Under the pieces are notes generated by a model. That model saw nothing but the letters and a program-made list of their open reading frames with translations. It was not told the origin of the DNA and ran no database searches. Source: Anaerovoracaceae bacterium (GTDB lineage: Bacteria > Bacillota > Clostridia > Peptostreptococcales > Anaerovoracaceae). From it: a stretch of 37,590 bases of DNA. The position numbers were made by a program, and so were the translations under genes. This document shows positions 1 through 37,590 of this stretch, one piece after another (position 1 is the stretch's first letter; every line of letters starts with the position of its first letter). The stretch covers positions 1-37,590 of the forward strand of contig CAVEOR010000001.1 in the NCBI GenBank assembly GCA_963617285.1. Direction: 5' to 3'.

Positions 1-116
1 GGTATACTGATTGTAAATATAACAAAATTTGACTGAGGCTGTTTTTTTTGGAGATAAGTAAGAAAATTACAACTGAGGAAATCGACGAATTTATCAATTA
101 AGGCAGGGCACAGGAT

Positions 117-1505
117 TTGTATTTCATATTAAATAAAAGAATTGCGCTTCGTTCGTGGGTGCGCTCGCCCTATGCCTATTATATCAAAGGCATAAGGGAT
201 GCACAGCGTCTAAGTAGGGAAGAATACGAACTACTGAAGCTATGCGACGCGAGGCACGATTTAGAAGAATCCGCAACATTAAATAAGCTTAGGGCGCAAG
301 GCATCATCTTGGAATGCGAAGAAGGCGAGTTTATGCTGGACGATTGGCAGGACAAGACATACGACAATCGCTATTTTCCAGCCATGAACTGGATGATTAC
401 AGGAAAGTGCAATTATAACTGCCTGCACTGTTTCAACGCTGCGGATAACGCTCCTCTTCAGAGCGAGTGGAGCCTTGACGAAGCGAATATTTTGCTCGAC
501 CAGGCGAGAGATTGCGGCATAAACGGATTTACCATCACGGGCGGCGAGCCTATGCTGCACAAGAATTTCTTCGATATTTTAGAAGGAATATATAGTCGCG
601 ACATGTATGTATACGAGCTGAATACGAACGGGCACTTCATCAACCAAGAATCCCTCGACAGGATGAAAAATCTCGGCTGCGTGCCACTGATGAAAATCTC
701 ATTCGACGGCATAGGCTGGCACGATTGGCTCAGAAATAAGAAAGGTTCAGAAGAGGATGCCCTCAGGGCAATTTCTCTATGCATAGAAAACGGCTTTCCA
801 GTAAAGGTGCAGACGAATGTCCACAGGAACAACATCGATGTGATGTTAGACACCGTGAACATGCTCGATAGAATGGGTGCGAAGGAAACTCGAGTAATCA
901 GAACGACGGAGGCGCCGCGCTGGGAGCAGAACGCAGGTGGTGCGACCCTCAGTTTCAAGGAATACATGGATGCTATGCTTAACCTGTGGGCGGAATATGC
1001 CAAAGAAGAGCATAAGATGGAGCTTACTTCATGGCAGGTCGGGACTATGATTCCGGAAATCAAGGCATTTTCTCTTGCAGCAGTCGAATGTAGACCTGGA
1101 CAGTACAGAGCAAACGCGCCTGTCTGCAAGGGTAACCGAGGAATGATCGCCGTCGGGGCAAACGGAAATGTCTATCCTTGTCATCAGATGTCGGGATATT
1201 ATGAGCAGCATGATGACATCCTCGGCAACCTGAAGGACGGAAGCCTCAAGGAGCTCATAAGCGGCGGCAAATACATGGACGAAATCTGTACGACCCTTGG
1301 AACTTTGCGAGAAAATAATTTGAAATGCGGCAATTGCAAGTACTTCGAGTTTTGCTGCGGCGGGTGCAGGGCAATTGCACTCGCACTCACGGGCGACAAG
1401 TTAGCGTCCGACCCGTCAAAATGTTTTTTCTTCGAAAACGGGTATTACGAGAAAATCGTAGATATGCTCAGCGGTTGGAAAAACTTCTCGGCCATCGAAG
1501 TATAG
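117..1505 (+). CDS. Radical SAM/SPASM-domain protein, probable peptide maturase with an N-terminal RRE/PqqD-like region
   Basis: CxxxCxxC motif CNYNCLHC, TGGEP, TNG and SFDG motifs; C-terminal SPASM cysteines (VCKG...GNVYPC...CGNCKYFEFCCGGC...DPSKC); ~85-aa N-terminal extension; TTG start; adjacent to precursor and export genes. Confidence 0.92.
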   Translation: MYFILNKRIALRSWVRSPYAYYIKGIRDAQRLSREEYELLKLCDARHDLEESATLNKLRAQGIILECEEGEFMLDDWQDKTYDNRYFPAMNWMITGKCNYNCLHCFNAADNAPLQSEWSLDEANILLDQARDCGINGFTITGGEPMLHKNFFDILEGIYSRDMYVYELNTNGHFINQESLDRMKNLGCVPLMKISFDGIGWHDWLRNKKGSEEDALRAISLCIENGFPVKVQTNVHRNNIDVMLDTVNMLDRMGAKETRVIRTTEAPRWEQNAGGATLSFKEYMDAMLNLWAEYAKEEHKMELTSWQVGTMIPEIKAFSLAAVECRPGQYRANAPVCKGNRGMIAVGANGNVYPCHQMSGYYEQHDDILGNLKDGSLKELISGGKYMDEICTTLGTLRENNLKCGNCKYFEFCCGGCRAIALALTGDKLASDPSKCFFFENGYYEKIVDMLSGWKNFSAIEV

Positions 1506-1566
1506 AAGTATAATTGAAGTACGATAGATAATAATAAAATATAAAAGCAAGAAGAAAGGCAATATT

Positions 1567-2058
1567 ATGAACAAAGAGTTGTTTCGCGAAGATGCTGTGA
1601 AGAGAGCTTCGTCTCCCGAGCAATTAAATCAGTACATCAAGGTAACGAATCCAGGAGTCTGGGTGAGTCTTGCCGCAATCATTATCCTTCTCATAGGCGT
1701 ATGCGTATGGGGAGTGTTTGGCAGACTTGAGACGACCGTCGATGCCGTTTGCGTGTCCGACGGAAGTCAGGCGATTTGCTACATGGTGGATTCCGAGGCA
1801 ATAGCATCCGTAGAGAAAGGGCAAGAAGTGAAGATTGGAGAGGCGATTTACATAGTCGATTCCGTTTCGCAGGATGCCATTCAGGTAAGCGACAGCACGG
1901 TTTTATCCGTGAGCGAGAGAGCAAAGAGCCTTTGCGGTGTTTCGAATGCTGACTGGGTCTACGAGATAAAACTTAATCTGAGCGGGACGAAGCTGAAGGC
2001 TGGGGCATATAGCGCCAAGATTGTCACCGAGAGCGTTTCGCCTATGTCGTTTATTTAA
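1567..2058 (+). CDS. NHLM/NHLP bacteriocin-system secretion accessory protein (short form)
   Basis: Family-typical N-terminus LFREDAVKRASSPEQLNQYIKVTNP followed by one TM helix; C-terminal ESVSPMSFI; directly upstream of the two ABC genes. Confidence 0.85.
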   Translation: MNKELFREDAVKRASSPEQLNQYIKVTNPGVWVSLAAIIILLIGVCVWGVFGRLETTVDAVCVSDGSQAICYMVDSEAIASVEKGQEVKIGEAIYIVDSVSQDAIQVSDSTVLSVSERAKSLCGVSNADWVYEIKLNLSGTKLKAGAYSAKIVTESVSPMSFI

Positions 2059-2070
2059 TCGAGGTGCGGC

Positions 2071-4248
2071 ATGGGTAAAGAAAGCAGAATCAAATCGCCT
2101 GTAAAACAAGGCGTGGCAAAGGTTCCAGTCATAATGCAAATGGAAGCACTCGAATGTGGTGCGGCTTGCCTTACGATGATCCTTGCATATTACGACAAAT
2201 GGGTTCCGCTCGAGCAAATACGTTCGGATTGCGGTATTTCGCGTGACGGATCCAAGGCAAAGAATATATTGAAGGCAGCGAGGACCTATGGGCTCATCGC
2301 AAAGGGATATAAATATGATATAGAAGCGCTGAAGAAAGAAGCAAAACTCCCTTGCATCATCCATTGGAATTTCAGCCATTTTGTCGTGCTCGATGGATTC
2401 AAAGGTGACAGCGCGATATTAAACGACCCAGCGAAGGGTAGATATGCCGTTCCGATGGAAACCTTCGAGAACTCATACACCGGTATCTGCTTGATGTTTG
2501 AGCCAGGTGAGGAGTTTACCCCAGGCGGCAAGAAAAAATCCGTAGTCAAGTTTGCGATGAAGAGACTAGAGGGCGCAGGAGCGCAGGTTGCGTTTACCAT
2601 GCTCACGGGTTTCATCGGCTCGCTCGTCGCAATGATTTCACCTGTATTCGACAGGATCTTCTTCGATAGGATTCTGACGGGCAAGAATCCAGATTGGTTC
2701 ATGCCGTTTATCATTGCTATTGCAGGATTTTCTTTGATTAGAATCATAGTCGAATGGCTCAGGTCGGTCTATTCGCTCAAGATAAATGGTAAGCTCACCG
2801 CGGTCGGAAACTCGACATACTTTTGGCATGTCCTGCATCTTCCTATGAACTTTTTCTCCCAGAGAATGACTGGTGACATAAGCAACAGGCAGGCTACGAA
2901 TGCGACGATTGCAAATACGATTGTAAACACGTTCGCACCGCTGCTTTTGAACACGATAATGATGTTCTTCTATCTGTTTGTGATGCTGGAATACAGCTGG
3001 TTCTTGACTTTGATTGGCGTGCTATCGATATTCATCAATGTCGTAGTATCCAAGTACATCTCAAATAAGAGAATCAACCTGACGAGAGTTCAGATGCGAG
3101 ATAGCGGATTGCTCTCGGGCACAACGGTTGCGGGAATCGAAATGATAGAGACCATCAAAGCCAGCGGCGCTGAGAATGGATTTTTCCAGAGGTGGGCAGG
3201 CTATCAGGCAAATGTCAATGCCGCGGATGTAAAATACGCGAAGATGAATCAGTACCTTGGCCTTATACCAACGATTGTATCGACCCTTTGCAATACATTG
3301 GTTTTGATGTTCGGCATATACTTTGCTATGAACGGAAGCTTTACAATCGGTATGGTTACCGCGTTCCAAGGATTCTTAAACTCCTTTACTTCGCCGGCAC
3401 TCAGCCTGATCAATGCAGGCCAGTCGATTCAAGAGATGCGTACGCAGATGGAACGTATAGAGGACGTTATGGCTTATCCTGAGGACAGCATTTACGAGGA
3501 GACAGGCGAGCAGACACTTGATAGAAAGCTTTCCGGAAATGTGAGCATCAAGAATGTTTCCTTCGGCTATTCGAAGTTAGATGAGCCTTTGATTAGAGAT
3601 TTCAACCTCGAACTTCAGCCAGGCAAGAGCGTGGCGTTCGTCGGTGCGTCCGGCTGCGGCAAGTCAACGCTGTCGAAGCTTATCTCAGGACTCTATCAGC
3701 CTTGGACTGGCGAGATACTATTTGACGGAAAGAAAATGCAGGAAATTGGCAGGAATATCTTCACCAGCTCCCTTGCTGTCGTAGACCAAGATATAATCCT
3801 GTTTGCCGATACGATAGCAAACAACATAAAGATGTGGGATGCATCCATTGAGGACTTCGAAATGATACTTGCGGCTCGAGATGCCCAGATTCACGAGGAT
3901 ATCATGCTCCGCGAGGGCGGCTACCAAGGAAAGATAGTCGAAGGCGGACATGACCTTTCGGGCGGACAGCGCCAGCGTCTTGAGATTGCAAGAGTTCTCG
4001 CTCAGGATCCGACGATTCTCATTATGGACGAGGCGACCAGTGCCTTGGATGCCAAGACTGAATACAATGTAGTCAAGTCCATCAGAGACCGCGGAATCAC
4101 CACGATTATAGTTGCTCACAGGCTTTCCACGATTAGAGATTGCGACGAGATTATCGTCCTTGACCACGGCAAGGTGGTAGAGCGAGGAACGCACGATGAG
4201 CTGTTTGCAAAAGGCGGGCTGTACACGAGCCTCGTAACGAGCGATTAG
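2071..4248 (+). CDS. NHLP-family bacteriocin export ABC transporter, C39 peptidase/permease/ATPase
   Basis: C39 motifs QMEALECGAACL, HWNFSHFVVL, NDPAKG; TM domain; Walker A GASGCGKST, signature LSGGQRQR, Walker B ILIMDEATSALD. Confidence 0.95.
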   Translation: MGKESRIKSPVKQGVAKVPVIMQMEALECGAACLTMILAYYDKWVPLEQIRSDCGISRDGSKAKNILKAARTYGLIAKGYKYDIEALKKEAKLPCIIHWNFSHFVVLDGFKGDSAILNDPAKGRYAVPMETFENSYTGICLMFEPGEEFTPGGKKKSVVKFAMKRLEGAGAQVAFTMLTGFIGSLVAMISPVFDRIFFDRILTGKNPDWFMPFIIAIAGFSLIRIIVEWLRSVYSLKINGKLTAVGNSTYFWHVLHLPMNFFSQRMTGDISNRQATNATIANTIVNTFAPLLLNTIMMFFYLFVMLEYSWFLTLIGVLSIFINVVVSKYISNKRINLTRVQMRDSGLLSGTTVAGIEMIETIKASGAENGFFQRWAGYQANVNAADVKYAKMNQYLGLIPTIVSTLCNTLVLMFGIYFAMNGSFTIGMVTAFQGFLNSFTSPALSLINAGQSIQEMRTQMERIEDVMAYPEDSIYEETGEQTLDRKLSGNVSIKNVSFGYSKLDEPLIRDFNLELQPGKSVAFVGASGCGKSTLSKLISGLYQPWTGEILFDGKKMQEIGRNIFTSSLAVVDQDIILFADTIANNIKMWDASIEDFEMILAARDAQIHEDIMLREGGYQGKIVEGGHDLSGGQRQRLEIARVLAQDPTILIMDEATSALDAKTEYNVVKSIRDRGITTIIVAHRLSTIRDCDEIIVLDHGKVVERGTHDELFAKGGLYTSLVTSD

Positions 4249-4262
4249 GAAAGGGGGATATC

Positions 4263-6446
4263 ATGAGTTTATTTCAAGACCAATTAGAAACGAGAAAACT
4301 AAACGATGATGCCGTCATTTCTGATGCGATAGAGCAAATAGCTGGTTCGGTCACGGGTAGACGCATATCCGCTGCCGTTGCAGATGAAAGATTGCGTTCG
4401 CTCGACGCCATAAATCAGATTTTAGGGTACTTCGGCAAGCGTCCTTGCGAGATGCCAGAGAAAATCACCAAATTAGATGATCAGATAGATTTTGCCGCTC
4501 GTCCATACGGGATTATGCACAGAAAAGTGAAGCTCGACAAGGGCTGGTACAAGTGTGCCGTAGGTGCAATGCTCACCGAGAAGAAGCAGGGCGGAATAGT
4601 GGCGCTGCTTCCTGGCAAATTCGGCGGATATTATTTCTATGATACGGACGGAAAGAAGACTAAGTTAAACTCAGCCACAGAACAGCTATTGGAGAGCGAG
4701 GCAATTGCATTCTACAATCCTCTCCCGCAGAAGAAACTCAGTGTGGCGGATTTGATGAAATATTCCTTTGCAACCCTCAATCCTTCGGATATATTCTGGA
4801 TTGTGGTGGCGACAGGAGTCATTTCCCTCGTTGGACTTATTTCACCAAAGCTAAACCAGTTGCTGTTTAAGACGGTTGTAGAGTCTGGCAGCGTCAAACT
4901 ACTCATCGCGATTGCCATATTTACCGTATGCGTTTCCATCAGCTTGATGCTGTTTAGCGTGGCAAAGGCTCTTTTCAACTCGAGGATTACGACGAAGATG
5001 TCAAGTGCGGTTCAATCTGCTACGATGATGAGAATACTCTCGCTTCCAACGAGATTTTTCAAGGACTACAGTGCAGGTGAACTTACGAGTAGATCGATGT
5101 ATATCGGCTCGCTTTCGCAGATGATTACAGATGCTATGTTTACGACTGGACTGACTTCGCTTTTCTCCTTGATATATATATTCCAGATCTTTGAATTTGC
5201 ACCCGCACTCGTCGTGCCAGCACTTTTGATAGTACTTGCAACGGTTGTGCTTTCGATTATCACGACATTTGCACAGATGAAGGTTTCCAGAAGGCAGATG
5301 GATCTGGGAACGAAGGATTCGGGACTCAGCTACTCGCTTATTGCAGGCATCCAGAAGATAAAGCTCGCTGGTGCCGAAAAGCGTGCATTCGCAAAGTGGG
5401 GAAATCAATATGCCAAGAGTGCACAGCTGACGTATAACCCGCCTGCAATAATCAAGATGAGCTCTGTTTTCTCGCTTACCATATCCTGCGTTGGCACGGT
5501 GGTGATGTACTACTTTGCCGTTGAGAGTGGAGTTGCGATTGCGGATTACTACGCATTCCAGGCGGCTTATGGAATGGTGTCTGGGGCATTCCTTGCACTT
5601 GTTTCGATTACGAGCACCGTTGCTCAGATTAAGCCGGTCATGGAAATGGCAAAGCCGATTATGGAAACCGCGCCTGAGACGGCCGAAGTTAGGCAGATTG
5701 TAGAGAGAGTCTCTGGAAATATCGAAATCAACAATGTTTCGTTCAAATACAAGGAGAACGGACCTGCGATTTTCGAGAATCTGTCGCTCAAGATAAGGGC
5801 GGGACAATATGTGGCGATCGTCGGGAAGACGGGCTGCGGCAAGTCAACGCTCATCAGACTCTTGCTCGGTTTCGAGAAACCACAGAAGGGCGCTGTATAC
5901 TACGACGGCAGGGATATTGCCAATCTCGATCTTCAATCCCTCAGAAAGAAGCTGGGCGTAGTGACTCAGGATGGCAAGCTCTTCAGAGGAGATATTTTCT
6001 CCAATATCATAATCTCGGCCCCAAGCCTTACGCTGGATGAAGCGTGGGAGGCGGCGGAGATGTCTGGAATTGCAGACGATATCAAGGCTATGCCGATGGG
6101 AATGCACACGATGATTTCGGAAGGCTCTGGCGGCATATCCGGCGGTCAGAAACAAAGAATCATGATTGCAAGGGCCATCGCCCCGAAGCCGAAAATTTTG
6201 ATATTCGACGAGGCGACGAGTGCCCTCGACAATATAACACAGAAGAAAGTCTCAGACGCATTGAATTCTCTCAAATGCACGAGAATTGTCGTCGCCCACA
6301 GGCTTTCTACGATAAAACAATGCGATAGAATTATCGTAATCGACGGTGGCAAGATAATTGAGGACGGGACGTACGACGAGTTGATAGAAGAGAAGGGATT
6401 CTTCGCTGAACTTGTCGAACGCCAGAGAATCAATACTGAAAATTAA
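4263..6446 (+). CDS. NHLP bacteriocin export ABC transporter, permease/ATPase partner subunit (no catalytic C39 motif)
   Basis: N-terminal domain lacks QxxxxECG; TM domain; Walker A GKTGCGKST, ISGGQKQR, ILIFDEATSALD; tandem with the peptidase-ABC. Confidence 0.93.
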   Translation: MSLFQDQLETRKLNDDAVISDAIEQIAGSVTGRRISAAVADERLRSLDAINQILGYFGKRPCEMPEKITKLDDQIDFAARPYGIMHRKVKLDKGWYKCAVGAMLTEKKQGGIVALLPGKFGGYYFYDTDGKKTKLNSATEQLLESEAIAFYNPLPQKKLSVADLMKYSFATLNPSDIFWIVVATGVISLVGLISPKLNQLLFKTVVESGSVKLLIAIAIFTVCVSISLMLFSVAKALFNSRITTKMSSAVQSATMMRILSLPTRFFKDYSAGELTSRSMYIGSLSQMITDAMFTTGLTSLFSLIYIFQIFEFAPALVVPALLIVLATVVLSIITTFAQMKVSRRQMDLGTKDSGLSYSLIAGIQKIKLAGAEKRAFAKWGNQYAKSAQLTYNPPAIIKMSSVFSLTISCVGTVVMYYFAVESGVAIADYYAFQAAYGMVSGAFLALVSITSTVAQIKPVMEMAKPIMETAPETAEVRQIVERVSGNIEINNVSFKYKENGPAIFENLSLKIRAGQYVAIVGKTGCGKSTLIRLLLGFEKPQKGAVYYDGRDIANLDLQSLRKKLGVVTQDGKLFRGDIFSNIIISAPSLTLDEAWEAAEMSGIADDIKAMPMGMHTMISEGSGGISGGQKQRIMIARAIAPKPKILIFDEATSALDNITQKKVSDALNSLKCTRIVVAHRLSTIKQCDRIIVIDGGKIIEDGTYDELIEEKGFFAELVERQRINTEN

Positions 6447-6453
6447 GTTAGTG

Positions 6454-6473
6454 TAGGTACTTACCCGTACCTA
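6454..6473. promoter_or_regulatory. Perfect 7-bp inverted repeat upstream of the precursor genes (operator or mRNA hairpin)
   Basis: TAGGTAC-ttaccc-GTACCTA, no U-tract; function not determinable from sequence. Confidence 0.4.
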
Positions 6474-6516
6474 AGAGATATTATCATCATATTATTTATA
6501 AAAAGGAGGTTATATC

Positions 6517-6921
6517 ATGGAAATGACCAAAGAAATGAACGAAAAGGCAAGACAAGCAAAAAGTGTTGAAGAGCTCATGGCTCTCGCAAAGGAAAACGAA
6601 GTCGAACTGACAGAAGAAAGTGCGAAAGCATATTTTGATCTTCTTCATCCGCAAAACAGCGAGGTTTCAGATGACGAACTCGACAATGTTGCAGGCGGAA
6701 CGTGCTACGAGGATGGCAGACCTGTTGTAACGATATATAATAGGTGCGAACGCTGGACATGCGAATCATGTCACCGACCTCTTAACCCTGACTATGATAG
6801 TTTTTATGGCGAAAGATATCGTTGCACTTGTCCTACAACCCTTGGATGTGTGGACTGTTATTATTCACGTTATGAGTCTGCACTTCTTTTGTGCTTCCAC
6901 CCAGAGAGATACTATAATTAA
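6517..6921 (+). CDS. Nif11-like leader, double-glycine precursor peptide 1 (61-aa leader, 73-aa Cys-rich core)
   Basis: Strong RBS AAGGAGGT; leader AKSVEELMALAKENEVELTEE...EVSDDELDNVAGG; core with 9 Cys; next to a C39-ABC exporter. Confidence 0.88.
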   Translation: MEMTKEMNEKARQAKSVEELMALAKENEVELTEESAKAYFDLLHPQNSEVSDDELDNVAGGTCYEDGRPVVTIYNRCERWTCESCHRPLNPDYDSFYGERYRCTCPTTLGCVDCYYSRYESALLLCFHPERYYN

Positions 6922-6964
6922 TGCGAAGTAATATCTAAGGAAACATAATGCGGAGGAAATTATT

Positions 6965-7372
6965 ATGAAAATGACCAAAGAAATTAACGAAAAAGCAAGA
7001 CAAGCAAAAAATGTTGAAGAGCTCATGGCAATCGCAAAGGAAAACGAAGTCGAACTGACAGAAGAAAGTGCGAAAGCATATTTTGATCTTCTCCATCCGC
7101 AAAACAGCGAGGTTTCGGATGACGAGCTTGACAATGTTGCAGGCGGAACGTGCTACAAGGATGGCAGACCTGTTGTAACGGCATTTAATTCATGTGAGCG
7201 TTGGGTATGCGAAAGATGCGGCAAAAGAGAAACTGTCGCTGATGGTGGTATCTGGGGTACCAGTTATAAGTGTCCTAATTGTGGCTTAAGTTACGGTTGT
7301 GGGAACTGTCATTATTCACGCTATGAGTCAGCACTTCTTCTGTGCTTCCACCCAGAGAGATACTATAACTAA
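6965..7372 (+). CDS. Nif11-like leader, double-glycine precursor peptide 2 (61-aa leader, 74-aa Cys-rich core)
   Basis: RBS GGAGG; near-identical leader ending ELDNVAGG; core with 9 Cys in the same spacing as precursor 1. Confidence 0.88.
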   Translation: MKMTKEINEKARQAKNVEELMAIAKENEVELTEESAKAYFDLLHPQNSEVSDDELDNVAGGTCYKDGRPVVTAFNSCERWVCERCGKRETVADGGIWGTSYKCPNCGLSYGCGNCHYSRYESALLLCFHPERYYN

Positions 7373-7415
7373 TACGAAGTAATATCTTAAGAAAACATAA
7401 TTCAGAGGAGAAGAA

Positions 7416-8654
7416 ATGAAAACATGTAAATTCAAGAACAAGTCGAAGAAAATCGTTGCGCTGATGCTTGTTTTGGTGATGATTTTCTGTTTTGCGGGAT
7501 GCGGTGGCACGGACACTGACACGCAGACGGAGGACTCAGACAGAGTGATGGGAACGGTTCTCGGTGACTATGTAATCGAGCTTCCGACAATCACTGAAAT
7601 CGACTACGAGGCAGGACTGGCGAAGAACAAAGAAATGTTCGCCCAATTCGGTTGTTCTGCGATTGGCAAGGTTTCGGACGATGGAGATATGCTTATCGGT
7701 CGTTCATTTGACCTTTACTACAGCAATAACCCAGCCTACGTTATTAGGACGGATGTTGAAGGATACTATAAGACGGTCGGACTTGCCTATGATTCCTTCG
7801 ACGGAGAGACATTTGATGTGATTAAAGAAAAGGGTGTGAGCCAGGATGAGCTCCTGACATTGATTTTCTTTACTGAGGATATCATGAACGAGAAGGGGCT
7901 GTATATCGAGGCGAATATGCGCCCTGAGCAGCCAGAGTACACTGGAATTTCTCCAAGCACAGGCACTAACCCTGATGCAGAAGTGTCCCTTTCCTTCTCT
8001 GCTCTCGTAAGATACCTCGGCGAGAGATGTGCCGATGTTGATGAGGCAGTTGAGCTTGCACAGACTTTGAACGTGCATGGCATGATTACGGATGAATTCT
8101 GCTGGGATGGCGGATTCTTCATGGCAGATGAATCTGGCCATTACGGTGTCATGGAACTCGTCGACAACAAGCTTATTTGGCTCGATGGACAGAATTGCCA
8201 GGCTAACTTCTACATCAATGACGAATACAAGGATGTTGCAACTATAGGTGCTGGAACAGGCAGATATGACCTTCTCAGAAGCGAAATCGACTCAATTCAG
8301 AGCGAGGATGAGATGACTAGCCTTATCAAGAAGGTTAGATATACTCAGATTCTCAGCCCATATACCAGCCAATTTGACCCACGCAGTGAATACAGCGGAT
8401 TCGGCGAGGGCTTCGAGTCGGTCGGCGGAGAACTTACCTTGGAAATGTGCCAAAGCGATGAGTATAAGGATATGATTTACGAGACAATCGAAAATGAAGG
8501 AGCGGCAGAGAGGGATAAAGACGTTCAGACGCTTAGAGACGAAGGTACCCAGTGGCTCTCCGTTTGGCAGACAATCTCAAATTGCAATAATAGAACAATC
8601 AAGGCTATCTTCTTCGAGGATGATGAATTGACTTTTGACCTTACGGTTGAATAG
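7416..8654 (+). CDS. Lipoprotein, Ntn-hydrolase (linear amide C-N hydrolase / choloylglycine hydrolase-like), paralog 1
   Basis: Signal peptide with lipobox FAGC (Cys29); internal nucleophile motif G|CSAIGKVSDDGDMLIGRSFD (Cys80); MNEKGL, QANFY and GRY motifs. Confidence 0.82.
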   Translation: MKTCKFKNKSKKIVALMLVLVMIFCFAGCGGTDTDTQTEDSDRVMGTVLGDYVIELPTITEIDYEAGLAKNKEMFAQFGCSAIGKVSDDGDMLIGRSFDLYYSNNPAYVIRTDVEGYYKTVGLAYDSFDGETFDVIKEKGVSQDELLTLIFFTEDIMNEKGLYIEANMRPEQPEYTGISPSTGTNPDAEVSLSFSALVRYLGERCADVDEAVELAQTLNVHGMITDEFCWDGGFFMADESGHYGVMELVDNKLIWLDGQNCQANFYINDEYKDVATIGAGTGRYDLLRSEIDSIQSEDEMTSLIKKVRYTQILSPYTSQFDPRSEYSGFGEGFESVGGELTLEMCQSDEYKDMIYETIENEGAAERDKDVQTLRDEGTQWLSVWQTISNCNNRTIKAIFFEDDELTFDLTVE

Positions 8655-8736
8655 TAAGATGGAAAAGCGGATTGAATTCCTATGCGAATTTAGTTGCTTT
8701 GTCTGAAAAAGATAAGAAAGACGAAAGATAAAGGAT

Positions 8737-9963
8737 ATGAAAAAGAATAATTTTAAGAGAATTTTGGCTATGCTCCTCGCACTTGCACTCGTGTTTAGTT
8801 TTGCCGGATGCGGCGGAAGTGAAACGAGTACGGAGACGGGAACCGATACCTCAGAAGAGGCTCGCACGATGGGAACGGTAGTAGGTGATTATGTCATCGA
8901 ACTTCCGACGATAACGGAGATCGACTTTGATAAGGGACTCGAGAACTTCGAGGCGGAGTTCAGCAAATATGGCTGTACTGCTGTCGGCAAGGTTCTTGAC
9001 AATGGCGATATGGTGATTGGACGCTCATATGACCTTTCTTATAGCTTTTCGCCTGCGTATATAGTTCGCACGGAAATCCCGGGGCTTCTCAAGACGGTTG
9101 GTGTTTCCTATAACGGCTTCAACGGCGCGACATTTGATGATGTAAAGGAAAATGGTCTGACTGAGGATGAGCTCCTTAAGGTTTATTGCTTGACGGGAGA
9201 CGTGCTCAACGAGAAGGGCTTCTACATCGAGGCAAACATGAGAAGCTCACAGCCAGAGGAGACTGGAATCAAAGAATGCAGCGGCACGAATCCTGACGCT
9301 GACATCAGACTCAGCTTTGCGACGCTCATCAGATACCTTGGCGAGAGAGCATCTACAGTAGATGAAGCGCTTGAACTGGCAAGTGAAGTTGATGTTTACG
9401 GATTCAAGACGGATCAATACGACTGGAATGGCGGATTTTTCCTCGCGGATGCAACTGGACACTACGGAGTGCTTGAGCTCATTGACAACAAATTAGTTTG
9501 GAACGACATGCAGCAGGCACACGCGAACTTCTATATTAGCCCAGAGTATAAGGATAGGGCAACGATCGGCGCAGGCATGGGTCGCTACGATGTTGTTATG
9601 GAAGGTATCGACGCTGTCGAGAGCGAGGCGGATATGCGTGAACTCATCGAAAAGGTTAGATATCTGCAGACGCTTTGGCCAGATACTTGTCAATTTGACC
9701 CTGTAGCGGAGTTTGCAGGTACGGAAATCGATGGCAAGACATATTACATCAAGGACGTCCTCGACGAGAGCAACAGAGACATTCTGATGGATTACGCATA
9801 TAGCTATGTGTACACGGATAGAGAGAAGAGCCTTGACGAGAAGAGAGAAGCTAACGACGTTTGGCTTTCCGCATATCAGTCCGTTGTAAATTGCAACAAC
9901 AAAACTTTAAGCGTTAAGTTCTTCGAAGACGACGAACTCCTCTATGACCTTTCCGTAGAATAG
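8737..9963 (+). CDS. Lipoprotein, Ntn-hydrolase (linear amide C-N hydrolase / choloylglycine hydrolase-like), paralog 2
   Basis: Lipobox FAGC (Cys25); G|CTAVGKVLDNGDMVIGRSYD (Cys80); LNEKGF, HANFY, GRY; collinear with paralog 1. Confidence 0.82.
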   Translation: MKKNNFKRILAMLLALALVFSFAGCGGSETSTETGTDTSEEARTMGTVVGDYVIELPTITEIDFDKGLENFEAEFSKYGCTAVGKVLDNGDMVIGRSYDLSYSFSPAYIVRTEIPGLLKTVGVSYNGFNGATFDDVKENGLTEDELLKVYCLTGDVLNEKGFYIEANMRSSQPEETGIKECSGTNPDADIRLSFATLIRYLGERASTVDEALELASEVDVYGFKTDQYDWNGGFFLADATGHYGVLELIDNKLVWNDMQQAHANFYISPEYKDRATIGAGMGRYDVVMEGIDAVESEADMRELIEKVRYLQTLWPDTCQFDPVAEFAGTEIDGKTYYIKDVLDESNRDILMDYAYSYVYTDREKSLDEKREANDVWLSAYQSVVNCNNKTLSVKFFEDDELLYDLSVE

Positions 9964-10002
9964 GGTTTTTCTAAAAACCTCTTTTGAATACTCAAACAAA
10001 TG

Positions 10003-10031
10003 CCCTCTGGGATATGCCCCAGGGGGTTTTT
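10003..10031 (+). terminator. Intrinsic terminator closing the RiPP/lipoprotein operon
   Basis: CCCTCTGGG-atatgc-CCCAGGGGG (9-bp stem, one G-U) followed by TTTTT. Confidence 0.8.
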
Positions 10032-10093
10032 GATTGTGCGGGCTCGGCCGCTCCAATTTTCCCAGAAAAATGCAAAAAACTCTCGCATAACTC

Positions 10094-10122
10094 TTGTATC
10101 CCGCGCCAAAAAGTTGTACAAT
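10094..10122 (+). promoter_or_regulatory. Probable sigma-A promoter of secDF
   Basis: TTGTAT-17 nt-TACAAT; followed by hairpin AATGCCC-gaaata-GGGCATT (10137-10156) in the predicted 5' UTR. Confidence 0.6.
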
Positions 10123-10200
10123 GTAATGTAAAATAAAATGCCCGAAATAGGGCATTGCGTAATGTTTTAATAAATTTTAATTTATGAGAGGTTTTGAAAA

Positions 10201-12429
10201 ATGAGTGTAAAACTGAAAAAAATCTTAGCCGCACTGGTAATCGTTGTACTCGTGTTCGGCTGGTATGTCACCTTGTTTGGCATAGGTGACTCATCTAAGG
10301 ACGATGCCATCACATCGGTCAAGTCAGCCTTAAAATACGGTCTTGACATCAATGGTGGCGTATACGTTGTAATGGAAGCGCAGACTGACTTGACTGGCGA
10401 CGAACTCGATGAACTCATGGAGCAGACCAGAGCCGTAATCGACAACCGTGTTAACCAGCTCGGTGTTGCAGAAGCATCCGTAACTATCGAAGGTACGAAC
10501 CGCATCAGAGTAGAGATGCCAGGCGTTGAAGACGCGGACGAAGCTATCCAGGCTATCGGCCAGACGGCTCAGCTTTCCTTCATCCTTGCTGATGGCTCCA
10601 CAGTTCTGACAGGTTCGAACGTAAAGGACGCTCAGATTGCGACAGACGGCGGCTATTACAAGATTTTGCTCGAGTTTGATGACGAAGGCACGTCGCTGTT
10701 CGAAGAGGGTACGCGCAAGGCATATAACCAGGAAGTTACCCCGACAATCGATGGCATGAATGCGAATGAGATCGCTATCGTTCTCGACAACGAAATCGTA
10801 GTTAGCCCTACGGTACAGCAGGTAATCAGCGGCGGTAGCTGCGAAATGACAGGTAACTACTCCAAGGAAGAAGCTTCAACTACTGCAGCCCTCATCAGAG
10901 GCGGTGCACTTCCTGTAGACCTCGTTGAAGTACAGTCATCCGTACAGGCAGCAACAGTAGGCGCAGATGCCCTCGACAAGTCAATCGTTGCAGGTGCAAT
11001 CGGTCTCGGAATCGTATTCCTTCTGATGCTCGCATTCTACGGCATGCTCGGATTCATCGCTGACATCGCACTTTTGCTCTATGTAATCATGTTCATGTGG
11101 TCAATGGTAGCATTTAACGTTGTCCTGACACTTCCGGGAATTGCTGCATTGATTCTGTCCATTGGTATGGCGGTAGACGCAAACGTTATCATCTTTGCTA
11201 GAATCAAAGAAGAAATCGCAGCAGGCAAGTCCATCAGAGTCGCAGTTGACGCTGGTTTCAAGAACGCGCTCAGCACGGTACTCGACGCACAGATCACGAC
11301 ACTTATCGCTGCAGTTGTACTTTACGAAGTTGGTACTACATCGGTTAAGGGCTTCGCTCTTACACTCATGATCGGTATCGTCATCAGTATTTTCACAGCA
11401 GTTGTTATAACTCAGCTTTTCATTTCGCTGTTGGCAGAGAGTCCAAAGTTCTGCAAGAACAAATACTTCGGTTGCAACGAGGACGGTTCGCCTAAGCAAA
11501 TGCTTAATAAGACTTTCTCATTTATTAAACATAGAAAGATTTTCTACTGCATCAGCGTTGGTATCATCGTGCTCGGCCTCGTATGGTCGCTCGTATTCGG
11601 CATGAACTACGGTATCGACTTTACTGGTGGTACGACATTCCAGATCGAATTCGGTCAGCAGATGGATATCGACGAAGTAGAAGACACTCTCGCAGATTAC
11701 GAACTTGATCCACAGATCATCTACGCAGGCGAGAACAACACTCAGCTCATCATCAAGACGATCAAATCGCTTGAGAACGCTGACAGAAACGACATCATTG
11801 CTACATTAGAAGACGCTTACGGAATCACAGATGACGACATCCTCGCATCAGAGCAGTTCGGTCCATCCGTTGGTAACGAGCTGAAGACAAACGCAGTCAA
11901 GGCTGTAATCATCGCATCCTTGGGTATGCTGATTTACATCATCTTCAGATTCAAATCATGGAAATACGGTCTTTCCGCAGTTGCTGGCGTAGTGCATGAC
12001 GTTCTCATCGTAATCGCGTTCTATGCAATCTTCGGATACACTGTAAACAACCCGTTCATCGCAGCTATCCTCACACTCGTAGGATACTCGATTAACGACA
12101 CAATCGTAATATTTGATAGAATCAGAGAGAACAAGGCGATTCACCCAAGAAATTCTGGCGAAGAGAACATCGACCTGAGTATCAACCAGACTCTGAACAG
12201 AACGATTATGACATCGCTGACAACGCTCGTTGTAATGATTCCGCTTTGCATCATGGTTTCGTCCTCCATCAGAGAGTTCATCATTCCACTCATGGTCGGC
12301 GTAATCGTAGGTTGTGCATCCTCAATCTTCATCTGCAGCCCGCTCTACTATGACCTCTGCAAGAAGGACGAGGGTTCCAAGTACCTTCAGAACACTGCAA
12401 AGAAGAGCAAAGCCAGCAAGGCTAAATAA
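10201..12429 (+). CDS. secDF: Protein translocase subunit SecDF (fused)
   Basis: YGLDINGG, IDNRVNQLGVAE, IRGGALP, GMAVDANVIIFARIKEE; SecF half GIDFTGG, GYSINDTIVIFDRIRE. Confidence 0.96.
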   Translation: MSVKLKKILAALVIVVLVFGWYVTLFGIGDSSKDDAITSVKSALKYGLDINGGVYVVMEAQTDLTGDELDELMEQTRAVIDNRVNQLGVAEASVTIEGTNRIRVEMPGVEDADEAIQAIGQTAQLSFILADGSTVLTGSNVKDAQIATDGGYYKILLEFDDEGTSLFEEGTRKAYNQEVTPTIDGMNANEIAIVLDNEIVVSPTVQQVISGGSCEMTGNYSKEEASTTAALIRGGALPVDLVEVQSSVQAATVGADALDKSIVAGAIGLGIVFLLMLAFYGMLGFIADIALLLYVIMFMWSMVAFNVVLTLPGIAALILSIGMAVDANVIIFARIKEEIAAGKSIRVAVDAGFKNALSTVLDAQITTLIAAVVLYEVGTTSVKGFALTLMIGIVISIFTAVVITQLFISLLAESPKFCKNKYFGCNEDGSPKQMLNKTFSFIKHRKIFYCISVGIIVLGLVWSLVFGMNYGIDFTGGTTFQIEFGQQMDIDEVEDTLADYELDPQIIYAGENNTQLIIKTIKSLENADRNDIIATLEDAYGITDDDILASEQFGPSVGNELKTNAVKAVIIASLGMLIYIIFRFKSWKYGLSAVAGVVHDVLIVIAFYAIFGYTVNNPFIAAILTLVGYSINDTIVIFDRIRENKAIHPRNSGEENIDLSINQTLNRTIMTSLTTLVVMIPLCIMVSSSIREFIIPLMVGVIVGCASSIFICSPLYYDLCKKDEGSKYLQNTAKKSKASKAK

Positions 12430-12477
12430 AAGAGAATTATCCTAATAAAAAACCTATAAAATTTTCTAGGAGAAAAG

Positions 12478-14679
12478 ATGTTAACAAAGGCCGAGTTTTT
12501 AGAAAAAATATTAAATATGAATTCTAAATACAACACCGAACTGATTGGAAGGGCGTTCGATACAGCCAGGAATCTGCATGATGGGCAGCTGCGCAAGAGC
12601 GGTGAACCGTATTTCATTCACCCGATAAATGTAGCGCTGATACTCGCAGAGATGGGCATGGACGACGCGACGATCGTCGGTGGGCTTTTGCATGACGTCG
12701 TTGAAGACACGGAATATACCAGAGAGCAGCTCGTCGCCGACTTTGGCGAGGAGATTGCTCTTTTGGTAGATGGTGTTACGAAGTTAGGCGCCATCAAATT
12801 CGAAAGCAAAGAAGAAATCCAGGCGGAGAACTTCCGCAAGATGTTCCTAGCCATGAGCAAGGACATCCGCGTTCTCATCATCAAGTTAGCCGACAGGCTG
12901 CACAACATGAGGACGATGAAATACATGAAACCAGAGAAAATCGTTGAAAAATGCAACGAAACTTTGGAGATTTACGCACCGCTTGCATCGAGACTGGGTA
13001 TATTCACCATCAAATTCGAACTCGAGGATCTGGCACTGCAATACCTGCATCCGGAGGAATTCGAAGACCTCAAGCAGAAGGTAAGCAAGCGCAAGGAAGA
13101 AAGAGAAGCGACCATCAACACCGTAATCGGTGAAATCAAGGAGTCGCTCGACGATATGGACCTGCATTACGATATTTACGGCAGGGCGAAACACTATTAC
13201 AGCATCTACCGCAAGATGAAGTTCCAGCACAAGCAAATCGACGAAATCTTCGACCTGATCGCTGTAAGAATAATAGTAGATAGTATCAAGGAATGCTACG
13301 CAGTGCTTGGAATCGTCCACACTATGTGGAAGCCAATCCCAGGCAGATTCAAGGATTACGTTGCAATGCCGAAGCCGAACATGTACCAGTCGCTACACAC
13401 GACGGTAATCGGCGATAACGGCGAACCATTCGAAATTCAGATAAGAACATATGAGATGCACAAAGTTGCTGAATATGGTATCGCAGCCCACTGGAAGTAC
13501 AAGGAGGGCGATACGTCAGGCAACTCATCCAATGATGACATAAAATTAGCATGGCTCAGGCAGTCGCTTGAGTGGCAGAAGGACATAAACGACCCGAAGG
13601 ACTTCCTGGAGACGATGAAGATGGACCTCTTCGCAAGCCAGGTATTCGTATTCACGCCGCAAGGGGACGTTATCGAGCTCCCAGCGGGCTCCACGCCGCT
13701 TGACTTCGCGTTCAAGATTCACTCGGCCATAGGTTGCAAGTGCGTCGGCGCCAAGGTAAACGGCAAGATGGTTACGATTGACTATACGCTGCAAAACGGC
13801 GATATCGTTGAAATTGTAACGTCCGCGAACTCGTCAGGCCCGAGCGTAGACTGGCTGAAAATCGCCAAGAGTTCCAACGCCAGAAACAAGATTAGGGCTT
13901 GGCTGAAGAAAGAAAACAAGTCGGACAATATAGACAAGGGCAAGGATTTGCTCGACAAATACGTTCGCAAGAAGGGCTACGATCCATCAAACGTAATTAA
14001 GTCCGCATACGTAACGAAAGCCACTAAGGCTCTCAATTACGCAAACACGGACGAGGCATACGCACAGCTTGCCAACGGCGGAACGCTGGTAAGCAAATTC
14101 GCAAACCTGCTCTTCAGCTATTACGCTGAGGAAAAGCCAGCTGAGATCAAGTCAAACGAAGCAGTAATCGACGAAATCAAGGCTGCTGAGGCTCGCAAGG
14201 CGAAACTCAACCGCCGCCAGAAGGATAACCCTGGAATCGTGGTTGAAGGCATGGATAACCTGATGGTTAAGCTCGCTAAGTGCTGCAATCCAGTGCCTGG
14301 CGACGATATCATAGGCTTTATTACGAAGGGCAGAGGTATTTCCGTTCATAGATGCGACTGCTCGAACATAGTGTCTCTCCCAGAGGCTGAGAAGCAGAGA
14401 TTCATCCATGTTGAATGGGAGAACCTGAAGGAAGGTAAGTCCTACAATGCGGATATTTGCATTATAGGTAATGACAGAAAAGGCATTCTCTCGGATATTT
14501 CGAGGGTTTGCGAGGATATGGATATTCACCTGTCTGGCGTAAATGCCAAGAGCGGCAAGGACGGAAGTCTGATGATGACGATTACACTTTCGATTTCCAG
14601 TACGCAGGAGATGCAGAAGGTTCTTAGGAATCTAAGGAATATCAGCGGAGTTACGCATGTTTACAGGGCGAAATCGTGA
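12478..14679 (+). CDS. relA: Bifunctional (p)ppGpp synthetase/hydrolase Rel
   Basis: RKSGEPYFIHP, intact HDVVED, KLADRLHNMRT, RFKDY, YQSLHT, EIQIRT; TGS, CCNPVPGD zinc finger and ACT domains. Confidence 0.97.
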   Translation: MLTKAEFLEKILNMNSKYNTELIGRAFDTARNLHDGQLRKSGEPYFIHPINVALILAEMGMDDATIVGGLLHDVVEDTEYTREQLVADFGEEIALLVDGVTKLGAIKFESKEEIQAENFRKMFLAMSKDIRVLIIKLADRLHNMRTMKYMKPEKIVEKCNETLEIYAPLASRLGIFTIKFELEDLALQYLHPEEFEDLKQKVSKRKEEREATINTVIGEIKESLDDMDLHYDIYGRAKHYYSIYRKMKFQHKQIDEIFDLIAVRIIVDSIKECYAVLGIVHTMWKPIPGRFKDYVAMPKPNMYQSLHTTVIGDNGEPFEIQIRTYEMHKVAEYGIAAHWKYKEGDTSGNSSNDDIKLAWLRQSLEWQKDINDPKDFLETMKMDLFASQVFVFTPQGDVIELPAGSTPLDFAFKIHSAIGCKCVGAKVNGKMVTIDYTLQNGDIVEIVTSANSSGPSVDWLKIAKSSNARNKIRAWLKKENKSDNIDKGKDLLDKYVRKKGYDPSNVIKSAYVTKATKALNYANTDEAYAQLANGGTLVSKFANLLFSYYAEEKPAEIKSNEAVIDEIKAAEARKAKLNRRQKDNPGIVVEGMDNLMVKLAKCCNPVPGDDIIGFITKGRGISVHRCDCSNIVSLPEAEKQRFIHVEWENLKEGKSYNADICIIGNDRKGILSDISRVCEDMDIHLSGVNAKSGKDGSLMMTITLSISSTQEMQKVLRNLRNISGVTHVYRAKS

Positions 14680-14688
14680 GGTGAATTT

Positions 14689-15138
14689 ATGAGAGCCGTA
14701 GTGCAGCGTGTGACGGATGCAAGTGTGTCCGTGGATGAGAAAATTACAGGTGAGATTGGCAAGGGTATGGTGGTTCTCCTCGGTGTTGAGGATGGAGACA
14801 CTGAGAAGGATGCGGACTATATCGCAGACAAAATTGCTGGTCTTAGAATATTCGACGACGAAAACGGCGTTATGAACATCTCGGTCATGGATATCGGAGG
14901 CGGAATCCTCTCGATTTCGCAGTTTACGCTTCTGGCGGATGCTCGCAAGGGCAAGAGACCGAACTACATCAAGGCCGCTCGCCCAGAGGAAGCAAACAAG
15001 CTCTATGAGTATTTCAACGATAGGCTCGAGGGCAAGGGTATTCACGTGGAAAAAGGCATTTTCCAGGCTGAGATGCTCGTTAGAATCAATAATGACGGGC
15101 CGGTGACGATTCTGCTGGACAGCCACAAGCTCTTCTAA
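14689..15138 (+). CDS. dtd: D-aminoacyl-tRNA deacylase
   Basis: MRAVVQRV, SQFTL, NDGPVT motifs; follows rel. Confidence 0.97.
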   Translation: MRAVVQRVTDASVSVDEKITGEIGKGMVVLLGVEDGDTEKDADYIADKIAGLRIFDDENGVMNISVMDIGGGILSISQFTLLADARKGKRPNYIKAARPEEANKLYEYFNDRLEGKGIHVEKGIFQAEMLVRINNDGPVTILLDSHKLF

Positions 15139-15142
15139 TCTG

Positions 15143-15163
15143 AGAGTGCAGAGTGAAGAGTGG
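15143..15163 (+). repeat. Three tandem heptamers AGAGTGN
   Basis: AGAGTGC-AGAGTGA-AGAGTGG just after the dtd stop codon. Confidence 0.7.
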
Positions 15164-15203
15164 AGTTCAATTCGAAAGTTTAGAATAGAAAGGGATTATT
15201 GAA

Positions 15204-15824
15204 GTGAAGATTTTTTCGTATATAACTGGGCCGATTCAGGTCAACACTTATTTGGTATATGATGAGAACACAATGAAGGGATTTATCGTTGACCCTGGCG
15301 ATTACTCGCAGAAGCTGAGCAAGCAGGCGATGGATCTTGGAATTGACATAGAGTACATAATTCTCACGCACGGTCACGGCGACCATATCGGTGGAGTTGA
15401 GAAATTCAAACGCGATTTTTCTTCCGCAAAGCTCGTGGCGCATGAAAAAGAGAAGGAAATGCTCTTAGACGCAGTGATGAACTGCTCGGCAGAGTTTTTC
15501 CCAGGCGGCGTGACGCTTACACCTGACATTTGGGTCAAGGATGGCGACAAACTTCAGGTCGGCGACATGGAGCTGAAGATTATACATACGCCGGGCCATA
15601 CGCCAGGCGGCATTTGCATATATGTTGGAGATACGTTATTCAGCGGCGACACGCTGTTTAGACGTTCAGTAGGTAGAACAGACTTCCCAGGTGGCGACCA
15701 GAGAGCTTTGATTAACTCAATCAAGGACAGGCTCTACCACTTGCCAGACGACACGAGGGTGCTTCCAGGACACATGGGAGAAACCACGATTGGGGAAGAA
15801 AAGAGAGGAAATCCTTTTGTATAA
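15204..15824 (+). CDS. MBL-fold metallo-hydrolase (glyoxalase II-like)
   Basis: THGHGDH, HTPGHTPG, FSGDTLF, LPGH motifs; GTG start. Confidence 0.93.
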   Translation: MKIFSYITGPIQVNTYLVYDENTMKGFIVDPGDYSQKLSKQAMDLGIDIEYIILTHGHGDHIGGVEKFKRDFSSAKLVAHEKEKEMLLDAVMNCSAEFFPGGVTLTPDIWVKDGDKLQVGDMELKIIHTPGHTPGGICIYVGDTLFSGDTLFRRSVGRTDFPGGDQRALINSIKDRLYHLPDDTRVLPGHMGETTIGEEKRGNPFV

Positions 15825-17211
15825 TATCATACTTAAGAATGTCGAAAATAAATATGACTACGGCGAGCTCATCAAGATTTTCCTGAGGCCAGAGGAGTTC
15901 ACGCTATATACGGAGGCGGAACTTGCAGAGGCTGAAGTCGTTGAAAATACTGACTCAGAGCGAATTGTATTCAACGAAAGCCTCTCGACCGACAAAAACG
16001 AAATCAAGCGAGAGATTTACAATAAATTATTTTCGTTAACTGGCGAAAAACCAGAGTGGGGCATACTCACTGGGGTGAGACCGGTCAAACTGACGGGTGA
16101 AATCTTTGATAGAGCCGGCGATAAGAGCAAGGTCGAGGAAATCCTAAGAAATGAGTACCTGCTCGCTGACGAGAAAATCAGGCTTTTGATTGACACATAT
16201 ACATACCAGCAGGAATGCTTCGGCAAACCAGAGAGAAACTCAGTCGGACTTTATATCGGAATTCCGTTTTGCCCGACGAGGTGCCTATATTGCTCGTTCA
16301 CATCCAACCAAGTTGGCGACGCAGAGATAGCAAGGTATCTGGAAGCCTTAAAGACAGAAATCCAGTATGTCGGCAGGCGAATGAAGGAGACTGGACTCTT
16401 TGCTGAGAGCATATACATAGGCGGCGGAACGCCGACGACGCTGACGGCTGAGCAACTTGATGATTTACTCGCGACCGTCGAAGAGAATATCGACTTGACT
16501 CAGATACGCGAGTTCACGGTGGAGGCTGGTCGCCCAGAGACCATCACATACGAGAAACTGAGAAAAATCAAGTCGCACAATATAGAAAGAATCAGCATAA
16601 ACCCGCAGACGATGCACCAGAAGACGCTTGAGATAATCGGAAGGCAGCATAAGCCAGAGGACATAATCCAGGCATTCGAGAGGGCAAAGGAAGTCGGGAT
16701 AAACATAATAAACGCTGACCTTATAACAGGACTGCCGGGCGAGAGCCCAGAAGACTTTGCCCAGACACTTGACAAGGTCATGGCACTTGAGCCGGAGAAC
16801 ATAACAGTCCATACGCTGGCGGTCAAGCGTGCATCTAGACTCGTCGAGCTCGATAAGGATTTTCATTATAAGCAAGCCCAGACGGTCAAGGATATGCTTG
16901 GAATCGCCAAAGAAAAGCTCGCAGAGAACGGCTTTCGTCCATATTATCTGTATAGGCAGAAGCACATGGCGGGAGCATTCGAAAACACGGGATATTGCAA
17001 GGAAGGCGCAGCAAGCCTTTACAATGTCCGCATAATGGAAGAAAAACAGACCATAATTGCACTCGGGGCGGGAGGCATCAGCAAGATGTACTACCCAGAC
17101 GAGAACAGGCTCGAACGAGTGCCAAACGTATCAAATTACGAAATCTATATTTCCCGATTAGAGGAAATGCTGGATAGAAAAGAACAAAAAATTTTTAAGG
17201 AGGTAAACTAG
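15817..17211 (+). CDS. hemZ: HemZ-family radical SAM protein (coproporphyrinogen dehydrogenase-like)
   Basis: WGILTGVRP, YIGIPFCPTRCLYCSF, GGGTPT, TVEAGRP, PYYLYRQK; start placed at TTG 15817 behind GAGAGGA (ORF track uses 15790). Confidence 0.92.
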   Translation: MYNIILKNVENKYDYGELIKIFLRPEEFTLYTEAELAEAEVVENTDSERIVFNESLSTDKNEIKREIYNKLFSLTGEKPEWGILTGVRPVKLTGEIFDRAGDKSKVEEILRNEYLLADEKIRLLIDTYTYQQECFGKPERNSVGLYIGIPFCPTRCLYCSFTSNQVGDAEIARYLEALKTEIQYVGRRMKETGLFAESIYIGGGTPTTLTAEQLDDLLATVEENIDLTQIREFTVEAGRPETITYEKLRKIKSHNIERISINPQTMHQKTLEIIGRQHKPEDIIQAFERAKEVGINIINADLITGLPGESPEDFAQTLDKVMALEPENITVHTLAVKRASRLVELDKDFHYKQAQTVKDMLGIAKEKLAENGFRPYYLYRQKHMAGAFENTGYCKEGAASLYNVRIMEEKQTIIALGAGGISKMYYPDENRLERVPNVSNYEIYISRLEEMLDRKEQKIFKEVN

Positions 17212-17212
17212 C

Positions 17213-18478
17213 ATGTTAACAAATGCCCCAAAGGGAACCAAGGACATAATGATGGATCAGGTGTATAAGTGGCATTACATCGAAAGAAAATGGAAAGAAA
17301 TTTGTGCAAGATACGGCTTCAAAGAGATCAGGACGCCGATGTTTGAACATACAGAACTTCTTCAGAGAGGCGTAGGCGATACCACAGATATAGTTCAGAA
17401 GGAAATGTATACTTTCAACGACCACGGCGGACGTTCAATCACGCTTAAGCCAGAGGGAACATCCCCTGCAGTTCGTGCTTTTATCGAGCACAAGCAATAC
17501 GCAGAAGTTCAGCCAATCAAGCTTTACTATGATATTCCGTGCTTCCGTTATGAGAAGCCGCAATCAGGCCGTCTGAGACAATTCCACCAGTTCGGCGTTG
17601 AGACATTCGGAACTCCGAACATGATTGCAGACGCAGAAATCATCGCAATCGGCTATGATTTCCTGACTTCAATGGGAGTAACCGACCTCACACTCGAGAT
17701 CAACTCCGTTGGCTGCCCACACTGCCGTGCTGAGCACAGAAAAGCCCTCAAGGAATTCCTTAAGCCAAAGTACGACCAGCTTTGCGACACTTGCAAGTCA
17801 AGATACGAGAAGAACCCAATGAGAATCCTCGACTGCAAGAGCCCAATCGACCAGGAGCTCGTACAGGGAGCACCTATGATGGTTGACTTCCTTTGCGACG
17901 AGTGTAAGGAAGCCTTCGAAGACCTTCAGAAGAACCTCAAGGCGCTCGAAATTCCTTACGTAATCAATCCAAAGATCGTAAGAGGACTTGACTATTACAC
18001 AAAGACTGCATTTGAGTTCGTTACAAACAGCCTTGGTGCACAGGGCACAGTTTGCGGCGGAGGCAGATACGATAACCTTGTATCCGAGGTTGGCGGACCT
18101 CCAATCCCAGGCGTTGGATTCGGACTCGGCAAGGAAAGACTCCTCATGCTCATGGAAGCAAACGGCGTTGAAATTCCAAAGCCAAGAGATTGCGATGTCT
18201 TCGTAGCAACTATGGGCGAAAAGGCAAGACTCTACGGCCAGAAGCTCCTCTTTGACATGAGAAGAGCAGGTCTGAATGCGCAGATTGACGACCTTCAGAG
18301 AAACTTCAAGGGTCAGTTCAAGTACGCTGACAGACTCGGTGCAATCTACACTGTAGTAATCGGTGACAACGAGCTTGAATCAGGTGTTGCAACCCTCAAG
18401 GATATGACGAAGGGCGAGCAGAGCGAGGTTAAGTTCACCGAACTCATCGACGAGCTCAAGAAAAAGCTTGAAGCATAA
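17213..18478 (+). CDS. hisS: Histidine--tRNA ligase
   Basis: KEMYTF, LKPEGT, FRYEKPQSGRLRQFHQ, VRGLDYYT, GGGRYD. Confidence 0.98.
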   Translation: MLTNAPKGTKDIMMDQVYKWHYIERKWKEICARYGFKEIRTPMFEHTELLQRGVGDTTDIVQKEMYTFNDHGGRSITLKPEGTSPAVRAFIEHKQYAEVQPIKLYYDIPCFRYEKPQSGRLRQFHQFGVETFGTPNMIADAEIIAIGYDFLTSMGVTDLTLEINSVGCPHCRAEHRKALKEFLKPKYDQLCDTCKSRYEKNPMRILDCKSPIDQELVQGAPMMVDFLCDECKEAFEDLQKNLKALEIPYVINPKIVRGLDYYTKTAFEFVTNSLGAQGTVCGGGRYDNLVSEVGGPPIPGVGFGLGKERLLMLMEANGVEIPKPRDCDVFVATMGEKARLYGQKLLFDMRRAGLNAQIDDLQRNFKGQFKYADRLGAIYTVVIGDNELESGVATLKDMTKGEQSEVKFTELIDELKKKLEA

Positions 18479-18512
18479 AAAATATATTTAAGATAAATTA
18501 AGGAAAAGAGAA

Positions 18513-20276
18513 ATGAGTGAAATTTTTAAGAGAACGCATATGTGCGGCACTTTGAACATCAGCAACGTTGGACAGGAGGTTGTCCTCAACGGCTGGGTAG
18601 CAAAGAGAAGAAACCTCGGCGGACTTATTTTCGTTGACCTCAGAGACAAGACTGGCATCGTTCAGGTTACATTTGACGACAAAATCCCGCAGGAACTCTT
18701 TGACAAGGCTGACGCACTCAGAAGCGAGTATGTAATCGGAATCAAGGGTGTAGTAAAGGAAAGAAGCGCAAAGAACGAGAACCTGCCAACAGGCGAAATC
18801 GAAGTATTTGCTAACGACCTCGTGCTTTATTCGGAGGCTGACACACCGCCGATTTACATCAAGGACGACGACAACGTAGACGACAACCTGAGACTGAAAT
18901 ATAGATATCTCGACCTCAGAAAGACGAAGATGCAGAGAAACCTCACATTCAGACACAAAGTTTGCAAGTGTGCGCGTGACTACTTTGACGAAAACGGCTT
19001 CACAGAGGTTGAAACTCCAATGCTCATCAAGTCGACTCCAGAGGGTGCGCGTGACTACATCGTTCCTTCGAGAGTTTATCCAGGAGAATTCTATGCACTT
19101 CCGCAATCACCGCAGCTCTTCAAGCAGCTTCTGATGGTAGGCGGAACCGATAGATACATGCAAATCGTAAAGTGCTTCCGTGACGAGGACCTCAGAGCGG
19201 ACAGACAGCCAGAGTTCACACAGATCGACCTTGAGATGTCGTTCGTTGACCAGGACGATGTAATCGCAATCCAGGAAGGGTTCCTCAAGAAGGTATTCCA
19301 CGAGCTCAAGGGCGTTGACATCCAAACACCGCTTCCAAGAATGACTTGGGATGATGCTATGGAACGTTACGGTTCGGATAAGCCAGACACGAGATTCGGA
19401 TTCGAGCTCAAGAAGCTCAACGACGTCGTAGCAGGCTGCGGATTCAAGGTATTCACTGACTGCCTTGCGGGCGGCGGAGACGTTAGAGGCATCTGCGTAA
19501 CAGGTGGCTCCGAGGCGTTCAGCCGCAAGGACATCGACAAGCTCACTGATATGACCAAGTCCTACGGCGCAAAGGGCCTCGTATGGATCAGAGTAAATGA
19601 CGGCGAGTTCAAATCATCCGTAGATAAGTTCTTCTCACAGGAAGAGCTCGCAGAAATCGCAAAGGTATTCGACGCAAAGACAGGCGACCTTATCTTCATC
19701 TGCTCCGACAGAGCAAAGGTTACATATGATTCGCTCGGATTCCTCAGAAGAGAGTGCGCAAGAAGACTTGGGCTTCTCGACGATAACCAGTACAACCTGC
19801 TCTGGGTTGTTGATTTCCCAATGTTCGAAGAGGACGAGGAAGATCACAGCCTCAAGGCAATGCACCATCCGTTCACTTGCCCGAAGTTAGACCAGCTTGA
19901 CCTTCTGGACACAGATCCTCTCGCAGTCAAGGCAGATGCATATGACATCGTTCTCAACGGCGTAGAGCTCGGCGGTGGTTCAGTCAGAATCCACGACAAG
20001 AACCTGCAGGCAAAGATGTTCGAAGTTCTCGGACTCACGAAGGAAGAGTGCGACGAGAAATTCGGATTCCTCATCGAAGCATTCAAGTACGGTGCACCAC
20101 CTCATGCAGGACTTGCTTATGGCCTCGACAGATTCGTAATGCTTCTTCTCGGCGAACCGTCGATCAGAGAAGTCATCGCATTCCCGAAGAACCAGAACGC
20201 ACAGTGCCTCGTTTCCAGTGCACCATCGCCAGTTGATCAGGCTCAGCTTGACGAGCTCGGAATCACGACGAAGTAG
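18513..20276 (+). CDS. aspS: Aspartate--tRNA ligase
   Basis: RLKYRYLDLR, TPEGARDY, ALPQSPQLFKQLLM, FRDEDLRADRQPEFTQ, GAPPHAG. Confidence 0.98.
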   Translation: MSEIFKRTHMCGTLNISNVGQEVVLNGWVAKRRNLGGLIFVDLRDKTGIVQVTFDDKIPQELFDKADALRSEYVIGIKGVVKERSAKNENLPTGEIEVFANDLVLYSEADTPPIYIKDDDNVDDNLRLKYRYLDLRKTKMQRNLTFRHKVCKCARDYFDENGFTEVETPMLIKSTPEGARDYIVPSRVYPGEFYALPQSPQLFKQLLMVGGTDRYMQIVKCFRDEDLRADRQPEFTQIDLEMSFVDQDDVIAIQEGFLKKVFHELKGVDIQTPLPRMTWDDAMERYGSDKPDTRFGFELKKLNDVVAGCGFKVFTDCLAGGGDVRGICVTGGSEAFSRKDIDKLTDMTKSYGAKGLVWIRVNDGEFKSSVDKFFSQEELAEIAKVFDAKTGDLIFICSDRAKVTYDSLGFLRRECARRLGLLDDNQYNLLWVVDFPMFEEDEEDHSLKAMHHPFTCPKLDQLDLLDTDPLAVKADAYDIVLNGVELGGGSVRIHDKNLQAKMFEVLGLTKEECDEKFGFLIEAFKYGAPPHAGLAYGLDRFVMLLLGEPSIREVIAFPKNQNAQCLVSSAPSPVDQAQLDELGITTK

Positions 20277-20336
20277 GACGACGCACGAACGTACAAAATA
20301 GTAAGATGGACATGCGAAAGCAACGCAAGTGCCCAG

Positions 20337-20966
20337 ATGACTAAAAATAACAGAATGAAAAAAGAAAAAATAGGCGTGCTGGGCGGCTCGTTCGACCCAG
20401 CACACAAGGCTCACGTAGCATTCGGAAGTGCTGCGATTAGCGAGGCTGGGCTTGACAGACTTCTCGTCATGCCCGCCTACATACAGCCTTTCAAGAGAGA
20501 AAAGAAAGTAACAGACGAAGAGCATAGACTTGCGACTGCTCGCCTTGCCTTTGCGGGTATCGAGCGTGCTGAAGTCTCAAGTTTTGAGATCGACAAGCAA
20601 TGCGTATCCTACACGTTCGACACGCTGACTGCGCTCACGGAGATGTTCCCTGATGCGGAGATTTACTTTGCTACGGGCTCAGATTCATTTATGACGCTTG
20701 ACACTTGGTACAAGGGTAAGGAAATGCTGAGGAAATTCTCGTTTATAACCGCGCTCCGTCCCAGTGACAGCGAAGAAATGCTTGACTCGAAAATCGCGGA
20801 ATTTCAAGCTGTGTATGGAACGAAGGTTATCAAGCTAAAGACAAAGATGTTAGACATTTCCTCGACGAAGGTCAGAAATGCCTATGCAGCGGGCGAGGAT
20901 GTGAGCGAGCTCATACCAGATAGCGTTGCCCAGTATATCAAGGCAAACGGACTGTACACAATATAA
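20337..20966 (+). CDS. nadD: Nicotinate-nucleotide adenylyltransferase
   Basis: GGSFDPAHKAH, SYTFDT, GSDS, ISST; upstream of yqeK-rsfS; start could be ATG 20355. Confidence 0.93.
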   Translation: MTKNNRMKKEKIGVLGGSFDPAHKAHVAFGSAAISEAGLDRLLVMPAYIQPFKREKKVTDEEHRLATARLAFAGIERAEVSSFEIDKQCVSYTFDTLTALTEMFPDAEIYFATGSDSFMTLDTWYKGKEMLRKFSFITALRPSDSEEMLDSKIAEFQAVYGTKVIKLKTKMLDISSTKVRNAYAAGEDVSELIPDSVAQYIKANGLYTI

Positions 20967-20969
20967 ACC

Positions 20970-21548
20970 ATGGAGAACTACGAAAAGTTAAAACAAGAGA
21001 TAAGTGAATATATCGAGAGGAATTTTTCTGAGAAGAGAAGAGTTCACACGGAAGGCGTTAGAACAACGGCGATAGAGCTTGCCCGCAAGTATGGTGCGGA
21101 CGAGCAGAAAGCCGAGATCGCAGCTCTTTTCCACGATATGTATAGAGGTGTTCCCGAGAGCAGCCTCAATTATTACGTCAAACACCTCGGACTCGACGAT
21201 AAGTATCTCAACAATCGCAATTTGGCGCACGGAAAGATTGCGGCCATAGTTATGAAGAGAGATTTTGATGTTGAAGATGAGGATATTATAAACGCCGTGT
21301 CCTACCACACGACTGGGAGGGCAGGGATGTCAAAGCTTGAGAAGGTCATATACCTTGCGGATGCCATCGAACCGAACAGGAATTACCCGTCCGTCGATGA
21401 GCTGAGAGAACTCGCGAAGGTCGACCTCGATAAGGCTTGCCTCGCGTGCCTGACGCATACGATAGATTTCGTGCGCAGCCAAGGTAATTACTTGGATGAA
21501 GACACCTTGAGAGCGGCTGAGGCAATACAATTAGAAGTTAGCAATTAG
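20970..21548 (+). CDS. yqeK: HD-domain Ap4A hydrolase YqeK
   Basis: RRVHT, ALFHD, AHG, YHTTGR, YLADAIEPNR; between nadD and rsfS. Confidence 0.92.
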   Translation: MENYEKLKQEISEYIERNFSEKRRVHTEGVRTTAIELARKYGADEQKAEIAALFHDMYRGVPESSLNYYVKHLGLDDKYLNNRNLAHGKIAAIVMKRDFDVEDEDIINAVSYHTTGRAGMSKLEKVIYLADAIEPNRNYPSVDELRELAKVDLDKACLACLTHTIDFVRSQGNYLDEDTLRAAEAIQLEVSN

Positions 21549-21561
21549 AAAGGGAAGAAAA

Positions 21562-21906
21562 ATGACTAACAGAGATTATGCACTTTTGGCAGCGAAGACT
21601 CTATCGAACAAGAAGGCACTGGATATCGTCGTAATCGACATTCAGGAAAAAGCCTCATTTGCGGATTATTTCGTAGTCTGCTCTGGCACATCTGAAAGAC
21701 AGATTCAGGCATTGACAGACGACATAGAGGAACTTTATGCCCAGGAGGGACTTTTCGTCAAGTCCATAGAGGGCAAACACGACACAGGCTGGATACTCAT
21801 GGACTTCGGTGACATCATCGTAAACCTGTTCACCAAGGAAATGAGAGAAAAATATAGTATAGAAAAAATCTGGGGAGACTGCACATTCCTAGAAATTGAG
21901 GAATAG
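21562..21906 (+). CDS. rsfS: Ribosome silencing factor
   Basis: [36 protein letters not shown]. Confidence 0.95.
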
Positions 21907-21923
21907 AGAGGAAACTTAAACAA

Positions 21924-24416
21924 ATGAACGAAAGATATGATTTTACCAAAATCGAAAAAAAGTGGCAAGACTATTGGGAGAAAAATCAGCTTTTCAAGAC
22001 GGTAGAGGACGAGAATAAAGAGAAATACTATGTTCTTGAGATGTTCCCATATCCGTCAGGCAAGCTCCACATGGGTCACGTTAGAAACTACTCCATCGGC
22101 GACGTAGTAGCTAGATTCAAGAAGATGGACGGCTACAATGTCCTCCATCCGATGGGATTCGACTCATTCGGTCTGCCAGCTGAGAACGCTGCCATCAAGC
22201 ACGGTATCCATCCAGCAACTTGGACATGGGACAACATCCATGAGATGGAATCTCAGCTCCGCGAGCTCGGACTTTCCTACGACTGGGATAGAGAAGTTTG
22301 CACATGCCACGAGGACTATTATAAGTGGATGCAGTGGATTTTCATCCAGTTCTATAAGAAGGGACTCGCATACAAGAAGGAAAACCCAGTTAACTGGTGC
22401 CCGAGCTGCCAGACTGTACTTGCTAACGAGCAGGTAGTAGAAGGCGCATGCGAGCGTTGCAAGACTCCAGTAACCAAGAAGAACCTTTCGCAATGGTATT
22501 TCAAGATTACGGATTATGCGGATAGACTCCTTGAGAACCTCGACAATGGCGCTCTTGATGGATGGCCAAACAAGGTTAGAACGATGCAGAGAAACTGGAT
22601 CGGTCGTTCCTACGGCTGCGAAGTTGACTTCAAGATGAAGGATAGCGACGAGACTTTGACCGTATTCACAACGAGAGTCGACACTATCTACGGAACGACA
22701 TTCATGGTACTCGCACCTGAATATCCAACTGTACTTGAGAACGTAAAGGGCACGGAATACGAAAAGCCAGTTCTCGAATATATCGACAAAGTAAAGCACA
22801 TGAACGAAATCGAACGTACTTCCACTTCCAACGAGAAGACAGGTGTTTTCATCGGCAAGTACGCAATCAACCCGTTCACCCACAAAGAAATGCCTATTTA
22901 CATCGCAGACTATGTTTTGATGGGCTACGGAACAGGCGCCGTAATGGGCGTACCTGCACACGACCAGAGAGACTTTGACTTTGCGACTAAATTTGGTATA
23001 GATATCATCCCTGTAGTTGACCCGCAGGACCCAGAAGTTGACGTAAACAACCTCACGGCGGCTTGCGCGGCATCTGGCGTTATGATTAACTCCGGCGAAA
23101 TCACAGGAATGAACTCCAAGGATGCAATTCCTTACATGATTGACAAGGCTGAGAAGGAAGGCCTGGGCAAGAGAAAGGTTAACTACAAGCTTCGTGACTG
23201 GCTCATCTCCCGTCAAAGATACTGGGGCTGCCCAATCCCTATGATCTACTGCGAAGACTGCGGATGGGTCCCAGAAAGCGAAGAAAACCTTCCGGTTAAG
23301 CTTCCGACGGATGTTGAATTCACTGGCAAGGGCGAATCCCCAATCGCTACATCCAAGACATTCAAGGATTGCACATGCCCACGCTGCGGCAAGAAGGCTA
23401 CGAGAGAAGTTGACACGATGGATACATTCCTCGACTCTTCGTGGTATTTCCTCAGATATTGCGACCCGAAGAACGACAAGGCTGCATTTGACTCCAAGAA
23501 GGTTAACTACTGGATGGATGTTGACCAGTACATCGGCGGAGTCGAGCACGCAATTCTTCACTTGCTTTATTCGAGATTCTTCCAGATGGCTCTCCACGAC
23601 CTCGGACTCGTAGAGGCAGAAGAACCGTTCAAGAACCTCCTGACTCAGGGCATGGTAAACAAGGACGGCAAGAAGATGAGTAAGTCCCTCGGAAACGTTG
23701 TAAGCCCAGAGGAGATTATCGCCAAGTACGGCGCTGACACGGCAAGACTCTTCATCCTCTTTGCGGCACCACCTGACAAGGAACTCGACTGGTCCGATGC
23801 TGGCGTAGAGGGAAGCTACAGATTCCTCGGCAGAGTATGGAGACTCGTATATGATTATACAGTTAAGTATATGGCAGAGGCTGATAAGCTTGCTGGCGAG
23901 CCAATTCAGGTTAAGACAGACGCAGACAAGTCCCTTAACTACATGCTCAACGCTTCCATCAAGAAGGTCAGCGAGGACGTAGGCGGAAGATTTAACTTCA
24001 ATACCGCTATCAGCTCAATCATGGAACTCGTAAACGAGATGTACAAGTACAAGGATGGCAAGGACATCAACATCGGTCTTTATGCAAAGGCTGTAAAGGA
24101 ACTCATCCTGATTCTTTCACCGTTCGTACCGCATATCTGCGAAGAAATGTGGGAAAACATCGGTCAGAAGGAGTCTATCGTAACGATGTCGTGGCCTGAG
24201 TTTGACGCAAGCGCCTTGGTCAAGGACGAGGTGGAAATTGTCGTGCAGATTAACGGCAAGGTCAAGGACAAGATTAACGCGGCAAACAACCTCAGCAAGG
24301 ATGAGTTAGAAAAGGTAGCTATGGATTCCGAGAGAGTTCAGGCTTTATTAGAAGGCAAGACGGTAGTAAAGGTAATTGCAGTACCTAACAAGCTTATTAA
24401 TATCGTTGCCAAATAA
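21924..24416 (+). CDS. leuS: Leucine--tRNA ligase
   Basis: [41 protein letters not shown]. Confidence 0.98.
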
Positions 24417-24593
24417 AATTGAGAAAGAGGAACGTATTTTTTGAATTTTGCGAAAGAGTGAAATAATGTAGCGAAGAAATTCGCAATTTCGCGCATAATT
24501 TCGCAACAGTATAGAACCTTAAAATCTAAATAAAGTTTATGGCTATCTTTTCATAAAAGAAAATGAACGAAATTGAACGAATTTTAGAAAAGG

Positions 24594-26285
24594 ATGGATT
24601 TTATGAGAAGACAGAATTACCATAGAAACGATACCCCAAATCTCAGGGTCATTCCAATCGGCGGACTGAACGAGATCGGAAAAAATATGACAGTCCTGGA
24701 ATGCAAGAAAGAGATTTTGATTATCGACTGCGGGTTATCGTTTCCAGACAGTGAGATGTACGGAATCGACATCGTTATCCCTGATTTTTCCTATTTGATG
24801 GCGAACAAGGATAAGATCGTAGGTATGGTTATAACGCACGGTCACGAGGACCACATCGGTGCGGTGCCATACTTCCTGAGAGATTTCGACATCCCAGTAT
24901 ACGGAACTAGACTTACGCTCGGTCTGGTTGAGAATAAATTGAAAGAGCACGGAATCCACGGAGACCTCAGAACGATAAATGCGGGCGACAAGATTAAGCT
25001 CGGATGCTTCGAGGTTGAGACGATCAGGACGACGCACTCGATTGCAGACGCTATAGCCCTTGCAATCACTACACCTGCGGGCGTGGTATTCCACTCAGGA
25101 GACTTCAAGATTGACTATACGCCGATCGATGGCGAGCCGATCGATTTCTCCAAGCTTGCCGAGATAGGCAAGAAGGGCGTATTGCTGATGATGTGTGACT
25201 CGACGAACGTGACGAGACCGGGATTTACGGCCTCGGAGCGAGTAGTCGGGCAGACCATAGAAAAGATTTTCCGAAATGCAAAAGCCAGAATTATAATCGC
25301 GACATTCTCGTCGAACGTGCACCGCGTGCAGAAGATTATCGAGAACGCCATCAAGTTCGGTCGCAAGGTTGCAATCTCTGGCAGAAGCATGGAAAATGTA
25401 GTGGCACTTGCCATTGAGCTTGGATACCTCGACATTCCGCCGGGAACGCTCGTTGACCTGAAGATGACGAAGAACATCCCAGACGACAAGCTCGTAATCA
25501 TCACGACGGGTAGCCAAGGCGAGCCGATGTCGGCGCTTTCCAGAATCGCATCTGGCGAGCACAGGTCGGTCAAGCTCAAGAAGGGCGATACGGTCATCCT
25601 TTCCTCGACACCAATTCCAGGAAACGAGAAGACGGTATCAAATGTAGTAAACAAGCTGTTTGAGAAGGGCGCAGAGGTTATTTACTCCGACATCGCAGAC
25701 ATCCACGTATCTGGACACGCCTGCCAGGAGGAGCTCAAGCTCATGCACTCCCTCATCAAGCCAAAGTTCTTCATGCCGGTGCACGGTGAGTATAGACACC
25801 TCATCGCCCACGCAAGGCTCGCAGAAAGCCTCGGTATGAACAAGGATCACGTATTTATACTCAATAACGGTGACATTCTCAATGTGAACCGCAGAAGAGC
25901 AATCAAGGAGGATTCAACCGTTGAGGCTGATGCAATCTTGGTCGACGGACTTGGCGTTGGCGATGTTGGTAATATCGTACTCAGAGACAGGAAGCTGCTC
26001 TCCGAGTCGGGTCTGATTATCGTCGTTGCCGCCATCGAAAAGGAAAGCCACATGGTTGTTTCCGGACCAGAGATTATCTCCAGAGGATTTGTTTATGTAA
26101 GAGAAAACGAGCAGCTCATGGAGGAGGCTCGCAAGGTTTGCGAGGAAGCGCTTGACAAGTGCAGCCGCAAGAGAATCAAGGATTGGAACACGATGAAGTC
26201 GCAGGTAAGAGATGCGCTCAGCTCGTACATCTATGAGACGACGATGAGGAGCCCAATTATTCTGCCGATTTTCCTTGAAGTCTAA
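24594..26285 (+). CDS. rnj: Ribonuclease J
   Basis: GGLNEIGKNM, THGHEDHIG, GDFK, TGSQGEP, HVSGHA, PVHGE; start may be ATG 24603 from RBS spacing. Confidence 0.97.
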   Translation: MDFMRRQNYHRNDTPNLRVIPIGGLNEIGKNMTVLECKKEILIIDCGLSFPDSEMYGIDIVIPDFSYLMANKDKIVGMVITHGHEDHIGAVPYFLRDFDIPVYGTRLTLGLVENKLKEHGIHGDLRTINAGDKIKLGCFEVETIRTTHSIADAIALAITTPAGVVFHSGDFKIDYTPIDGEPIDFSKLAEIGKKGVLLMMCDSTNVTRPGFTASERVVGQTIEKIFRNAKARIIIATFSSNVHRVQKIIENAIKFGRKVAISGRSMENVVALAIELGYLDIPPGTLVDLKMTKNIPDDKLVIITTGSQGEPMSALSRIASGEHRSVKLKKGDTVILSSTPIPGNEKTVSNVVNKLFEKGAEVIYSDIADIHVSGHACQEELKLMHSLIKPKFFMPVHGEYRHLIAHARLAESLGMNKDHVFILNNGDILNVNRRRAIKEDSTVEADAILVDGLGVGDVGNIVLRDRKLLSESGLIIVVAAIEKESHMVVSGPEIISRGFVYVRENEQLMEEARKVCEEALDKCSRKRIKDWNTMKSQVRDALSSYIYETTMRSPIILPIFLEV

Positions 26286-26320
26286 TTAAATTTTTATTGC
26301 TTAGGAAAGGGGACGCAAAA

Positions 26321-26662
26321 ATGAATGTTTATGATTCGGCGCATGGTTTGGCTCAGGCTATCAAGGCCTCTGAGGAGTTCAAACAGTATGACGCAACCAA
26401 GAAGCAAGTTGACGCAAACGAAGAACTTTCGAAGATGATAAAGGACTTCGAGGCGAAACAGCTGGAAATCCAGACAAAGCAGATGATGGGTGAGAATGTC
26501 GGTGGCGAAGAAATGGCTACTATGCAGCAGCTTTATTCGATTATGACAAGGGACCCTATCGCACTGCAGTACATGGAAGCTGAGATGAGATTTTCTCTGA
26601 TGATGAAGGACGTATATCAGATCGTCGGTGAGGCAATCGGCGCAGGCAATCTTTTCGGATAA
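26321..26662 (+). CDS. YlbF/YheA (Com_YlbF) family regulator
   Basis: MNVYDSAHGLAQAIKASEEF helical pattern, YMEAE; ATG 26321 behind GGAAAGGGG. Confidence 0.85.
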   Translation: MNVYDSAHGLAQAIKASEEFKQYDATKKQVDANEELSKMIKDFEAKQLEIQTKQMMGENVGGEEMATMQQLYSIMTRDPIALQYMEAEMRFSLMMKDVYQIVGEAIGAGNLFG

Positions 26663-26710
26663 AATTTCCGGAGATTTTGCAAGTTTGCTGTGCTAAAAAA
26701 TAAACAATAC

Positions 26711-26739
26711 TTGGCAAACTGTAATTTTTTTGATATACT
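26711..26739 (+). promoter_or_regulatory. Probable sigma-A promoter of efp
   Basis: TTGGCA-17 nt-TATACT with extended -10 TGn. Confidence 0.65.
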
Positions 26740-26821
26740 TAAGGGAACAGGTTAAAAATGAGCGCAATTTTGCTCGAAAATATAAAAAAGCACGAATTTA
26801 ATAAGATTGGAGAGATAAAAA

Positions 26822-27382
26822 ATGATTTATGCAAGTGATTTTAGAAAAGGCAGAACATTCCAAATTAACGGCGAACCGCATGTAGTTCTTGACTTCCTGC
26901 ACGTAAAGCCAGGCAAGGGCGCAGCTTTCGTTAGAACTAAGTACAGAAACATCATCACTGGTGCTACAAGAGAAGAAGCATTCAACCCAGATGACAAGTT
27001 CGAAGAAGCTATCATCGAGACAAAGAAGATGCAGTATCTGTATGACATGGACGACCTTTATTACTTCATGGACCCTGAGACTTACGAGCAGATTCCTCTC
27101 GGCAAGGAGCAGGTAGAAGAAGCAATCAAGTTCATGAGACCAAACGACGAAGCAACAGTTAAGTTCTTCCAGGGTCAGGCATTCCTCGTAGAAGCAGCTA
27201 ACTTCGTAGACCTTGAGGTTATCGAGACTGAGCCGGGCGTTAAGGGCAACACTGCAACTAACGTAACAAAGGCTGCTACAGTTGAGACTGGTGCAGTTGT
27301 TCAGGTTCCTATCTTCATCGAGACAGGAGAAAAGATTCAGATCGACACAAGAACAGGCGAATACCTCGGAAGATCCAAGTAA
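26822..27382 (+). CDS. efp: Translation elongation factor P
   Basis: [33 protein letters not shown]. Confidence 0.98.
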
Positions 27383-27462
27383 TCAGATTTTGATGAGACC
27401 ATCGAGCGGGCTTTCTGCAAACATAGCGGGAGGCAGGACTCGATGATTAGGGAGAATCGGAT

Positions 27463-28566
27463 TTGAAAAAGAAGATTATAATAGGAATAGTGCTGGTGCT
27501 CATCATAGCGGTGGGCGCTGGCGTGTACTTCCTTTCCATGGGCTCGGCTAGGGATGCGGATGATGCTTCGGCGCTTAGCATCACGGTGGAGCAAGGCATG
27601 GGAGCAAGCCAAATAGCTGATTTGCTCGAGGAAAACGGCATTATCGACAGTGCCTCAGAGTTTCAGCTTTGGTCAAAGGTAAAAGGCTACGACAGCCAGT
27701 TCAAGGCCGGGACATATTCACTTTCGCCAGCGATGGATTTTGAGGAAATCGCTGATATTTTGGTGGGTGGAAAGGTGAGCATGGTTTCATTTACCGTGCC
27801 GGAAGGACTGACGGTGGAGCAAACGATAGACAAGCTTGTCGAGCAGGGCATGGGGGATAAGGAAGCCTTCGAACAAGAAGTTATATCGCAGAAATGGCTC
27901 GAAAGATTCGAATTCATCGATGAGCTCGCATTCGATAGATATGCACTCAACCAGACGAACAGCGCATACCTCGAAGGCTACCTGATGCCGAACACATATT
28001 ATGTTGAGCAAGGTGCAAGCGAGGAAGATGTTATCGCGACGATGCTCACGCAGTTCGAGAAGGACGTATATCAGGGCGTATACGCCGACTTCCTAGCTGA
28101 GAGTTCAACGACGCTGATGACGAAATACGGCGACTATCTCTTCGGAGAAAGCCAGCCGAGCCTGTATGATTTTCTCATTTACTCGTCTATTATCGAAAGA
28201 GAGACGGTGCTCGATGAGGAGAGACCTAAGGTTGCAGCCGTAATCTACAACAGGCTGAAGAATAACATGAAGCTTCAGATGTGCTCGACAGTGCAGTATA
28301 TCTTGGGATTCAAGAAGGATAATCTGACATATTCGGATATCTCGATTGACTCGCCATATAATACATATTTGTATAGCGAAATTCCAGGACCGATTTGCTC
28401 GCCGGGACTCGCGTCAATCAAGGCGGCGCTTTATCCTGACGACGACGATTATCTGTACTTCGTAGTGAGCGAGAAGCTTGACGGCAGCATGAATTTCTCA
28501 TCTGATATCAACCAGTTCGAGAAGGACAAGGCTGCATATAACGCGGCGTATAACGCGGCAAACTAA
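27463..28566 (+). CDS. mltG: Endolytic transglycosylase MltG
   Basis: N-terminal TM, TVPEG, LEGYLMPNTY, SIIERE, YNRL, SPYNTY, PGPICSPG, YLYFV. Confidence 0.95.
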   Translation: MKKKIIIGIVLVLIIAVGAGVYFLSMGSARDADDASALSITVEQGMGASQIADLLEENGIIDSASEFQLWSKVKGYDSQFKAGTYSLSPAMDFEEIADILVGGKVSMVSFTVPEGLTVEQTIDKLVEQGMGDKEAFEQEVISQKWLERFEFIDELAFDRYALNQTNSAYLEGYLMPNTYYVEQGASEEDVIATMLTQFEKDVYQGVYADFLAESSTTLMTKYGDYLFGESQPSLYDFLIYSSIIERETVLDEERPKVAAVIYNRLKNNMKLQMCSTVQYILGFKKDNLTYSDISIDSPYNTYLYSEIPGPICSPGLASIKAALYPDDDDYLYFVVSEKLDGSMNFSSDINQFEKDKAAYNAAYNAAN

Positions 28567-28579
28567 TAATAGATTAAAA

Positions 28580-29299
28580 ATGGAATCAAAGAAGAATATA
28601 ACCAACGACATAGTTACGGATTATATAAATGGATTTTATCAGCCGCTGAGCCACGAGCTCGGGATGCTGAGGGAAGCAGCGGAGGCGGATGGAGTTCCGA
28701 TTATACTGAAGGAGACTGAGGCTTTCCTCAGGACATTCGTCGGGATTCTGAAACCGAAGCGGATATTAGAAATTGGAACGGCGGTGGGCTATTCCGCAGC
28801 GTTTTTCAACAAGGCTTGCGGAGCCGAGGTCGTAACGATAGAGAAGAACCCGGAGATGGCGGCTGTGGCTTGGATGAACCTCAAGAAGCTGGGCTGTGAG
28901 GATAGCATAGAGATCCTCAGGGGCGACGGCGAGGCAGCTATCCAGTCGCTGAAAGAGCTGAAGAATGCTGGGGTAGCAGACCCGTTTGCACCGACAGCAA
29001 TGAAGAAGTCGGTAGACGCTGCGCGGGAGTTTGACTTCCTCTTCATAGATGCCGCAAAGAGCCATTACAAGCGTTTCCTCGATGCGGCACTTCCGCTGAT
29101 GAGCAAGGATGCGGTAATCGTATGCGACAACGTGCTTTTCCAAGGCAAGACAGCAAGCGACATCTACGACCAATTAGGAAAGCATAGAACGAACATCAGG
29201 CATATGAGAGAGTTCCTCGATTATATCAGCACGGACGAGCGATTCGAAACGAGCATAATCGCGGTCGGCGACGGGCTCTCGATTACGTACTTGAAATAG
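28580..29299 (+). CDS. SAM-dependent O-methyltransferase (YrrM/TrmR-like)
   Basis: VPII, ILEIGTAVGYS, FIDAAK, CDNVLFQG, GDGL; conserved position between mltG and a U32 gene. Confidence 0.9.
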   Translation: MESKKNITNDIVTDYINGFYQPLSHELGMLREAAEADGVPIILKETEAFLRTFVGILKPKRILEIGTAVGYSAAFFNKACGAEVVTIEKNPEMAAVAWMNLKKLGCEDSIEILRGDGEAAIQSLKELKNAGVADPFAPTAMKKSVDAAREFDFLFIDAAKSHYKRFLDAALPLMSKDAVIVCDNVLFQGKTASDIYDQLGKHRTNIRHMREFLDYISTDERFETSIIAVGDGLSITYLK

Positions 29300-29345
29300 C
29301 AGGTGAGAGTACACCGCAAAATTTTATTCGAATAGAAACTAACGC

Positions 29346-30584
29346 ATGAAGAAAATAGAACTGCTGGCTCCGGCTGGCGACCTAGAAAAACTGAAGATAG
29401 CCGTTATTTACGGTGCAGATGCCGTATACTTCGGGGGAGAGATGTTTTCTCTGAGAGCGGGTGCTGGCAACCTGACCTTTGATGAAATGAAGGAAGGCAT
29501 TGCATTCGCACATGAGCGGGGAGCGAAGTGTTATCTCACGATAAACATCTTTGCTCATAACAGGGATATCGAGCCGCTCAGAGAGTATCTCGAGAAGATT
29601 AAGACTCTCGACATCGACGCAATCCTCGTGAGCGATCTCGGAATCGTATCGCTTATTCAAGAGATAATTCCTGACATGGAGCTTCACCTCAGCACTCAGG
29701 CGAACATGACCAACTACCAGACGGCAAACTTCTGGTACAAGATTGGAATTAGACGCATAGTGCTTGCTAGAGAACTTAGCTTCCCAGAGATTGCTGAGAT
29801 TAGAAGGAACACTCCAGACGACCTCGAATTTGAATCCTTCGTGCACGGCGCGATGTGCATTTCCTACTCGGGCAGATGCCTTCTCAGCAACTTTATGATT
29901 GAGAGGGACGCGAACCAAGGCATGTGCGCACATCCTTGCCGCTGGAAATACGCTCTTGTAGAGGAGCAGAGGCCAGGCCAGTATTATCCGATAGAAGAAG
30001 ACGACCGCGGGACATACATCCTTAACTCTCGCGACCTTTGCATGATAGAACACATTCCAGAGCTCATCAATTCGGGACTCAGCTCCCTTAAGATTGAAGG
30101 GAGGATGAAGAGCATTTTCTATGTGGCGACGATAATCGCGGCATATAGGAAGGCGATAGATGCGTATTACGCGGATCCTGAGCATTACGAGTTCAAGCAG
30201 GAATGGATGGATGAGATGAAGAAAGTCAGCCACAGAGAATTCACGACGGGCTTTTACTTCAACAATCCGACGAACAAGGATCAGAATTACCGCACGAGCG
30301 CTTACACTCGCGACTATGCGTTCACTGGGCTCGTCAAGTCATACGACCCAGAGACGGGATACGCTATAGTGGAGCAGAGGAACAAGATGGTGCTTGGCGA
30401 TGAAATCGAGATTTTCGGACCAGGCGCGGATTTCTTCGTGCAGAAGCTTACGGAGATGTATGACGAAGAGGGCAATCCGATAGACTCGGCGCCTCATCCG
30501 CAGCAGATCCTCAGAATCAAGGTAGAGAAGCCAGTTGCGGAGAACTATATGTTCCGTAAGCGCAAGGACGAGGACGGTAAGTAA
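29346..30584 (+). CDS. Peptidase U32 family protein (TrhP-like tRNA hydroxylation protein)
   Basis: ELLAPAG, GADAVY, HLSTQ, FVHGAMCISYSGRCLLS, GMCAHPCRW, LKIEGR. Confidence 0.93.
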   Translation: MKKIELLAPAGDLEKLKIAVIYGADAVYFGGEMFSLRAGAGNLTFDEMKEGIAFAHERGAKCYLTINIFAHNRDIEPLREYLEKIKTLDIDAILVSDLGIVSLIQEIIPDMELHLSTQANMTNYQTANFWYKIGIRRIVLARELSFPEIAEIRRNTPDDLEFESFVHGAMCISYSGRCLLSNFMIERDANQGMCAHPCRWKYALVEEQRPGQYYPIEEDDRGTYILNSRDLCMIEHIPELINSGLSSLKIEGRMKSIFYVATIIAAYRKAIDAYYADPEHYEFKQEWMDEMKKVSHREFTTGFYFNNPTNKDQNYRTSAYTRDYAFTGLVKSYDPETGYAIVEQRNKMVLGDEIEIFGPGADFFVQKLTEMYDEEGNPIDSAPHPQQILRIKVEKPVAENYMFRKRKDEDGK

Positions 30585-30686
30585 ATCAAAGTCCCAAATA
30601 AAGAAAAAAATAAAATTTGTTAATAGAGCAATTGCTTTATATAAATCTTGAAAATTTACAAGAACACCAGAAAAAAGGAGAAAATC

Positions 30687-31685
30687 ATGACAAGTGACTT
30701 AGGCAGTGGGCCCAGTCAGCCAAACGAAGAGTTTGGGAAGCTGGCGGAGCTAGCAAAGGAAGGGCCAGAGAAGCCCGAAGTAATCGAAGTTAAGAAAGAA
30801 ATCAAGAAGGATCCGAAGAAGGACGCAGGAAGGAAAGAAAGCAAAATGAAAGGCTTCTTCCACCGCGTTCTAAAGAAGGAAGATTCACAGCAGCTCGAAG
30901 AGGAAGTTATGTCCATGCTCGAGCAGGGCCAGGAATCGGGCATACTCAAGGAAGAAGGAAAGAAGATGATCAACTCCATCTTCGCCTTTGATGACAAGCT
31001 TGCCTATGAGATCATGACCCCGCGTACCGACGTGTTCGTCATTGACATTGACGATCCGCCAGAGGAATACATGGATGACTTCATGAAGCTCAGGTACTCC
31101 AGAATCCCTGTTTGCAAGGGAGACACGGATAATATCGTGGGCATCTTGCATGTCAAGGACTATCTGATTCAGGCTTGGGAGAAGGGCTTCGACGGGGTTG
31201 AGATTGCCTCAATCATCAGGAAGGCGTACTTCGTGCCTGAGACGAAGAACATCGACTCGCTTCTGTATGAGATGCAGGCTGCCAAGCAGCAGATTGCAAT
31301 CCTCATCGACGAGTACGGCGGATTCAGCGGCATAGTCACGATGGAAGACATAATCGAGCAGGTTGTTGGCGACATCGACGACGAGTACGACGAAGAAGAG
31401 GAAATCATCGACAAGGTTGACGATAACATTTATCTGGTAGACGGAGATGTTGACCTCGATGACCTTGACGAAGAGCTTGGAATCAACCTTGAATCGCAGA
31501 CCAGCGAGACAATCGGAGGATTCATTATAGATATACTTGGAGAAATTCCGGACGAGAAGGATGTTGGCCGCATCGTCGAGTTCGAGAATTACCAGTTCAA
31601 GATCATGGCGATTTCAGACAGAAGAATCGAGAGGGTCAAGATTTACTTGCCGAAAGAAGGCACGGATGAGATCTCTGACCAGTAG
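30687..31685 (+). CDS. CBS-pair/CorC_HlyC protein (hemolysin/CNNM family) lacking the membrane domain
   Basis: IMTPRTD, YSRIPV, FVPETK, IDEYGG, GIVTMEDIIEQVVGDI, ETIGG; ATG 30687 behind AAGGAG; no hydrophobic segment. Confidence 0.88.
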   Translation: MTSDLGSGPSQPNEEFGKLAELAKEGPEKPEVIEVKKEIKKDPKKDAGRKESKMKGFFHRVLKKEDSQQLEEEVMSMLEQGQESGILKEEGKKMINSIFAFDDKLAYEIMTPRTDVFVIDIDDPPEEYMDDFMKLRYSRIPVCKGDTDNIVGILHVKDYLIQAWEKGFDGVEIASIIRKAYFVPETKNIDSLLYEMQAAKQQIAILIDEYGGFSGIVTMEDIIEQVVGDIDDEYDEEEEIIDKVDDNIYLVDGDVDLDDLDEELGINLESQTSETIGGFIIDILGEIPDEKDVGRIVEFENYQFKIMAISDRRIERVKIYLPKEGTDEISDQ

Positions 31686-31825
31686 AAAGACTGTCGGGTA
31701 TATGAATTTTGTTTGAATAGATGATTTTTGTTGAAAAATAAACCAGTTAACACTCCTAACAGGAAGCTAAACAATCACGTTAAACTGTCCGAATAGGATG
31801 TAATATAATTATAAGAGGTGCAAAA

Positions 31826-32344
31826 ATGAGTGAAAAAACATGTAATTGCAATTGTGCCGAGAAGAGGAAGGAGCAATTCAAAGATCTCCAGCCTGTTTTA
31901 GACCAATATGCACACGTAAAGGGTAGCTTGATTACTATCCTCCAGAAAGCTCAGGATATCTACGGTTATCTGTCAGTAGACACGATCAACTACATATCCG
32001 ATGCAACTGGAATCAAGCCTGCAAAGATCTACGGCGTTGCAACATTCTACGCTCAGTTCAGACTGCAGCCTATCGGTAAGCATCTTGTAATGCTTTGCCA
32101 GGGTACTGCTTGCCACGTAAACGGCTCCGAAATGGTAGCGGAAGCTGCTTGCGAGTTCTTGGGAATCCAGGACGGCGAGACTACAGAAGATGGTCTGTTC
32201 ACGATCAACAATGTTGCTTGTCTGGGATGCTGCTCACTGGCTCCAGTAATGATGGTTAGAAGCGCTGATGGCGACGAAACCTACGGCAACCTGACAAAGG
32301 ACAAAGTAAAAGAGATTTTGGCTGAAATCAAGGCAAGAGGATAG
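31826..32344 (+). CDS. nuoE: NuoE/HydC-family [2Fe-2S] subunit (StnA-like)
   Basis: GVATFY, CQGTAC, CLGCC thioredoxin-like [2Fe-2S] motifs; symbol is a family label only. Confidence 0.92.
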   Translation: MSEKTCNCNCAEKRKEQFKDLQPVLDQYAHVKGSLITILQKAQDIYGYLSVDTINYISDATGIKPAKIYGVATFYAQFRLQPIGKHLVMLCQGTACHVNGSEMVAEAACEFLGIQDGETTEDGLFTINNVACLGCCSLAPVMMVRSADGDETYGNLTKDKVKEILAEIKARG

Positions 32345-32358
32345 GAGGTACTAAAGTA

Positions 32359-34107
32359 ATGAGAGTAGTAGTTGGACAAGGCAGCTGCGGTATCGCTACT
32401 GGTGCCAAGAAGACCGTTGCCAAATTAGAAGAATTGATCGCCGCTAAGGGCTTAAACATCGAAGTAGGAACAGTAGGCTGCGTAGGTACTTGCTACCTTG
32501 AACCTATCGTTGACGTAATCGATGATAACGGCGAATTAACTAGATATGTCAAGGTACAGCCAGACAAGGCTGAGAAGATCGTTGAGAACCATCTCGTAGG
32601 CGGCAAGGTTTGCGAAGACATGGTAATCTCCGAGGAAGACAAGCAGTTCCTTGGCAAGCAGCAGAGAGTAGTTCTTAGAAACTGCGGTGTTATCAACCCA
32701 GAGAACATCGACGAATACCTCGCTGCAGATGGCTACAAGGCTATCGAAAAAGTCCTCAAGACAATGAAGCCTGAGGAAGTTATCGAAGAAATCAAGATTT
32801 CCGGACTTAGAGGCAGAGGCGGCGCTGGCTTCCCTACATGGTTCAAGTGGAACGCTGCTAAGCAGAGCCCAGGAAACGAAAAATATCTCGTATGTAATGC
32901 CGACGAAGGTGACCCAGGCGCATTCATGGACCGTTCCGTTCTGGAAGGCGACCCACATTCACTTCTCGAAGGTATGATTATCGGTGGTTACGCTATGGGA
33001 GCACACCAGGGCGTAATTTACTGCCGTGCTGAGTATCCGCTCGCAATCAAGAGACTTGAGATCGCAATGGCTCAGGCAAGAGAAAGAGGATACCTTGGCA
33101 AGGACATCTTCGGCTCTGGATTTGACTTTGATATCTACATCAAGGCAGGTGCAGGCGCATTCGTATGCGGCGAAGAAACAGCTCTTATCGCATCCCTCGA
33201 GGGCGAAAGAGGTATGCCTAGACTTAAGCCACCTTTCCCTGCAGCTAAGGGATTCTGGCAGAAGCCAACAGACATCAACAACGTAGAAACACTCGCTAAC
33301 GTTCCTTGGATCATCTTCAACGGCGGAGCTGCATTCGGCAAGTTCGGTACAGAAGCTTCCAAGGGTACTAAGGTATTCGCACTCGCTGGCAAGATCAAGA
33401 AGGGCGGCCTCGTAGAAGTACCTATGGGCATGACTCTTAGAGAAGTATTGTTCGGCATCGGCGGCGGCATCAAGAACGACAGAGAGTTCAAGGCTGTTCA
33501 GATGGGCGGACCTTCCGGCGGATGTATCCCAGCTAGCCTCATCGACACTCCTGTAACTTACGAAGACATCAACAAGACTGGTGCTATCGTAGGTTCCGGC
33601 GGTATGATCGTAATGGACGAAGATACTTGCATGGTTGACATGGCTAGATACTTCCTCAACTTCACTCGTGACGAGTCCTGCGGTAAGTGTAACTACTGCC
33701 GTATCGGTACGAAGAGAATGCTTGAAATCCTCGAAAGAATCACAGAGGGCAAGGGCAGAGATGGCGACATCGAGCTTCTTCAGGAACTCGCTGGCAAGAT
33801 CAAGGACGGTTCACTTTGCGGACTCGGCCAGACTGCACCTAACCCAGTTCTTACGACAATCAGACATTTCCGTAACGAGTACGAAGACCATATTTACAAT
33901 CACAAGTGTACAGCTGCTTCTTGTAAGGCACTCATCACATTCTCCATCACTGATGCTTGTAAGGGATGTACGAAGTGCGCACGTAACTGCCCAGTTGGCG
34001 CTATCACAGGCGAAGTTAAGGGTAAGCACGTTATCGACACGCAGAAGTGTATCAAGTGCGGCAAGTGCATAGACAATTGTAACTTCGGTGCAATCGAGAA
34101 GAAATAG
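32359..34107 (+). CDS. nuoF: NuoF/HydB-family FMN/NADH-binding subunit with extra Fe-S domains (StnB-like)
   Basis: GRGGAGFP, CNADEGDPGAFMDR, GAFVCGEETAL, GGPSGG, ESCGKCNYC, HIYNHKCTAASC, C-terminal 2x[4Fe-4S]; symbol is a family label only. Confidence 0.94.
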   Translation: MRVVVGQGSCGIATGAKKTVAKLEELIAAKGLNIEVGTVGCVGTCYLEPIVDVIDDNGELTRYVKVQPDKAEKIVENHLVGGKVCEDMVISEEDKQFLGKQQRVVLRNCGVINPENIDEYLAADGYKAIEKVLKTMKPEEVIEEIKISGLRGRGGAGFPTWFKWNAAKQSPGNEKYLVCNADEGDPGAFMDRSVLEGDPHSLLEGMIIGGYAMGAHQGVIYCRAEYPLAIKRLEIAMAQARERGYLGKDIFGSGFDFDIYIKAGAGAFVCGEETALIASLEGERGMPRLKPPFPAAKGFWQKPTDINNVETLANVPWIIFNGGAAFGKFGTEASKGTKVFALAGKIKKGGLVEVPMGMTLREVLFGIGGGIKNDREFKAVQMGGPSGGCIPASLIDTPVTYEDINKTGAIVGSGGMIVMDEDTCMVDMARYFLNFTRDESCGKCNYCRIGTKRMLEILERITEGKGRDGDIELLQELAGKIKDGSLCGLGQTAPNPVLTTIRHFRNEYEDHIYNHKCTAASCKALITFSITDACKGCTKCARNCPVGAITGEVKGKHVIDTQKCIKCGKCIDNCNFGAIEKK

Positions 34108-34123
34108 GGAGGAGGAAAAGGTA

Positions 34124-37100
34124 ATGAAAAAATATAGATTAAACATTAACGGCAAAGAAGTTACTGGCTTTGCTGGACAAACTATTCTTGAAGTTGCCAG
34201 AGAAAATGATATTTTCATTCCAACTCTTTGCTACGACGAAAGAACAAAAATTTACGGTTCCTGCGGACTGTGTATGTGCGAGGTAGACGGCAATCCTAAG
34301 CTTTGCAAGGCTTGCGCAACAGAAATCGCTCCAGGAATGATCGTTAATACGAATACAGACAGAGTTATCGAGTCCAGAAAGACTAACCTCGAGCTCCTGC
34401 TTTCCAACCACACTGGTGACTGCAGACCTCCTTGCGTACTGGCTTGTCCAGCAAAGACTGACTGCCAGGGCTACGTTGGCCTCATCGCTAACGGACAGTT
34501 CGAGGAAGCGCTTGAACTCGTAAAGGACAAGATTCCACTACCTGCAGCACTCGGCAGAGTTTGCCCACATCCATGTGAAGAAGCTTGCAGAAGAGGACTC
34601 GTTGACGAACCAATTTCCATCCAGCAGCTGAAGAGATTCGTTGCTGACCAGGATCTTGACGGACAGAGATTCATCCCAGAGTGTGAAGAAGACACAGGCA
34701 AGAGCGTTGCTATCATCGGCGGCGGCCCAATGGGACTTTCTGCAGCATATTTCTTAAGACAGATGGGTCACAGAGTAACGGTATTCGAATCCATGCCTAA
34801 GGCTGGTGGTATGCTCCGTTATGGTATCCCAGAATACAGACTTCCAAAGGCTGTACTCGACGACGAAATCGCAACTATCGAGATGATGGGTGCTGAGATC
34901 ATCACAAACACAAAGGTTGGCGTTGATATCCCATTCGAGACAATCAAGAACGACTACGATGCAGTTCTTCTTGGTATCGGTGCTTGGGTATCCACAGGCG
35001 TTGGCTGCAAGGGCGAGGACGCAAAGGGCGTTATCGGCGGTATTGATTTCCTTCGTCACGTTGTTAGAAACGAAGAAATCGGCATCGGCGAAAAGGTTGC
35101 TATCGTCGGCGGTGGTAACACAGCAATGGACGCTTGCAGAACAGCTGTAAGACTCGGTGCTAAGGAAGTTTACAACATTTACAGAAGAACTAAGGACGAG
35201 ATGCCTGCTGACATGGTAGAAATCGAAGAGGCAGAAGAAGAAGGCGTAATCTTCAAGAACCTTACTAACCCGCTCGAAGTTGTAGCAGACGAGAACGGTC
35301 ACGTAAAGGAAGTTATCCTTCAGGTTATGGAGCTCGGCGAACCAGATGCATCCGGCAGAAGAAAACCAGTTCCAGTAGAAGGAAAGACAGAGACTCTTGC
35401 TATCGACACTATGATCCTTGCTATCGGCCAGGCAGTAGATGCATCAATCTTTGACTGTGACAAGACAAGAAAGAACGCAATCGCATACGACCCTGAGACA
35501 TTCATGACCAGCATCCCTGGCGTATTCGCAGGCGGCGACTGTGGTAACGATAAGATTTCCATCGCAGTAGAAGCAATTGCTGACGCTAAGAAGGTTTCCG
35601 AGATCATCGACGCTTATCTTGATGGCGAAGAAATCAAGTACGAGAAGCCATTCTTCTGCGAGAGAGACGACATCAACGAAAAGACTTTCGAAGACAGAGA
35701 AAGAATGTGCAGACCTACACTTCCGCAGCTTAGTGCAGAAGAGAGAAAGGACAACTTCAGCGAGGTTATCCCTTATGCATATACAGAAGAGCAGGCAGTT
35801 GAAGAAGCTTCAAGATGTCTTGAGTGCGGCTGCCACGACTACTTCGAATGTAAGCTGATTGACTTTGCTAATCAGTATGATGTACATCCAGAAAGATTCG
35901 CTGGCGACAAGAACACTATCGAATTCGAAGATGCTCATCCATTCATCGTTCGCGACCCTAACAAGTGTATCCTTTGCGGACTTTGCGTAAGAGTCTGCGA
36001 CGAGGTTATGGGCGTTGGTGCTCTTGGCCTTGTACACAGAGGTTTCGACACAGTTGTTAAGCCAAACATGGAGAAGCCGCTCATCGAGTCCGGTTGTATC
36101 TCCTGCGGTCAGTGCGTAAGCGTATGTCCTACAGGTGCTCTTCAGGAGAAGACTTCCATGATCAAGGAAACTCCGCTCGCAACAGACGTAACAGAGACGA
36201 CTTGCTCGTACTGCTCCGTTGGCTGCTCCCTCAAGCTTGAGTCCTACGGCGATCTCCTCATCAAGGCTAACCCTGATAAGGAAGGCGTTGTAAACCAGGG
36301 TCTTGCTTGCGGCAAGGGTAAGTGGGGATTTGACTGTGCTGTACTTGAAGGCAAGTTAGAAGAACCGCTCATCAAGGAAGACGGTCGCTTCAGAATCGCT
36401 GATTACTATGAATCAGTTGTACTGGTAGCTAAGAAGATGCAGAGCATCGCTAGCAAGTATGGCAAGGATGCTATCGCAGTAGCTATCTCCGACAGATATA
36501 CAAACGAAGAAGCTTATGCTATGAAGAGAATGGCAGACGTTATGGGTGCAAAGGTTCTTTGCATGAACAACAGAGCAAACGGCCTCGCAGAGGTTCTTGG
36601 CTTTGATGCTTCCCCTAACACAATCGACGAGCTTCTTTCCACAAACGTAATCCTCAGAGTAGGCTTCGAGGACAATGACTCCAGAGTTATCGCTCTGAAG
36701 ATGAAGCAGGCTGAGGAAGCTGGCGCACAGGTTATCAGAGTTTGCAGCGGTGAGAACGACCTCGGTCTCCTCAAGCAGGTTGCAAAGGCTATCATCGAGT
36801 CTGGCAAGGCTAAGAAGGTTGCTGGATACGACGAGTTCGAGGCTTCCCTTGCTGGCGTAACAGTTAGCGAAGAAGCTAAGGCTATCGCAGATGCTTACCT
36901 CGGAGCTAAGAAGGCTATGATCGTTTACCAGCAGAACTTCCTGACTGTAGACGGTGCTAAGCTCGTTGGTGACATCGCACTCCTCAGCGGTCACATCGGT
37001 GGTCCAAGAAATGGTATCCTCATGGTTAAGCCAAAGAACAACTCACAGGGTCTCATCGACATGGGCATCACTGCTGGTGTTGAGGCACTCGAGGGAGTTA

Positions 37101-37585
37101 AGGGTCTCGTAGTATTCGGCGAAAACGCTGATATCGACACTACAGGTCTTGAGTTCCTTGCAGTTTGCGACACTCACATGACTGAGCTTGCTGAGAAGGC
37201 TTGCGTAGTAATCCCTGGTACTGGATTCGCTAGTGCTGATGGTACTTACACTAACACTGAAAGAAGACTTCAGCCAGTTGTAGCTGCTATCGACGAAGGC
37301 ATCGAGTTTGCTAACTGGGAGGTTGCAGCAGAGATCGCTGGTATCTTCGAGGTTGACTTCGGTTGGGCTACAGAGGATGATATCTCAGTTGAGATGTGCG
37401 ACACAGTTCCTGCATATAAGTATGCAGAGATTGGCGAAGTTCTCGGTGGAGTTCTTGCTCCTACAGACGAGGCTAAGCTTGTTGCAGTTGCAGACGGCGC
37501 AGTAGTAGATGCACTTCCTACTACAGACAGCCTGATGCAGGACATCATTGACAGACTTCCAAAGGCAGCAAACCCAACAGCATAA
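34124..37585 (+). CDS. Large Fe-S/FAD oxidoreductase: [2Fe-2S] + GltD/NfnB-like NADP(H) module + 2x[4Fe-4S] + degenerate molybdopterin-oxidoreductase-like domain (StnC-like)
   Basis: PTLC..CGLC..C; GRVCPHPCEEAC; GGGPMG, GGMLRYGIP, GGGNTAMD, YRRT; CILCGLCVRVC, CISCGQCVSVCP, CSYCSVGC; GTYTNTERR; ATG 34124 behind GGAGGAGG. Confidence 0.88.
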   Translation: MKKYRLNINGKEVTGFAGQTILEVARENDIFIPTLCYDERTKIYGSCGLCMCEVDGNPKLCKACATEIAPGMIVNTNTDRVIESRKTNLELLLSNHTGDCRPPCVLACPAKTDCQGYVGLIANGQFEEALELVKDKIPLPAALGRVCPHPCEEACRRGLVDEPISIQQLKRFVADQDLDGQRFIPECEEDTGKSVAIIGGGPMGLSAAYFLRQMGHRVTVFESMPKAGGMLRYGIPEYRLPKAVLDDEIATIEMMGAEIITNTKVGVDIPFETIKNDYDAVLLGIGAWVSTGVGCKGEDAKGVIGGIDFLRHVVRNEEIGIGEKVAIVGGGNTAMDACRTAVRLGAKEVYNIYRRTKDEMPADMVEIEEAEEEGVIFKNLTNPLEVVADENGHVKEVILQVMELGEPDASGRRKPVPVEGKTETLAIDTMILAIGQAVDASIFDCDKTRKNAIAYDPETFMTSIPGVFAGGDCGNDKISIAVEAIADAKKVSEIIDAYLDGEEIKYEKPFFCERDDINEKTFEDRERMCRPTLPQLSAEERKDNFSEVIPYAYTEEQAVEEASRCLECGCHDYFECKLIDFANQYDVHPERFAGDKNTIEFEDAHPFIVRDPNKCILCGLCVRVCDEVMGVGALGLVHRGFDTVVKPNMEKPLIESGCISCGQCVSVCPTGALQEKTSMIKETPLATDVTETTCSYCSVGCSLKLESYGDLLIKANPDKEGVVNQGLACGKGKWGFDCAVLEGKLEEPLIKEDGRFRIADYYESVVLVAKKMQSIASKYGKDAIAVAISDRYTNEEAYAMKRMADVMGAKVLCMNNRANGLAEVLGFDASPNTIDELLSTNVILRVGFEDNDSRVIALKMKQAEEAGAQVIRVCSGENDLGLLKQVAKAIIESGKAKKVAGYDEFEASLAGVTVSEEAKAIADAYLGAKKAMIVYQQNFLTVDGAKLVGDIALLSGHIGGPRNGILMVKPKNNSQGLIDMGITAGVEALEGVKGLVVFGENADIDTTGLEFLAVCDTHMTELAEKACVVIPGTGFASADGTYTNTERRLQPVVAAIDEGIEFANWEVAAEIAGIFEVDFGWATEDDISVEMCDTVPAYKYAEIGEVLGGVLAPTDEAKLVAVADGAVVDALPTTDSLMQDIIDRLPKAANPTA

Positions 37586-37590
37586 TCGCT

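Follow-up and report, generated by a model that had tools for sequence, protein, structure and literature searches.

Do the eight co-oriented genes that open this window (the whole stretch of DNA analysed, 37,590 nt in length) serve a single pathway, and what would that pathway make? The sequence-only reading of the locus had proposed an integrated "make-export-process/protect" system, in which a radical SAM enzyme, an NHLM exporter, two precursors and two lipoprotein hydrolases were all dedicated to one product. That interpretation is partly supported by the analysis reported here: the genes can be identified, the first six belong to a cassette that recurs in other genomes, and the last two do not recur with it. 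The features concerned are the following.

3–8, + strand: possible -10 hexamer TATACT of an operon promoter
117–1505, + strand: radical SAM/SPASM peptide maturase (rSAM), 462 aa, TTG start, with PF04055 and PF13186 above cut-offs
1567–2058, + strand: NHLM exporter accessory protein, HlyD-like but short (163 aa), with a single predicted membrane helix and a partial TIGR03794 match
2071–4248, + strand: NHLM ABC1 (C39 peptidase, permease and ATPase), 725 aa, TIGR03796
4263–6446, + strand: NHLM ABC2, 727 aa, the permease/ATPase partner of ABC1, lacking a peptidase domain, TIGR03797
6513–7409, + strand: tandem duplication yielding both precursor genes, unit about 448–452 nt
6517–6921, + strand: precursor A (preA), 134 aa, leader 6517–6699, core 6700–6918
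6965–7372, + strand: precursor B (preB), 135 aa, leader 93% and core 59% identical to those of A
7416–8654, + strand: lipoprotein Ntn hydrolase 1 (lipo1), 412 aa, with a FAGC lipobox, a conserved pro-segment and predicted nucleophile Cys80
8737–9963, + strand: second lipoprotein Ntn hydrolase, 408 aa, a paralog that aligns with lipo1 at 52% identity over 410 columns
10002–10027, + strand: intrinsic terminator closing the eight-gene block, a 10-pair stem with 7 G-C pairs followed by a T-run
10094–10200, + strand: start of synteny with same-genus genomes, upstream region of secDF (blastn)

The layout of the block agrees exactly with what had been read from the sequence: the eight + strand ORFs are separated by gaps of 61, 12, 14, 70, 43, 43 and 82 nt, and the single clear terminator described for it is found as the strong hairpin at 10002–10027. 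Weaker terminator-like sites on the same strand (at 758, 2641, 2803, 5038, 7842 and 8098, with stems of 5–7 pairs) all fall within ORFs, and the terminator scan found none in the intergenic gaps before 10002. The lipoprotein genes are probably co-transcribed with the cassette in this genome. Because base 1 of the window is also base 1 of its contig (C1), no sequence lies to its left on that contig; the putative -10 hexamer is matched by a -35 element, TTGCAA, at a 17-nt spacing on the end of contig C23, a pair recognized by reading the two sequences rather than from a promoter scan score. Window positions 1–17 agree with the final 17 nt of the C23 tail at 16 of 17 places, giving a C23–C1 junction of 17-nt overlap with one mismatch. 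In genome G000 the end of C23 carries yajC, and in the same-genus genome G021 yajC directly precedes secDF. Everything to the left of 10094–10200 is missing from that site in G021 and in a second genome, G135, as compared by blastn. From these relations we infer that the whole 10-kb block is an island between yajC and secDF, its left junction being reconstructed across the two contigs.

Assignment of the maturase and the two ABC proteins to their families is sound, PF04055, PF13186, TIGR03796 and TIGR03797 all scoring above cut-off. The rSAM matches PF04055 at 73.2 bits and the SPASM model PF13186 at 29.6 bits (cut-off 21.5), and its translation contains both the CNYNCLHC cluster motif (CxxxCxxC) and the full SPASM Cys pattern, CGNCKYFEFCCGGC. 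Ahead of the radical SAM core lies an N-terminal domain of about 90 aa; when a profile of residues 1–92 (35 sequences) was searched for a PqqD-like RRE, there was no PDB match at E<=10 and no consistent Pfam match. No NCBIfam equivalog fits the enzyme, the best being AhbD (135 bits against a cut-off of 500), and its 1965 homologs at E<=1e-20 are named just "radical SAM protein". It scores 69 bits against TIGR04103, "nif11-class peptide radical SAM maturase 3" (cut-off 725), which sets it in a distinct clade. Among solved structures its nearest relative is SkfB, a thioether synthase (E 3e-15); scores against thioether-synthase models are 88.6 bits for StsB (cut-off 625), 72 for PapB (340) and 61.1 for SkfB (300). 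That the enzyme lies far below the cut-offs of all named sactipeptide and ranthipeptide synthase models is an observation that tells against a stapled peptide.

Of the three-gene NHLM export cassette originally described, the two ABC components stand as such (ABC1, 934.4 bits against a cut-off of 853.3, with Peptidase_C39 at E 3e-37; ABC2, 719.3 against 709.4), but the HlyD component does so only in shortened form. Gene 2 matches TIGR03794 over positions 1–95 of 421 only (41.4 bits, cut-off 156.2), marking its 163-aa product as a stub rather than a full-length HlyD, and it matched no Pfam family. A protein of equal length nonetheless precedes ABC1 in most related loci, with approximately 100% coverage; a short HlyD is the rule. 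ABC1, as judged from its domains, would cleave after the leader Gly-Gly and export the product.

The description of two long, nine-Cys, Nif11-like precursors is likewise upheld. Precursor A consists of a 61-aa Nif11-type leader ending in DDELDNVAGG and a 73-aa core with nine Cys; precursor B has the same leader terminus and a 74-aa core, also with nine Cys, among them the knuckles CERCG...CPNCG. Taken singly, the two fall short of the Nif11 model in the TIGR03798/PF07862 test (23.8 and 23.7 bits against 32.3) and have no PF07862 match; PF07862 is present on some of their homologs, and the family leader profile matches the solved Nif11 domain 9zn4 (E 5.7e-7). An AF2 model of precursor A has a mean pLDDT of 78.9, with core blocks 61–90 at 84–89 and 111–130 at 93–94, and presents the core as beta-hairpins. 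The CxxCG...CxxCG knuckles and this confident core fold would be no less expected of a metal-binding mini-protein than of a stapled peptide. The duplication that gave rise to the pair is recorded in direct repeats of 258 nt (D1, 90%), 100 nt (D3, 89%) and 22 nt (D16, 86%), and takes in the spacer and ribosome-binding site (RBS). The start of lipo1 therefore sits where a third precursor copy would, behind a spacer and RBS that replicate the spacer ahead of preB.

Comparison with 77 related loci bears directly on which of these genes belong together. Their order, HlyD-ABC1-ABC2-precursors(1–12)-rSAM, is complete in 32 of the 77, contig ends cutting most of the others. An rSAM gene, whose association with such precursors had been singled out for a neighbourhood check, is present in 41 of the 52 loci where 2 kb or more of sequence follows the last precursor (in the remaining 11 it is not near the precursors); ABC1 and ABC2 occur together in 39 of 52 loci with adequate flank, and of the 39 loci flanked adequately on both sides, 33 contain every cassette part. 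In G021, a genome of the same genus, the arrangement is P(n)-rSAM-HlyD-ABC1-ABC2-STAS, with no lipoprotein match. The 283 precursor ORFs in these loci have a median core of 70 aa with 5–12 Cys; G60 and G61 are 99% conserved, within an x-V-x-GG motif in 256 of the 283. Among 242 sequences, five Cys are nearly invariant (C63, 98%; C77, 87%; C111, 94%; C114, 94%; C126, 93%). Within loci, paralogs (510 pairs) share 0.69 identity in the leader versus 0.33 in the core: leaders are conserved and cores hypervariable. These counts support the rSAM, the NHLM exporter and the long Cys-rich Nif11-like precursors as one recurrent system.

Two lipoprotein Ntn hydrolases had also been recognized, and this identification holds. 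Both translations carry the FAGC lipobox. The AF2 model of lipoprotein 1 (pLDDT 88.2) matches bile salt hydrolase/penicillin V acylase (BSH/PVA) structures in Foldseek (E 8.4e-12, probability 1.00), and VIA aligns it with isopenicillin N acyltransferase 2x1c (Z 23.7, rmsd 2.6, 250 residues) and with PVA/BSH (Z 20–22), on whose chain residue 1 or 2 model Cys80 falls. G79-C80, R96 and D99 (Gly-Cys, Arg+16, Asp+19) are invariant in 46 homologs. The modelled structure shows an Ntn-hydrolase fold, with Cys80 at the predicted nucleophile position, shared with the Cys-nucleophile enzymes acyl-CoA:isopenicillin N acyltransferase (C45), PVA/BSH (C59) and NAAA; the N-terminal pro-segment, which is retained, can be aligned with its counterpart in the acyltransferase precursor (model 53–412 on chain 1–345). 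The window lipoproteins differ from these known enzymes in their lipid anchor, in scoring 40.3 bits each against NF040521 (cut-off 85) and in matching no Pfam family, PF03417 and PF02275 being found on some homologs only. The pair would be surface-anchored, autoproteolytic hydrolases of the C45/C59 kind (acyltransferase, penicillin V acylase or bile salt hydrolase).

A separate matter is whether both hydrolases serve this pathway specifically, either by trimming the product after export or by protecting the cell that makes it. Position speaks for it: they lie on the same strand, 43 nt behind the precursors, after the copied spacer and RBS and with no intergenic terminator before 10002, in a block that is missing as a whole from the yajC-secDF site of two same-genus genomes. 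As they share with the precursors both the sole intergenic terminator of the operon and a spacer bearing an RBS, they may have a lineage-specific functional link to them; among bacteriocin loci, accessory and immunity genes do vary from strain to strain. Distribution speaks against it, and failure of the lipoproteins to co-occur with such precursors in other genomes is what the sequence-only reading had itself named as a refutation. A lipoprotein homolog occurs in 0 of the 77 cassette loci (E<=1e-5), and among 150 genomes of the family the five with a lipoprotein and the four with a precursor are disjoint sets, the precursor profile matching 0 of 4 lipoprotein-bearing genomes. Elsewhere the homologs occur singly and in unrelated contexts, as do the closest (83% and 73% identity, in G418), and G021 carries the cassette without them. 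A dedicated role is accordingly improbable, and the notion of one integrated make-export-process/protect system is not borne out; the lipoproteins adjoin the RiPP system yet are not supported as its parts, and appear as independent accessory genes outside the pathway.

The explanation that best reconciles these data jointly, and which we consider probable, is that the RiPP cassette makes and exports a stapled mini-protein, that the lipoproteins are independent of it, and that the block is a yajC-secDF island. Bases 1–6921/7372 would represent a five-function RiPP cassette belonging to a large conserved family of gut Clostridia. Two precursors would be made, each comprising a helical leader of Nif11 type and, after it, a Cys-rich core of 73–74 aa; the radical SAM/SPASM enzyme would modify the core with the leader still attached, most likely by forming Cys-to-carbon thioether staples at the near-universal C63, C77, C111, C114 and C126. 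The C39 domain of ABC1 would then cleave after Gly60-Gly61, and ABC1, ABC2 and the short HlyD-like protein would export a stapled mini-protein of about 8 kDa. That the products are thioether-stapled mini-proteins is probable from sequence features of enzyme and core. The motif C-x3-D, which we take to be that of the PapB ranthipeptides, occurs in 68% of cores versus 32% of shuffled ones, and odd and even core Cys counts are near-equal (112 versus 129), which argues against a disulfide-only product.

The core Cys could alternatively be ligands of a secreted, mainly metal-binding mini-protein of zinc-ribbon or rubredoxin-like type, in which the rSAM would introduce few crosslinks or a non-thioether modification. 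CxxCG is found in 50% of cores versus 9% after shuffling, and CxxC in 96% versus 59%; the middle segment often reads CxxCG-(10–15)-CxxCG, and in 39 of the 176 cores that could be parsed it has four Cys and opens with CxxC. In preB the knuckles are CERCG...CPNCG. The predicted beta-hairpins, with pLDDT up to 94, would be compatible with such a fold, and there are weak zinc-finger and zinc-ribbon leads (Pfam, E 0.08–4; Atlas, 0.75; PDB profile, E 0.16–2.3). All of the zinc-ribbon matches are non-significant, however, and not every core has the knuckle module: 30 of the 176 are free of Cys in that segment, and the five best-conserved Cys fall outside it. A plain metalloprotein would, moreover, have no need of the conserved, dedicated rSAM/SPASM enzyme beside the precursors. 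On balance we regard a mainly metal-binding product as unlikely.

Far less probable still is a splicease-type or epimerase-type rSAM, of the sort known from spliceotides or proteusins, whose precursors likewise carry NHLP/Nif11 leaders. Spliceotides pair Nif11/NHLP leaders with an rSAM acting at Xaa-Tyr-Gly (PMC11002830), and preA and preB contain FYG and SYG, respectively; yet YG is depleted overall (21% of 270 cores versus 38% shuffled), a PlpY-like partner gene does not recur in related loci, and it is Cys residues that the cores conserve.

A further question is what the exported product does. We favor an antagonistic, bacteriocin-like factor as its probable role, a reading that is weakened by the neighbourhood data, since no conserved immunity gene recurs beside the cassette in related loci; MatE is present in 14, and nothing else is consistent. 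That absence would suit signalling peptides (autoinducers), sensed by a membrane SpoIIE-type phosphatase and relayed through a STAS partner-switch and sigma factor, as would the genes lying just upstream of related cassettes, which encode a SpoIIE-domain protein in 30 loci and a STAS protein in 20, a sigma-70-family factor downstream in 11, and the STAS gene directly after ABC2 in G021. Regulators commonly adjoin bacteriocin loci in any case, however; the 10-kb block of the window is without any of these, and arrays with as many as 12 hypervariable cores in a locus resemble diversifying antagonism rather than a receptor-matched signal. We consider a signalling role doubtful, and retain the antagonistic factor as the preferred reading.

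Placed among known systems, the cassette combines features of several. With the sactipeptide and ranthipeptide pathways (SkfB, CteB, PapB, StsB) it shares an rSAM/SPASM enzyme beside Cys-rich precursors, SkfB being the best solved relative, and with ranthipeptides the enrichment of C-x3-D. It differs in an rSAM far below the cut-off of every such family, in the Nif11-type leader, and in cores two to three times longer with CxxCG knuckles; the thioether chemistry is putative. Prochlorosins of marine cyanobacteria likewise have Nif11 leaders and many hypervariable cores, served by one promiscuous LanM enzyme. The 1–12 precursors per locus, conserved leaders, divergent cores and single maturase are similar here, whereas the enzyme is an rSAM, the hosts are anaerobic gut Clostridia, and a Cys scaffold is retained across cores. 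The account of NHLP/Nif11 (N11P) precursors and the three-gene NHLM exporter by Haft, Basu & Mitchell (2010, PMC2887384) names them only through LanM-adjacent N11P. With the N11P systems the cassette shares a long leader of Nif11 type that terminates in GG, families of paralogous precursors whose cores vary, and the two NHLM ABC families; it is distinguished by a maturase that is neither a cyclodehydratase nor a LanM enzyme, by the HlyD stub, and by cores of about 70 aa confidently folded in AF2.

The contention that this combination was unrecognised holds insofar as no NCBIfam equivalog fits the rSAM and literature searches on the cassette and its rSAM family found no paper. It was overstated in that TIGR04103, although of another clade, and the anaerobe clusters of Letzel et al. 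(2014, PMC4289311) were already known; the latter, listed as NHLP/Nif11 clusters, combine peptidase-transporters and radical SAM enzymes with cores of up to 59 aa (50–59 aa in E. lenta). Both have the same leader, peptidase-transporter and radical SAM, and are likewise uncharacterised. The cassette is widespread among gut Clostridia and is an uncharacterised variant of the rSAM-modified Nif11 RiPPs.

The 10-kb block at the start of the window had been described from its sequence as eight ORFs closed by a terminator. An ORF listing confirmed all eight on the + strand, with gaps of 61, 12, 14, 70, 43, 43 and 82 nt, and a terminator scan of the window found one strong terminator-like hairpin closing the block and no such site in the seven gaps between the genes. 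This arrangement makes it likely that the lipoprotein genes and the cassette are co-transcribed in the source genome, of which the assembly is incomplete (1.30 Mb, 180 contigs, 81% complete); the window covers the initial 37,590 bases of its contig C1.

Features of the 10-kb block
117-7372, + strand: cassette of six genes, in order the radical SAM enzyme (rSAM, gene 1), a HlyD stub (gene 2), ABC1 and ABC2 (genes 3 and 4), and the precursors preA and preB (genes 5 and 6)
7416-8654, + strand: lipoprotein lipo1 (gene 7)
8737-9963, + strand: lipoprotein lipo2 (gene 8)
10002-10027: terminator-like hairpin

Gene 1 encodes a radical SAM protein with a SPASM domain (PF04055, 73.2 bits; PF13186, 29.6 bits against a cut-off of 21.5) that reached no NCBIfam cut-off, the top match being AhbD (135 vs. 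500), with 88.6 of the required 625 for the sactipeptide maturase StsB, 72 of 340 for PapB and 69 of 725 for TIGR04103. Among solved structures the closest is that of SkfB, a thioether synthase (E 3e-15), with PqqE next; the N-terminal domain matched no PDB entry and gave no consistent Pfam hit, and a complex prediction with the precursor (score 0.00, mark 0.32) weighs neither way on binding. The 163-aa product of gene 2 matches the NHLM HlyD model over the first 95 of its 421 positions only, and genes 3 and 4 encode NHLM ABC1, with a C39 peptidase, and ABC2, each over its cut-off. By analogy with these families, the rSAM would act on the core while the leader is attached, the C39 domain would cleave behind GG, and export of the product would fall to ABC1/ABC2 together with the HlyD stub. 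A second rSAM gene in the window, at 15790-17211, is of the HemZ type (TIGR03994, 518 bits against a cut-off of 321.4); it is a housekeeping gene with no relation to the cassette.

Nif11/NHLP precursors with NHLM exporters are already described (PMC2887384), and a 2014 paper points out that in anaerobes they occur together with radical SAM genes (PMC4289311); NCBIfam also includes Nif11-class rSAM models. The sequence-only reading, which had found the combination unrecognised, was overstated on this point. This rSAM clade has no NCBIfam model. Proteins of the clade are named in databases only as "radical SAM protein", "hypothetical protein" or "Nif11-like leader peptide family RiPP precursor". 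A search of full-text literature, including the leader motif as a string, returned no work on the precursor/rSAM family; bioRxiv supplements and non-CC journals lay outside its scope, and an earlier description is possible.

The products of preA and preB, 75% identical, each consist of a 61-aa leader ending in DDELDNVAGG and a core of 73-74 aa with 9 Cys. As single sequences they fall under the Nif11 cut-off, but the family profile matches a solved Nif11 domain (E 5.7e-7). Across the 77 related loci we counted 283 precursor ORFs, 1-12 per locus, with a median core length of 70 aa and 5-12 Cys per core. Among precursors of one locus (510 pairs) identity is 0.69 in the leader and 0.33 in the core. 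The most conserved Cys in 242 aligned precursors are C63 (98%), C77 (87%), C111 and C114 (94%) and C126 (93%), accompanied by an aromatic residue at 80, D66-G67-R68 and Y119-E120. Between C77 and C111 the sequence varies, with CxxCG-(10-15)-CxxCG as a frequent pattern; this segment holds four Cys with a leading CxxC in 39 of 176 parsable cores and no Cys in 30.

Motif frequencies in 270 cores and in shuffled controls
CxxCG: 50% of cores, 9% of shuffled controls
C-x3-D: 68% of cores, 32% of shuffled controls
YG: 21% of cores, 38% of shuffled controls

For the chemistry, our best guess is thioether stapling at the conserved Cys, at slightly less than an even chance, because of the SPASM enzyme class, the kinship to SkfB, the enrichment of C-x3-D and the lack of any parity toward even Cys numbers. 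A disulfide-only product was rejected, since cores with odd and even Cys numbers are near-equal in frequency, as was spliceotide chemistry, since YG is depleted in cores relative to shuffled sequences. The main rival takes the core to be a metal-binding, zinc-ribbon-like mini-protein, and is compatible with stapling. Pfam searches of the isolated cores gave zinc-finger rows for preB that were not significant (E 0.08-4.2) and no rows for preA, and an Atlas feature search with the preB core gave scores of at most 0.79. An AF2 model of preA (mean pLDDT 78.9) folds the core into beta-hairpins, where block means reach 94. Foldseek with the entire precursor model gave no matches at E<=0.001, and a wide VIA search gave only rows of Z<4, all over leader residues 1-60 and none covering the core; the core is thus left without an assigned known fold because the leader dominated both searches.

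By profile clusters and rSAM homologs the family is large: the precursor profile matched 3242 clusters (50% identity) at E<=0.001, 1574 of them at E<=1e-10, among 1.84 billion representatives, 1965 homologs of the rSAM were found at E<=1e-20, and a word-indexed search returned 446 precursor homologs at E<=0.001. Scanning a single genome for each species gave 250 confirmed stretches; 77 loci were retained from these and compared by tblastn with the window's eight proteins. The parts of the cassette recur together: the full order HlyD-ABC1-ABC2-precursors-rSAM is present in 32 of 77 loci, the remaining 45 comprising precursors alone (24), HlyD-ABC1-ABC2-precursors (7), precursors-rSAM (5) and other truncated forms or rearrangements. 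With flanks counted, 41 of 52 loci have the rSAM, 39 of 52 have both ABC1 and ABC2, and 33 of 39 contain every part. The window shares its rSAM-first order with the same-genus genome G021, in which the order is precursors-rSAM-HlyD-ABC1-ABC2-STAS, on two contigs broken within a leader repeat.

Precursors with no nearby rSAM occur in 11 loci with adequate flank, two of them arrays of 9 and 11 precursors. Orphan precursor arrays, in L019 (up to 11 copies), L021 (9), L007, L039, L048 and others, have no rSAM and no NHLM transporter across at least 6 kb on each side; their maturase may lie elsewhere in the genome, or their cores may be unmodified. Loci with the cassette are labelled mainly as Oscillospiraceae, Ruminococcus, Eubacteriales, Clostridia and Lachnospiraceae MAGs. 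Cassette-bearing contigs labelled Alistipes, Eggerthellaceae, Bacteroidaceae, Sphaerochaetaceae, Prevotella or Absicoccus (L009, L077, L016, L037, L053, L072 and L002), several from "cleanbin" MAGs, could reflect mis-binning or transfer beyond Clostridia.

A second type of GG-leader ORF, of about 103 aa and with a leader ending in LPDDALDGVAGG, lies immediately upstream of the rSAM in 8 of 43 rSAM-bearing loci, the window not being one of them. Its core, beginning AVLDSxFYIARCNxCGWQ, is well conserved, in contrast to those of the main precursors. In G021 the ORF directly before the rSAM (tail of L107, the end of contig C17; start of L108, contig C41) has a Nif11-type leader and a different, Cys-poor core, SNQCRDPQPLPFQIPDDEPD...

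Second GG-leader ORFs
L036:10653-10964
L057:10469-10783
L003:10431-10742
also in L010, L011, L070 and L078

Among related loci, 30 have a gene for a SpoIIE-domain phosphatase upstream of the cassette and 20 have one for a STAS anti-sigma antagonist there; on the downstream side, 11 have a sigma-70-family factor and 14 a MatE transporter. Examples of this set are L017:20-1609, L036:4539-4850, L003:12295-12831, L003:13149-14876 and, in G021, L107:7019-7375. These neighbours hint that the cassette may be under partner-switch control in related loci; the window's 10-kb block contains no SpoIIE, STAS, sigma-factor or MatE gene. The hypervariable, multi-copy cores suggest that the products may be antagonistic, but no recurrent conserved immunity gene was found beside the cassette in related loci.

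The products of lipo1 and lipo2 (52% identical) each show a signal peptide and FAGC lipobox in their sequences. The Ntn assignment was settled by fold search and not by sequence search: phmmer of lipo1 against PDB gave no matches, and the family profile came no closer than a penicillin V acylase at E 0.018. Foldseek with an AF2 model (pLDDT 88.2) returned bile salt hydrolases (BSH) and penicillin V acylases (PVA; top E 8.4e-12, probability 1.00). VIA-align superposed 250 residues on acyl-CoA:isopenicillin N acyltransferase precursor (Z 23.7, rmsd 2.6; model residues 53-412 covered) and gave Z 20-22 against PVA/BSH, with model residue 80 falling on chain residue 1 or 2. G79-C80, R96 and D99 are invariant across 46 homologs, with spacings that we take to be those of bile salt hydrolase Cys2/Arg18/Asp21. 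The fold match, the position of residue 80 and the invariant residues therefore identify both, at the level of predicted structure, as Cys-Ntn hydrolases, with putative self-cleavage at G79|C80 that would probably leave them anchored via the lipidated pro-segment.

The proposal that these enzymes complete an integrated make-export-process/protect system was not sustained. Homologs are present in none of the 77 cassette loci by tblastn, and among 150 same-family genomes, 5 carry the lipoprotein and 4 the precursor, with no overlap. At E<=1e-30 the lipoprotein occurs in 4 of 400 genomes of the order, and the precursor profile had no match in four lipoprotein-bearing genomes (96-98% completeness). 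Homologs elsewhere, including the closest (G418, 83% and 73% identity), are lone genes with unrelated neighbours, and G021 has the cassette and lacks the lipoproteins. The lipoproteins are not part of the RiPP system.

Synteny with two same-genus genomes begins near 10094, upstream of secDF, which in both is immediately preceded by yajC. The source genome has its yajC on contig C23, 190 nt from the contig's end; in this end region (G000:C23:1-260, L116), past yajC and two hairpins, the last 17 nt match window positions 1-17 at 16/17. The synteny boundary and this overlap together argue that the 10-kb block is probably an island between yajC and secDF, and a promoter-like site, TTGCAA-17-TATACT, is predicted across the junction of C23 with the window's contig C1. 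No direct or inverted repeats above short chance-level ones flank the island, and GC at 1-10 kb (0.43-0.48) is not clearly distinct from that of the remaining window. Within the island, preA and preB form a tandem duplication with a unit of about 450 nt that took in the downstream spacer and RBS, so that the start of lipo1 sits at the place of a third precursor copy. Beyond the block the window is made up of housekeeping genes on the + strand, and neither a tRNA nor an Rfam match turned up there.

Other features of the window
28580-29299, + strand: 239-aa ORF flanked by mltG and a U32 peptidase/TrhP-like gene, matching no NCBIfam family at E<=1e-10
31826-37585: NuoE-like and NuoF-like genes, then a gene for a 1165-aa fusion whose parts are like GltD, NuoG and [FeFe]-hydrogenase/formate dehydrogenase, together resembling an electron-bifurcating hydrogenase or formate dehydrogenase module

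Setting the lipoproteins apart keeps a false "process/protect" module out of annotations, and leaves them as an unstudied clade of surface-anchored BSH/PVA-like amidases from gut bacteria. For the cassette we advance a broader proposal only tentatively, regarding it as unlikely as it stands: a new class of protein-sized RiPPs, secreted mini-proteins of ~8 kDa and ~70 aa whose zinc-ribbon-like Cys scaffold would be stapled or otherwise rewired by a dedicated clade of rSAM/SPASM enzymes that has no name, the mini-proteins being encoded in hypervariable arrays with as many as 12 at one locus, often tied to a SpoIIE/STAS/sigma partner-switch, and abundant in human-gut Clostridia. Peptides modified by rSAM enzymes are reported to be the most abundant predicted RiPP type of human microbiomes and mostly uncharacterised (PMC11953309). 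The cassette's gene set is simple: a single enzyme and a single exporter, with numerous natural variants of the substrate. The cassette therefore gives tractable access to new rSAM chemistry on substrates that are folded and protein-like, as well as to new narrow-spectrum agents that act among gut Clostridia. If the proposal is true, the new RiPP class would constitute a defensin-like arsenal of anaerobes, with a chemistry unlike that of known sacti- and ranthipeptides.

Follow-up and report, generated by a model that had tools for sequence, protein, structure and literature searches.

Two double-glycine precursors of an Anaerovoracaceae bacterium probably encode secreted, folded mini-proteins with nested metal sites

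Double-glycine/Nif11 systems are usually read as makers of short, heavily modified peptides. Lanthipeptides are the products of the Lah cluster of Lachnospiraceae C6A11. In this gut clostridial Nif11-type double-Gly array with diverse cores (LahT/LahA1-9), one tolerant C39 domain cuts the precursors, according to the sections of PMC6363468 that deal with cleavage. For the N11P/NHLM systems (TIGR03798; TIGR03794/03796/03797), passages of PMC2887384 (Haft, Basu and Mitchell 2010) describe hypervariable cores on NHLP/N11P leaders beside the same type of exporter as that found here, and passages of PMC4289311 report radical SAM enzymes (rSAMs) beside such clusters in anaerobes, where the cores are 14-59 aa long and are read as substrates for heterocycle or lanthionine formation. 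The rSAMs CteB, PapB, StsB, SkfB and CrpC, as presented in parts of PMC10288494 and PMC13692751, combine a CxxxCxxC motif and a seven-Cys SPASM domain with a Cys-rich, leader-bearing substrate.

We analysed a stretch of 37,590 nucleotides (hereafter "the window") at the start of contig CAVEOR010000001.1 of an Anaerovoracaceae bacterium (assembly GCA_963617285.1). Leader-bearing precursor and exporter genes lie on one strand in a single gene run; because the window starts at the contig start, more of the cassette may be missing. The first gene (117..1505, +) encodes a radical SAM/SPASM enzyme, a putative maturase with an N-terminal extension of ~85 residues, for which PF04055 and PF13186 both score above cut-off. 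It is followed by a gene for a short HlyD-like protein, an accessory to the NHLP exporter (1567..2058, +; 163 aa), which matches TIGR03794 at E 8.7e-11 but, with 41 bits against a cut-off of 156 and the first 95 of 421 model positions covered, falls short of the full-length TIGR03794 secretion protein. Next come a C39-peptidase ABC transporter predicted to cleave leaders and export the products (2071..4248, +; PF03412; TIGR03796 at 934 bits, above the cut-off of 853), in which the Cys/His/Asp motifs are present, and the NHLP exporter's second ABC subunit (4263..6446, +; TIGR03797 at 719 bits, above the cut-off of 709).

Two precursor genes lie downstream, 6517-6921 (+, 134 aa), preceded by a strong ribosome-binding site, and 6965-7372 (+, 135 aa); their products are 75% identical in a pairwise comparison, and no further precursor was found in the same assembly, which is 81% complete. 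Both leaders are 61 residues long and end in VAGG at residues 58-61. Leader 1 (6517..6699, +) is Nif11-like with a double-Gly end and matches TIGR03798 at E 3.8e-5, and leader 2 (6965..7147, +) is identical to it at 57/61 residues; at 23.8 and 23.7 bits, neither reaches the TIGR03798 cut-off of 32.3. E(-8) and L(-7), given in the relevant part of PMC6363468 as the double-Gly consensus for C39 recognition, are present in both leaders together with GG, and leader 1 has V(-4); position -12 is Val here and Leu in 262/332 sequences of the family. By analogy with the exporter family, export would involve cleavage of the leader behind GG and release of the complete core, and we regard predicted export of the cores as well supported.

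The locus shares with N11P/NHLM systems, as far as these are covered in the passages cited above, the long and conserved double-Gly leader, variable cores, tandem precursors and exporter trio. Unlike them, it has leaders below the TIGR03798 cut-off and a truncated HlyD-like gene, no cyclodehydratase or LanM was found among the recurring neighbours, and the cores, about 55-85 aa across the family, are predicted folded domains with metal-type ligands. It likewise resembles the Lah array as a Nif11-type double-Gly system, but its maturase is an rSAM/SPASM protein and its cores share a predicted folded scaffold.

Core 1 (6700..6921 including the stop, 6700-6918 coding, +) has 73 aa, a net charge of -2 and nine Cys, at positions 2, 16, 21, 24, 42, 44, 50, 53 and 65. 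Core 2 (7148..7372 including the stop, 7148-7369 coding, +) has 74 aa, a net charge of +2 and nine Cys, at 2, 16, 21, 24, 42, 45, 51, 54 and 66. An initial annotation of the window had proposed the spacing C-x13-C-x4-CxxC-x17-Cx(1-2)C-x5-CxxC-x11-C-x-H, which is exact in both cores, and had noted a common start (TCYxDGRPVVT), common end blocks and only two identities among 17 loop residues, all of which we find as described. The predicted inner metal site of core 1 (6760..6831, +) consists of CxxC, the 17-residue loop (6772-6822) and CxC; the corresponding zinc-ribbon-like insert predicted in core 2 (7208..7282, +) consists of CxxC, a loop modelled as a β-hairpin (7220-7270) and CxxC. The predicted outer site of core 2 (+) comprises Cys16, Cys51, Cys54 and Cys66.

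To place this pair in a family, we used precursor 2 as query and obtained 283 homologues at E<=0.001, 120 of them listed. A profile search, from which the best 150 of 3,258 sequences at E<=0.001 were used, probably matched many of these through the leader alone. A genome scan of the best 80 of 135 confirmed matches yielded 73 loci, mostly titled Eubacteriales, Oscillospiraceae or Clostridia, carrying 366 precursors, with as many as about 17 in a single tandem array. With the window subtracted, an rSAM was found in 39 of the 73 loci, an HlyD-like gene in 40 and an ECF sigma factor in 37, many of the loci being interrupted by contig ends. A SpoIIE/PP2C-type sensor, an RsbW-like anti-sigma factor and an ECF sigma factor recur with the cassette (L008:163-8718 and many others); in the genome under study, homologues of the sensor and the anti-sigma factor lie on another contig (C69). 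Among 20 genomes of the host genus, whose members are kin and not independent, seven carry both precursors together with a close ortholog of the rSAM and 13 carry neither. In one genome of another genus (G026), precursors and exporter are present and the rSAM was not found, the assembly ending at that point. At seven loci (L005, L011, L017, L024, L030, L070 and L071), precursors stand in arrays or singly, and neither an exporter nor an rSAM was detected in the available sequence; these precursors are possibly served in trans.

Splitting 635 precursors at the leader gave 611 cores, 332 of them non-redundant at 70%. A core profile matched 247, of which 238 could be parsed and 228 were kept after ten implausible parses were dropped. 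As the parse demands the four outer Cys, their invariance in the 228 scaffold cores is partly built in; in a first alignment of 44 full-length homologues, these four and the first inner Cys were invariant. CxxC-x11-C occurs in 180/228 scaffold cores, and this, together with the 283 homologues, places the Cys spacing beyond chance, so that the conserved spacing expected from the window pair holds in the homologues.

The cores have no curated Pfam family, nothing falling under E 0.08. NCBIfam gave weak scattered matches only, at most 3/86 members per family; Pfam on 36 insert-less cores gave two single weak matches, and a search of plasmids and phages gave none. ESM Atlas matches reached 0.80 or lower and serve as leads only. 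No published account of the core family was found in a literature search that leaves out most subscription papers. Three short family motifs were absent from one spreadsheet of PMC10288494, and the text of PMC3132745 available holds nothing on this system.

We then examined which residues exchange for one another at the inner site. Among 141 cores that open the insert with CxxC, 51 carry only a downstream Cys pair, 61 only HxC, three both and 26 neither, so that these last do not fit either form of second half cleanly. The mutual exclusivity of CC and HxC has a Fisher p of 3e-15, which overstates the case because related sequences are not independent. HxC occurs in 61/87 pair-less cores, against a mean of 8 and a maximum of 17 when loops are shuffled, while the Cys pair is retained in every one of the 27 cores whose insert begins with CxxD. 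On an insert-free tree of 96 rows, a quick tree from a short alignment, the CC/HxC state changes 16 times (shuffled mean 33, minimum 24), indicating that the states are clustered but arose in more than one event. Cys/His/Asp exchange at fixed positions is a signature of metal sites, and His forms neither disulfides nor thioethers with Cys.

The insert can also be lost as a unit. The first inner knuckle is absent in 40 cores. In 27 of these the insert has no Cys and a median length of 13 aa instead of 29, yet the outer C+CxxC+C is kept. Profiles of insert-bearing and insert-less cores align at 99.2%. Taken together, ligand swaps and insert loss fit zinc ligands better than disulfides or multiple thioethers. 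Thus, we strongly infer that the core binds two tetrahedral metal ions, with zinc as the most likely, default identity at the predicted sites. Cys16, together with the last CxxC and the final Cys, would form an outer site that closes a small β-scaffold, and an optional inner zinc-ribbon insert (CxxC ... CxxC/CxC/HxC) would carry the variable hairpin loop. The nesting of a zinc-ribbon-like site within an outer four-Cys site, as initially proposed, is thereby supported by the swaps, the whole-insert deletions and the structural model described below.

The structure prediction that had been suggested as a check gave, for core 2, a confident AlphaFold fold with a zinc-ribbon-like insert (86 cores, metal-free model; pLDDT 93.9, pTM 0.78). 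The model has three hairpins, one at the N terminus, one inside the loop (strands 30-34 and 37-41) and one at the C terminus. Only two of 48,161 chains matched it at Z>=2. Model residues 18-50 align to residues 1-33 of Pol III initiation-complex chains, which we take to be Brf/TFIIB zinc ribbons, with a weak Z of 2.3 and an rmsd of 1.8-1.9 Å over 31-33 residues. Like a TFIIB/Brf-type ribbon, the predicted insert combines two knuckles and a β-hairpin with C/H/D ligand interchange; unlike it, and with a Z of only 2.3, it appears as an optional insert in a second site of an exported peptide. Fold searches with the precursor and with the core gave no match at E<=0.001 and no whole-core match, which does not prove a new fold. 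Ribosomal protein bL36 recurred in weak profile matches to the C-terminal CxxC-x11-C block (E 0.08-0.5, not significant) and was absent from the structure-search matches; in the present cores, a Cys further upstream would serve as fourth ligand. We treat bL36 as a lead only. PDB sequence matches to C2H2 fingers and to USP2 were set aside as Cys-pattern noise.

Cys2 (6703..6705, + in core 1; 7151..7153, + in core 2) lies outside both predicted sites. The early suggestion that Cys2 and the distal His are left free thus stands for Cys2, but the His is not a conserved feature, that position being His in 67 and Asn in 78 of 228 cores. A Cys within three residues of GG is found in 216/228 scaffold cores and in 81/85 other cores; the latter are those that miss the core profile, many being distant scaffold relatives, so that only a minority test Cys2 independently. 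Several of the 85 are unrelated to the scaffold, some (such as L017:7648-8034 and L027:3617-4009) with the leader-proximal Cys as their sole Cys, and nine of the 228 scaffold cores have no Cys in the first four residues and keep the outer four. Since it is present in unrelated cores and dispensable to the outer four, Cys2 behaves as a property of the system rather than of the fold. Unrelated cores with one or two Cys, SH3/KOW-like by eye, were seen within the same arrays (L017:7648-8034, L027:3617-4009, L006:10845-11261), and other array cores show single zinc-ribbon patterns; all start with a leader-proximal Cys and a Gly/Ser/Pro linker.

From this distribution, Cys2 is the likely single target of the radical SAM enzyme. 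The rSAM/SPASM protein would recognise the leader and then modify this one leader-proximal residue. The simplest product would be a single short thioether ring capping the new N-terminus, with the remaining eight Cys left as metal ligands. We hold this scheme, of a single rSAM that recognises the leader and modifies Cys2, in its simplest form as one thioether, to be evenly poised between right and wrong; Cys2 could instead be kept for the peptidase or for an unlinked enzyme. No fixed acceptor residue for Cys2 emerged across the cores. A PapB-like CX3D acceptor, found in 114/216 scaffold cores but in 16/81 others, with CX2D in the window cores, gives no general rule, and pairing of Cys2 with a variable Cys at core position 57 was dropped because the latter is absent in 78/170 cores with Cys2.

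The enzyme carries its CxxxCxxC motif at 98-105 and is 56-80% identical across 37/38 other loci; all seven SPASM Cys are invariant in 39/39 aligned sequences. Its linkage to a Cys-containing precursor is an arrangement shared with sactipeptide and ranthipeptide systems. It reaches no named maturase cut-off, the best 25 of 70 NCBIfam matches all lying far below, but weakly matches the thioether maturase models StsB and PapB; the best solved relative is SkfB (E 3e-15), and residues 1-85 match no RRE family. The six catalytic-site positions of CteB are defined in the part of PMC10288494 that treats this enzyme; like CteB, our rSAM has Phe after CxxxCxxC and Cys-His-Gln in the SPASM loop, F106, H356 and Q357 corresponding to positions 1, 5 and 6, with only three of the six positions mapped and His356 kept in only 25/38 rSAMs. 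A passage of PMC13692751 describes CrpC as having a seven-Cys SPASM that leaves an open iron for a substrate Cys. Unlike the substrates of thioether rSAMs, those here have no repeated thioether motif, which is why we predict one leader-proximal event and not several rings.

As to variability, the family does combine a loop that varies with a Cys scaffold that is fixed: per-site entropy over 86 cores is 3.5 bits in the loop and 1.9 bits at flank sites other than Cys. Variability is not limited to the loop, since non-Cys sites 42-50 are equally variable (3.5 bits in the same 86 cores), nor is the loop fixed at 17 residues: its length ranges from 5 to 26 with a median of 13, and 17 occurs in 13/150. 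Similarly, the window pair, which had been thought to diverge in the loop, diverges over core residues 12-53 (nucleotide identity 0.37-0.75), against 0.92-0.97 in the leader, core residues 1-11 and the final 20 codons. Among conserved codons, 7/14 in the middle and 10/83 in the leader and flanks differ synonymously (p 0.002), a pattern consistent with recombination or gene conversion acting on the flanks. The window pair is thus a mosaic of recently homogenised flanks around an older, divergent middle.

We asked next whether loops diversify under selection, choosing pairs by flank divergence alone, so that 94 qualifying pairs gave 12, 14 and 18 disjoint pairs in three bands. Loop dN/dS was 0.29, 0.59 and 0.65, pooled values that could hide single sites, and flank dN/dS 0.14, 0.15 and 0.21. 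In the closest band, 11/12 pairs keep the loop at least 80% identical, and some loops are identical at a flank pS of 0.33, while in two same-array pairs at pS 0.17-0.20 the loops are already only 23-31% identical. One core occurs unchanged behind ten different leaders. A diversity-generating retroelement was considered and rejected, only 17 and 14 of 61 window-pair differences falling at A in either copy; no reverse transcriptase or template repeat was found in the host assembly, 81% complete. Ongoing, antibody-like hypervariation is therefore not what these data describe: with loop dN/dS below 1, loops kept and differences not specific to A, the antibody analogy raised in the initial annotation applies to architecture only. 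Germline families such as defensins or conotoxins offer the closer analogy. Loop variation is an inherited repertoire, in which paralogs differ and copies across genomes often keep their loop, and which is apparently shuffled by recombination. That many distinct loop types have been retained speaks for specific partners.

Several other readings of the same cores have to be weighed. The gene content invites one in which the products are polycyclic sactipeptides or ranthipeptides, the rSAM turning most Cys into thioether staples with the loop held between rings: an rSAM/SPASM enzyme with seven SPASM Cys is tightly linked to the precursors, it resembles StsB and PapB models, however weakly, and CrpC, according to the pertinent part of PMC13692751, installs ranthionines on a Cys-rich protein with CxxQ/D motifs, CxxD being present in 27 of our cores. 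Set against this are the His in the fixed HxC position of 61/87 pair-less cores, which is no thioether donor, the lack of a conserved acceptor for the CxxC pairs, the confident fold of the unmodified core, and the service of one enzyme to unrelated cores, some with a single Cys; multiple stapling, which the initial annotation had entertained, is disfavoured on these grounds and we rate it as improbable. We consider it slightly more improbable that four disulfides hold the scaffold as in a defensin-like mini-protein. The products would indeed be secreted, small, Cys-rich and often cationic (the family is mildly so, with a median net charge of +3 and 133/228 cores at +3 or more), and inner Cys are lost together; but single Cys-to-His or Cys-to-Asp swaps leave partners unpaired, Cys counts are odd or even without pattern, with nine in both window cores, and the hosts, by their titles, belong to anaerobe lineages.

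Two further alternatives accept metal binding. That the sites interleave in an AN1- or RING-like cross-brace is allowed by three CxxC-type knuckles in series, which permit either wiring, but appears very improbable: knuckles 1 and 2 disappear as a unit from cores that retain Cys16, the last CxxC and the final Cys, and model residues 18-50 align as one ribbon. The joint loss of the inner knuckles with retention of the outer Cys, and the 99.2% profile alignment, favour nesting over cross-bracing. The same fold might otherwise act as a metal scavenger or buffer, metallothionein- or metallophore-like, with the loop a nearly neutral linker; eight metal-type ligands per 74 aa, relaxed constraint on a loop of 5-26 residues and the failure to identify an immunity gene would suit such a role. 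Loops identical between genomes at a flank pS of up to 0.33, arrays that hold many loop types alongside cores with only one or two Cys, and the absence of a recurring metal importer among annotated neighbour clusters argue otherwise, and we judge the buffer unlikely. As a whole, the best explanation is that both genes encode precursors of secreted, folded mini-proteins of 73-74 aa with nested metal sites, a reading that we consider probable though far from certain; the proposal of a long mini-protein rather than a short bacteriocin is favoured.

The exported mini-proteins would act outside the cell, on other microbes or on cell surfaces, with insert and loop tuning the target, the least certain step of the scheme. 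No recurring immunity gene of at least 110 aa was found among neighbours of the family loci, so that strong antibacterial toxicity fits poorly, and the linked partner-switching sigma module makes signalling or surface roles possible in addition. Antagonism has a near-even chance of being the function, signalling or adhesion is a tentative option, and metal handling is doubtful.

What is new here is the evidence from ligand swaps and deletions for nested metal sites, and the selection analysis; the type of leader and exporter is known. A bolder and speculative extension, which we offer with low confidence, is that gut Clostridia keep a library of zinc-stabilised binders on an undescribed fold. 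The target would be set by a zinc-ribbon finger that can be exchanged and that recombination shuffles between conserved flanks, and one rSAM would add a new N-terminal Cys modification (a cap, an anchor or a reactive handle) to every member whatever its fold. If true, this would be a RiPP pathway that makes folded metalloproteins tagged once rather than cross-linked peptides. Apart from this extension, genome-mining tools would class the cores among multi-thioether RiPPs, while the evidence points to metal-folded domains that are exported, bear a variable finger that can be removed, and occur in arrays in many uncultured gut Clostridia. If that is right, gut microbes secrete a class of effectors that has been overlooked, built on a small natural display scaffold that tolerates loops of 5-26 residues and can lose an entire subdomain, and served by an uncharacterised rSAM family for which a single target residue can be put to a sharp test.

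A few observations concern variants and surroundings of the cassette. At three loci (L025:8699-9124, L042:8853-9278, L081:683-1650), the outer Cys pattern is kept and the inner ribbon is replaced by a long, aromatic-rich and largely Cys-free insert. A sister cassette (L094:7912-13020) encodes an rSAM that is 30% identical and precursors with abundant CxCxxxGxG-like repeats. It also has three zinc-ribbon-like cores with short leaders and no Cys2; ribbons that are unmodified thus seem to be transported there by an exporter of the same type. Downstream of the window pair, two tandem lipoprotein-like genes (7416-8654 and 8737-9963; 52% identical) show weak C45/Ntn-hydrolase similarity; with only one weak match among 94 other loci, they were discarded as cassette members. 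An ordinary housekeeping run follows the cassette at 10201-24416 (secDF, relA/spoT, D-aminoacyl-tRNA deacylase, HisRS, AspRS and LeuRS). Finally, in two deletion variants (L074:296-580, -; L033:11323-11607, +), the leader and first core residues are fused to the C-terminal block, leaving a 22-aa core whose block is nearly identical to that of the window cores, which suggests microhomology recombination within the family.
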